This document shows, piece after piece, positions 1 to 64,000 of a stretch of DNA of 64,000 nucleotides. Each line of letters begins with the position of its first letter. The first letter of the stretch is position 1. The translations under genes and the position numbers were made by a program. Under the pieces are notes generated by a model. The model saw only the letters and a program-made list of their open reading frames with translations, did no database searches and had not been told where the DNA came from. Origin of the DNA: Haplodiscus bocki (Eukaryota); the NCBI GenBank assembly GCA_965655095.1, contig OZ296650.1, positions 52,266,001-52,330,000 on the forward strand, given 5' to 3'.

Positions 1-635
1 TTTCACTCAGTGTCCCAATTTCTCAACAACTTCCCAGACTTACTTCTCTTTACTTCTTTAGTTTTCTAGAATGACCGTTGAAACTTGACTGAATTTTTCG
101 TTGACAACTCTCAAGTGCTTTTGAACAATTAAACTCTCCTGAAAGCTGGAAAATATTCTCTTGCAAGTAACAAGTTACAAAGCATCCTACAAGCAAATTT
201 AACCCCAGTTATCTACCCATTGATCCTTGTTGCTTCCATTGAGTGTACGAATTCTTCTATTTTGACCGGTAAGAACACAAATTGTACTACTTTCAATTTA
301 TGTGGTTCAAGTCGGTTGGGTTAATATCTATAAATCAAAGCGGCTTCCTGTCACAAACTAAGTCCAATTTATTCAAACATTAATCAACCATTTAGTCTCT
401 CCACGCTTTTTTTGCTGTACGTTGATCGTTTCTTGCCTCAAACCACTTTCGGAACTGTTTTAGAAACTTCATACTCGTGAATTATCCGGCTGAAACTGTT
501 GCATGATGATTGATTTACAGAATTTCCTTTTATTGAATTGGTTTTAGATTTGCGCCCACATAAGTACAAGTTGTTATTAGGCTGTCTGTTTGTAATTTAG
601 TCAGGTCAATTTTTCATTGTTCTTCCATTGAAACG

Positions 636-905
636 TAATACTCGATTCTGATTGGCTGCCGACAACGTTGCGCAAAAACCAACAGCAGTTTATTTAGATC
701 GGCCGTAATTCGACAATGTACTAAGGCAGTGTATAGCTCAGCAAAGTTTTAATGTTGCGTATACCTCAACAATGTGATAAGATTAAATATAGCTCAGCAA
801 AGTAAAAAAGTTGGGGGATAGCTTAACAATGTAATAAAGCAGGCTTTAGAAAAAGCGTACACTTTCCACTATTGTATTAGGACAGGATACACTTCGGTAA
901 CATAA
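636..905 (-). repeat. Decayed inverted copy of the minisatellite plus CCAAT-motif module found at 3290-3610
   Basis: 641-662 (ctcgattctgattggctgccga) is the exact reverse complement of 3543-3564. 709-840 and 871-905 (gtatagctcagcaaagt, gtatacctcaacaatgtgataag, attgtattaggacaggatacacttcggtaa) are degenerate reverse complements of the 28-bp unit ccgaactataccctatcttaatacatt. Confidence 0.75.
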
Positions 906-2432
906 CTTTGTATGGTATGGATTTGGGTGTCTGAGTCAAAAAATTGAGCTAAGACTGGGCTTTTTTGGCAAAAACTGAGTGTATGAATCCGTCAATGTAT
1001 TAGTAGGTGCAATCCGAGTCGATTTTGTTCCAGTATGTATTCTGATAGCGTGTAGAGCCGCTCGCCTCAACTTTTCGCCCACCTTCCTGCATATACTCTC
1101 CGCTTTTTTTGGCATTCAAATTAGGAGAAGCCGTAAAACACATAAGTTCATCAATTAGTTTTGAGCAAATTGCTAACAGAAGTAAAAAAAGTGGTTGTTC
1201 CGGGTTCCTGTTCTTTGACTTTCAAACGAAGACTCCTGTCACAATCATTTTGTATGCTTGCTTCTACTCAAACTGACTGACTTGTGTAGAAAAACCCAAA
1301 GAAAGCCTGAAAACACAGTTTATCAGTCAACTTTCACAAATTTGTTGTGCTGTCTTACAGCTATGCAGACTATGCAGAGTCTGTTGCTGTGCGTTTAAAC
1401 CATTTTTGTTAGTTGAGTGACTCTTCGACGCAAAATACTGCTTATTGGTCATGCTGTAACGCAAAACTGTGTTTTTGTAGATTTTCAATCAGAAGAAACT
1501 AAAAGCAATTCCCATGAATATTTGATCAGACATGTTAAAGAGACAAAAGTCATGAAAATCCTTATGCCATTTAGAACAAACTTCAACTACAGGGTATTTA
1601 TATCTGACTGTTTGATTGAGATCTGTAACACTAAAACAATCACTTTTGGTTATCAGAACCAATTTTTCTCACAATTGAGCTTCAAGTTACATTTAGCATG
1701 AAAAGCATTTGATTTCCTACTGTGAGTATAGGGACCAGGAGTGATGATGGTAAACATCGGAACAAGAGTTGCGCCGGCGAACATTGCTTCTTCTGGTTCA
1801 AGAAATGCGGCTTTAACAGAACGTTAAATGTTGCAATACACAACATTATCTATAAAATACCATCATTGTACATTGAGCGAAAAAAAACCCAAATTTTTAC
1901 ATTGTTAGACGTCCTTGCTTGAGTCTGAATACATTGCGCGGATCAGAAACAACACTTAATCCCGGATTTTTTAACAAAAGCTATTGATAATACGCTGCAA
2001 ACGTGTGTTGACGTAGCAAGTCAGTACCTGCAGGTGCACAATACAGGCACAGACGTGAAAATTTATCTTTTTTGTAGTCTAAATCAATATAAATGTGCAG
2101 GTTATTTATTGTTTTTGTTTGCATTTGTTCTCTCTAACTAACTTTTTCGACTAAAACATCAATATTTTTACATTGCATTAGGTTAAAATAGTACCCGCAG
2201 GCTCAACAGCAAGTGATTGACAGCTCGTGCAGTTTTTGTTTTCATGGCATAGTCTTCCTTTTATGGCTGGTTTTTCTTTTTGTATTCTTTCCATATAGGG
2301 TTTATTAGGAGACAAGACATGCTACAGATTTTTCGCCATCTTACTTTTTGCGGTTCTACAGTCAAGTTGCTACAGTCTTTACATTTGTTTGAGATTTTCC
2401 TGTTAAATTACTGTTCGGCCGGGGTTACCGGG

Positions 2433-2684
2433 CTATATCCTATCTTAATACTTTGCAAAACTGACTCCTATCTTAATACATTACCAAACTAAACCCTACC
2501 TTGATACATTACCGAACTTCTACCTATCCTAATGCATTACCGAACTATACCCTATCTTAATACATTACCCAACTAAAACCAATCCTAATACTTTACCAAA
2601 CTTTATACTATCTTAATACTTTACTGAACTATAACCAATCCTAATATATTACCAAACTTTACCCTATCTTAATACACTGTCGAA
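2433..2684 (+). repeat. 28-bp minisatellite, 9 tandem copies (consensus ccgaactataccctatcttaatacatta)
   Basis: The core tatcttaata or its variants recurs at 2441, 2469, 2497, 2525, 2553, 2581, 2609, 2637 and 2665, an exact 28-bp period. Further 28-29-bp copies occur at ~2830-2932, ~3295-3500 and ~3615-3730. Confidence 0.95.
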
Positions 2685-3014
2685 GTATCTTTTCACATTG
2701 AATTAAGTCAGAACAGTATCCGCAGGCGTAAAAGTTAACCACATCCGTCGTAATTAGTCCACGCGACGGGGGACCAGGGAAAAATTTCGAAAAAGTCTCA
2801 CAGTGCCGAAAATGAGTCAATCATCCCACTCCCTATCTTTGTACATGGAGCCGAACTATACCCTATCTTAATACATTGCCGAACTGTACGCCATCTTTAT
2901 ATATTGAGCCGAACTATACTCTATTTTAATACTAATTAAGTACGCAAAATACATACCTTTGCAGCTAATCTGAAAGCGACGGAACAATTTTAATTCCCGA
3001 TGCGACGATTACTA

Positions 3015-3095
3015 GCTCCCGTGGCGCCGTGGATGAGACCGCAGGCCGAATTTACTTTTCCATTCCGTCCGCGCAGGTTGGAATCCCCGTAGGAG
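3015..3095 (+). other. tRNA-like / SINE-head-like segment with Pol III A- and B-box matches
   Basis: tggcgccgtgg (3022-3032) is one mismatch from the A box TGGCNNAGTGG. ggttggaatcc (3076-3086) is one mismatch from the B box GGTTCGAATCC. Flanking ctcc/ggag could pair. No convincing full cloverleaf. Confidence 0.35.
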
Positions 3096-3152
3096 ACCTC
3101 ATCCTTTTCGAACCCCCACTTCTGCTCACACTATACTACTTAGGGGAAAACC

Positions 3153-3225
3153 TATCCAGTGGCGTAAAAAAATATACGGCGGCGAAATAATTATCCAGGG
3201 GCGGAATAATCATCCGGGTCGGCGC
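3153..3225 (+). repeat. Short 19-20-bp tandem repeat, about 4 degenerate copies
   Basis: tatccagtggcgtaaaaaaa (3153), tatacggcggcgaaataat (3173), tatccaggggcggaataat (3192), catccgggtcggcg (3211). Confidence 0.65.
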
Positions 3226-6200
3226 GGGTGGACCGAAATCTCGATAAAAAATTTATCGAAAAAATATCACAGTTCGGAAAATTGTCGCACAGTACCGAAA
3301 GTACCTTATTCCGTATCTTAATACATTGCGGGACCATTCCATATCCTTATACGTTACATCATTTTGATACATTGCAGTCCTTTCTTAATATCTTGTTCCA
3401 TACCTTAATACCTTGCCGAAACTATACCCTATCTTAACACATTGCTGAAAATATACCCTATCTTAATACATCGCCGAAACTATACCCTATCTTAATACAT
3501 TAAAAAAGAAAAACCCAAGTTTAACCCAAAACCAACTTCTTTTCGGCAGCCAATCAGAATCGAGCGAAAAAAACCCTAAAACCTCGTCAACCAATCATAA
3601 TCGAGTATCACAGTGCCGAAACATACCCTATCTTAATACATTGCCGAAACATACACGCTCTTAATACATGGGTGGGGGACCTTTCTCGGTTCTGGGCACG
3701 AGTCGGCTGCTATAGCCCATCTTAATACATGGAGGGTCCCCCACCCCCCGTCTGATCAGCTCACAGTCTTACTACTCCGGACTTCTTTCATGCTGAATTT
3801 CATATTTGCTAATCAATTCATACTTGATTTCTTCTATTGGGATCTCAAAACAAATCAATCTACACATTTTTAGGTTTTAAAGTATGATTCAATACAAAAC
3901 TTACTTGTTTTTACGTTCAATGAAATTGCGTATATTCCGAAAGAAACAAATGTGCTGTTTTTTTGCTTAATTCGAACCTCAAAAAGAAATCTGACCGTAG
4001 TTGGCCACTTGGTTCCCATCATGAAGTTTTTGTTCGAAAAACGTTCATACTGTTGGAAGGATTTGGTTGGAGAATGCTTTCTTTCGATCTTTGCTTCAGA
4101 AGTATGGTAGCCCGGAAAATGCCAAAAATTATGGTAATAGAAGAAAAACTCGAAATGGACAATCATACTGGTCCATTACTACAAGTTTGACTTCATTCAT
4201 GAAAGTCTCAATCAAGAATCTCAACTTTGAGAAGGAGAGTTAAGTTGAAACGTCATTCATGTTGATCATTGCTTCAAAATCACGGCAGCCCAATGGATTC
4301 AAAAGTTCTACCAACATCCTTCCTTTCCATTTCTAAACTCGTCTTTTTTCATCACTGCCAGTTTGATTTATTGTAGAAAGGAACCGATCGGGAACTTTAC
4401 CGTTTCGGAAGAGATTTCCGACAAAATTTTGTTCCTTTTGATCGATGAATCAAAATCTCGAAAGTCCAAACATGGAACTGGCTACTAATTTCGATTTAAC
4501 GCGGAACTCAATCTCACATTTCTCAGTAACTACAGGTTTCATTTCCTCCCTGAACAAGTCTGTCGGCAATTCCAGTTGTCAGGGGGACTTTGGACTGCGG
4601 AGTTCTTCCTGGTTGATCCTTGCATGAATTGGCTGACACTGCATAAAATCCAAATTGTGTTGGTTTTTATTATCTATATTGAAGCTCAAACATAACCTTC
4701 CCCAGAAATAAAGGTTCGATTTCTTCGTTGAAAAACTCCATTGGTTTTCTCAATTTTGTATGAGAAGATTCTACTGAAATTCTGTTCATTATGGTCTCTG
4801 TTTCAATAATTTGATTGAATAAAAAATCAAAAAACTGCTTGTAAAGAAAACACTCTCTTGACATTGACAATCATAACAATCCGTCAGTGCAAGCTTGATT
4901 TCTTATATGAAAGTCTCATTGGAAAACTCTATTTGTTATTTTTGTGCTGGCGAATTCGATTGTCAAAGTTTTCACTTTGATCTTTGCATCCACACTGTGC
5001 TCGTCCAATGGATCCAAAACTTCTGTCTGTCAGAATCTTGATTGTTCAATGGAAACAAAACTATTTCTATTTCCGGACTTTCTCCTTGCTGAAAATCTTA
5101 TTTCGTAATTAATTCAGATTTGATTTCTTCTTTTAAGATATCAATACCGTTTTATACTTTTTTAAAGAATAGTAAAATATATAACTTACTTGTTTTTGCT
5201 TTGAAAGAAATTGCGTATACTCCGAAAAAAAAACAAATGTGCTGATTTTATTTGTTTATCTCGAACGTCAAAATGAAATCAGACCGTTGTTGGCCATCTG
5301 GTTTCCACCATGAAATTTTTGTTCAAAAAGTGTTCACATTTTTGGGAGAAATTGTTTGGAGAGTCGCCTTTTTCGATCTTCCCATCAAACGTGTGACTGT
5401 CCGAAAAATCCCAAAAACTATGGTACAAAAGGAACAACTCGAAATAGACAATCATGTTTCTGCATATCTACGAGTTTGACTTCATTCAAGAAAGTCTGAA
5501 TCGAAAATCTCAATTTAGAGAAGGAGCAGAGTTAGAATGAAAATTCATTCATATTGGTCATTGCTCCAACATCTTGGTAGTCCAATGGATTTAACACTTC
5601 AATCAACATCTTTCCTTCCATGTCTAACCTCGACTTTTTTCATTACTGCCAATTTGATTAACTGTATAAAAGAATCAATCGTGTTTTTACCGTTTCGGAA
5701 GACATTTACAACAAATCAGTTCCTTTTGATCGATGAATCAAAATCTCGAAGGTCCAAACGTCCAAGCGAAACTCAATCTCACATTTCTCCGTTACTACAG
5801 GTTTCTTTTCTTTTCTAATCAACTCCATCGGCAACTCCATTTTGGAAAGGGAATTTTGATTTCGGAGTTCATTCAAGTTGATCCTTGTACGAATTGGCTG
5901 ACACTACGAAAAGTCCAACTTGTGTTACATTTTATAGTCTAGCTCGATGCTCAAACCTAACCTTTTCCAAAACTACAGGTTTGATTTCTTCGTTGAGAAA
6001 CTCAATCGGTTTTCCCAAATCTGTATGAGAGGATTCGACTGAAACTCTTTTCAATATGGTCCCTGCTTCAATATTTTGATTCACCCAAAAAACCAAAAAT
6101 TGCTAGTAATGAAAATCTATCTCGACATTGACAGTCATAGTTATCGGTCAGTACAAGCCTAATTTATTGCTTGAAAGTCGCAATGGAAAACTCTAGTTTT

Positions 6201-9200
6201 ATACTGGCGAATTCGATTGTCAAAAAGTTAACTTTGATCCTTGCATTCAATTTTTGATAATCCAAGGGGTCAAAACTTTCTCTCTGTCAAGTTCTTGATT
6301 GTTCAAGGGAGACGAAATTTCTTTTAACTCAAGAACTTATCCTTGGTGAAACCCATATTTCCTAATCGTTTCAGATTTGATTTCTTCTGTTGAGAGCTCA
6401 ATACAAAATTATAATTTTTCACAGAATGATTCAAAAGATAACTACTTGTTTTTACTTTGAATGTAAATGCGTAGACTCCAAAAAAAAACAAATGTGCGTT
6501 TTCAACTTGTTTATCTCGAACCTCAAGAGAAACTCTGACCATAGTTGTCCATCTGGTTTCCACCATAAAGTTTTTGTTCGAAAAGTGTTCATATTTTTGG
6601 AAGGACTTGGTGGGAGATTCCCCTTTTTTGATCTTTGCAAGAGTGACAGACCGGAAAAGCCAAAAAAATATGGTAGAAAAAAAATAACTCGAAATGAACC
6701 ATCACACCTGTACATAACTACAAATTTGACTCCATTCATGAAAGTCTCAATCAAAAATTTCAAGTTTGAAGAGAAGAGTTAGATTAGAAAATCCTTCATG
6801 TTGATCATTGCTCCAAAATCTCGGCAGTACAATGGATTCAAAACTTCTACCAACAGTGTTTCTTTTCCATGTCTTAACTCGACGTTTTTCATTACTGCCA
6901 GTTTGATTAACTGTATAAAGGAATCAATCGTGTTTTTTCCGTTTCGGAAGACATTTACAACGAAGTCAGTTTCTTTTGATCAATGAATCAAAATCTCGAA
7001 GGTCCAAACATGGAAAATGGTTACCTATTTCGATTTACCGCGAAACTCAATCTCACATTTTCCCGTAACTACAAGTTTCAATTTTTCCCTAATCAACTCC
7101 GTCGGCAACTCCATTTTGGAAAGAGAATTTTGATTTCTTCGTTGAGAAACTCAATCGGTTTTTCCCAAATCTGTATGAGAGGGTTCGACTGAAATTCTTT
7201 CCAATATGGTCCCTGCTTCAATATTTTGATTCACCCGAAAAACCAAAAATTGCTAGTAATGAAAAGCTATCTCGACCTTGACAGTCCTAGTTATAGGTCA
7301 GTACAAGCTTGTTTTCCTCTATGAAACTCTCACTGGAAAACTCTAGTTTTGTGCTGGCGAATTCGATTGTTAAAAAGTTAACTTTGATCCTTGCATTCAA
7401 ATTTTGATAGTCCAATGGGTCAGAAGATTCTCTCTGTCAAAAAATCGTTTTTTCAAGAGGAACAAACCTTCATTCAAGTCAAAACTTTCTGCGTGTTGAA
7501 AGTAATATTTCCTAATCAATTCAGATTTGATTCCTTCTACTGAGATCTCAAAACAAATTTTGATTTTGTAACGAAGGATTCAATAGGTAATTTACCTGTT
7601 GTTACTTTGATTGAAATAGCGTATACTCCGAAAAAAAACAAATGTGTTGTTTTTAGTTCTTTATCTCGAATCTCAATATAAAATCTGTCCGTAGTTGGAC
7701 GTTTTGTTTTAACCATGACGTTCCCGCTCGAAAAAAATTGAAACTTTTGGAGGGATTTGTTTGGGAAATCCCCTTTTTTGATCTTTGCATCGGAAGTATG
7801 ACAGTCCGAAAGATGTCAAAAATTATGGTAACAAAGAAATAACTCGAAACGGACAATCATACTTCTCCATAACTACAAGTTTGACTTCATCCATGAAAGT
7901 CTCAATCAAAGATCTCAATTTTGAGGAAGAGAGTTATATTGAAAGTTCATTCAAGTTGATCATTTCTTCAAAATCTCGGCAGTTCAATGGATTTAAATCT
8001 TTTACCTACATCGTTTCTTTTCCATGTCTAAATTCAATCTTTTTCATCATTGCCAGTTTGGTTTACTTTGTAAACGAATCAATCGGGAACTTTAACATTT
8101 TAGAAGAGATTTCCAATAAAATTTCTTTTCTTTTGACCAGTGATTCAAAATCTCGGAAGTCCAAACATGGGACTTGGCTACTCATTCGATATACCTCCAA
8201 AGTCAATCTCCTATTTCTCCATAACTGCAGATTTCATTTCATCCCTAATCAACTCCGACGGCAACTCCACTTTTCACGGGGACTTTGGAGTTCAATCTGG
8301 TTGATCCCTGCATAAATTGGCTGACACTACGAAAAATCGAATGTCTGTTACCTTTTACTATCAATCTCGAAGCCCAAACAAAACCTTCTCCAAAAACATA
8401 GGTTCGATTTCTCCGTTGAAGAACTCAATCTGTTTTCCCATTTTTGTATGAGATGTTTCGACGGAATTTTTCTTCACTATGGTCCCTGCTTCAATATTTT
8501 GATTGATCAAAAAACCAGAAACCGCCTATAATGAATAAAATGTCTCGACATTGACATTCATAAATATGCGTCAGCCCAAGCTTGTTTTCGTCTACTAAAG
8601 TCTAATTGGAAAACTTTAGTTTTGTGCCGCCGAAATCAATTGCCAAATTTTCCCTTTGATCCTAGCATCCAAACTCGAACTTTGATCGTCCACTGCATTA
8701 AAACCTTCTTTCTGTCATGTTCTTGATTGTTCAATGGAAACAAAAAGTCTTTTAATTCAAGAACTTATCTTTGGTGAAACTCATGTTTCCTAATCCATTT
8801 AGGTTTGATTTTCTCTACTGGGATCTCAAAACAAATTTTTGTTTTTGTAAAGAATGATTCAATACAAAAATTGCGTGTTGTTACTTTGATTGAAATAGTG
8901 TATACTCCGAAAAAAGACAAAGGTGCTGTTTTTGATTGTTTATCTCGAATCCCAAAATAAAGTCTGTCCGTAGTTGGACATTTCGTTTCAACCATGAAGT
9001 TTCTGATCGAAGAACTTTGAAATTTTTGGAAGAATTCGTTTCGAAAATCTCCTTTTTTGATTTTTGCATCAGAAGTGTGACAGTCCGAGAAATCTCAAAA
9101 ATTTTGCTAATAAAGAAATAACTCGAAATGGACAGTCATACTTCTACATAATTAAAATTTTGACTCCAACCATGAAAAACTCAATCAAAGATCTCAATTT

Positions 9201-12200
9201 TGAGGAAGAGAGTCAGATTGTAAATTCATTCAAGTTGATCATTGCTTTTTAATCTCGGCAGTCCAACGGACTCAAAACTTCTACCTATATCGTTTCTTTT
9301 CCAGGTCTAAACTCGTCCATTTTCATCACTGCTAGCTTGGTTTATTGTGTAAAGGAATCAATCGGGAACTTTAACATTTTAGAAGAGATTTCCATAAAAT
9401 TTCTTTTGTTTTGACCAGTGATTCAAAATCTCGGAAGTCCAAACATGGAACTTGGCTACTCATTCGCAATACCGCCAAAGTCAATCTCCTATTTCTCCAT
9501 AACTACAGATTTCATTTCTTCCCTAATCAACTCCGACGGCAACTGCACTTGTCAGGGCGAATTTCGACTTTGGAGTTCATTCTGGTTGATGCCTGCACAA
9601 ATTGGCTGACACCACAAAAAATCCAATGTCCGTTATCTTTTACTATCAATCTCGAAGCCCAAACCTAACCTTCCGATAACCGCGAAACTCAATCTCACAT
9701 TTCTGAGTAACTACAGGTTTCAATTATCTCTGATTAACTCTATCGGCAACTCCACTTTTCAAGAGGAATTTGGACCTCGGAGTTCATTCCATTTGATTCT
9801 TGCATGAATTGGTTGAGACCACGAAAAAACCAATATCTGTTTCATTTTATTGTCCATCTCGAAGCCTAAACCTAACCATCTCCAAAAAACAGGTTCGAGT
9901 TTTTCGTTGGAAAACTCAATCAGTTTTATCACCTTTGTATGAGATAATTCGATTGAAACCTTCTTCAATAAGGTCTCTGCTTTAAAATTTTGGTAGGCCG
10001 AAAAATCCAAAAACTGGTTGTATTGAAAAAACTATCTCGACAAGGACAGTCGTTATTATCCGTCATTACAAGCTTGAGTTCTGCTATGAAAGTCTCACCG
10101 AAAATCTCTGCTTTTGTGCTGGTGAATTCGATTGTCAATTTTTTCACTTTGATACTTGCATACAAACTTTGATCTTCCAATGGATCCAAAACTTCTTTCT
10201 TTCAAAGTCTTTGAGTGTTCAATGGAAACAAAACTTCTTTAAGTCAAGAATTTCTCCTTGGTGAAACTCAAATTTCCTAATCAATTCGGATTTTATTTCT
10301 TCTACTGAGATCTTAAAAAAATTACTTTTTTAGGGAAGGATTCAAAAGGTAACCTATTTATTTTTTTTGATTGGATTTTCGTATACTCCGGAAGAAGACA
10401 ACTGTGCCGTTTCTGATTGTTTATCTGGAACCTCGAAAAACATCTGACCTTAGTTGGTCATTTGGTTTCCACCATGAAGTTTTTGTTCGAAAAATGATTA
10501 CCTTTTTTGGAGGATTTGTTTGGAGAATCCCGTTTTTCGATCTTCACATCAAAAAAGTGGCAGTCTGAAAAATCGCAAACATACTAGTAATAGAGGAAGA
10601 ATTCGAAATGGACACCCATACTTGCCCATTTTTACAATTTTGACTTCATTCTCGATAGTTTCATTCAAAGATTTCAATACAGAGGTGCAGAGTTAGATTG
10701 AAAATTCTCTCATTTAGGCCAATGCTCCAAAATCTTGGCAGTCTAATGGATTCGAAACTTCTACCAACATCATTTCTTTTCCATGTCTAAACTCAACTTT
10801 TTTTCATCACTGCTAGGTGGTTTACTGTATAAGGGAATCAGTCGGGAACTTTAACGTTTTAGATGAAGTTTCCAACAAAATATCGTTTTTTTGATCCATG
10901 AATGAAAATCTCGAAAGTCCAAGCTCGGAACTTGGCTATGTAATTCCATTTACCACGAAACTCAATCTCACATTTTTCAGTTACTACAGGTTTCATTTCA
11001 GACCTAATCAACTCTGTCGGCAATTCCACTTTTCAAGGAGAAGTTTGATTTCGGAGTACGTTCAGGCTGATCCTTGCATGAATTGGCTGACAATACAGAA
11101 AATCCATCATATGTTATATTTTATTATCTATCTCGATGCCGAAATCTAACCTCCTCCAAAACTACAGGTTTCATTCCTTCGTTGAAAAACTCAATCTGCC
11201 TTCCCACCTTTGTTTGAGATGATTCGATTGAAATCTTCGTCAATATGGTCTCTGCTTTAAAATTTTGATTGGCCGAAAAATCCAAAAACTGCTTGTATTG
11301 AAGAAACTATCTCGACAATGACAATCGTTTATATCCGTCATTACAAGCTTGAGTTCTTCTATCGAAGTCTCACTGGAAAATTCTAGTTTTGTGCCGGTGA
11401 AGTCGATTGTCAAAATTTCCGATTTGATCTTTGCATCCAAACTTTGTTCGTCCAATGGACCCAATCGACATAATTAATGAACATTTCAAAATGGACAACC
11501 GTACTTGTACGTTACTACAAGTTTGACTTCATCCATGAAAGTCTCAAACAAAGATCTCAATTTTGAGGAGGAGAGTCAGATTGAAAAACCTTTCAAGTTG
11601 ATCATTGCTCCAAAATCTCGGCGGTCCAATAGATTCAAAACTTCTACCATCATCTTTTCTTTTCCGTGTCTGAACTCGTCTTTTTTCGTCATTGCCAGTT
11701 TGATTTACTGTGTAACGGAATTAATCGGGATCTTTAATGCTTTAGAAGAGATTTGCAACAAAAATCCGTTTTTTCAATCATTGAATAGAAATTTCCAAAA
11801 TCCAAACATGGAACTTGGCTAAATCTTTCGATTTACCTCGAAATTAAATCCCACATTCATCCATAACTACAAGTTCCTTTTCTCCCCTAATCAACTCCGT
11901 CGGCCACTCCACTTTTCAAAGTGAATTTTGAATATCGGAGATCTTTCAGGTTGATCCTTGCTTGAATTGACTGACTCAACGGAAAATCCAACCTTTGTTA
12001 CCTTTTAAGGTCTATCTCGCAGCCCAAACATAACCTTCTCCAAAACTCCAGGTTTGATTTCTTCATTCAAAAACTCAATCGGTTTTCCCAATTTTGTATG
12101 AGATGATTTGATTGAAATCCTCTTCAATATGGTCTCTGCTTTGAAATTTTGATTGGCCGAAAAATCCAAAAACTGCTTGTATTGATAAAACTATCTTGTC

Positions 12201-14099
12201 AATGACAATCGTTATTATCCGTCAGTACAAGCTTGATTTCTTCTATGAAAGTTTCACTGGAAAACTCGGCTTTTGTGCTGGTGAAGTCGGTTGTCAAGTT
12301 TTCCACTTTGATCCCTGCATCCAAATTTTGATCTTCCAATGGATCCAAAACTTCTCTTTGTCAAAGTCTTTGATTTTTCAATGGAAACAAAACTTCTTTT
12401 GATTCCAGAATTTCTCCCTGGTAAAACTCAAATTTCCTAATCAATTGGGATTTGATTTCTTCTATTGACATCTTAAAACAATTTATACTTTTTCAGAGAA
12501 AGATTCAATAGGTAACCTGTTTATTATTTTTGATTGAATTTTCGTATACTCCGGAAGAAGACAAATGTGCCGTTTCTAATTGTTTATCGGGAACCTCAAA
12601 ATAAAATCTGACCATAGTTGGCTATCAGGTTTCCGCCATGAATATCTTGTTCGAAAAATGATTACCTTTTTCGGAGGAATTGATTGGAGAATCCCCTTTT
12701 TCGATCTTGACATCGAAGGTGTGGCAGTCTGAAAAGTCCCAAATATTATCGTATTTATTGAATATTTCAAAATGGACAATCATACTTGTCCACATCTACA
12801 CTTTTGACTTCCTTCATGAAAGTCTCAATCAAATATCTCAATTTAGACGAGCAGAGTTAGATTGAAAACCCATCCATGTTGGTCATTGCTCCAAAATCTT
12901 GGCAGTCCAATGGATTCAAAACTTCTACCAACATCATTTCTTTTCCATGTCTAAACTCAACTTTTTTCATCACTGCTAATTGGCTTACCGTATAAGGGAA
13001 TCAGTGGGGAAGTTTAGCGTTTTAGAAGAAATTTGCAACAAAATATCGTTTCTTTTGATCAATGAATGGAACCCTCGAAAGTCCAAACATGGAACTTGGC
13101 TAATTAATTCGATTTACCTCGAAACTCAATCTCACCTTCCTACGTAACTACATGTTTCTTTTCATACCTAATCAACTCTGTCGGCAATTCCACTTTTCAA
13201 AGAGAATATTGATTTCGGAGTTCATTCAGGTTGATCCTTGCATGAATTGGCTGACACTACGAAAAATCCAACATGTGTTACTTTTTTTATGTATCTCGTT
13301 GCCCAGACCTAACCTTCTCCAAATTTACATGTCTGATTTCTCCGTTGAAAAACTCAATCGATTATCATACTTTTTTATGAGAGGATTCGACTGAAATTTT
13401 CTTCAATATGGTCCCTGGGTCATTATTTTGGTTGACCAAAAAATTCGAAATCTGATTGTAATGAAAAAAAGTTTCTGGACCTTGACAATCGTAATTTTCC
13501 GTAATCAAAAGATTGGTTTCTCCTATGAAAGTCCCACTGGATAACTTTGCTTTTGTGTCGGCGAATTCGATTGTCAAGTTTTTAACTCCGATCCTTGCAT
13601 CCAAACTTTGATCTTCCAATGGATCCAAAACTTCTTTCTGTCAAACTTTTTGATTGTTCGTTGGAAACAAAACTTCTTTTAATTCCGGAATTTCTCCCTG
13701 ATGAAGCTCATAATTCCTATTCAAATCGGAGTTGATTTCTTCTATTGAGATCTCAACACAAATTACGTTTTTTAGAGAAGGATTCAAAAGATAGCTTACC
13801 TGATTTTACTTTGATTGAAATTGCGTAGACTCCGAAAAAAAAATGTGCTGATTTTAATTGTTTATCTCGAAACTCAGAATAAAACGTGACGGTAGTTGGC
13901 CATTTAGTTTCCACCATGAAAATTTTGTTCAAAAAATGTCCGATTTTTTGGCTTGATTTTTTTGGAGAATCCCCTTTTCCGAGCTTTGCTTCAAAAGTGT
14001 GACAGTCCGGAAAATCCCAAAAATATTAGTAAGATAGGAATAACTCAAAATGGACAAACCTACTTGTCCGTTACTACAAGTTTGACTTCATTCATGAAT

Positions 14100-17000
14100 G
14101 TCATAAACAAAGATCTCAATTTAGAGGAGCAGAGTTAGATTGAAAATTCATTCATGTTGGTCATCGCTCCAAAATCTAGGCAGTCCAATGGATTCAAAAA
14201 TTCCACCAACAATGTTTCTTTTCTATGTCTAAACTCGTCTTTTTTCATTACTGCCAGTTTGATTTACTGTATAAAGGAATCAATCGGGAATTCAATCGTT
14301 TCAGAAGCCATTTACAACAAAGTCGATTTATTTTGGTCATTGAATCAAAATCTCAAAAGTCTAAGCATGGAACTTGGCTACGTATTTCCATTTACCACGA
14401 AACTCAACCTCACATTTCTCCGTTACTACAGGTTTGATTTCATACCTAAGCAACTCTGTCGGCAATTCTACTTTTCAAGGAGAAGTTTGATTTCGGAGTT
14501 CGTTCAGGCTGGTCCTTGCATGAATTGTCTGACAATACGGATAATCCATCATATGTTATATTTTTTTATGTATCTCGATGCCCCAACCTAACCTCCTCCA
14601 AAAGTACAGGTTTCATTCCTTCGTTGAAAAACTCAATCTGTTTTCCCATTTCTGTTTGAGGGGGTTCGACTGAAATTCTCCTTAATATGGTCCCTGCTTC
14701 AATGTTTTGATTGACCAAAAAAATGCTTGTAATGAGAGAAATCTCTAAACTTTGACAACAACATTTATTCGTCAGAACAAGCTTGATTTCGTCTACGAAA
14801 GTCTCACCGGAAAACTCTAGTTTTGTGCCGCTGAAGTCGCCTGTCAAAGTTTCCGATTTGATCTTTGCATCGAAACTTTGTTCGTCCAATGGATCGAAAA
14901 CTTCTGTTTGTCAAAACTAGGATTGTTCAATGGAAACAAAACTTCTTTTAATTCCGGACTTTCTCCTTTCTGGAGTTCGTATTTACTAATCAATTCAGAT
15001 TTGATTTTCTCTAGTGAGATCCCATCACGAATTCGTACTTATTCAAAAACTTCTTCAACAGGTAACTTACTTGTTTTTACTTTGGATGAGCTTGCGTAGA
15101 CTCCGAAAAAAAAACAAATGTGCTGAATTTAATTGTTTATATCGAACCTCGGAATGAGATCTGACCGTAGTTGGCCACTTGGTTTCCACCATGAAAATTT
15201 TGTTCAAAAAAACGTTCATTTTTTTGGCTTGATTTTTTTGGAGAATCTTCTTTCTCGAACTTTGCTTCGAAAGTGTGACAGTCCGAAAAATCCCAAAGAT
15301 ATTAGTAAAGAAGGAATAACTCGAAATGGACAACCATAATTGTCCGTTACTACAAGTTTGACTTCATTCATGAATGTCATAAACAAAGATCTCAATTTAG
15401 AGGAGCAGATTTAGATTGAGAATTCATTCACGTTGGTCATTGCTCCAAAATCTCGGCAGTCCAATGGATTCAAAAATTCCACCAACAATGTTTCTTTTCT
15501 ATGTCTAAACTCGTCTTTTTTCATTACTGCCAGTTTGATTTACTGTATAAAGGAATCAATCGGGAATTCTATCGTTTCAGAAGCCATTTACAACAAAGTC
15601 GATTTATTTTGGTCATTGAATCAAAATCTCAAAAGTCTAAGCATGGAACTTGGCTACGTATTTCCATTTACCACGAAACTCAACCTCACATTTCTCCGTT
15701 ACTACAGGTTTGATTTCATACTTAAGCAACTCTGTCGGCAATTCTACTTTTCAAGGAGAAGTTTGATTTCGGAGTTCGTTCAGGCTGGTCCTTGCATGAA
15801 TTGTCTGACAATACGGATAATCCATCATATGTTATATTTTTTTATGTATCTCGATGCCCCAACCTAACCTCCTCCAAAAGTACAGGTTTCATTCCTTCGT
15901 TGAAAAACTCAATCTGTTTTCCCATTTCTGTTTGAGGGGGTTCGACTGAAATTCTCCTTAATATGGTCCCTGCTTCAATGTTTTGATTGACCAAAAAAAT
16001 GCTTGTAATGAGAGAAATCTCTAAACTTTGACAACAACATTTATTCGTCAGAACAAGCTTGATTTCGTCTACGAAAGTCTCATCGGAAAACTCTAGTTTT
16101 GTGCCGCTGAAGTCGCCTGTCAAAGTTTCCGATTTGATCTTTGCATCGAAACTTTGTTCGTCCAATGGATCGAAAACTTCTGTTTGTCAAAACTAGGATT
16201 GTTCAATGGAAACAAAACTTCTTTTAATTCCGGACTTTCTCCTTTCTGGAGTTCGTATTTACTAATCAATTCAGATTTGATTTTCTCTAGTGAGATCCCA
16301 TCACGAATTCGTACTTATTCAAAAACTTCTTCAACAGGTAACTTACTTGTTTTTACTTTGGATGAGCTTGCGTAGACTCCGAAAAAAAACAAATGTGCTG
16401 AATTTAATTGTTTATATCGAACCTCGGAATGAGATCTGACCGTAGTTGGCCACTTGGTTTCCACCATGAAAATTTTGTTCAAAAAAATGTTCATTTTTTT
16501 GGCTTGATTTTTTTGGAGAATCTCCTTTCTCGAACTTTGCTTCAAAAGTGTGACAGTCCGAAAAATCCCAAAGATATTAGTAAAGAAGGAATAACTCGAA
16601 ATGGACAACCATAATTGTCCGTTACTACAAGTTTGACTTCATTCATGAATGTCATAAACAAAGATCTCAATTTAGAGGAGCAGATTTAGATTGAGAATTC
16701 ATTCACGTTGGTCATTGCTCCAAAATCTCGGCAGTCCAATGGATTCAAAAATTCCACCAACAATGTTTCTTTTCTATGTCTAAACTCGTCTTTTTTCATT
16801 ACTGCCAGTTTGATTTACTGTATAAAGGAATCAATCGGGAATTCTATCGTTTCAGAAGCCATTTACAACAAAGTCGATTTATTTTGGTCACTGAATCAAA
16901 ATCTCAAAAGTCTAAGCATGGAACTTGGCTACGTATTTCCATTTACCACGAAACTCAATCTCACATTTCTCCGTTACTACAGGTTTGATTTCATACCTAA
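14100..17000 (+). repeat. Recent tandem amplification of one unit variant (~2.3 near-identical copies, period 1275-1276)
   Basis: ORF pairs 14566/15842, 14878/16154 and 15433/16708 are nearly identical at offsets of 1275-1276. Confidence 0.9.
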
Positions 17001-17127
17001 TCAACTCTGTTGGCAATTCCACTTTTCAAGGAGAAGTTTGATTTCGGAGTACGTTCAGGCTGATCCTTGCATAAATTGGCTGACAATACAGAAAATCCAT
17101 CATATGTTATATTTTATTATCTATCTC

Positions 17128-20100
17128 GAGGAACAAACCTTCATTCAAGTCAAAACTTTCTCCGTGTTGAAAGTAATATTTCCTAAACAATTCAGATTTG
17201 ATTTCTTCTACTGAGATCTCAAAACAAATTTCGATTTTGTAACGAAGGATTCAATAGGTAATTTACCTGTTGTTACTTTGATTGAAATAGCGTATACTCC
17301 GAAAAAAAAGAAATGTGTTGTTTTTAGTTCTTTATCTCGAATCTCAATATAAAATCTGTCCGTAGTTGGACGTTTTGTTTTAACCATGACGTTCCCGCTC
17401 GAAAAAAATTGAAACTTTTGGAGGGATTTGTTTGGGAAATCCCCTTTTTTGATCTTTGCATCGGAAGTATGACAGTCCGAAAGATGTCAAAAATTATGGT
17501 AACAAAGAAATAACTCGAAACGGACAATCATACTTCTCCATAACTACAAGTTTGACTTCATCCATGAAAGTCTCAATCAAAGATCTCAATTTTGAGGAAG
17601 AGAGTTAGATTAAAAGTTCATTCAAGTTGATCATTTCTTCAAAATCTCGGCAGTTCAATGGATTTAAATCTTTTACCTACATCGTTTCTTTTCCATGTCT
17701 AAATTCAATCTTTTTCATCATTGCCAGTTTGGTTTACTTTGTAAACGAATCAATCGGGAACTTTAACATTTTAGAAGAGATTTCCAATAAAATTTCTTTT
17801 CTTTTGACCAGTGATTCAAAATCTCGGAAGTCCAAACATGGAACTTGGCTACTCATTCGCAATACCGCCAAAGTCAATCTCCTATTTCTCCATAACTACA
17901 GATTTCATTTCTTCCCTAATCAACTCCGACGGCAACTGCACTTGTCAGGGCGAATTTCGACTTTGGAGTTCATTCTGGTTGATGCCTGCACAAATTGGCT
18001 GACACCACAAAAAATCCAATGTCCGTTATCTTTTACTATCAATCTCGAAGCCCAAACCTAACCTTCCGTTTGCCGCGAAACTCAATCTCACATTTCTGAG
18101 TAACTACAGGTTTCAATTCTCTCTGATTAACTCTATCGGCAACTCCACTTTTCAAGAGGAATTTGGACCTCGGAGTTCATTCCGTTTGATTCTTGCATGA
18201 ATTGGTTGAGACCACGAAAAAACCAATATCTGTTTCATTTTATTGTCCATCTCGAAGCCTAAAACTAACCATCTCCAAAAAACAGGTTCGAGTTTTTCGT
18301 TGGAAAACTCAATCAGTTTTATCACCTTTGTATGAGATAATTCGATTGAAACCTTCTTCAATATGGTCTCTGCTTTAAAATTTTGGTAGGCCGAAAAATC
18401 CAAAAACTGGTTGTATTGAAAAAACTATCTCGACAAGGACAGTCGTTATTATCCGTCATTACAAGCTTGAGTTCTGCTATGAAAGTCTCACTGAAATTCT
18501 CTGCTTTTGTGCTGGTGAATTCGATTGTCAATTTTTTCACTTTGATACTTGCATACAAACTTTGATCTTCCAATGGATCCAAAACTTCTTTCTTTCAAAG
18601 TCTTTGAGTGTTCAATGGAAACAAAACTTCTTTTAAGTCAAGAATTTCTCCTTGGTGAAAATCAAATTTCCTAATCAATTCGGATTTTATTTCTTCTATT
18701 GAGATCTTAAAAAAATTACTTTTTTAGGGAAGGATTCAAAAGGTAACCTATTTATTTTTTTTGATTGGATTTTCGTATATACCGGAAGAAGACAACTGTG
18801 CCGTTTCTGATTGTTTATCTGGAACCTCGAAAAAAATCTGACCTTAGTTGGTCATTTGGTTTCCACCATGAAGTTTTCGTTCGAAAAATGATTACCTTTT
18901 TTGGAGGATTTGTTTGGAGAATCCAGTTTTTCGATCTTCACATCAAAAAAGTGGCAGTCTGAAAAATCGCAAACATACTAGTAATAGAGGAAGAATTCGA
19001 AATGGACACCCATACTTGCCCATTTTTACAATTTTGACTTCATTCTCGATAGTTTCATTCAAAGATTTCAATACAGAGGTGCAGAGTTAGATTGAAAATT
19101 CTCTCATTTAGGCCAATGCTCCAAAATCTTGGCAGTCTAATGGATTCGAAACTTCTACCAACATCATTTCTTTTCCATGTCTAAACTCAACTTTTTTTCA
19201 TCACTGCTAGGTGGTTTACTGTATAAGGGAATCAGTCGGGAACTTTAACGTTTTAGATGAAGTTTCCAACAAAATATCGTTTTTTTGATCCATGAATGAA
19301 AATCTCGAAAGTCCAAGCTCGGAACTTGGCTATGTAATTCCATTTACCACGAAACTCAATCTCACATTTTTCAGTTACTACAGGTTTCATTTCAGACCTA
19401 ATCAACTCTGTCGGCAATTCCACTTTTCAAGGAGAAGTTTGATTTCGGAGTACGTTCAGGCTGATCCTTGCATGAATTGGCTGACAATACAGAAAATCCA
19501 TCATATGTTATATTTTATTATCTATCTCGATGCCGAAATCTAACCTCCTCCAAAACTACAGGTTTCATTCCTTCGTTGAAAAACTCAATCTGCCTTCCCA
19601 CCTTTGTTTGAGATGATTCGATTGAAATCTTCGTCAATATGGTCTCTGCTTTAAAATTTTGATTGGCCGAAAAATCCAAAAACTGCTTGTATTGAAAAAA
19701 CTATCTCGACAATGACAATCGTTTATATCCGTCATTACAAGCTTGAGTTCTTCTATCGAAGTCTCACTGGAAAATTCTAGTTTTGTGCCGGTGAAGTCGA
19801 TTGTCAAAATTTCCGATTTGATCTTTGCATCCAAACTTTGTTCGTCCAATGGACCCAATCGACATAATTAATGAACATTTCAAAATGGACAACCGTACTT
19901 GTACGTTACTACAAGTTTGACTTCATCCATGAAAGTCTCAAACAAAGATCTCAATTTTGAGGAGGAGAGTCAGATTGAAAAACCTTTCAAGTTGATCATT
20001 GCTCCAAAATCTCGGCGGTCCAATAGATTCAAAACTTCTACCATCATCTTTTCTTTTCCGTGTCTGAACTCGTCTTTTTTCGTCATTGCCAGTTTGATTT

Positions 20101-22240
20101 ACTGTGTAACGGAATTAATCGGGATCTTTAATGCTTTAGAAGAGATTTGCAACAAAAATCCGTTTTTTCAATCATTGAATAGAAATTTCCAAAATCCAAA
20201 CATGGAACTTGGCTAAATCTTTCGATTTACCTCGAAATTAAATCCCACATTCATCCATAACTACAAGTTCCTTTTCTCCCCTAATCAACTCCGTCGGCCA
20301 CTCCACTTTTCAAAGTGAATTTTGAATATCGGAGATCTTTCAGGTTGATCCTTGCTTGAATTGACTGACTCAACGGAAAATCCAACCTTTGTTACCTTTT
20401 AAGGTCTATCTCGCAGCCCAAACATAACCTTCTCCAAAACTCCAGGTTTGATTTCTTCATTCAAAAACTCAATCGGTTTTCCCAATTTTGTATGAGATGA
20501 TTTGATTGAAATCCTCTTCAATATGGTCTCTGCTTTGAAATTTTGATTGGCCGAAAAATCCAAAAACTGCTTGTATTGATAAAACTATCTTGTCAATGAC
20601 AATCGTTATTATCCGTCAGTACAAGCTTGATTTCTTCTATGAAAGTTTCACTGGAAAACTCGGCTTTTGTGCTGGTGAAGTCGGTTGTCAAGTTTTCCAC
20701 TTTGATCCCTGCATCCAAATTTTGATCTTCCAATGGATCCAAAACTTCTCTTTGTCAAAGTCTTTGATTTTTCAATGGAAACAAAACTTCTTTTGATTCC
20801 AGAATCTCTCCCTGGTGAAACTCAAATTTCCTAATCAATTGGGATTTGATTTCTTCTATTGACATCTTAAAACAATTTATACTTTTTCAGAGAAAGATTC
20901 AAAAGGTAACCTGTTTATTATTTTTGATTGAATTTTCGTATACTCCGGAAGAAGACAAATGTGCCGTTTCTAATTGTTTATCTGGAACCTCAAAATAAAA
21001 TCTGACCATAGTTGGCTATCAGGTTTCCGCCATGAATATCTTGTTCGAAAAATGATTACCTTTTTCGGAGGAATTGATTGGAGAATCCCCTTTTTCGATC
21101 TTGACATCGAAGGTGTGGCAGTCTGAAAAGTCCCAAATATTATCGTATTTATTGAATATTTCAAAATGGACAATCATACTTGTCCACATCTACACTTTTG
21201 ACTTCATTCATGAAAGTCTCAATCAAATATCTCAATTTAGACGAGCAGAGTTAGATTGAAAACCCATCCATGTTGGTCATTGCTCCAAAATCTTGGCAGT
21301 CCAATGGATTCAAAACTTCTACCAACATCATTTCTTTTCCATGTCTAAACTCAACTTTTTTCATCACTGCTAATTGGCTTACCGTATAAGGGAATCAGTG
21401 GGGAAGTTTAGCGTTTTAGAAGAAATTTGCAACAAAATATCGTTTCTTTTGATCAATGAATGGAACTCTCGAAAGTCCAAACATGGAACTTGGCTAATTA
21501 ATTCGATTTACCTCGAAACTCAATCTCACCTTCCTACGTAACTACATGTTTCTTTTCATACCTAATCAACTCTGTCGGCAATTCCACTTTTCAAAGAGAA
21601 TATTGATTTCGGAGTTCATTCAGGTTGATCCTTGCATGAATTGGCTGACACTACGAAAAATCCAACATGTGTTACTTTTTTTATGTATCTCGTTGCCCAG
21701 ACCTAACCTTCTCCAAATTTACATGTCTGATTTCTCCGTTGAAAAACTCAATCGATTATCATACTTTTTTATGAGAGGATTCGACTGAAATTTTCTTCAA
21801 TATGGTCCCTGGGTCATTATTTTGGTTGACCAAAAAATTCGAAATCTGATTGTAATGAAAAAAAGTTTCTGGACCTTGACAATCGTAATTTTCCGTAATC
21901 AAAAGATTGATTTCTCCTATGAAAGTCCCACTGGATAACTTTGCCTTTGTGCCGGCGAATTCGATTGTCAAGTTTTTAACTTCGATCCTTGCATCCAAAC
22001 TTTGATCTTCCAATGGATCCAAAACTTCTTTCTGTCAAACTTTTTGTTTGTTCGTTGGAAACAAAACTTCTTTTAATTCCAGAATTTCTCCCTGATGAAG
22101 CTCATAATTCCTATTAAAATCGGAATTGATTTCTTCTATTGAGATCTCAATACAAATTACGTTTTTTGGAGAAGGATTCAAAAGATAGCTTACCTGATTT
22201 TACTTTGATTGAAATTGCGTAGACTCCGAAAAAAAACAAA
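17128..22240 (+). repeat. Segmental copy of 7457-~13850 lacking exactly one unit
   Basis: The first part is offset by 9671 (ORFs 7653/17324) and the rest by 8393-8394 (9418/17811, 10898/19292, 13365/21759). The difference of 1278 is one unit. Confidence 0.9.
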
Positions 22241-22280
22241 TGTGCTGAATTTAATTGTTTATATCGAACCTCGGAATGAA

Positions 22281-25200
22281 ATCTGACCGTAGTTGGCCAT
22301 TTGGTTTCCACCATGAAAATTTTGTTCAAAAAATGTCCAATTTTTTGGCTTGATTTTTTTGGAGAATCCTCTTTTCCGAGCGTTGCTGCAAAAGTGACAG
22401 TCCGGAAAATCCCAAAGATATTAGTAAAAAAGGACTGACTGGAAATGGACAACCCTACTTGTCCGTTACTACAAGTTTGACTTCATTCATGAAAGTCCTA
22501 ATCAAAGATGTCATTTTAAAGCAGCAGAGTTAGATTGAAAATTCATTCATGTTGGTCATTGCTCCAAAATCTTGGCAGTCCAATGGATTCAAAATATCTA
22601 CCAACAATGGTTCTTTTCTATGTCTTAACTCGTCTTTTTCCATTACTGCCAGTTTGATTTAAAGTGTTAAAGGAATCAATCGGGAATTTTATCGTTTCAG
22701 AAGCCATTTACAACAAAGTCGAATTCTTTTGGTCAATGAATTAAAATCTCGAAAGTTAAAACATGGAACTTGGCTCAGTATTTCCATTTACCGCGAAACT
22801 CAATCTCATATTTCTGAGTAACTACAGGTTTCAATTCTCTCTGATTAACTCTATCGGCAACTCCACTTTTCAAGAGGAATTTGGACCTCGGAGTTCATTC
22901 CGTTTGATTCTTGCATGAATTGGTTGAGACCACGAAAAAACCAATATCTGTTACATTTTATTGTCCATCTCGAAGCCTAAACCTAACCATCTCCAAAAAA
23001 CAGGTTCGAGTTTTTCGTTGGAAAACTCAATCAGTTTTATCACCTTTGTTTGAGATGATTCGATTGAAATCTTCTTCAATATGGTCTCTGCTTTAAAATT
23101 TTGATTGGCCGCAAATTCAAAAACTGCTTGTATTGAAAAACCTGTCTCGACAAGGACAATCGTTACTATCCGTCATTACAAGCTTGAGTTCTGCTATGAA
23201 AGTCCCACTGAAAAACTCTGCTTTTGTGTTTGTGAATTCGATTGTCATTTTTATCACTTTGATACTTGCATCCAAATTTTGATCTTCCAATGGATCCAAA
23301 ATTTCTCTCTGTCAAAGTCTATGAATGTTCCATGGAAACAAAACTTCTTTTTATTCCAGAGCTTCTCCTTGGTGAAACTCAAACTTCCTAATCAGTTCGG
23401 ATTTAATTTCTCCTATTGAGATCTCAAAAAAAGTTTATACCATTTTAGAGAAAGATTCAAAAGGTAACCTATTTATTTTTCTTGATTGAATTTTCGTATA
23501 CTCCGGAAGAAGACAAATGTGCCGTTTCTAATTGTTTATCTGGAACCTCGAAATAAAATCTGACCATAGTTGGTCATTTGGTTTCCACCATGAAGTTTTT
23601 GTTCGAAAAATGATTACCTTTTTCGGAGGATTTTGTTGGAGAATCCAGTTTTTCGATCTTCACATCAAAAAAGTGGCAGTCTGAAAAATCGCAAACATAG
23701 TGGTAATAGAGGAAAAATTCGAAATGGACACCCATAGTTGCCCAATTTTACAATTTTGACTTCATTCATGATAGTTTCATTCAAAGATTTCAATACAGAG
23801 GAGCAGAGTTAGATTGAAAATTCATTCATTTGGGTCAATGCTCCAAAATCTTTGCAGTCTAATGGATTCGAAACTTCTACTAACATCATTTCTTTTCCAT
23901 GTCTAAACTCAACTTTATTCATCACTGCTAGGTTCTTTACTGCATAAGGGAATCAGTCGGGAAATATAACGTTTTAGATGAAATTTCCAACAAAATATCG
24001 TTTCTTCAGATCAATGAATGAAAATCTCGAAAGTCCAAGCTCGGAACTTGGCTACGTATTTCCATTTACCACGAAACTCAATCTCACATTTCTCAGTTAC
24101 TACAGGTTTCATTTCATACGAAATCAACTCTGTCGGCAATTCCATTTTTCAAAGAGAATTTTGATTTCGGAGTTCGTTCAGGCTGATCCTTGCATGAATT
24201 GCCTGACAATACAGAAAATCCATCAAATGTTATATTTTATTTTCTATCTCGATGCCCAAACCTTACCTCCTCCAAAACTACAGGCTTCAATCTTTCGTTG
24301 AAAAACTCAATCTGTTTTCCCACCTTTGTTTGAGATGATTCGATTGAAATCTTCGTCAATTTGGTCTCTGCTTTAAAATTTTGATTGGCCGAAAATTCAA
24401 AAACTGCTTGTATTGAAAAAACTATCTCTACAATGACAACCGTTTATATCCGTCATTACAAGCTTGAGTCCTTCTATGAAGGTCTCACCGGAAAACTCTA
24501 GTTTTGTGCCGGTGAAGTCGATTGTCAAAATTTCCGATTTGATCTTTGCATCCAAACTTTGTTCGTCCAATGGATCCAATCGACATATTTAATGAACATT
24601 TCAAAATGGACAACCGTACTTGAACGTTACTACAAGTTTGACTTCATCCATGAAAGTCTCAAACAAAGATCTCAATTGAGAGGAGCAGAGTTAGATTGAG
24701 AATTCATTCACGTTGGTCACTGCTCCAGAATCTCGGCAGTCCAATGGATTCAAAAATTCTACCAACATTGTTTCTTTTCTTTGTCTAACCTCGATTTTTT
24801 TCATTACTGCCAGTTTGATTTACTGTATAGAGGAAACAATCGGGAAATTAATCGTTTCAGAAGACATTTACAACAAAGGCGATATCTTTCGGTCAATGAA
24901 TCAAAATCTCAAAAGATAAAACATGGAACTTGGCTACGTATTTCCATTTACCGCGAAACTCAATCTCACATTTCTCATTAACTACAAGTTTCAATCTTCC
25001 CTAATTTACTGTATCGGCAACTCTGCTTCTCACGGGGAAATTGGACCTCGGAGTTCATTCTGTTTGATCCTTGCATGAATTGGTTGAGACCACGAGAAAA
25101 CCAATATCTGTTTCATTTTATTGTCCATCTCGAAGCCTAAACCTAACCATCTCCAAAAAACAGGTTCGAGTTTTTCGTTGGAAAACTCAATCAGTTTTAT

Positions 25201-28200
25201 CACTTTTGTTTGAGATGATTCGATTGAAACCTTCTTCAATATGGTCTCTGCTTTAAAAATTTGATAGGCCGAAAAATTCAAAAACTGGTTGTATTGAAAA
25301 AACTATCTCGACAATGACAATCGTTACTATCCGTCATTACAAGGATGAGTTTTTCAATCAAAGTCTCACTGGAAAATTCTGCTTTTGTGCTGGTGAATTC
25401 GATTGTCAAATTATTCACTGTGATACTTGCATTCAAACTTCGATCTTCCAATGGATCCAAAACTTCTCTCTGTCAAAGTCTTTGATTGTTCATTGGAAAC
25501 AAAATTTCTTTTAATTCAAGAATTTCTCCTTGGTTAAACTCAAACTTCCTAATCAATTCGGATTTTATTTCTTCTATTGAGATATTAAAAAAAATTATAC
25601 TTTTTTAGAGAAGGATTCAACAGGTAACCTATTTATTTTTTTTTATTGGAATTTCGTATACTCCGGAAGAAGACAAATGTGCCATTTCTAATTGTTTATC
25701 TGGAACCTCGAAATAAAATCTGACCGTAGTTGGCCATTTGGTTTCCACCATGAAAATTTTGTTCAAAAAATGTCCAATTTTTTGGCTTGATTTTTTTGGA
25801 GAATCCTCTTTTCCGAGCGTTGCTGCAAAAGTGACAGTCCGGAAAATCCCAAAGATATTAGTAAAAAAGGACTGACTGGAAATGGACAACCCTACTTGTC
25901 CGTTACTACAAGTTTGACTTCATTCATGAAAGTCCTAATCAAAGATGTCATTTTAAAGCAGCAGAGTTAGATTGAAAATTCATTCATGTTGGTCATTGCT
26001 CCAAAATCTTGGCAGTCCAATGGATTCAAAATATCTACCAACAATGGTTCTTTTCTATGTCTTAACTCGTCTTTTTCCATTACTGCCAGTTTGATTTAAA
26101 GTGTTAAAGGAATCAATCGGGAATTTTATCGTTTCAGAAGCCATTTACAACAAAGTCGAATTCTTTTGGTCAATGAATTAAAATCTCGAAAGTTAAAACA
26201 TGGAACTTGGCTCAGTATTTCCATTTACCGCGAAACTCAATCTCATATTTCTGAGTAACTACAGGTTTCAATTCTCTCTGATTAACTCTATCGGCAACTC
26301 CACTTTTCAAGAGGAATTTGGACCTCGGAGTTCATTCCGTTTGATTCTTGCATGAATTGGTTGAGACCACGAAAAAACCAATATCTGTTACATTTTATTG
26401 TCCATCTCGAAGCCTAAACCTAACCATCTCCAAAAAACAGGTTCGAGTTTTTCGTTGGAAAACTCAATCAGTTTTATCACCTTTGTTTGAGATGATTCGA
26501 TTGAAATCTTCTTCAATATGGTCTCTGCTTTAAAATTTTGATTGGCCGCAAATTCAAAAACTGCTTGTATTGAAAAACCTGTCTCGACAAGGACAATCGT
26601 TACTATCCGTCATTACAAGCTTGAGTTCTGCTATGAAAGTCCCACTGAAAAACTCTGCTTTTGTGTTTGTGAATTCGATTGTCATTTTTATCACTTTGAT
26701 ACTTGCATCCAAATTTTGATCTTCCAATGGATCCAAAATTTCTCTCTGTCAAAGTCTATGAATGTTCCATGGAAACAAAACTTCTTTTTATTCCAGAGCT
26801 TCTCCTTGGTGAAACTCAAACTTCCTAATCAGTTCGGATTTAATTTCTCCTATTGAGATCTCAAAAAAAGTTTATACCATTTTAGAGAAAGATTCAAAAG
26901 GTAACCTATTTATTTTTCTTGATTGAATTTTCGTATACTCCGGAAGAAGACAAATGTGCCGTTTCTAATTGTTTATCTGGAACCTCGAAATAAAATCTGA
27001 CCATAGTTGGTCATTTGGTTTCCACCATGAAGTTTTTGTTCGAAAAATGATTACCTTTTTCGGAGGATTTTGTTGGAGAATCCAGTTTTTCGATCTTCAC
27101 ATCAAAAAAGTGGCAGTCTGAAAAATCGCAAACATAGTGGTAATAGAGGAAAAATTCGAAATGGACACCCATAGTTGCCCAATTTTACAATTTTGACTTC
27201 ATTCATGATAGTTTCATTCAAAGATTTCAATACAGAGGAGCAGAGTTAGATTGAAAATTCATTCATTTGGGTCAATGCTCCAAAATCTTTGCAGTCTAAT
27301 GGATTCGAAACTTCTACTAACATCATTTCTTTTCCATGTCTAAACTCAACTTTATTCATCACTGCTAGGTTCTTTACTGCATAAGGGAATCAGTCGGGAA
27401 ATATAACGTTTTAGATGAAATTTCCAACAAAATATCGTTTCTTCAGATCAATGAATGAAAATCTCGAAAGTCCAAGCTCGGAACTTGGCTACGTATTTCC
27501 ATTTACCACGAAACTCAATCTCACATTTCTCAGTTACTACAGGTTTCATTTCATACGAAATCAACTCTGTCGGCAATTCCATTTTTCAAAGAGAATTTTG
27601 ATTTCGGAGTTCGTTCAGGCTGATCCTTGCATGAATTGCCTGACAATACAGAAAATCCATCAAATGTTATATTTTATTTTCTATCTCGATGCCCAAACCT
27701 TACCTCCTCCAAAACTACAGGCTTCAATCTTTCGTTGAAAAACTCAATCTGTTTTCCCACCTTTGTTTGAGATGATTCGATTGAAATCTTCGTCAATTTG
27801 GTCTCTGCTTTAAAATTTTGATTGGCCGAAAATTCAAAAACTGCTTGTATTGAAAAAACTATCTCTACAATGACAACCGTTTATATCCGTCATTACAAGC
27901 TTGAGTCCTTCTATGAAGGTCTCACCGGAAAACTCTAGTTTTGTGCCGGTGAAGTCGATTGTCAAAATTTCCGATTTGATCTTTGCATCCAAACTTTGTT
28001 CGTCCAATGGATCCAATCGACATATTTAATGAACATTTCAAAATGGACAACCGTACTTGAACGTTACTACAAGTTTGACTTCATCCATGAAAGTCTCAAA
28101 CAAAGATCTCAATTGAGAGGAGCAGAGTTAGATTGAGAATTCATTCACGTTGGTCACTGCTCCAGAATCTCGGCAGTCCAATGGATTCAAAAATTCTACC

Positions 28201-31200
28201 AACATTGTTTCTTTTCTTTGTCTAACCTCGATTTTTTTCATTACTGCCAGTTTGATTTACTGTATAGAGGAAACAATCGGGAAATTAATCGTTTCAGAAG
28301 ACATTTACAACAAAGGCGATATCTTTCGGTCAATGAATCAAAATCTCAAAAGATAAAACATGGAACTTGGCTACGTATTTCCATTTACCGCGAAACTCAA
28401 TCTCACATTTCTCATTAACTACAAGTTTCAATCTTCCCTAATTTACTGTATCGGCAACTCTGCTTCTCACGGGGAAATTGGACCTCGGAGTTCATTCTGT
28501 TTGATCCTTGCATGAATTGGTTGAGACCACGAGAAAACCAATATCTGTTTCATTTTATTGTCCATCTCGAAGCCTAAACCTAACCATCTCCAAAAAACAG
28601 GTTCGAGTTTTTCGTTGGAAAACTCAATCAGTTTTATCACTTTTGTTTGAGATGATTCGATTGAAACCTTCTTCAATATGGTCTCTGCTTTAAAAATTTG
28701 ATAGGCCGAAAAATTCAAAAACTGGTTGTATTGAAAAAACTATCTCGACAATGACAATCGTTACTATCCGTCATTACAAGGATGAGTTTTTCAATCAAAG
28801 TCTCACTGGAAAATTCTGCTTTTGTGCTGGTGAATTCGATTGTCAAATTATTCACTGTGATACTTGCATTCAAACTTCGATCTTCCAATGGATCCAAAAC
28901 TTCTCTCTGTCAAAGTCTTTGATTGTTCATTGGAAACAAAATTTCTTTTAATTCAAGAATTTCTCCTTGGTTAAACTCAAACTTCCTAATCAATTCGGAT
29001 TTTATTTCTTCTATTGAGATATTAAAAAAAATTATACTTTTTTAGAGAAGGATTCAACAGGTAACCTATTTATTTTTTTTTATTGGAATTTCGTATACTC
29101 CGGAAGAAGACAAATGTGCCATTTCTAATTGTTTATCTGGAACCTCGAAATAAAATCTGACCGTAGTTGGCCATTTGGTTTCCACCATGAAAATTTTGTT
29201 CAAAAAATGTCCAATTTTTTGGCTTGATTTTTTTGGAGAATCCTCTTTTCCGAGCGTTGCTGCAAAAGTGACAGTCCGGAAAATCCCAAAGATATTAGTA
29301 AAAAAGGACTGACTGGAAATGGACAACCCTACTTGTCCGTTACTACAAGTTTGACTTCATTCATGAAAGTCCTAATCAAAGATGTCATTTTAAAGCAGCA
29401 GAGTTAGATTGAAAATTCATTCATGTTGGTCATTGCTCCAAAATCTTGGCAGTCCAATGGATTCAAAATATCTACCAACAATGGTTCTTTTCTATGTCTT
29501 AACTCGTCTTTTTCCATTACTGCCAGTTTGATTTAATGTGTTAAAGGAATCAATCGGGAATTTTATCGTTTCAGAAGCCATTTACAACAAAGTCGAATTC
29601 TTTTGGTCAATGAATTAAAATCTCGAAAGTTAAAACATGGAACTTGGCTCAGTATTTCCATTTACCGCGAAACTCAATCTCACATTTCTGAGTAACTACA
29701 GGTTTCAATTCTCTCTGATTAACTCTATCGGCAACTCCACTTTTCAAGAGGAATTTGGACCTCGGAGTTCATTCCGTTTGATTCTTGCATGAATTGGTTG
29801 AGACCACGAAAAAACCAATATCTGTTACATTTTATTGTCCATCTCGAAGCCTAAACCTAACCATCTCCAAAAAACAGGTTCGAGTTTTTCGTTGGAAAAC
29901 TCAATCAGTTTTATCACCTTTGTTTGAGATGATTCGATTGAAATCTTCTTCAATATGGTCTCTGCTTTAAAATTTTGATTGGCCGCAAATTCAAAAACTG
30001 CTTGTATTGAAAAACCTGTCTCGACAAGGACAATCGTTACTATCCGTCATTACAAGCTTGAGTTCTGCTATGAAAGTCCCACTGAAAAACTCTGCTTTTG
30101 TGTTTGTGAATTCGATTGTCATTTTTATCACTTTGATACTTGCATCCAAATTTTGATCTTCCAATGGATCCAAAATTTCTCTCTGTCAAAGTCTATGAAT
30201 GTTCCATGGAAACAAAACTTCTTTTTATTCCAGAGCTTCTCCTTGGTGAAACTCAAACTTCCTAATCAGTTCGGATTTAATTTCTCCTATTGAGATCTCA
30301 AAAAAAGTTTATACCATTTTAGAGAAAGATTCAAAAGGTAACCTATTTATTTTTCTTGATTGAATTTTCGTATACTCCGGAAGAAGACAAATGTGCCGTT
30401 TCTAATTGTTTATCTGGAACCTCGAAATAAAATCTGACCATAGTTGGTCATTTGGTTTCCACCATGAAGTTTTTGTTCGAAAAATGATTACCTTTTTCGG
30501 AGGATTTTGTTGGAGAATCCAGTTTTTCGATCTTCACATCAAAAAAGTGGCAGTCTGAAAAATCGCAAACATAGTGGTAATAGAGGAAAAATTCGAAATG
30601 GACACCCATAGTTGCCCAATTTTACAATTTTGACTTCATTCATGATAGTTTCATTCAAAGATTTCAAAACAGAGGAGCAGAGTTAGATTGAAAATTCATT
30701 CATTTGGGTCAATGCTCCAAAATCTTTGCAGTCTAATGGATTCGAAACTTCTACTAACATCATTTCTTTTCCATGTCTAAACTCAACTTTATTCATCACT
30801 GCTAGGTGCTTTACTGCATAAGGGAATCAGTCGGGAAATATAACGTTTTAGATGAAATTTCCAACAAAATATCGTTTCTTCAGATCGATGAATGAAAATC
30901 TCGAAAGTCCAAGCTCGGAACTTGGCTACGTATTTCCATTTACCACGAAACTCAATCTCACATTTCTCAGTTACTACAGGTTTCATTTCATACGAAATCA
31001 ACTCTGTCGGCAATTCCATTTTTCAAAGAGAAGTTTGATTTCGGAGTTCGTTCAGGCTGATCCTTGCATGAATTGCCTGACAATACAGAAAATCCATCAA
31101 ATGTTATATTTTATTTTCTATCTCGATGCCCAAACCTTACCTCCTCCAAAACTACAGGCTTCAATCTTTCGTTGAAAAACTCAATCTGTTTTCCCACCTT

Positions 31201-32598
31201 TGTTTGAGATGATTCGATTGAAATCTTCGTCAATTTGGTCTCTGCTTTAAAATTTTGATTGGCCGAAAATTCAAAAACTGCTTGTATTGAAAAAACTATC
31301 TCTACAATGACAACCGTTTATATCCGTCATTACAAGCTTGAGTCCTTCTATGAAGGTCTCACCGGAAAACTCTAGTTTTGTGCCGGTGAAGTCGATTGTC
31401 AAAATTTCCGATTTGATCTTTGCATCCAAACTTTGTTCGTCCAATGGATCCAATCGACATATTTAATGAACATTTCAAAATGGACAACCGTACTTGAACG
31501 TTACTACAAGTTTGACTTCATCCATGAAAGTCTCAAACAAAGATCTCAATTGAGAGGAGCAGAGTTAGATTGAGAATTCATTCACGTTGGTCACTGCTCC
31601 AGAATCTCGGCAGTCCAATGGATTCAAAAATTCTACCAACATTGTTTCTTTTCTTTGTCTAACCTCGATTTTTTTCATTACTGCCAGTTTGATTTACTGT
31701 ATAGAGGAAACAATCGGGAAATTAATCGTTTCAGAAGACATTTACAACAAAGGCGATATCTTTCGGTCAATGAATCAAAATCTCAAAAGATAAAACATGG
31801 AACTTGGCTACGTATTTCCATTTACCGCGAAACTCAATCTCACATTTCTCATTAACTACAAGTTTCAATCTTCCCTAATTTACTGTATCGGCAACTCTGC
31901 TTCTCACGGGGAAATTGGACCTCGGAGTTCATTCTGTTTGATCCTTGCATGAATTGGTTGAGACCACGAGAAAACCAATATCTGTTTCATTTTATTGTCC
32001 ATCTCGAAGCCTAAACCTAACCATCTCCAAAAAACAGGTTCGAGTTTTTCGTTGGAAAACTCAATCAGTTTTATCACTTTTGTTTGAGATGATTCGATTG
32101 AAACCTTCTTCAATATGGTCTCTGCTTTAAAAATTTGATAGGCCGAAAAATTCAAAAACTGGTTGTATTGAAAAAACTATCTCGACAATGACAATCGTTA
32201 CTATCCGTCATTACAAGGATGAGTTTTTCAATCAAAGTCTCACTGGAAAATTCTGCTTTTGTGCTGGTGAATTCGATTGTCAAATTATTCACTGTGATAC
32301 TTGCATTCAAACTTCGATCTTCCAATGGATCCAAAACTTCTCTCTGTCAAAGTCTTTGATTGTTCATTGGAAACAAAATTTCTTTTAATTCAAGAATTTC
32401 TTCTTGGTTAAACTCAAACTTCCTAATCAATTCGGATTTTATTTCTTCTATTGAGATATTAAAAAAAATTATACTTTTTTAGAGAAGGATTCAACAGGTA
32501 ACCTATTTATTTTTTTTTATTGGAATTTCGTATACTCCGGAAGAAGACAAATGTGCCATTTCTAATTGTTTATCTGGAACCTCGAAATAAAATCTGAC
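22281..32598 (+). repeat. Three near-perfect tandem copies of a 3437-bp higher-order repeat (19 monomers: two full units plus one 5-mer unit)
   Basis: ORF sets repeat at exactly +3437 (22911/26348/29785; 24713/28150/31587). atctgacc anchors at 22281, 25718, 29155 and 32592. Confidence 0.97.
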
Positions 32599-35500
32599 CA
32601 TAGTTGGTCATTTGGTTTCCACCATGAAGTTTTTGTTCGAAAAATGATTACCTTTTTCGGAGGATTTTGTTGGAGAATCCAGTTTTTCGATCTTCACATC
32701 AAAAAAGTGGCAGTCTGAAGAATCGCAAACATACTAGTAATAGAAGAAGAATTCGAAATGGACACCCATAGTTGCCCAATTTTACAATTTTGACTTCATT
32801 CATGATAGTTTCATTCAAAGATTTCAATACAGAGGTGCAGAGTTAGATTGAAAATTCTTTCATTTAGGTCAATGCTCCAAAATCTTGGCAGTCTAATGGA
32901 TTCGAAACTTCTGCCAACATCATTTCTTTTCCATGTCTAAACTCAATTTTTCTTCATCACTGCTAGGTGGTTTACTGTATAAGGGAATCAGTCGGGAACT
33001 TTAACATTTTAGATGAAATTTCCATCAAAATATCGTTTCTTTTGATCCATGAATGATATTCTCGAAGGTACAAGCTCGGAACTTGGCTACGTAATTCCAT
33101 TTACCATGAAACTCAATCTCACATTTCTCAGTTACTACAGGTTTCATTTCATACCTAATCAACTCTGTCGGCAATTCCACTTTTCAAGGAGAAGTTTGAT
33201 TTCGGAGTACGTTCAGGTTGATCCTTGCATGAACTGGTTGACACCACGAGAAAACCAATATCTGTTACATTTGATTGCCTATCCCGAAGCCTAAACCTAA
33301 CCTTCCCCAAAAAAACAGGTTCGATTTTTTCGTTGGAAAACACAATCGGTTTTCCCATTTTGTGTGAGAGGATTCCACTGAAATTCTCTTCAAAATGGTC
33401 CTTGCTTCAATATTTTGATTGACCAAAAAATCCAAAATCTGCTTGTAATGGAAGAACTATCTCGACATTGACAATCATGATTCTCCGTCAGTACTAGTTT
33501 GATTTCTTCTATAAAAGTTTCATTTGAAAGCTCAGATTTTGTGCTCGCGAATTCGACTGTCAAGTTTTCCACTTTGATGCTTACATCCAAACTTTGATCT
33601 TCCAATGGATCCAAAACTTCTCTCTGTCAAAGTCTTTGATTGTTCAATGGAAACAAAACTTCTTTTAATTCCGGATTTTCTCCTTGCTGAAGCTCGTATT
33701 TACTAATCAATTCAGATTCGATTTCTTTCAGTGAGATCCCATCACGGAATCATACTTTTTCAAAAAATTAATCACGAGGTAACTTACTTGTTTTTACTTT
33801 GGATGAAATTGCGTAGACTCCGAATAAAAAACGAATGTGCTGATTTTAATTGATTATCTCGAACCTGAGAAAAAAATCTGGCCGTAGTTGGCCATTTAGT
33901 TTCCAGTAAGGAAACTTTGTTCAAAAAATGTTCAGTTTCTTGGCTTCATTTTTTTGGAGAATCCCCGCTTTCGAGCTTTGCTTCAAAAGTGTGACAGTCC
34001 GAAAAATCCCAAAGCTAATAGTAAAAAAGGATTAACTCGGATTGGACAACCATACTTGTACGTTACTACGAGTTTGACTACAATCATGAAAGTCTCAATC
34101 AAAGATCCCCATATAGAGGAGCGGTGTAACAATGGAAATTCATTCATGATGGTAATTCAAACAAAATCTCAGCAGTCCAATGGATTCAAAAATTCTACCA
34201 ACATTGTTTCTTTTCTTTGTCTAACCTCGATTTTTTTCATTACTGCCAGTTTGATTTACTGTATAGAGGAAACAATCGGGAAATTAATCGTTTCAGAAGA
34301 CATTTACAACAAAGGCGATATCTTTCGGTCAATGAATCAAAGTCTCAAAAGATAAAACATGGAACTTGGCTACGTATTTCCAATTACCGCGAAACTCAAT
34401 CTCACAATTCTCAGTAACTACAGGTTTCAATCCTCCCTAATTTAGTCTGTCGGCAACTTCATTTTTTAAGGGGAATGTGGACCTCGGATTTCATTCTGCT
34501 TGATCCTTGCATGAACTGGTTGACACCACGAGAAAACCAATATCTGTTACATTTGATTGCCTATCCCGAAGCCTAAACCTAACCTTCCCCAAAAAAACAG
34601 GTTCGATGTTTTCGTTGGAAAACACAATCGGTTTTCCCACTTTTGTGTGAGAGGATTCCACTGAAATTCTCTTCAAAATGGTCCTTCCTTCAATATTTTG
34701 ATTGACCAAAAAATCCAAAATCTGCTTGTAATGGAAGAACTATCTCGACATTGACAATCATGATTCTCCGTCAGTACTAGTTTGATTTCTTCTATAAAAG
34801 TTTCATTGGAAAGCTCAGATTTTGTGCTCGCGAATTCGGTTGTCAAGTTTTCCACTTTGATGCTTACATCCAAACTTTGATCTTCCAATGGATCCAAAAC
34901 TTCTCTCTGTCAAAGTCTTTGATTGTTCAATGGAAACAAAACTTCTTTTATTTCCGGATTTTCTCCTTGCTGAAGCTCGTATTTACTAATTAATTCAGAT
35001 TTGATTTCTTTCAGTGAGATCCCATCACGGAATCATACTTTTTCAAAAAATTATTCAATAGGTAACTTACTTGTTTATACTTTGGATGAAATTGCGTAGA
35101 CTCCGAAGAAAAAACAAATGTGCTGATTTTAATTGATTATCTCGAACCTGAGAAAAAAATCTGACCGTAGTTGGCCATTGGTTTCCACCATGAACTTTTT
35201 GTTTAAAAAATGATCATTTTTTGGCTTGATTTTTTTGGAGAATCCCCTCTTTCGAGCTTTGCTTCAAAAGTTTGACAGTCCAAAAAATCCCAAAGGTAAT
35301 AGTAAAAAAAGATTAACTCGGATTGGACAACCATACTTGTACGTTACTACAAGTTTGAGTACATTCATGAAAGTCTCAATCAAAGATCCCAATTTAGAGG
35401 AGCAGAGTTACATTGAGAGTTCATTCATGATGGTCATTGTTCCAAAATCTCGGCAGTCCAATGGATTCAAAAATTCTACAAATATTGTTTCTCTTCCATG

Positions 35501-35829
35501 TCTAAACTCGATTTTTTTCAATACTGCCAGTTTGATTTACTGTATAAAGGATTCAATCGGGAATTCTATCGTTTCAGAAGACATTTACAACAAAGTCGAT
35601 TTCTTTTGGTCAATGAATAAAAATCTCGAAAGTTAAAACATGGAATTTGGCTACGTATTCCCAATTACCGCGGAACTCAATCTCACATTTCTCAGTAACT
35701 ACAGGTTTCATTTCTCTCTAATTAACTCTGTGGGCAACTCCACTTTTTAAGGGTAATTTGGACTTCGGAGTTCATTCTGGTTGATCCTTGCATGAATTGG
35801 CTGACACTACGAAATATCCAATGTCTGCT

Positions 35830-37743
35830 ACCTTTTTTTTTATCTCGAAGCCCGAACCCAACCTTTTCCAAAAATACAGGTTCCATTTAATCGTTGAAAA
35901 ACTCAATCGATTTTCCCACTTTTGTATGAGAGCATTCGACTAAAATTTTCTTCAATATGGTCCCTTCTCTAAATTTTTGATTGAAAAAAAATCCAAAATC
36001 TGCTTGTAATGAAAGAATTATCTCGACATTGACAATCATAATTCTCCGTCAGTACTAGTTTGATTTCATCCTTGAAAGTCTCATTGAAAAACTCATTTTT
36101 TGTGCTGGCGAATTCGATTATCAAAATTTTTGCTTTGATTTTTCCATCCAAACTTTGTTCGTCCAAGGGATCCAAAAATTCTGTCTGTCATAATCGTGAT
36201 TAATCAATGGAACCAAATCTTCTTCAAATTCCGGACTTTCTGCTCGGTGAAACCCATTTCTCCTAGAAATTTCCGATATGAAATCTTCTATTGAGTTTAA
36301 ATACAAATTAAATTTTTTCAGAGCAAAGTTCGGTAGATAGCTTACCTATTTCTACTTTGATTGAAATTGCGTATACTCCAAAAAAACATATGTGCTGTTT
36401 TTAATTCTTCATCTCGAACTTCAATACGAAATTTGACCGTAGTTGCACATTTGGTTTCAACCATGACGTTTGTGTTCCAAAATCGTTCAAATCTTCGGAA
36501 GGAATTGTTTGAAGTGTCCCTTTTTTCGATCTTCGCATCAGAAGTCTGACAGCCCAAAAAATCCCAAAATTTATGGTAAAAAACAATAACTCGAACTGGA
36601 CAAACATACATGTCCATAACTACAAGTTTGAATTCATTAATGAAAGTCTCAATCAAATCTTGAATTTGAGGAGGAGAGTTAGATTGAAAAGTAATTCAGG
36701 TTGATAATTGCTTCAAAATCTCGGCCGTCCAATGGATTCACAGCTTCTACCAACATTGATTAATTTCCAAGTCTAAAGTCGTCGTTTCTCATTACTGCTG
36801 GTTTGATTTACCGTATAAAGCAATCAATCGGGGGTTTGGCCGTTTCAAAAAACATTTACAACAAAGTCAGTTTCTTTTGATCAATGAATCAAAATATCGG
36901 AAGTCCAAACATGGAAAATGATTACTTATTTCGATTTACCGCGAAACACAATCTCGCATTTCTCAGTAACTACAGGTTTCATTTCTTCCCTATTCAACCC
37001 CGTCGGCAACTCCACTTTTTAATGGGATTTTGGACTTCAGAGTTCGTTTGGTTAATGCTTGCATGAATTGGCTGACACGAAAAATCCAAAATCTGTTACC
37101 TTTCGTTATCTATCTCGCAGCCCGAACCTAACCTTCTCCAAAAATACAGGTTCGAATTCTTCATTGAACACCTCAATCGCTTGTCCCACTTTTGTATGAG
37201 AGGATGCGGTTGAAATTCTCTTCAATATAGTCCCTGCTTCAATATTTAGGTTGACGGAAAATTCCAAAAACTGCTTGTGTTGAAAGGAATATCTGGACGT
37301 TGACAAATAAAAATCTCAGTCAGTACTGGCTTGATTTCTTAGATGAAAGTCTTATTGGAAAACTCTAGTTTTACTATGGCGAACAAAAGTGTCAATACTT
37401 TTACTTTGATCCGTCCATCCAAACTTTGTTCGTCCAATGAATCCAAAACATCTAGCTGTCAAAATCGTGATTGTTCCATGGTAAAAAAACTTCTTTTAAT
37501 TCCGGAGTTTCTCCTCGGTGAAACCCGTATTTCCTAATCAATTCAGATTTGAATTCTTATTTTTGAGTTCTCAATACAAAATATAAATTTTCTGAGCAAG
37601 ATTCAACAGATTGCTTACCTGTTTTAAACTTGATTGAAAGTGCGTTTACTCCAAAAAAAAACAAATGTGCTGTTTTTAATTGTTCATCTCGAACCTCAAA
37701 ATAATATATGACCGTAGTTGGCCATTTGATTTCCACCATGAAG
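35830..37743 (+). repeat. Unit-variant block copied at ~48260-50087 and ~55690-57300
   Basis: ORFs 35969/48315/55831 and 36884/49230/56748 are nearly identical (offsets 12346 and ~19862). Confidence 0.88.
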
Positions 37744-37745
37744 TG

Positions 37746-39070
37746 GATCAATGAACAAAATCTCGAAGTTCCAAACATGGAACTTGGCTGCTAATTTTGA
37801 TTTTCCGCGAAAATCATTCTCACACTTCTCCGTTCCTACAGGATTAATTTCTTCCCTAATCAACTCCATCGGCAACTCCACTTTTCGAAGGAAATTTTGA
37901 CTTCGGAGTTCACTCAGGTCCAACTTTGCATGAATTGGCTGACACTGCGAAAAATCCAGTATGTACTACTTTTTATTATCTATCTCGAAGCCTAAACCTA
38001 ACCTCCTCGAAAGAAACAGGTTCGATTTCTTTGTTTAAAAACTCAATCGGTTCTCCCACTTTTGTAAGAGAGGATTCAATTGAAAATCTCTTCAATATGG
38101 TCCTTCCTTCAATATTTTGATTGACCAAAAAATCCAAAATCTGCTTGTAATGGAAGAACTATCTCGACATTGACAATCATGATTCTCCGTCAGTACTAGT
38201 TTGATTTCTTATGTGAAGGTCTCATTGAAAAACTGGATTTTTGTGCTGGCGAATTCGATTATCAATTTTTTTACTTTGATCCTTCCATCCAAACTTTGCT
38301 CGTTCAATGGATCCAAAACTTCACTCTGTCAAAAACGTGAATATTCATTGGAAACAAAACTTCTTTTGTTACTGGACTTTCTCCTTGTTGAAACCCATAT
38401 TTCCTAATCAATTCAGATTTGATTTTTTCTATTGTTGACTTCTCAATACAAATTATACTTTTTACGAGCAAGATTCATTAGATAACTAACCTGTTTTTAC
38501 TTTGATTGAAATTGCGTATGCTCCAAAGAAAACACATTTGCTGTTTTTAATTGTTCATCTCGAACCTCAAAGTAAAATTTGACTGTAGTTGAACGTCTGG
38601 TTTCAGCACTGAAGTTTCTGTTCGAATTATTTCTAAAATTTCGGAAGGATTTCGTTGAAGTATCCCCTTTTTTGATCTTTGCATCAGAAGTGTGACAGTC
38701 CGAAAAAGCCCAAAAATTATGGCAATAAAGGAATAACTCGGAATGGACAAATGTACTTGTCCATAACTACAAATTTGGCTTCAATCATGAAAGTCTCAAT
38801 CAAATATCTCACATTTGAGGAGGAGAGTTAGATTAGAAAATCATTCATGTTGATCATTGCTTCAAAACCTCGGCAGTCCAATGGATTCAAAACTTCTCCC
38901 AACATTGTTTTTTTTCCATGTCTAACCTCGACTTTTTTCCTTACTGCCAATTTGTTTCATTGTATAAGGGAATCAATCGGGAATTTTACGGTTTCAGAAA
39001 ACCTTTACAACAAAGTCAGTTTCTTTTGATCAATGAATAAAATCTCGAAAGTCCAAACGTGGAACTTGGA
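37746..39070 (+). repeat. Unit variant duplicated at ~41533-42857
   Basis: ORFs 37926/41713, 38201/41988, 38547/42334 and 38847/42634 are all offset by 3787. Confidence 0.9.
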
Positions 39071-42000
39071 TGCTAATTTTAATTTACCGGGAAAATCAAT
39101 CTCAAACTTCTCCGCTACTACAGGTTTCATTTCTTCATAATCAACTGTGTCGGCCACTCCTTTTTTCAAAGCGAATTTGGACTTCGGTGTTCACTCAGGT
39201 TCATCTTTGCGTGAATTGGTTGAAACTACGAAAAATCCAGTGTGTGTTACTTTTTATTATCTATTCCGAAGGCTAAACCTAACCTTCCTGAAAAAAAACA
39301 GGTTCGATTTATTCATTAAAAAACTCAATCGGTTTTCCCATTTTTGTATGAGAGGAATCGACTGAAAATTTCTTCAATATGGTCCCTGCTTCAATATTTT
39401 GATTGGATGGAAAATCTAAAAACTGCCTGTATTGAAAGAACTATCTCGACATTGACAATCATAACTCTCTATCAGTACTAGTTTGACTTCTTGCTTGAAA
39501 GTCTCATTGAAAAACTCGATTTTTGTGCTGACGAGTCCGATTAGCAAAGTTTTTGCTTTGATCCTTCCATCCAAACATTGTTCGTCCAATGGATCCGAAA
39601 TTTTTCCGTGTCAAAATCATGATTGTTCAATGGAAACAACACTTCTTCTAATTCCGGATATTCCCTTTGCAGAAACTATGATTTTCTAAACATTTAAGAT
39701 CTTATTTCTTCTATTGAGAGCTTAATACAAAATTACACTTTTTCAAAGTATGTTTTAATAGATAGCTACTTGTTTTTACTTTGAATTAAATTGCTTAGAC
39801 TCCGAAAAAAACATATGTGCTGTTTCTAATTGTTTATCTCGAACCTCAAAATAATATATGACAGTATTTAGCCATTTGATTTCCACCATGAAGTCTTTGT
39901 TCAAAAAATGTTCACTTTTTGTTTAGAGAATCCACTTTTTCGATCTTTACTTCAAAAGTGTGAGAGTCCGAAAAATCCCAAAATTTATGGTAATAAAGTA
40001 ATAACTCGGAATGGAAAAACGTACTTGTCCATAACTACAAGTTTGAATTCATTCTTGAAAGTCTCACTCAATATCTCGAATTTAGAATGAAAACTCATTC
40101 ATGTTGATTATTGCTTCAAAATCTCGGCCGTCCAATGGATTCAAAACTTCTACCAACATTGCTTCTTTTCCATGTCTAAACTCGTCATTTTTCTTTACTG
40201 CCAACTTGATTTACTGTGTAAAGGAATCAATAGGGAATTTTACTATTTCGGAAGACATTTACAACAAAGTCGGTTTCATTGGATCATTGAATGTCCAAAC
40301 ATGGAACTTGGCTACTTTTTTCGATTTACCGCGAAACTCAATCTCACATTTCTCAGTAACTACAGGTTTCATTTCTTCTCTAACCAACTCTGTCGGCAAC
40401 TCCACTTTTCAAGGGTAGTTTGGACTTCGGAATTCATTTTTTTGATCCTTTTTATGAATTGGCTGACACTACGAAAAATCAAATATCTGTTACCTTTTGT
40501 TATCTATCTCGAAGCGCACACTTAAAAATCTCCAAAAATACAGGTTCGATTTCTCAATCGGTTTTGCCACTTTTGTATGAGAGGATTCGACTGAATTTCT
40601 CTTCATTATGGTCCCTGCTTCAATATTTTGATTAACCGAAAATTCCAAAAACTGCTTGTAATGAAAGAACTATCTCGACGTTGACAATCATAGTTCTCCG
40701 TCAGTACTACCTTGATTTCTTCTGTGAAAGTCTCATTGAAAAACTGGATTTCTGTGCTGGCGAATTCGATTATCAAATTTTTTACATTGATCCTTCCATC
40801 CAAACTTTTTTCTTTCAATGGATCCAAAACTTCTCTCTGTCAAAAGCGTGATTGTTTATTGGAAACAAATCTTTTTTAAATTCTGGACTTTCTCCTTGGT
40901 GAAACCTATGTCTCCAAAGAAATTGCGCTTTGAATTCTTCTATAGATTTCTAAATACAAATTAAACCTTTTCAGAGCAAGATTCGGTAGATAGGTTACCT
41001 ATTTCTACTTTGATTGAAATTGCGTATACTCCAAAAAAACATATGTGCTGTTTTTGATTGTTCATCTTGAACTTCAAAACGAAATTTGACCGTAGCTGGA
41101 CAATTGGTTTTCGCCATGAGGCTTCTGTTTGAAAAACGTGCAAAATTTCGGAACGAATCGGTTGAAGTGTCCCCTTTTTCGATCTTCGCATCGGAAGTGT
41201 GACAGTCCAAAAATTCCGAAAAATTATGATAATAAAGAATAACCTGAAATGGACAAACATACTTGTTCATAAAAACAAGTTTGGTTTCATTCATGAAAGT
41301 CTCAATCAATTATCTCAAATTTGAGGAGGAGAGTTAGATTGGAAATTCATTCATGTTGATCATTGCTTCAAAATCTCGACAGTCCATTTGATTCAAAACT
41401 CCTACCATCATTGTTTTTGTCCATGTCTAAACTCGTTTTTTATCATTACTGCCAGTTTGATTCAATGTACAAAAGAATCAATCGGTATTTTTGCCGTTTC
41501 AGAAGACTTTTACAACAAAGTCGGTCTCTTTTGATCAATGAACAAAATCTCGAAGTTCCAAACATGGAACTTGGCTGCTAATTTTGATTTTCCGCGAAAA
41601 TCAATCTCACACTTCTCCGTTCCTACAGGATTGATTTCTTCCCTAATCAACTCCATCGGCAACTCCACTTTTCGAAGGAAATTTTGACTTCGGAGTTCAC
41701 TCAGGTCCAACTTTGCATGAATTGGCTGACACTGCGAAAAATCCAGTATGTACTACTTTTTATTATCTATCTCGAAGCCTAAACCTAACCTCCTCGAAAG
41801 AAACAGGTTCGATTTCTTTGTTTAAAAACTCAATCGGTTCTCCCACTTTTGTAAGAGAGGATTCAATTGAAAATCTCTTCAATATGGTCCCTGCTTCATT
41901 ATTTGGATTGACCGAAAAATCCAAATATTGCTCGTAATGAAAGACCTATCTCGACATTGACAATCATAATTCTCTGCCAGTACTAGCTTGATTTCTTATG

Positions 42001-42859
42001 TGAAGGTCTCATTGAAAAACTGGATTTTTGTGCTGGCGAATTCGATTATCAATTTTTTTACTTTGATCCTTCCATCCAAACTTTGCTCGTTCAATGGATC
42101 CAAAACTTCACTCTGTCAAAAACGTGAATATTCATTGGAAACAAAACTTCTTTTGTTACTGGACTTTCTCCTTGTTGAAACCCATATTTCCTAATCAATT
42201 CAGATTTGATTTTTTCTATTGTTGACTTCTCAATACAAATTATACTTTTTACGAGCAAGATTCATTAGATAACTAACCTGTTTTTACTTTGATTGAAATT
42301 GCGTATGCTCCAAAGAAAACACATTTGCTGTTTTTAATTGTTCATCTCGAACCTCAAAGTAAAATTTGACTGCAGTTGAACATCTGGTTTCAGCACTGAA
42401 GTTTCTGTTCGAATTATTTCTAAAATTTCGGAAGGATTTCGTTGAAGTATCCCCTTTTTTGATCTTTGCATCAGAAGTGTGACAGTCCGAAAAAGCCCAA
42501 AAATTATGGCAATAAAGGAATAACTCGGAATGGACAAATGTACTTGTCCATAACTACAAATTTGGCTTCAATCATGAAAGTCTCAATCAAATATCTCACA
42601 TTTGAGGAGGAGAGTTAGATTAGAAAATCATTCATGTTGATCATTGCTTCAAAACCTCGGCAGTCCAATGGATTCAAAACTTCTCCCAACATTGTTTTTT
42701 TTCCATGTCTAACCTCGACTTTTTTCCTTACTGCCAATTTGTTTCATTGTATAAGGGAATCAATCGGGAATTTTACGGTTTCAGAAAACCTTTACAACAA
42801 AGTCAGTTTCTTTTGATCAATGAAAAAAATCTCGAAAGTCCAAACATGGAACTTGGCTG

Positions 42860-45800
42860 CTAATTTTGATTTACCGAGAAAATCAATCTCACACTTCTCC
42901 GTTACTACAGGTTGCAACTCTTCCCTAATGAACTGCGTCGGCAACTCCACTTTTCAAGAGAGACTTTGACTTCGGAGTTCATTCACGTTGATCCCTGCAT
43001 GAATAGGCTGACACTAAGATAAACCCAACATGTGTTACCTTTTATTATCTATCTCCAAACCCAAACCTAGTGTTCTCCAAAACTGAAGGTTTCATTTCTT
43101 CCTTGAAAAACTCAGTCAGTTTTCCCCAATTTTGTATGAGAAGATTCGACTGAACTTGTCTTCAATATGGTCCTTGCTTCATTTTTTGGATTGACCGAAG
43201 AAATCAAAAACTGCTTGTATTGCAAAAGTTATCTGGATATTGACAATCATAATCATCAGTCGCTACAAGCTCAATTTCTTCTATGAAAGCTTCACTAGAA
43301 AACTCTGTTTTTGTGCTGGCGGATTCGATTGTCAAAAATTTTACTTTGAGCCTCGCATCTAAATTTTGATCGTCCAATGGATCCAAAGTATCTCTCCGCC
43401 AAATTCTTGATTGCTCAATGGAAAAAAATTTCATCTATTTCCGGAGTTTATCCCCGGCGAAACTCAGACTTCCTAACCAGTTTAGATTTGATTTCTTCTA
43501 TTGGGACCTCAATACAAGTTATATATTTTTAGAAAAGTATTCAAAAGATAACTTACTTGATTTAATTTTGATTGAAACTGCGTACACTCCAAGAGAAAGC
43601 AAATATGCTGTTTTTATTTGTTTATCTCGAACCCAAAAAAAAATCTGGTCGTAACTGACCATTTGGTTTCCACCATGAAGTTTTTGTTCGGAAAGTGGTC
43701 GGTCTTTTGGGAAGATTTTGTTGGAGAAACCGTTCTTTCGATCTTTGCATCAAAAGTGTTACATTTCCGGAAAACCCAAAAATTACGGTAAAAAAGGATT
43801 AACTCGAAATGGACAATCATACTTGTCCATAACTACAAGTTTGAATTCATTCATGAAAGTTTTAATCAAAGATCTTGAATTTGAGGAAGAGAGTTAAATT
43901 GAAAACTCATTCATCTTGATCATTGGCTCAAAATCACGGCCGTCCAGTGGATTCACAGCTTCTACCAACATTGTTTACTTTCCCAGTCTAAAGTCATCGT
44001 TTCTCATTACTGCCGGATTAATTTACTGTATAAAGCAATCAATCGGGAGTTTGGCCGTTTCAAAAAACATTTAAAACAAAGTCAATTTCTTTTGATCAAT
44101 GAATAAAATCTCGAAAGTCCAAACGTGGAACTTGGCTGCTAATTTTCATTTACCGAGAAAATCATTCTCACACTTCTCCGTTACTACACGTTACAACTCT
44201 TCCCCAATCAACTCCGTCGGCAACTCCACTTTTCAAGATAGACTTTGACTTCGGAGTTCATTGTTCATTCGCGTTGATCCCTGCATGAATTGGCTGACAC
44301 TTAGATAAAACCTACATGTGTTACCTTTTATTATCTATCTCCAAGCCCAAACCTAGTATTCTCCAAAACTGAAGGTTTCATTTTTCGTTGAAAAGCTTAG
44401 TCAATTTTCCCCAATTTTGTATGAGAAGATTCGACTGAACTTGTCATCAATATGGTCCTTGCTTCATTTTTTGGATTGACCGAAGAAATCAAAGACTGCT
44501 TGTATTGCAAAAGTTATCTGGACATTGACAATCATAATCATCAGTCGCTACAAGCTCAATTTCTTCTATGAAAGCTTCACTAGAAAACTCTGTTTTTGTG
44601 CTGGCGGATTCGATTGTCAAAAATTTTACTTTGAGCCTCGCATCTAAATTTTGATCGTCCAATGGATCCAAAGTATCTCTCCGCCAAATTCTTGATTGCT
44701 CAATGGAAAAAAATTTCATCTATTTCCGGAGTTTATCATCGGCGAAACTCAGACTTCCTAATCATTTTAGATTTGATTTCTTCTATTGAGACCTCAATAC
44801 AAGTTATATCTTTTTAGAGAAGGATTCAAAAGATAACTTATTTGATTTAATTTTGATTGAAATTGCGTACACTCCAAGGGAAAGCAAATATGCTGTTTTT
44901 ATTTGTTTATCTCGAACCCCAAAACAAAATCTGGCCGTAGCTGGCCATTTGGTTTCCACCATGAAGTTTTTGTCCGGAAAGTGGTCGGTTTTTTGGGAAG
45001 ATTTTGTTGGAGAAACCGTTCTTTCGATCTTTGCATCAAAAGTGTTACATTTCCGGAAAACCCAAAAATTACGGTAAAAAAGGATTAGCTCGAAATGGAC
45101 AATCATACTTGTACATAACTACAAGTTTGAATTCTTTCATGAAAGTTTCAATCGAGGATCTTGAATTTGAGGAGGAGAATTAGATTGAAAGATCATTCAT
45201 CTTGATCATTGGCTCAAAATCACGGCCGTCCAGTGGAATCACAGCTTCTACCAACATTGATTAATTTCCAAGTCTAAAGTCGTCGTTTCTCATTACTGCC
45301 GGTTTGATTTACCGTGAAAAGCAATCAATCGGGAGTTTTGCCGTTTCAAAAAACATTTACAACAAAGTCAGTTTCTTTTGATCAATGTATAAAATCTCGA
45401 AAGTCCAAACGTGGAACTTGGCTGCTAATTTTCATTTACCGTGAAAATCAATCTCACACTTCTCCGTTACTACAGGTTGCAACTCTTCCCTAATGAACTG
45501 CGTCGGCAACTCCACTTTTCAAGAGAGACTTTGACTTCGGAGTTCATTCACGTTGATCGCTGCATGAATAGGCTGACACTAAGATAAACCCAACATGTGT
45601 TACCTTTTATTATCTATCTCCAAGCCCAAACCTAGTATTCTCCAAAACTGAAGGTTTCATTTCTTCGTTGAAAAACTCAGTCAATTTTCCCCAATTTTGT
45701 ATGAGAAGATTCGACTGAACTTGTCTTCAATATGGTCCTTGCTTCATTTTTTGGATTGACCGAAGAAATCAAAAACTGCTTGTATTGCAAAAGTTATCTG

Positions 45801-48250
45801 GACAATGACAATCATAATCAACAGTCGCTACAAGCTCAATTTCTTCTATGAAAGCTTCACTAGAAAACTCTGTTTTTGTGCTGGCGGATTCCATTGTCAA
45901 AAATTTTACTTTGAGCCTCGCATCTAAATTTTGATCGTCCAATGGATCCAAAGTATCTCTCCGCCAACTTCTTGATTGCTCAATGGAAAAAAATTTCATC
46001 TACTTCCGGAGTTTATCCCCGGTGAAATTCATACTTCCTAATCATATTAGATTTGATTTCTTCTGTTGAGACCTCAATACAAGGTATATCTTTCCAGAAA
46101 ATGATTCAAAAGATAACTTACTTGGTTTAATTTTGATTGAAATTGCGTACACTCCAAGAGAAAGCAAATATGCTGTTTTTATTTGTTTATCTCGAACCCA
46201 AAATAAAATCTGGTCGTAACTGACCATTTGGTTTCCACCATGAAGTTTTTGTTCGGAAAGTCGTCGGTTTTTTGGGAAGATTTTGTTGGAGAAACCGTTC
46301 TTTCGATCTTTGCATCAAAAGTGTTACATTTCCGGAAAACCCAAAAATTACGGTAAAAAAGGATTAACTCGAAATGGACAATCATACTTGTCCATAACTA
46401 CAAGTTTGAATTCATTCATGAAAGTTTCAATCAAAGATCTTGAATTTGAGGAAGAGAGTTAAATTGAAAACTCATTCATCTTGATCATTGGCTCAAAATC
46501 ACGGCCGTCCAGTGGATTCACAGCTTCTACCAACATTGTTTACTTTCCCAGTCTAAAGTCATCGTTTCTCATTACTGCCGGATTAATTTACTGTATAAAG
46601 CAATCAATCGGGAGTTTGGCCGTTTCAAAAAACATTTAAAACAAAGTCAATTTCTTTTGATCAATGAATAAAATCTCGAAAGTCCAAACGTGGAACTTGG
46701 CTGCTAATTTTCATTTACCGAGAAAATCATTCTCACACTTCTCCGTTACTACACGTTACAACTCTTCCCCAATCAACTCCGTCGGCAACTCCACTTTTCA
46801 AGATAGACTTTGACTTCGGAGTTCATTGTTCATTCGCGTTGATACCTGCATGAATTGGCTGACACTTAGATAAAACCTACATGTGTTACCTTTTATTATC
46901 TATCTCCAAGCCCAAACCTAGTATTCTCCAAAACTGAAGGTTTCATTTTTCGTTGAAAAGCTTAGTCAATTTTCCCCAATTTTGTATGAGAAGATTCGAC
47001 TGAACTTGTCATCAATATGGTCCTTGCTTCATTTTTTGGATTGACCGAAGAAATCAAAGACTGCTTGTATTGCAAAAGTTATCTGGACATTGACAATCAT
47101 AATCATCAGTCGCTACAAGCTCAATTTCTTCTATGAAAGCTTCACTAGAAAACTCTGTTTTTGTGCTGGCGGATTCGATTGTCAAAAATTTTACTTTGAG
47201 CCTCGCATCTAAATTTTGATCGTCCAATGGATCCAAAGTATCTCTCCGCCAAATTCTTGATTGCTCAATGGAAAAAAATTTCATCTATTTCCGGAGTTTA
47301 TCCCCGGCGAAACTCAGACTTCCTAATCATTTTAGATTTGATTTCTTCTATTGAGACCTCAATACAAATTATATCTTTTTAGAGAAGGATTCAAAAGATA
47401 ACTTATTTGATTTAATTTTGATTGAAATTGCGTACACTCCAAGGGAAAGCAAATATGCTGTTTTTATTTGTTTATCTCGAACCCCAAAATAAAATCTGGC
47501 CGTAGCTGGCCATTTGTTTTCCACCATGATGTTTTTGTTCCAAAAATGGTCGGTTTTTTGGGAAGATTTTGTTGGAGAAACCGTTCTTTCGATCTTTGCA
47601 TCAAAAGTGTTACATTTCCGGAAAACCCAAAAATTACGGTAATAAAGGATTAACTCGAAATGGACAATCATACTTGTACATAACTACAAGTTTGAATTCT
47701 TTCATGAAAGTTTCAATCGAAGATCTTGAATTTGAGGAGGAGAGTTAGATTGAAAGATCATTCATCTTGATCATTGGCTCAAAATCACGGCCGTCCAGTG
47801 GATTCACAGCTTCTACCAACATTGATTAATTTCCAAGTCTAAAGTCGTCGTTTCTCATTACTGCCGGTTTGATTTACCGTGAAAAGCAATCAATCGGGAG
47901 TTTTGCCGTTTCAAAAAACATTTACAACAAAGTCAGTTTCTTTTGATCAATGTATAAAATCTCGAAAGTCCAAACGTGGAACTTGGCTGCTAATTTTCAT
48001 TTACCGTGAAAATCATTCTCACACTTCTCCGTTACTACACGTTACAACTCTTCCCCAATCAACTCCGTCGGCAACTCCACTTTTCAAGATAGACTTTGAC
48101 TTCGGAGTTCATTGTTCATTCGCGTTGATCCCTGCATGAATTGGCTGACACTTAGATAAAATCTACATGTGTTACCTTTTATTATCTATCTCCAAGCCCA
48201 AACCTAGTATTCTCCAAAATTGAAGGTTTCATTTTTCGTTGAAAAACTTA
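42860..48250 (+). repeat. Homogeneous subfamily block: about 4.2 units arranged as a 2565-bp dimer x2
   Basis: ORFs 43204/45769, 44489/47054 and 44804/47369 are offset by 2565. A private gttcattgttcattc micro-duplication occurs at 44256, 46821 and 48107. Confidence 0.9.
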
Positions 48251-51200
48251 GTCGGTTTTCCCCACTTTTGTATGAGAGCATTCGACTAAAATTTTCTTCA
48301 ATGTGGTCCCTTCTCTAAAATTTTGATTGAAAAAAAATCCAAAATCTGCTTGTAATGAAAGAATTATCTCGACATTGACAATCATAATTCTCCGTCAGTA
48401 CTAGTTTGATTTCATCCTTGAAAGTCTCATTGAAAAACTCATTTTTTGTGCTGGCGAATTCGATTATCAAAATTTTTGCTTTGATTTTTCCATCCAAACT
48501 TTGCTCGTCCAAGGGATCCAAAAATTCTGTCTGTCATAATCGTGATTAATCAATGGAACCAAATCTTCTTCAAATTCCGGACTTTCTGCTCGGTGAAACC
48601 CATTTCTCCTAGAAATTTCCGATATGAAATCTTCTATTGAGTTTAAATACAAATTAAATTTTTTCAGAGCAAAGTTCGGTAGATAGCTTACCTATTTCTA
48701 CTTTGATTGAAATTGCGTATACTCCAAAAAAACATATGTGCTGTTTTTAATTCTTCATCTCGAACTTCAATACGAAATTTGACCGTAGTTGCACATTTGG
48801 TTTCAACCATGACGTTTGTGTTCCAAAATCGTTCAAATCTTCGGAAGGAATTGTTTGAAGTGTCCCTTTTTTCGATCTTCGCATCAGAAGTCTGACAGCC
48901 CAAAAAATCCCAAAATTTATGGTAAAAAACAATAACTCGAACTGGACAAACATACATGTCCATAACTACAAGTTTGAATTCATTAATGAAAGTCTCAATC
49001 AAATCTTGAATTTGAGGAGGAGAGTTAGATTGAAAAGTAATTCAGGTTGATAATTGCTTCAAAATCTCGGCCGTCCAATGGATTCACAGCTTCTACCAAC
49101 ATTGATTAATTTCCAAGTCTAAAGTCGTCGTTTCTCATTACTGCTGGTTTGATTTACCGTATAAAGCAATCAATCGGGGGTTTGGCCGTTTCAAAAAACA
49201 TTTACAACAAAGTCAGTTTCTTTTGATCAATGAATCAAAATATCGGAAGTCCAAACATGGAAAATGATTACTTATTTCGATTTACCGCGAAACACAATCT
49301 CGCATTTCTCAGTAACTACAGGTTTCATTTCTTCCCTATTCAACCCCGTCGGCAACTCCACTTTTTAATGGGATTTTGGACTTCAGAGTTCGTTTGGTTA
49401 ATGCTTGCATGAATTGGCTGACACGAAAAATCCAAAATCTGTTACCTTTCATTATCTATCTCGCAGCCCGAACCTAACCTTCTCCAAAAATACAGGTTCG
49501 AATTCTTCATTGAACACCTCAATCGCTTGTCCCACTTTTGTATGAGAGGATGCGGTTGAAATTGTCTTCAATATAGTCCCTGCTTCAATATTTAGGTTGA
49601 CGGAAAATTCCAAAAACTGCTTGTGTTGAAAGGACTATCTGGACGTTGACAAATATAAATCTCAGCCAGTACTGGCTTGATTTCTTATATGAAAGTCTTA
49701 TTGGAAAACTCTAGCTTTACTATGGCGAACAAAAGTGTCAATACTTTTACTTTGATCCGTCCATCCAAACTTTGTTCGTCCAATGAATCCAAAACATCTA
49801 GCTGTCAAAATCGTGATTGTTCCATGGTAAAAAAACTTCTTTTAATTCCGGAGTTTCTCCTCGGTGAAACCCGTATTTCCTAATCAATTCCGATTTGAAT
49901 TCTTCTTTTGAGTTCTCAATACAAAATATAAATTTTCTGAGCAAGATTCAACAGATTGCTTACCTGTTTTAAACTTGATTGAAAGTGCGTTTACTCCAAA
50001 AAAAAACAAATGTGCTGTTTTTAATTGTTCATCTCGAACCTCAAAATAATATATGACCGTAGTTGGCCATTTGATTTCCACCATGAAGTTTTCATTCGAG
50101 AAATGTTCAATTTTTTGGAAAAATTTGGTTGCAGAAATCCCTTTTTCGATCTTTACATCAAAAGTGTGACAGTCCGAGAAATCCCAAAGGTTATGGTAAT
50201 AAGGGATTACCTCGAAATGGACGATCACACCTGTACATAACTATAAATTTGACTTCATTCATGAAAGTCTCAATCAAAAATCTCAAAATTGAGGAGAAGA
50301 GTTAGATTGAAAACTCATTCATGTTGATCATTGCTTCAAGTTCTCGGCCGTGCAGCGGTTTCAAAAATTCTACCGACAACAATTCTTTTCCATGTCCAAA
50401 CTCGTCTATCTTCATAACTGCCTGTTTGCTCTACTGTATAAACGAATCAATCGAGAACTTTACCGTTTTAGCAAGATTTCCAACAAAAATTCGTTCCTTT
50501 TGATCGGTGAATCAAAATCTCGAATGTCCAAACAAGGAATTTGGCTACTTATTTCGATTTACCGCGAAACTCAATCTCACATTTGTCCGTAACTACAGAA
50601 TTCATTTCTTGCCTAATCACTCCGTCGACTACTCCACTTTTGAAAAAGAATTTTGACTTCAGAGTTCATTCAGGTTGATCTTTGCATGATTTGGCCGACA
50701 CTACGAAAAATCCAACATTTCTAACTTCTTTATCTATCTCCAAGACCAAACCTAACATTCTGCAAAGCTGAAGTCATTTCTTCGTTGAAAAACTCAATCG
50801 GTTCTCCCCAGTTTTGTATGAAAAGATTCGATTGAAATTGTCTTCAATATGGTCCCTGCTTCGACATTTGGATTGACCGAAGAAACCAAAAGCTGCTTGT
50901 AATGAAAAAATTATCTCGACATTGACAATCATAAATATCAGTCAATACAAGCTTGATTTTTTCTATGAAAGTCTCACTGGAAAACTCTATTATTGTGCTG
51001 GCGAATTCGATTGTCAAAAACTTCACTTTGATCCCTGCATCCAAACATAGGTCGTTCAATGGTCCAACATTTCTCTCTGCCAAAATCTTGCTTGCTCAAT
51101 GGACACAAAATTTCTTCTAATTCCGGAAGTTGTCCCATGTGAAACTCATATTTCCTAATCAATTTAGATTTGATTTCTTCTATTGAGAACTCAATACAGG

Positions 51201-54200
51201 TTATATGTTTTTAGAGAAGGGTTGAAAAGATAAGTTACCTGCTTTAAATTTGACTGAACTTCGACTGAAATTCTTTTCAATAAGCTCCCTGCCTCAATAT
51301 TTTGATTGATCGTAGAATCCCAAAGCTGCTTGTAATGAAAGGACTATCTCCACGTTGACAATCAAAATCACCCATCAGTACAAGCTTGATATATTATATC
51401 AAAGTCTCACTGGAAAACTCTAGTTTTGAGCTGGAGAATTCATTTGTCAAAATTTTGACTTTGAACGTTGCATCCAAACTGTGATCGTGCAACGGATCCA
51501 AAGTTTCTCTCTGTCAAAATCATGATTGTTCAATGGAAATAAAACTTCTTTTAGTTCCGGAATTTCTCCTCGGTGAAACTGTTTTATGCTAACCAATTCA
51601 GATTTGATTTCTTCTTTTGAGAGCTGAAATACAAAATTATACTTTTTTTTCTTTCAATAGAATGATTCAATAAATAAATACTTGTTTTTACTTTGAATGA
51701 AAATGCGTAGACTCCGAAAAAAAAACAAATGTGCTGTTTCTAAAAGTTTATATCGAACCTCAGAATATTGTCTGACCGTAGTTGGCTATTTATTTGAATT
51801 CCACCATGAAGTTTTTGGGAAAAAGTTTAATTTTTGGAAGGATTTGTTTGGAGAATTCATTTTTTCGAGCTCCACATCAAAAGCGTGACAGTCCAAAAAG
51901 TCCCAAAATTTATTGGAATAAAGGAACAACTCGGATTGGACAACCATACTTGTACGTTACTACAAGTTTGACTACATTCATGAAAGTCTCAATCAAAGAT
52001 CCCAATTTAGAGGAGCAGAGTTACATTGAGAGTTCATTCATGATGGTCATTGCTCCAAAATCTCGGTCGTCCAATGGATTCAAAACTTCTACCAACATTG
52101 TTTCGTTTCCATGTCTAAACTCGTCATTTTTCTTTACTGCCAACTTGATTTACTGTGTAAAGGAATCAATAGGGAATTTTACTATTTCGGAAGACATTTA
52201 CAACAAAGTCGGTTTCATTGGATCATTGAATGTCCAAACATGGAACTTGGCTACTTTTTTCGATTTACCACGAAACTCAATCTCACATTTCTCAGTAACT
52301 ACAGGTTTCATTTTTTCCGAATCAACTCTGTCGGCAACTCCACTTTTCAAGGGGAATTTGGATTTCGGAGTTCATTCTGTTCTTTTCTTACATAAATTGG
52401 CTGACACTACGAAAAGTTCAATATATGTTACATTTTATTATCTATCTTGAAGCCCAAACATGACCTTTTCCAAAAATACAGGTTCCATTTCTTCGTAGAA
52501 AAATTCAATCGGTTTCCTCACTTTTGTATGAGAGGATTCGACTGAAACTCTCATCAATAAGTCCCTGCTTCAATATTTTGATTGACCAAAAAACCCAAAA
52601 ACTGCTTGTAATGAAAAGCTATCTCGACAATGACAGTCATAGTTATCGGTCAGTACAAGCCTGATTCATTGTATGAAAGTCTCAATGGAAAACTCTAGTT
52701 TTGTGCTGGCGAATTAGATTGTCAAAAAAAGTAACTTTGAACCTTGCCTTCAAATTTTAATAATCCAATGGGTCAAAATCTTCTCTCTGTCAAGTTCTTG
52801 ATTGTTCAATGGAAACGAAACTTCTTTTAACTCAAGAACCTATCCTTGGTGAAACCCATATTTCATAATCATTTGAGATTTGATTTCTTTTGTTGAGAGC
52901 TCAATACAAAATTATACTTTTTCAAAGAACGATTCAAAGGATAACTACTTGCTTTTACTTTGAATGTAAATGCGTAGACTCCAAAAAAAACAAATGTGCG
53001 GTTTCAGCTTGTTCATCTCCAACCTCAAGAGAAACTCTGACCATAGTTGGCCATCTGGTTTCCACCATGAAGTTTTTGTTCGAAAAATGTTCATATTTTT
53101 GGAAGAACTTGGTGGGAGATTCGCTTTTTTGATCTTTGCATCAAAAGAGTGACAGTCCGGAAAATCCAAAAAATTATGGTAGAAAAAAAAAAACTCGAAA
53201 TGAACCATCACACTTGTACATAACTACAAATTTGACTCCATTCATGAAAGTCTCAATCAAAAATCTCAAGTTTGAAGAGAAGAGTTAGATTAGAAAATCA
53301 TTCATGTTGATCATTGCTTCAAAACCTCGGCAGTCCAATGGATTTAAAAGTTCTCCCAATGTTGTTTCTTTCACATGTCTATCCTCGACTTTTTTCATTA
53401 CTGCCAATTTGATTAACTGTATAAAAGAATCAATCGTGTTTTTACCGTTTCGGAAGACATTTACAACAAATCAGTTTCTTTTGATTAATGAATCAAAATC
53501 TCGAAGGTCCAAACATGGAAAATGGTTACTATTTCCATTTACCGCGAAACTCAATTTCACATTTTTCCGAAACTACAACTTTCAATTCTTCCCTAATCAA
53601 CTCCGTCGTCAACTCCATTTTGGAAAGGGAATTTTGATTTCGGAGTTCATTCAGGTTGATCCTTGTATGACATGGCTGACACTACGGAAAGTCCAACGTG
53701 TGTTACTTTCTATTATCTAGCTCGATGCCCAAACCGAACCTTCTTCGAATCTATAGGTTTGATTTCTTCGTTGAGAAACTCAATCGGTTTTCCCAAATCT
53801 GTATGAGAGGGTTCGACTGAAACTCTTTTAAATATGGTCCCTGCTTCAAAATTTTGATTCACCCAAAAAACCAAAAATTGCTTGTAATGAAAAGCTATCT
53901 CGACATTGATAGTCATAGTTATAGGTCAGTACAAGCTTGATTTCTTCTATGAAAGTCTCACGGGAAAAGTCTAGTTTTGTGCTGGCGACTTCGATTGTCA
54001 AGTTTTCCACTTTGATCCCTGCATCCAAATTTTGATAGTCCAATGTGTCAGAAGATTCTCTCTATCAAAAATTCTGTTGTTCAATGTTTTAATCAAAGAT
54101 CTCTATTTTGGTGACGGTACTTCGGTCAATAATTTAAACATGTTGATCGTTGCTTCAAAATTTTGGTAATCCAATGGAGTTAAACCTTCTACCAACATCA

Positions 54201-54227
54201 TTTCTATTCCATGTTTAAACTCGTCTT

Positions 54228-55690
54228 TTTTCATTACTGCCAGTTTGATTTACTGTATAAAGGAATCAATCGTGTTTTTTTCCGTTTCGGAAGACATTTA
54301 CAACGAAGTCAGTTTCTTTTGATCAATGAATCAAAATCTCGAAGGTCCAAACATGGAAAATGGTTACCTATTTCGATTTACCGCGAAACTCAATCTCACA
54401 TTTTCCCGTAACTACAAGTTTCAATTTTTCCCTAATCAACTCCGTCGGCAACTCCATTTTGGAAAGAGAATTTTGATTTCTTCGTTGAGAAACTCAATCG
54501 GTTTTTCCCAAATCTGTATGAGAGGGTTCGACTGAAATTCTTTCCAATATGGTCCCTGCTTCAATATTTTGATTCACCCGAAAAATCAAAAATTGCTAGT
54601 AATGAAAAGCTATCTCGACCTTGACAGTCCTAGTTATAGGTCAGTAAAAGCTTGTTTTCCTCTATGAAACTCTCACTGGAAAACTCTAGTTTTGTGCTGG
54701 CGAATTCGATTGTTAAAATGTTAACTTTGATCCTTGCATTCAAATTTTGATAGTCCAATGGGTCAGAAGATTCTCTCTGTCAAAAAATCGTTTTTTCAAG
54801 AGGAACAAACCTTCATTCAAGTCAAAACTTTCTCCGTGTTGAAAGTAATATTTCCTAATCAATTCAGATTTGATTCCTTCTACTGAGATCTCAAAACAAA
54901 TTTTGATTTTGTAACGAAGGATTCAATAGGTAATTTACCTGTTGTTACTTTGATTGAAATAGCGTATACTCCGAAAAAAAGCAAATGTGTTGTTTTTAGT
55001 TCTTTATCTCGAATCTCAATATAAAATCTGTCCGTAGTTGGACGTTTTGTTTTAACCATGACGTTTCCGCTCGAAAAAAATTGAAACTTTTGGAGGGATT
55101 TGTTTGGGAAATCCCCTTTTTTGATCTTTGCATCGGAAGTATGACAGTCCGAAAGATGTCAAAAATTATGGTAACAAAGAAATAACTCGAAACGGACAAT
55201 CATACTTCTCCATAACTACAAGTTTGACTTCATCCATGAAAGTCTCAATCAAAGATCTCAATTTTGAGGAAGAGAGTTATATTGAAAGTTCATTCAAGTT
55301 GATCATTTCTTAAAAATCTCGGCAGTTCAATGGATTTAAATCTTTTACCTACATCGTTTCTTTTCCATGTCTAAATTCAATCTTTTTCATCATTGCCAGT
55401 TTGGTTTACTTTGTAAACGAATCAATCGGGAACTTTAACATTTTAGAAGAGATTTCCAATAAAATTTCTTTTCTTTTGACCAGTGATTCAAAATCTCGGA
55501 AGTCCAAACATGGGACTTGGCTACTCATTCGATATACCTCCAAAGTCAATCTCCTATTTCTCCATAACTGCAGATTTCATTTCATCCCTAATCAACTCCG
55601 ACGGCAACTCCACTTTTCACGGGGACTTTGGAGTTCAATCTGGTTGATCCCTGCATAAATTGGCTGACACTACGAAAAATCGAATGTCTG
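54228..55690 (+). repeat. Long-range copy of ~6885-8350
   Basis: ORFs 6983/54326, 7653/54996 and 7785/55128 are offset by 47343. Both copies carry the same ~125-bp deletion junction (7129-7137 and ~54472-54480). Confidence 0.9.
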
Positions 55691-58600
55691 TTACCTTTTT
55701 TTTATCTCGAAGCCCGAACCCAACCTTTTCCAAAAATACAGGTTCCATTTAATCGTTGAAAAACTCAATCGATTTTCCCACTTTTGTATGAGAGCATTCG
55801 ACTAAAATTTTCTTCAATATGGTCCCTTCTCTAAATTTTTGATTGAAAAAAAATCCAAAATCTGCTTGTAATGAAAGAATTATCTCGACATTGACAATCA
55901 TAATTCTCCGTCAGTACTAGTTTGATTTCATCCTTGAAAGTCTCATTGAAAAACTCATTTTTTGTGCTGGCGAATTCGATTATCAAAATTTTTGCTTTGA
56001 TTTTTCCATCCAAACTTTGTTCGTCCAAGGGATCCAAAAATTCTGTCTGTCATAATCGTGATTAATCAATGGAACCAAATCTTCTTCCAATTCCGGACTT
56101 TCTGCTCGGTGAAACCCATTTCTCCTAGAAAATTCCGATATGAAATCTTCTATTGAGTTTAAATACAAATTAAATTTTTTCAGAGCAAAGTTCGGTAGAT
56201 AGCTTACCTATTTCTACTTTGATTGAAATTGCGTATACTCCAAAAAAAACATATGTGCTGTTTTTAATTCTTCATCTCGAACTTCAATACGAAATTTGAC
56301 CGTAGTTGCACATTTGGTTTCAACCATGACGTTTGTGTTCCAAAATTGTTCAAATCTTCGGAAGGAATTGTTTGAAGTGTCCCTTTTTTCGATCTTCGCA
56401 TCAGAAGTCTGACAGCCCAAAAAATCCCAAAATTTATGGTAAAAAACAATAACTCGAACTGGACAAACATACATGTCCATAACTACAAGTTTGAATTCAT
56501 TAATGAAAGTCTCAATCAATATCTTGAATTTGAGGAGGAGAGTTAGATTGAAAAGTAATTCAGGTTGATAAATGCTTCAAAATCTCGGCCGTCCAATGGA
56601 TTCACAGCTTCTACCAACATTGATTAATTTCCAAGTCTAAAGTCGTCGTTTCTCATTACTGCTGGTTTGATTTACCGTATAAAGCAATCAATCGGGGGTT
56701 TGGCCGTTTCAAAAAACATTTACAACAAAGTCAGTTTCTTTTGATCAATGAATCAAAATATCGGAAGTCCAAACATGGAAAATGATTACTTTTTTCGATT
56801 TACCGCGAAACACAATCTCGCATTTCTCAGTAACTACAGGTTTCATTTCTTCCCTATTCAACCCCGTCGGCAACTCCACTTTTTAATGAGATTTTGGACT
56901 TCAGAGTTCGTTTGGTTAATGCTTGCATGAATTGGCTGACACGAAAAATCCAAAATCTGTTACCTTTCATTATCTATCTCGCAGCCCGAACCTAACCTTC
57001 TCCAAAAATACAGGTTCGAATTCTTCATTGAACACCTCAATCGCTTGTCCCACTTTTGTATGAGAGGATGCGGTTGAAATTGTCTTCAATATAGTCCCTG
57101 CTTCAATATTTAGGTTGACGGAAAATTCCAAAAACTGCTTGTGTTGAAAGGACTATCTGGACGTTGACAAATATAAATCTCAGTCAGTACTGGCTTGATT
57201 TCTTATATGAAAGTCTTATTGGAAAACTCTAGTTTTACTATGGCGAACAAAAGTGTCAATACTTTTACTTTGATCCGTCCATCCAAACTTTGTTCGTCCA
57301 ATGGATCCAAAGTTTTTGGCTGTCAAAAGCGCGATTGTTCAATGGAAACAAAATCTTTTTTAATTCCTGATTTGCTCCTCGGTTAAAACCTTTTTTCCTA
57401 ATCAATTCAGATTTTAATTCTTCTATTGAGTTCTCAAAACAAATAATAATTTTTCACAGTCGGATTCAAAATATAGCTCACCTGGTTTTACTTTCATCGA
57501 AATTGCGTAACTTCAGAAAAATATGTGCTGTTTTAATTGTTCATCTAGAACCTCTTCATCTTCTTCATCTAGAAGAAAATTTGACCGTAGTCGGACATTT
57601 GGTTTCAACCATGAAGTTTGTGCTCGAAAAACATTCAAGTTTTTGGAAGGATTTGGTTGGAGAATCCCCTTTCTTGATCTTCACATCGGAAGTGTGACAG
57701 CCCGAAGAATCCCAAAAACTATGGTAATAAAGGAATAACTGGAAATGGACAAACCTACTTGTCCAATACTACAAGTTCGGCTTCATTCATGAAAGTCTCA
57801 ATCAAATATCTCACATTTGAGGAAGAGAGTTAGATTAGAAAATCTTTCATGTTGATCATTTTTTCAAAATCTCGGCAATCGAATGGATTCAAAATTTCTA
57901 CCAACATTGTTTCTTTTCCATGTCTAAACTCGTCTTTTTTCATTACTACCAGTTTGATTTACTGCAGAAAGGAGTCAATCGTGGTTTTTACCGTTTCAAA
58001 AGACAAAGTCGCTTTCTTTTGATCAAGGCATCACAATGTCGAAAGTCCAGACATGGAACTTGGCTCCTAATTTTGACTTACCGCTAAAATAAATCTCACA
58101 CATCTCCGTTACTACAGGTTTTATTTCTTCCCTAATCAACTACGTCGACAACTCCCCTTTTCAAAACAAATTTGACTTCGGATTTCACACAGGTTGATCT
58201 TTGCACGAATTCGCTGAGACTACAAAAATTTTAAAATGTGTTACTTTTTTAAATCTAAATCGAAGCCCAAACCTAACCTTCTTAAAAACTAGAGGTTTGA
58301 TCTCTTCGTTGGAGAACTCACTCGGTTTTCACACTTTTGTTTGAGAAGATTCAGTTGAAAAACTCTTCAATATGTTCCCAGCTTCAAATTTTTGATTGGC
58401 CAAAAAACCAAAAAAAGCTTGTAATGAAAACACTATCTCGAAACTGACAATCGTAATCACCTGTCAGTTCAAGCTTGATTTCCTATATCAAAGTCTCACT
58501 GGAAAACTCTAGTTTTCGGCTGGTGAATTCAGTTGTCACAATTTTCACTTTGATTGTTGCATCAAATCTGTGATCGTCCAATGGATCCAAAGTTTCTCTC

Positions 58601-59309
58601 TGTCAAAGTCACGATTGTTCAACGGAAACAACACTTCGTTTAAATCCGGACATTCTGCTTGCTGAAACTCTTATTTCCTAATCAGTTCAGATCTGATTTC
58701 TTCTATTGAGAGCTCAATACGGAATCAAACTTTGTTGAAGAATGATTCAGAAGATATCTAAATGTTTTTACTTTGAATGAAATTGCGTAGACTCCCAAAA
58801 AAAAAACAAAAAGGCCGGTTCTAATTGTTTATCTCGGACCGCAAAATAAAAATTGACCGTAGTTTGACATTTGGTTTCAGCCATGAAGTTTCTGCTCGAG
58901 AAATTTTGGACAGATTTGTTTAGAGTATCCTCTTTTACGATCTTTGCCTCAAGAGTGTGACAGTCCGAAAAATCCCAAAATTTATGGTAATAAAGTAATA
59001 ACTCGGAATGGACAAACATACTTGCCCATAACCACAAGTATGGCTTCAATCATGAAAGTCTCAATCAAATATCTCAAATTTGAGCAGCAGAGTTAGATTA
59101 GATTTTTTTTCATGTTAACCATTGCTTCAAAATCTCGGCAGTCCAATGGATTCTAAACTTCTACCAACAACGTTTCTTTTCCTTGTCTAAATTCGTCTTT
59201 TTTCATCACTGCTTGTTGGTTTTTTGTATAAAGGAATCAATCGGGAGTTTTACCGTTTTAGAAGAGAATGCCAATAAAAATTATTTTCTGTTGATCAATA
59301 AAAAAAATC

Positions 59310-60700
59310 TTGAGAGTCCAAACATGGAAAATGGTTACTTTTTTCGATTTACCGCGAAACACAATCTCGCATTTCTCAGTAACTACAGGTTTCATTTCTT
59401 CCCTATTCAACCCCGTCGGCAACTCCACTTTTTAATGAGATTTTGGACTTCAGAGTTCGTTTGGTTAATGCTTGCATGAATTGGCTGACACGAAAAATCC
59501 AAAATCTGTTACCTTTCATTATCTATCTCGCAGCCCGAACCTAACCTTCTCCAAAAATACAGGTTCGAATTCTTCATTGAACACCTCAATCGCTTGTCCC
59601 ACTTTTGTATGAGAGGATGCGGTTGAAATTCTCTTCAATATAGTCCCTGCTTCAATATTTAGGTTGACGGAAAATTCCAAAAACTGCTTGTGTTGAAAGG
59701 AATATCTGGACGTTGACAAATAAAAATCTCAGTCAGTACTGGCTTGATTTCTTATATGAAAGTCTTATTGGGAAACTCTAGTTTTACTATGGCGAACAAA
59801 AGTGTCAATACTTTTACTTTGATCCGTCCATCCAAACTTTGTTCGTCCAATGAATCCAAAACATCTAGCTGTCAAAATCGTGATTGTTCCATGGTAAAAA
59901 AACTTCTTTTAATTCCGGAGTTTCTCCTCGGTGAAACCCGTATTTCCTAATCAATTCAGATTTGAATTCTTCTTTTGAGTTCTCAATACAAAATATAAAT
60001 TTTCTGAGCAAGATTCAACAGATTGCTTACCTGTTTTAAACTTGATTGAAAGTGCGTTTACTCCAAAAAAAAAACAAATGTGCTGTTTTTAATTGTTCAT
60101 CTCGAACCTCAAAATAATATATGACCGTAGTTGGCCATTTGATTTCCACCATGAAGTTTTCATTCGAGAAATGTTCAATTTTTTGGAAAAATTTGGTTGC
60201 AGAAATCCCTTTTTCGATCTTTACATCAAAAGTGTGACAGTCCGAGAAATCCCAAAGGTTATGGTAATAAGGGATTACCTCGAAATGGACGATCACACCT
60301 GTACATAACTATAAATTTGACTTCATTCATGAAAGTCTCAATCAAAAATCTCAAAATTGAGGAGAAGAGTTAGATTGAAAACTCATTCATGTTGATCATT
60401 GCTTCAAGTTCTCGGCCGTGCAGCGGTTTCAAAAACTCTACCGACAACAATTCTTTTCCATGTCCAAACTCGTCTATCTTCATAACTGCCTGTTTGCTCT
60501 ACTGTATAAACGAATCAATCGAGAACTTTACCGTTCTAGCAAGATTTCCAACAAAAATTCGTTCCTTTTGATCGGTGAATCAAAATCTCGAATGTCCAAA
60601 CAAGGAATTTGGCTACTTATTTCGATTTACCGCGAAACTCAATCTCACATTTGTCCGTAACTACAGAATTCATTTCTTCCCTAATCACTCCGTCGACCAC
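59310..60700 (+). repeat. Copy of ~49240-50640
   Basis: ORFs 50025/60093, 50321/60389 and 50350/60418 are offset by 10068. Confidence 0.88.
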
Positions 60701-62929
60701 TCCACTTATTACAGGAAATTTTGACTTCGGAGTTCACACAGGTTGTTCCCTGCATGACTTGGCTGAGACTAAGAAAAAACCAAAATGTGTTACTTTCCAT
60801 TATCTATATTGAAGCCCAAACGTATCCTTCTCCAAACTCACAGGTTTGATTTTTTCGCTGGAAAATTCAATCGGTTTTCCCACTTCTGTATGAGAAGATT
60901 CGATTGAATTTTTCTTCAATACGATCTCTGCTTCAATATTTTGATTGACCGAAAGAACCAAAAACTGCTTGTACTGAAAAAATATCTCAACATCGACAAC
61001 TTAATTATGCGATTGTACCAGCTTGATTTTGTCTATGAAAATCACAATGCAAAACTTTTTTTTGTGCGGGCGAATTCGATTGTCAAAATTTTCATTTTGT
61101 TCCTTGCATCCAATTTTTGTTCGTCCAATGGAACGAAAATTTCTCTCTGCCAATTTCTTGATTGTTCAATTGAAACAAAACTTCTTTTAATTCCGGAATT
61201 TCTCTTCGGTGAAACTATAGTTTGCTAACCAATTCGGATTTGATTTCTTCTTTTGAGAGCTGAATACAAAATTATATATTTTTTTCTTTCCATAGAATGA
61301 TTCAATAGATAAATATTTGTTTTTACTTTGAATGAGAAGGCATAGACTCCGAAAAAAACAAATGTGCTGTTTCTATTTGTTTATAACTATCCTCAAAGAA
61401 ATATATGACCGTAGTTGGCAATTTGAATTCCACCATGAAATTTTTGGACAAATGTTCAATTTTTGGAAGCGTTTGTTTGGAGAATCCATTTTTTCGATCT
61501 TCACATCAAAAGTGTGAGAGTCCAAAAAATCCCAAATTTTTTTGGTAATAAAGGAATAACTCGAAGTGGACAATCATACTTGTCCATAACTACAAGTTTG
61601 ACTTCATTCATGAATGTATTAGTCAAAGATCTCTAATTTGGGGCGGGTACTTCGGTCAATATATTCATTTATTCATGTTGACCGTTGCTCCAAATTTTTG
61701 GTAATCCATTGGATTCAAACCTTCTACCAACATCATTTCCTTTCCATGTTTAAACTCGTCTATTTTCATCACTGCCAGTTTGATTTGCTGTATAATGGAA
61801 CCAATCGGGAATTTCAACGTTTGAGAAGACATTCACAACAAAGTCGCTTTCTTTTGATCAATGTTTCAAATTCGCGAAAGTCAAAGCACGGAAATTTGCT
61901 ACTTATTTCGATATACCGCTAAACTCAATCTCACATTTCTCTGTAACTACAGATTTCATTTCTTCCCTAATCAACTCCGTCGGCAACTCCGCTTTTCAAG
62001 GGGATTTTTGACTTTGCAGTTCATTCAGGTGGCATGAGTTGGCTGACACGACGAGAAATCCAACATGTGTCGGCTATTATTATCTACCTCGAAACCCAAA
62101 CGTATCCTTCTCCAAAAATATAGGTTTGATTTTTTCGTTGAAAAACTGAATCAGTTTTCTCACTTTTGTATGAGAGGTCTCCATTGAAATTCTCTTCAAT
62201 ATGCTCCCTGCTTCAATATTTTGATCTACCAAAAATTCCAAAAAAAACTTGTAGTGAGAAAGCTGTCTCGACGTTGAAAATTAAGATTATCCGTGAGTAA
62301 AAGCTTGATTTCTTCTATGAAAGTCTCACTGGAAAACTAGTTTTGTGCTGGCGAATTGGGTTGTCAAGAATATCACTTTGGTTCTTCCATCCACACTTTG
62401 ATCGTCCAATGGATCCAAAGCCTCTGTTTGTCAAAATCTTGGTTGTACAATGGAAACAAAACTTCTGATAAATCTGGAGTTTCTTTTCGCTGAAACTCAT
62501 TTTCTTAATCAATTCAGACTTCGCTTATCCTATCAAGATCTCCAAACGAGAATCTACATTTTTAGAGAAAGATTCACTAGATAACTTAACTGTCGTTACT
62601 TTGAATGAAATTCCGTTATCTTGGGTAAAAAAGAAAAGTGCTGTTTTTGTTTGTTTATCTCGAACCGCAAACTAAAATCTGACCGAAGCTGGCAATTTTT
62701 ATTTTTCTCAAAGTTCTGCTAGTCCAAATCAAGTCTGGTAATGAAGGAATAAATCCACATTGACAACGTTACTTTTCCGTAACTACAGGATTGACTTCTT
62801 CCAACACTTTTTTGGTCAAATACACAACTCTGTTGGACAAATGAATTATAACATCTTTCATTTAATCTTTGCATCAAAGTTACGCGTTTCTGAGACAACC
62901 CAAAAGTACTAATTGTGATCACCATTTTA

Positions 62930-64000
62930 GTTAGTTAAAGCTATACGTCTCAATAATTAAAGGGTTGTTTCCTTCAAAGAAAGTTTCAATCAAAAACATC
63001 AGCCGATAGGGGAAGCTTCGGTTATTAGGTCAATCTGTTTCATATTTGAATCAAAATCCTAGCAAACCATTGGATCCAAATGTTGCAGTCTTAGCATTCG
63101 ATCTCCTTGTTCAAACTCATCTCTCTTCATCAGTAGAGGTCCGATTTCTTCCATGAAAAAGTCAACCGGTAGAGTTACACTTTTCGAGGAGGTACTTACT
63201 CTAAAATTTCTCAATTTGGTCCCTGCAACACATTCTTGATAGTTTAACATTGAAATGGTGCAATTAATTTTTGGTTTTTCTTGAAACTCACTTTCTTTTA
63301 CTTTCAATACTAGAGGTTTTTTTTCTTCAATAAAGGTTTCAACCAACAACTCTTCACATCTAGAGGACGATTCACTTGAGAGTCGTTCATTTTGATCATG
63401 GAATGAAAATTGCGATAGTCCAAAAGAACTGGCTGTTAGTTTTGAATGCTCACGAAATTCAAACTCATTTTTCTCCATAAAGACAGGGTTGATAACTTCC
63501 ATGACATACTCAGTGGGAAGTTCAAATCGTCTGGGGGAAGGTTCGGTTAGAATTCAACCCTTGGGATCGTTACATCAAAACTGTGATAATCTGAGAAATC
63601 ACAAAATTGCTAGTATTAGTAGTAATATTCAAAGAGTTTTTTGAAATCATACTTCTCTTTACTTTCAAGTTTACTTTCATCCATTAGGTTCTCAATCAAA
63701 AAAACTATGCTTGCGGACGAGGATTCGACTGATAAATTGACCATTTTTTTCTTTCCTTCGAAGTGTTAATGGTCCACTGGATCTAAAGATTCTTTTAGTT
63801 TTAGTTTGTCCTCATGTTCAAACTCATCTTTCTTCATCAATAAAGGTTTGATTTTGTCCAATGGATAGTTTACCGACTTCGGAGGAGAATTCAATTAAAA
63901 GAAAGCCTAAATTCTTCCATGAGTCAAAAATCGGATGAATCAGAATTTAAAAAAATCAAATTCTTTCCCAAATCGATACACAAACTCAATTTTCTTCGTT
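62930..64000 (-). pseudogene. Degenerate remnant of an acidic tandem-repeat (~57-60 aa) protein gene, homologous to the satellite monomer; runs off the window end
   Basis: ORF 63059-63502 has repeats at aa 1, 58 and 117 (MEVINPVFMEKNEFE / FIEEKKPLVLKVKESEF / FMEEIGPLLMKRDEFE). Upstream on the minus strand it reads IKPLLMKKDEFEHEDKLKLKESLDPVDH*HFE...IENLMDESKL, with in-frame stops and a frameshift near 63555. Family not recognised. Confidence 0.6.

What the first reader, a model, noticed from the sequence alone, without database searches (positions are those of the whole stretch)
3950..5320. The 1.28-kb unit hides seven ~177-bp monomers
Seen: a shared core (approximately a(g/c)(g/t)tttgatttc..c.atgaaa) recurs at ~4010 (A), 4185 (B), 4360 (C), 4535 (D), 4713 (E), 4893 (F), 5118 (G) and 5298 (next A). 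Spacings are about 175, 175, 175, 178, 180, 225 and 180 bp. Monomers within a unit differ far more from each other than the same monomer differs between units. This is the higher-order-repeat organisation known from primate alpha satellite, though the sequence is unrelated.
Basis: seen in the sequence. Interest (0 to 1): 0.7.

Follow-up and report, generated by a model that had tools for sequence, protein, structure and literature searches.

The report
Seven-monomer higher-order satellite repeat, confirmed
The 1.28-kb repeat filling this window is non-coding satellite DNA, and each unit is built from seven old, strongly diverged copies of a ~177-bp piece; this layout is well known from centromere-type repeats, and nothing here shows a centromere.

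Summary
Window 3822-62910 holds 323 head-to-tail ~177-bp monomers, about 46 units of 1.28 kb, all on one strand.

- **Periodicity:** the unit consensus autocorrelates at 178 bp (z 7.8), 352, 530 (z 8.1) and 709 bp.
- **Order:** 96% of transitions follow A>B>C>D>E>F>G>A.
- **Identity:** same-slot monomers are 77% alike and different slots 48% (chance 27%). Five slots are clades with support of at least 0.99.

So it is a higher-order repeat, but an old one, because the 1.28-kb copies are only about 77% alike. A third, young level lies on top: a 3,437-bp block of 19 monomers occurs three times at 99.8-100% identity, and other multi-unit duplications are present.

The array is one block of a satellite domain of at least 310 kb on a 135-Mb contig. 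Neighbouring blocks have other periods (2.1, 1.54 and 1.22-1.24 kb). A 27-bp core of the monomer occurs about 1,800 times genome-wide, on every large contig listed and on both strands. It also occurs in an unrelated public metagenome contig.

I found no sign of coding, hairpins or a CENP-B box, and no evidence of centromere function. The scan has already found the same kind of hidden repeat on other pieces of this genome. It is a new member of a known kind.

The parts
3822..62910 (+). Heptamer array: 323 monomers of ~177 bp, about 46 units of ~1.28 kb, slot order A-B-C-D-E-F-G
   Evidence: 96% of transitions are canonical. BLAST similarity to the end of the unit starts at 3776.
4008..4180 (+).
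   Evidence: profile hit E 1e-20; slot assignment
4182..4356 (+). Monomer B. Carries the best copy of the 27-bp core in this unit, at 4186-4212.
4358..4531 (+). Monomer C
4533..4708 (+). Monomer D
4712..4887 (+). Monomer E
4889..5104 (+). Monomer F, 218 bp. About 40 bp (profile positions 95-129) are duplicated inside it, which explains the 225-bp spacing.
   Evidence: hits 4889-5024 at profile 1-129 and 5031-5104 at profile 95-169
5115..5287 (+). Monomer G
22292..32602 (+). Third level: a 3,437-bp block of 19 monomers (ABCDEFG-ABCDEF/BCDEFG) in three tandem copies, 100% and 99.77% identical
   Evidence: (lag 3437)
8739..24576 (+). 8.39-kb intra-array duplication (8739-16171 against 17132-24576), 92% overall, with many monomers 99-100% alike
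43656..48778 (+). Two-unit (2.56-kb) repeat in two copies, 93% overall, with same-slot monomers up to 98-99% alike
11344..11515 (+). F/A hybrid monomer at the ABCDEF|BCDEFG junction. It keeps the 177-bp register (174 bp to the next monomer start). The same junction recurs at 19738, 24459, 27896 and 31333, carried by the level-3 duplications.
62962..64000 (+). Degenerate tail: monomers of the same family with no fixed slot order. It continues about 5 kb past the window end.
1..3775 (.). Non-satellite interruption, about 8 kb together with the DNA upstream of the window. It separates this array from the upstream 2.1-kb array and holds 28-30-bp minisatellites at 2433-3669.

Best explanation
This is non-coding satellite DNA with three nested levels of repetition.

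1. A ~177-bp monomer family, about the length of one nucleosome plus linker, whose copies have drifted to about 48% identity.
2. A block of seven such monomers (1.28 kb) that was amplified long ago into about 46 copies. These now stand at about 77% identity.
3. Recent re-amplification of multi-unit blocks (3.44 kb three times at 99.8-100%, plus 8.4-kb and 2.56-kb duplications).

The inferred mechanism is the usual one for satellites: unequal exchange and gene conversion between misaligned repeats, partly in monomer register, together with segmental duplication inside the array.

The array is one block of a co-oriented satellite domain of at least 310 kb, in which each block has its own higher-order period. 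The monomer family is spread over the whole genome. No sequence-specific function is shown. The most likely role is structural or none: heterochromatin-type repeat DNA. The 27-bp core is the only part under visible conservation.
For: The structure is shown directly.

- **Periodicity and tiling:**
- **Slot order:**
- **Slot clades and the 77% against 48% identities:**
- **Third level:**. In all, 70% of monomers have a same-slot partner at 95% or more.
- **Variant junctions:**. Fourteen junctions, about eight independent events; the F>B event, present in five of its six copies, keeps the 177-bp register.

The array is non-coding.

- No ORF exceeds 222 aa, and stops occur in all frames.
- There is no period-3 signal in the variability between units (rank 280 of 636) or in family-wide conservation (rank 53 of 87).
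- Pfam and Rfam give nothing.
- The word-based protein search gives nothing.

The domain context is as follows.

- The monomer profile covers contig C3 from 52.126 to 52.335 Mb, all on the + strand.
- Block periods there are 2100, 1542 and 1730 bp.
- The 2.1-kb 12-mer block is 87-99% homogeneous over about 14 copies.
- More arrays of 1216-1242 bp lie at 52.39-52.44 Mb.

The family is genome-wide.

- The core occurs 1776 times at up to 3 mismatches, against 0 for the reversed control.
- 83 near-exact copies lie on C1-C11 and two small contigs, 42 forward and 41 reverse.
Against: - The mechanism (unequal exchange, conversion) is inferred from the pattern and not observed.
The 100%-identical 3.44-kb copies could therefore be partly an assembly effect.
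- Columns conserved between slots are also more conserved within slots (Spearman 0.31, p 2e-5). The 27-bp core is identical at nine unlinked loci and also occurs in a public metagenome contig whose only scored match in this genome is 71% alike. Purely neutral repeat DNA would not obviously keep that.
Confidence: 0.9

Rival explanations
1. It is the functional centromere satellite, or its inner pericentromere, of this chromosome. Nucleosome-length monomers would carry centromeric histone, and the higher-order repeats would be produced by recombination at the kinetochore region.
For: - The monomer is nucleosome-length and organised in regimented higher-order repeats.
- The domain is layered and co-oriented. 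A more homogeneous 12-mer block (87-99%) is flanked by older blocks and by a slot-less tail.
- The domain is interrupted by non-satellite inserts.
- It lies at 39% of a 135-Mb contig.
- A 2026 atlas of 325 species finds that such repeats are typical of satellite centromeres (10.64898/2026.09.17.752431).
Against: - The family is not confined to one locus per chromosome. Near-exact cores, including clustered arrays, lie at many places on the same contig, for example C2 at 90.8, 104.8 and 130.4 Mb and C3 at 118.6 Mb.
- The domain seen is only about 0.3 Mb.
- There is no CENP-B box core and no excess of dyad symmetry (mean z 0.00).
- No chromatin data are available.
Confidence: 0.12
2. The ~177-bp unit is carried by, or derived from, a mobile element with internal tandem repeats. 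That element seeds short arrays all over the genome, and this locus is one seed that expanded into a large satellite.
For: - An identical 27-mer sits at nine unlinked sites on eight contigs.
- 83 near-exact copies occur in both orientations, most of them single hits megabases apart.
- The BLAST first look found 2463 candidates genome-wide.
- Short isolated clusters of 1-5 monomers lie outside the main arrays, at C3 52.107-52.110 Mb.
- Earlier scan notes describe transposon-born satellites in this genome (s1-382623, s1-381246; unchecked).
- Dispersed satellite families linked to transposons are reviewed in PMC10048060.
Against: - I saw no transposon hallmark: there are no large ORFs in the 8-kb interruption beside the array.
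'Single' hits may simply be old arrays in which one slot still matches.
Confidence: 0.3
3. The monomer is a relic of a protein-coding repeat of 59 codons (177 bp), so the array is a decayed tandem gene or gene fragment.
For: - 177 bp is 3 x 59 and the unit consensus is 1281 bp, 3 x 427.
- On the minus strand the core reads as an open frame (I-E-T-L-M-E-E-I-K).
- The most variable core position among dispersed copies is the third base of the Thr codon in that frame. My count: 22 of 63 independent single-mismatch loci, with all three alternative bases seen.
- A 164-aa open stretch at 63062-63553 (-) shows the same ~59-aa motif three times.
Against: - Stops occur in all six frames at close to the random rate.
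- There is no period-3 signal in unit variability or in family conservation.
- Without that single hypervariable site, the mismatches fall evenly on codon positions (15, 16 and 10).
- Pfam gives no hit and the word-based protein search gives none.
- The other two frames carry stops inside the core itself, so the open-frame comparison is biased.
Confidence: 0.04
4. The ~177-bp sub-period is a chance or composition effect in an AT-rich 1.28-kb unit.
For: Between-slot identity is low (48%), and TRF reports nothing.
Against: - Autocorrelation z is 7.8-8.1, above every one of 200 shuffles.
- All 21 slot pairs score 3-13 sd above shuffled controls.
- A profile from seven sequences recovers 339 in-phase hits, and also about 650 more in flanking DNA.
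Confidence: 0.01

Closest known systems
Primate alpha-satellite higher-order repeats
   Same: Head-to-tail monomers of about one nucleosome length. Fixed cyclic order of distinct monomer types. Same-slot monomers cluster across copies. Variant units arise by deletion or duplication of whole monomers. A layered domain with different repeat lengths side by side, and a slot-less degenerate flank.
   Different: The higher-order copies are only about 77% alike (alpha: about 95-100%), and slots differ by about 52% (alpha: roughly 20-40%). The homogeneous level here is one step higher, at 3.44 kb. There is no CENP-B box core. Centromere function is not shown. The family lies at many sites per chromosome. 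Sequence relatedness was not tested.
Regular and complex higher-order repeats in non-primates, such as Tribolium castaneum (PMC5737470), and the regimented repeats found across eukaryotes (bioRxiv 10.64898/2026.09.17.752431)
   Same: Regimented multi-monomer periodicity in an invertebrate-type genome. Monomers lie in the 100-200 bp class.
   Different: This family is deeply diverged, so standard tandem-repeat finders report only the kilobase unit or nothing. I found no paper describing it.
Dispersed satellite families with euchromatic short arrays, such as TCAST in Tribolium (review PMC10048060; PMC5844308)
   Same: One monomer family is present both as long arrays and at many scattered sites on all chromosomes, in both orientations.
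   Different: I could not examine whether the scattered sites here are solo monomers, short arrays or transposon-borne copies.
Other hidden higher-order repeats noted by this scan in the same genome (s1-381258, s1-359302, s1-354055, s1-381257, s1-354061)
   Same: Kilobase units built of 8-10 old monomers of ~167-180 bp. Core hits with spacings of 1377, 1522 and 1563 bp on C1, C4 and C8 fit such arrays.
   Different: This one has seven slots and a 1.28-kb unit. Homology between those arrays and this one was inferred only from the shared 27-bp core, not from their sequences.

Membership tests
Higher-order-repeat (HOR) satellite | Head-to-tail monomers of one sequence family | tested here: met
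   339 in-phase profile hits, all on the + strand, modal spacing 175-179 bp. The seven consensus monomers align throughout. Pair scores lie 3-13 sd above shuffles.
Higher-order-repeat (HOR) satellite | Distinct monomer types in a fixed cyclic order | tested here: met
   Class string ABCDEFG; 308 of 322 transitions are canonical. Median best-slot score is 123 against 27 for the second-best slot.
Higher-order-repeat (HOR) satellite | Same-position monomers of different units are closer to each other than to their neighbours | tested here: met
   77% against 48% median identity. Slots B, D, E, F and G are monophyletic with support 0.99-1.0. A and C are broken only by tail monomers.
Higher-order-repeat (HOR) satellite | Higher-order copies nearly identical (about 95% or more), showing ongoing homogenisation | tested here: not met
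   Not met at the 1.28-kb level: adjacent units are about 80% alike and units overall 77%. It is met one level up: the 3,437-bp block occurs three times at 99.8-100%, and 70% of monomers have a same-slot partner at 95% or more.
Alpha satellite (the primate family itself) | Sequence homology to the ~171-bp alpha monomer | not tested
No human sequence was obtained.
Alpha satellite (the primate family itself) | CENP-B box in a subset of monomers | tested here: not met
   The core motif TTCGNNNNANNCGGG has 0 matches in 64 kb. The motif was recalled from memory.
Centromeric satellite | Bound by the centromeric histone / site of the kinetochore | not testable with these tools
   No chromatin data.
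Centromeric satellite | One principal locus per chromosome | tested here: inconclusive
   Core hits lie at many sites per contig, including several clustered arrays on C2. Array sizes elsewhere are unknown, so a principal locus cannot be ruled in or out.
Transposon-derived satellite | Monomer homologous to part of a mobile element, or arrays bounded by element ends | tested here: inconclusive
   The dispersed, two-strand distribution of near-identical cores fits this. No element was seen, and the sites could not be read.

The most novel reading that the evidence does not exclude
The ~177-bp monomer family is an old, genome-wide 'alpha-like' satellite superfamily of this animal lineage. Its 27-bp core (TTTGATTTCTTCCATSAARGTCTCAAT) would be kept by selection as a protein-binding or recombination box, or because it belongs to a still-mobile element that seeds new arrays. 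The core is identical at unlinked loci and is also found in another sample's DNA.
Probability: 0.2. Interest if true: 0.55.

Novelty: new member of a known kind. Interest (0 to 1): 0.3.

Why it matters
It shows that kilobase 'macrosatellites' in this genome are fossil higher-order repeats of a nucleosome-length monomer, stacked in three levels. One monomer family underlies arrays on many chromosomes. That gives a monomer profile and a 27-bp core with which every array in the genome can be mapped, and with which candidate centromeres can be tested against chromatin data. Higher-order repeats of this kind are now known to be common across eukaryotes, so the finding by itself is ordinary.

Tried and rejected
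- **TRF:** it does not report the array, because the 1.28-kb unit exceeds its longest period of 500 bp and the ~177-bp monomers are too diverged.
- **BLAST with the unit consensus:** it suggested no related DNA downstream of the window. That was wrong. The monomer profile finds further arrays at 52.376-52.44 Mb.
- **Coding origin:** rejected as far as testable. The open-frame excess around the core is biased, because the other frames have stops inside the core.
- **Hairpin or dyad-symmetry enrichment:** none. The mean z of 56 monomers against dinucleotide shuffles is 0.00.
- **CENP-B box:** none.
- **Rfam:** none.
- **Slot orthology with the downstream 1.22-1.24-kb arrays:** none. Best slot 56% against second-best 54%.
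  - The genome-wide search with monomer model R1 failed three times.
I did not use padded patterns to read them.
- **Organism:** not established. Earlier notes call it a coral. Flanking ORFs gave only one Pfam hit, a viral-glycoprotein-like fragment.
- **Literature:** searches for coral or cnidarian satellites with higher-order repeats found nothing specific.

Full report
**What is there.** The window is AT-rich (GC about 35%) with a steady strand asymmetry. TRF does not report the array. The window is G000:C3:52266001-52330000 on a 135.2-Mb contig of a 1.5-Gb assembly.

**The ~177-bp sub-period is real.**
- The raw window autocorrelates at 178, 352, 530, 707, 882, 1102 and 1279 bp.
- On a 1281-bp consensus of 24 full units, the circular autocorrelation reaches z 7.8 at 178, 4.3 at 352, 8.1 at 530 and 5.8 at 572 (which is 1281-709). 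This is above the maximum of 200 shuffles.
They align along their whole length, with shared boxes.
- All 21 pairs score 3-13 sd above shuffled controls.
- A profile made from these seven sequences finds 339 hits, all on the + strand, with modal spacing 175-179 bp.
- F is long because about 40 bp are duplicated inside it.

**It is a higher-order repeat.**
- Assigning each monomer to its best consensus gives the string ABCDEFG repeated. Of 322 transitions, 308 are canonical.
- Median identity is 77% within a slot and 48% between slots, with chance at 27%. In a tree of 317 monomers, slots B, D, E, F and G are clades with support 0.99-1.0.
- Jukes-Cantor distances are about 0.90 between slots and 0.27 between units. 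The heptamer was therefore amplified long after the monomers had diverged.
- The closest slot pairs are B-F and A-E, with C-G fifth of 21. The hypothesis was formed on the same data, so I count it only as suggestive.

**It is old at the 1.28-kb level and young one level up.**
- Full units are only 75-81% alike unless they belong to a recent duplication. Adjacent same-slot monomers are about 80% alike.
- Yet 70% of monomers have a same-slot partner at 95% or more, at preferred lags of 8.39, 3.44, 1.28, 2.56 and 6.87 kb.
- A 3,437-bp block of 19 monomers stands three times at 22292-32602, with 100% and 99.77% identity.
- An 8.39-kb duplication is 92% alike. A two-unit repeat at 43656-48778 is 93% alike. 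Units 36442-37702 and 48788-50047 are 99.2% alike.
- Fourteen non-canonical junctions reduce to about eight events. The F>B junction, present in five of its six copies, keeps the 177-bp register through an F/A hybrid monomer; the others leave partial monomers.
- This pattern is what unequal exchange and segmental duplication inside an array produce. That mechanism is inferred, not observed.

**It is not coding and has no special fold.**
- The longest ORF is 222 aa, and stops occur in all six frames near the random rate.
- Variability between units has no period-3 signal (rank 280 of 636). Neither has conservation across 425 non-redundant monomers of the family (rank 53 of 87).
- Pfam, Rfam and the word-based protein search gave nothing.
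- Single-strand DNA folding of 56 monomers is no more stable than for dinucleotide shuffles (mean z 0.00).
- CpG is not depleted (observed/expected 0.9).
- The CENP-B box core is absent.

**Surroundings.**
- The monomer profile covers C3 from 52.126 to 52.335 Mb on the + strand. Non-satellite interruptions lie at 52.136-52.152 Mb and at about 52.2617-52.2698 Mb; the second includes window 1-3775.
- The upstream blocks have their own periods of 2100, 1542 and 1730 bp, always on the 177-bp base.
- The 2.1-kb block is a 12-mer that shares recognisable C, D, G, A, B and F types with the heptamer. It is 87-99% homogeneous over about 14 copies at 52.2177-52.2471 Mb.
- The right end of the heptamer array decays into a slot-less tail.
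- About 41 kb of other DNA follows. Then the family resumes at 52.376-52.44 Mb, with periods of 1216, 1238 and 1242 bp. The slots there are not orthologous to A-G (best 56% against 54%).
- The domain is therefore at least 310 kb. I could not read its right limit, nor the unread 10-kb stretches between the sampled pieces downstream of the window.

**Genome-wide family.**
- The slot-majority core TTTGATTTCTTCNATGAAAGTCTCAAT occurs 1776 times in the genome at up to 3 mismatches. The reversed control gives 0. The window holds only 31 of these hits, all in slots B and F.
- The commonest variant has 83 copies at up to 1 mismatch, on C1-C11 and two small contigs, 42 forward and 41 reverse.
- Nine exact copies lie on eight contigs.
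- Some hits are clustered at higher-order spacings: about 1377 bp on C1, 1278 on C2, 1522 on C4 and 1563 on C8. Most are single.
- This weakens the centromere reading and raises a transposon-carrier reading. I could not read those sites.
- A JGI metagenome contig, Ga0126343_10199126, consists of about eight tandem monomers of the family in a three-monomer repeat. Of 2463 first-look candidates for it in this genome, only one was scored, at 71% identity. The family therefore probably exists in another organism or sample.

**Comparison with what is known.** Higher-order repeats are no longer a primate speciality. An atlas of 325 species reports regimented and heterogeneous higher-order repeats as common in plants and animals, with monomers enriched at 100-200 bp (10.64898/2026.09.17.752431). 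Regular ones are described in Tribolium (PMC5737470). Dispersed satellite families are reviewed in PMC10048060. I found no description of this family or of coral satellites of this type. Earlier notes of this scan report the same kind of hidden repeat on other pieces of this genome.

No read-level or expression check was made, and I tried no other route. I met no human-like contig and needed no spliced model. The organism was not identified here.

**Verdict.** It is a new member of a known kind and of moderate to low interest. The open lead is the conserved, genome-wide 27-bp core.

Noticed in passing
window 2433-3669: Several short arrays of a 28-30-bp minisatellite (consensus near CTTAATACATTGCCGAAACTATACCCTAT) lie in the non-satellite stretch just left of the heptamer array. 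I found no ORF of 90 aa or more with a family match in this interruption.
   Followed up: partly
L010:5674-6372 (-), = C3:52355674-52356372: A 233-aa open stretch matches Pfam PF24664, the Monjiviricetes fusion glycoprotein (E 2e-10). It looks like a fragment of an endogenous viral or retroelement envelope gene in the 41-kb non-satellite gap right of the array. I only observed it.
   Followed up: no
C3:52217700-52247100 (L025, L016, L024, L015): The upstream 2.1-kb, 12-monomer repeat is the most homogeneous block of the domain (87-99% between copies). It shares slot types C, D, G, A, B and F with the heptamer.
   Followed up: partly
L012-L014 (C3:52390001-52440000, sampled): Further arrays of the same monomer family have periods of 1216, 1238 and 1242 bp, again about seven monomers. 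Their slots are not orthologous to A-G. The unit-level BLAST missed them.
   Followed up: partly
L044 (JGI metagenome contig Ga0126343_10199126, 1413 bp): The whole contig is about eight tandem monomers of this family in a three-monomer repeat (same-slot identity 72-78%). It carries the exact 27-bp core. Its only scored match in this genome is 71% alike.
   Followed up: partly
genome-wide core hits: Among near-exact core copies, one position (base 19 of the 27-mer) carries all four bases and accounts for 22 of 63 independent single-mismatch loci. This is either subfamily structure or a hypervariable site. It is the third base of a codon in the open minus-strand frame, but no other coding signal exists.
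   Followed up: partly
window 63062-63553 (-): A 164-aa stop-free stretch in the degenerate tail shows a ~59-aa motif three times (…E-x-F-[IM]-E-E-[IK]-x-P…). There is no Pfam hit and no protein relative by word search. It is probably the monomer periodicity read as protein.
   Followed up: yes
C3:52122147 (200 N): An assembly gap lies about 4 kb left of the first large block of the satellite domain, so the left part of the domain may be incomplete.
   Followed up: no
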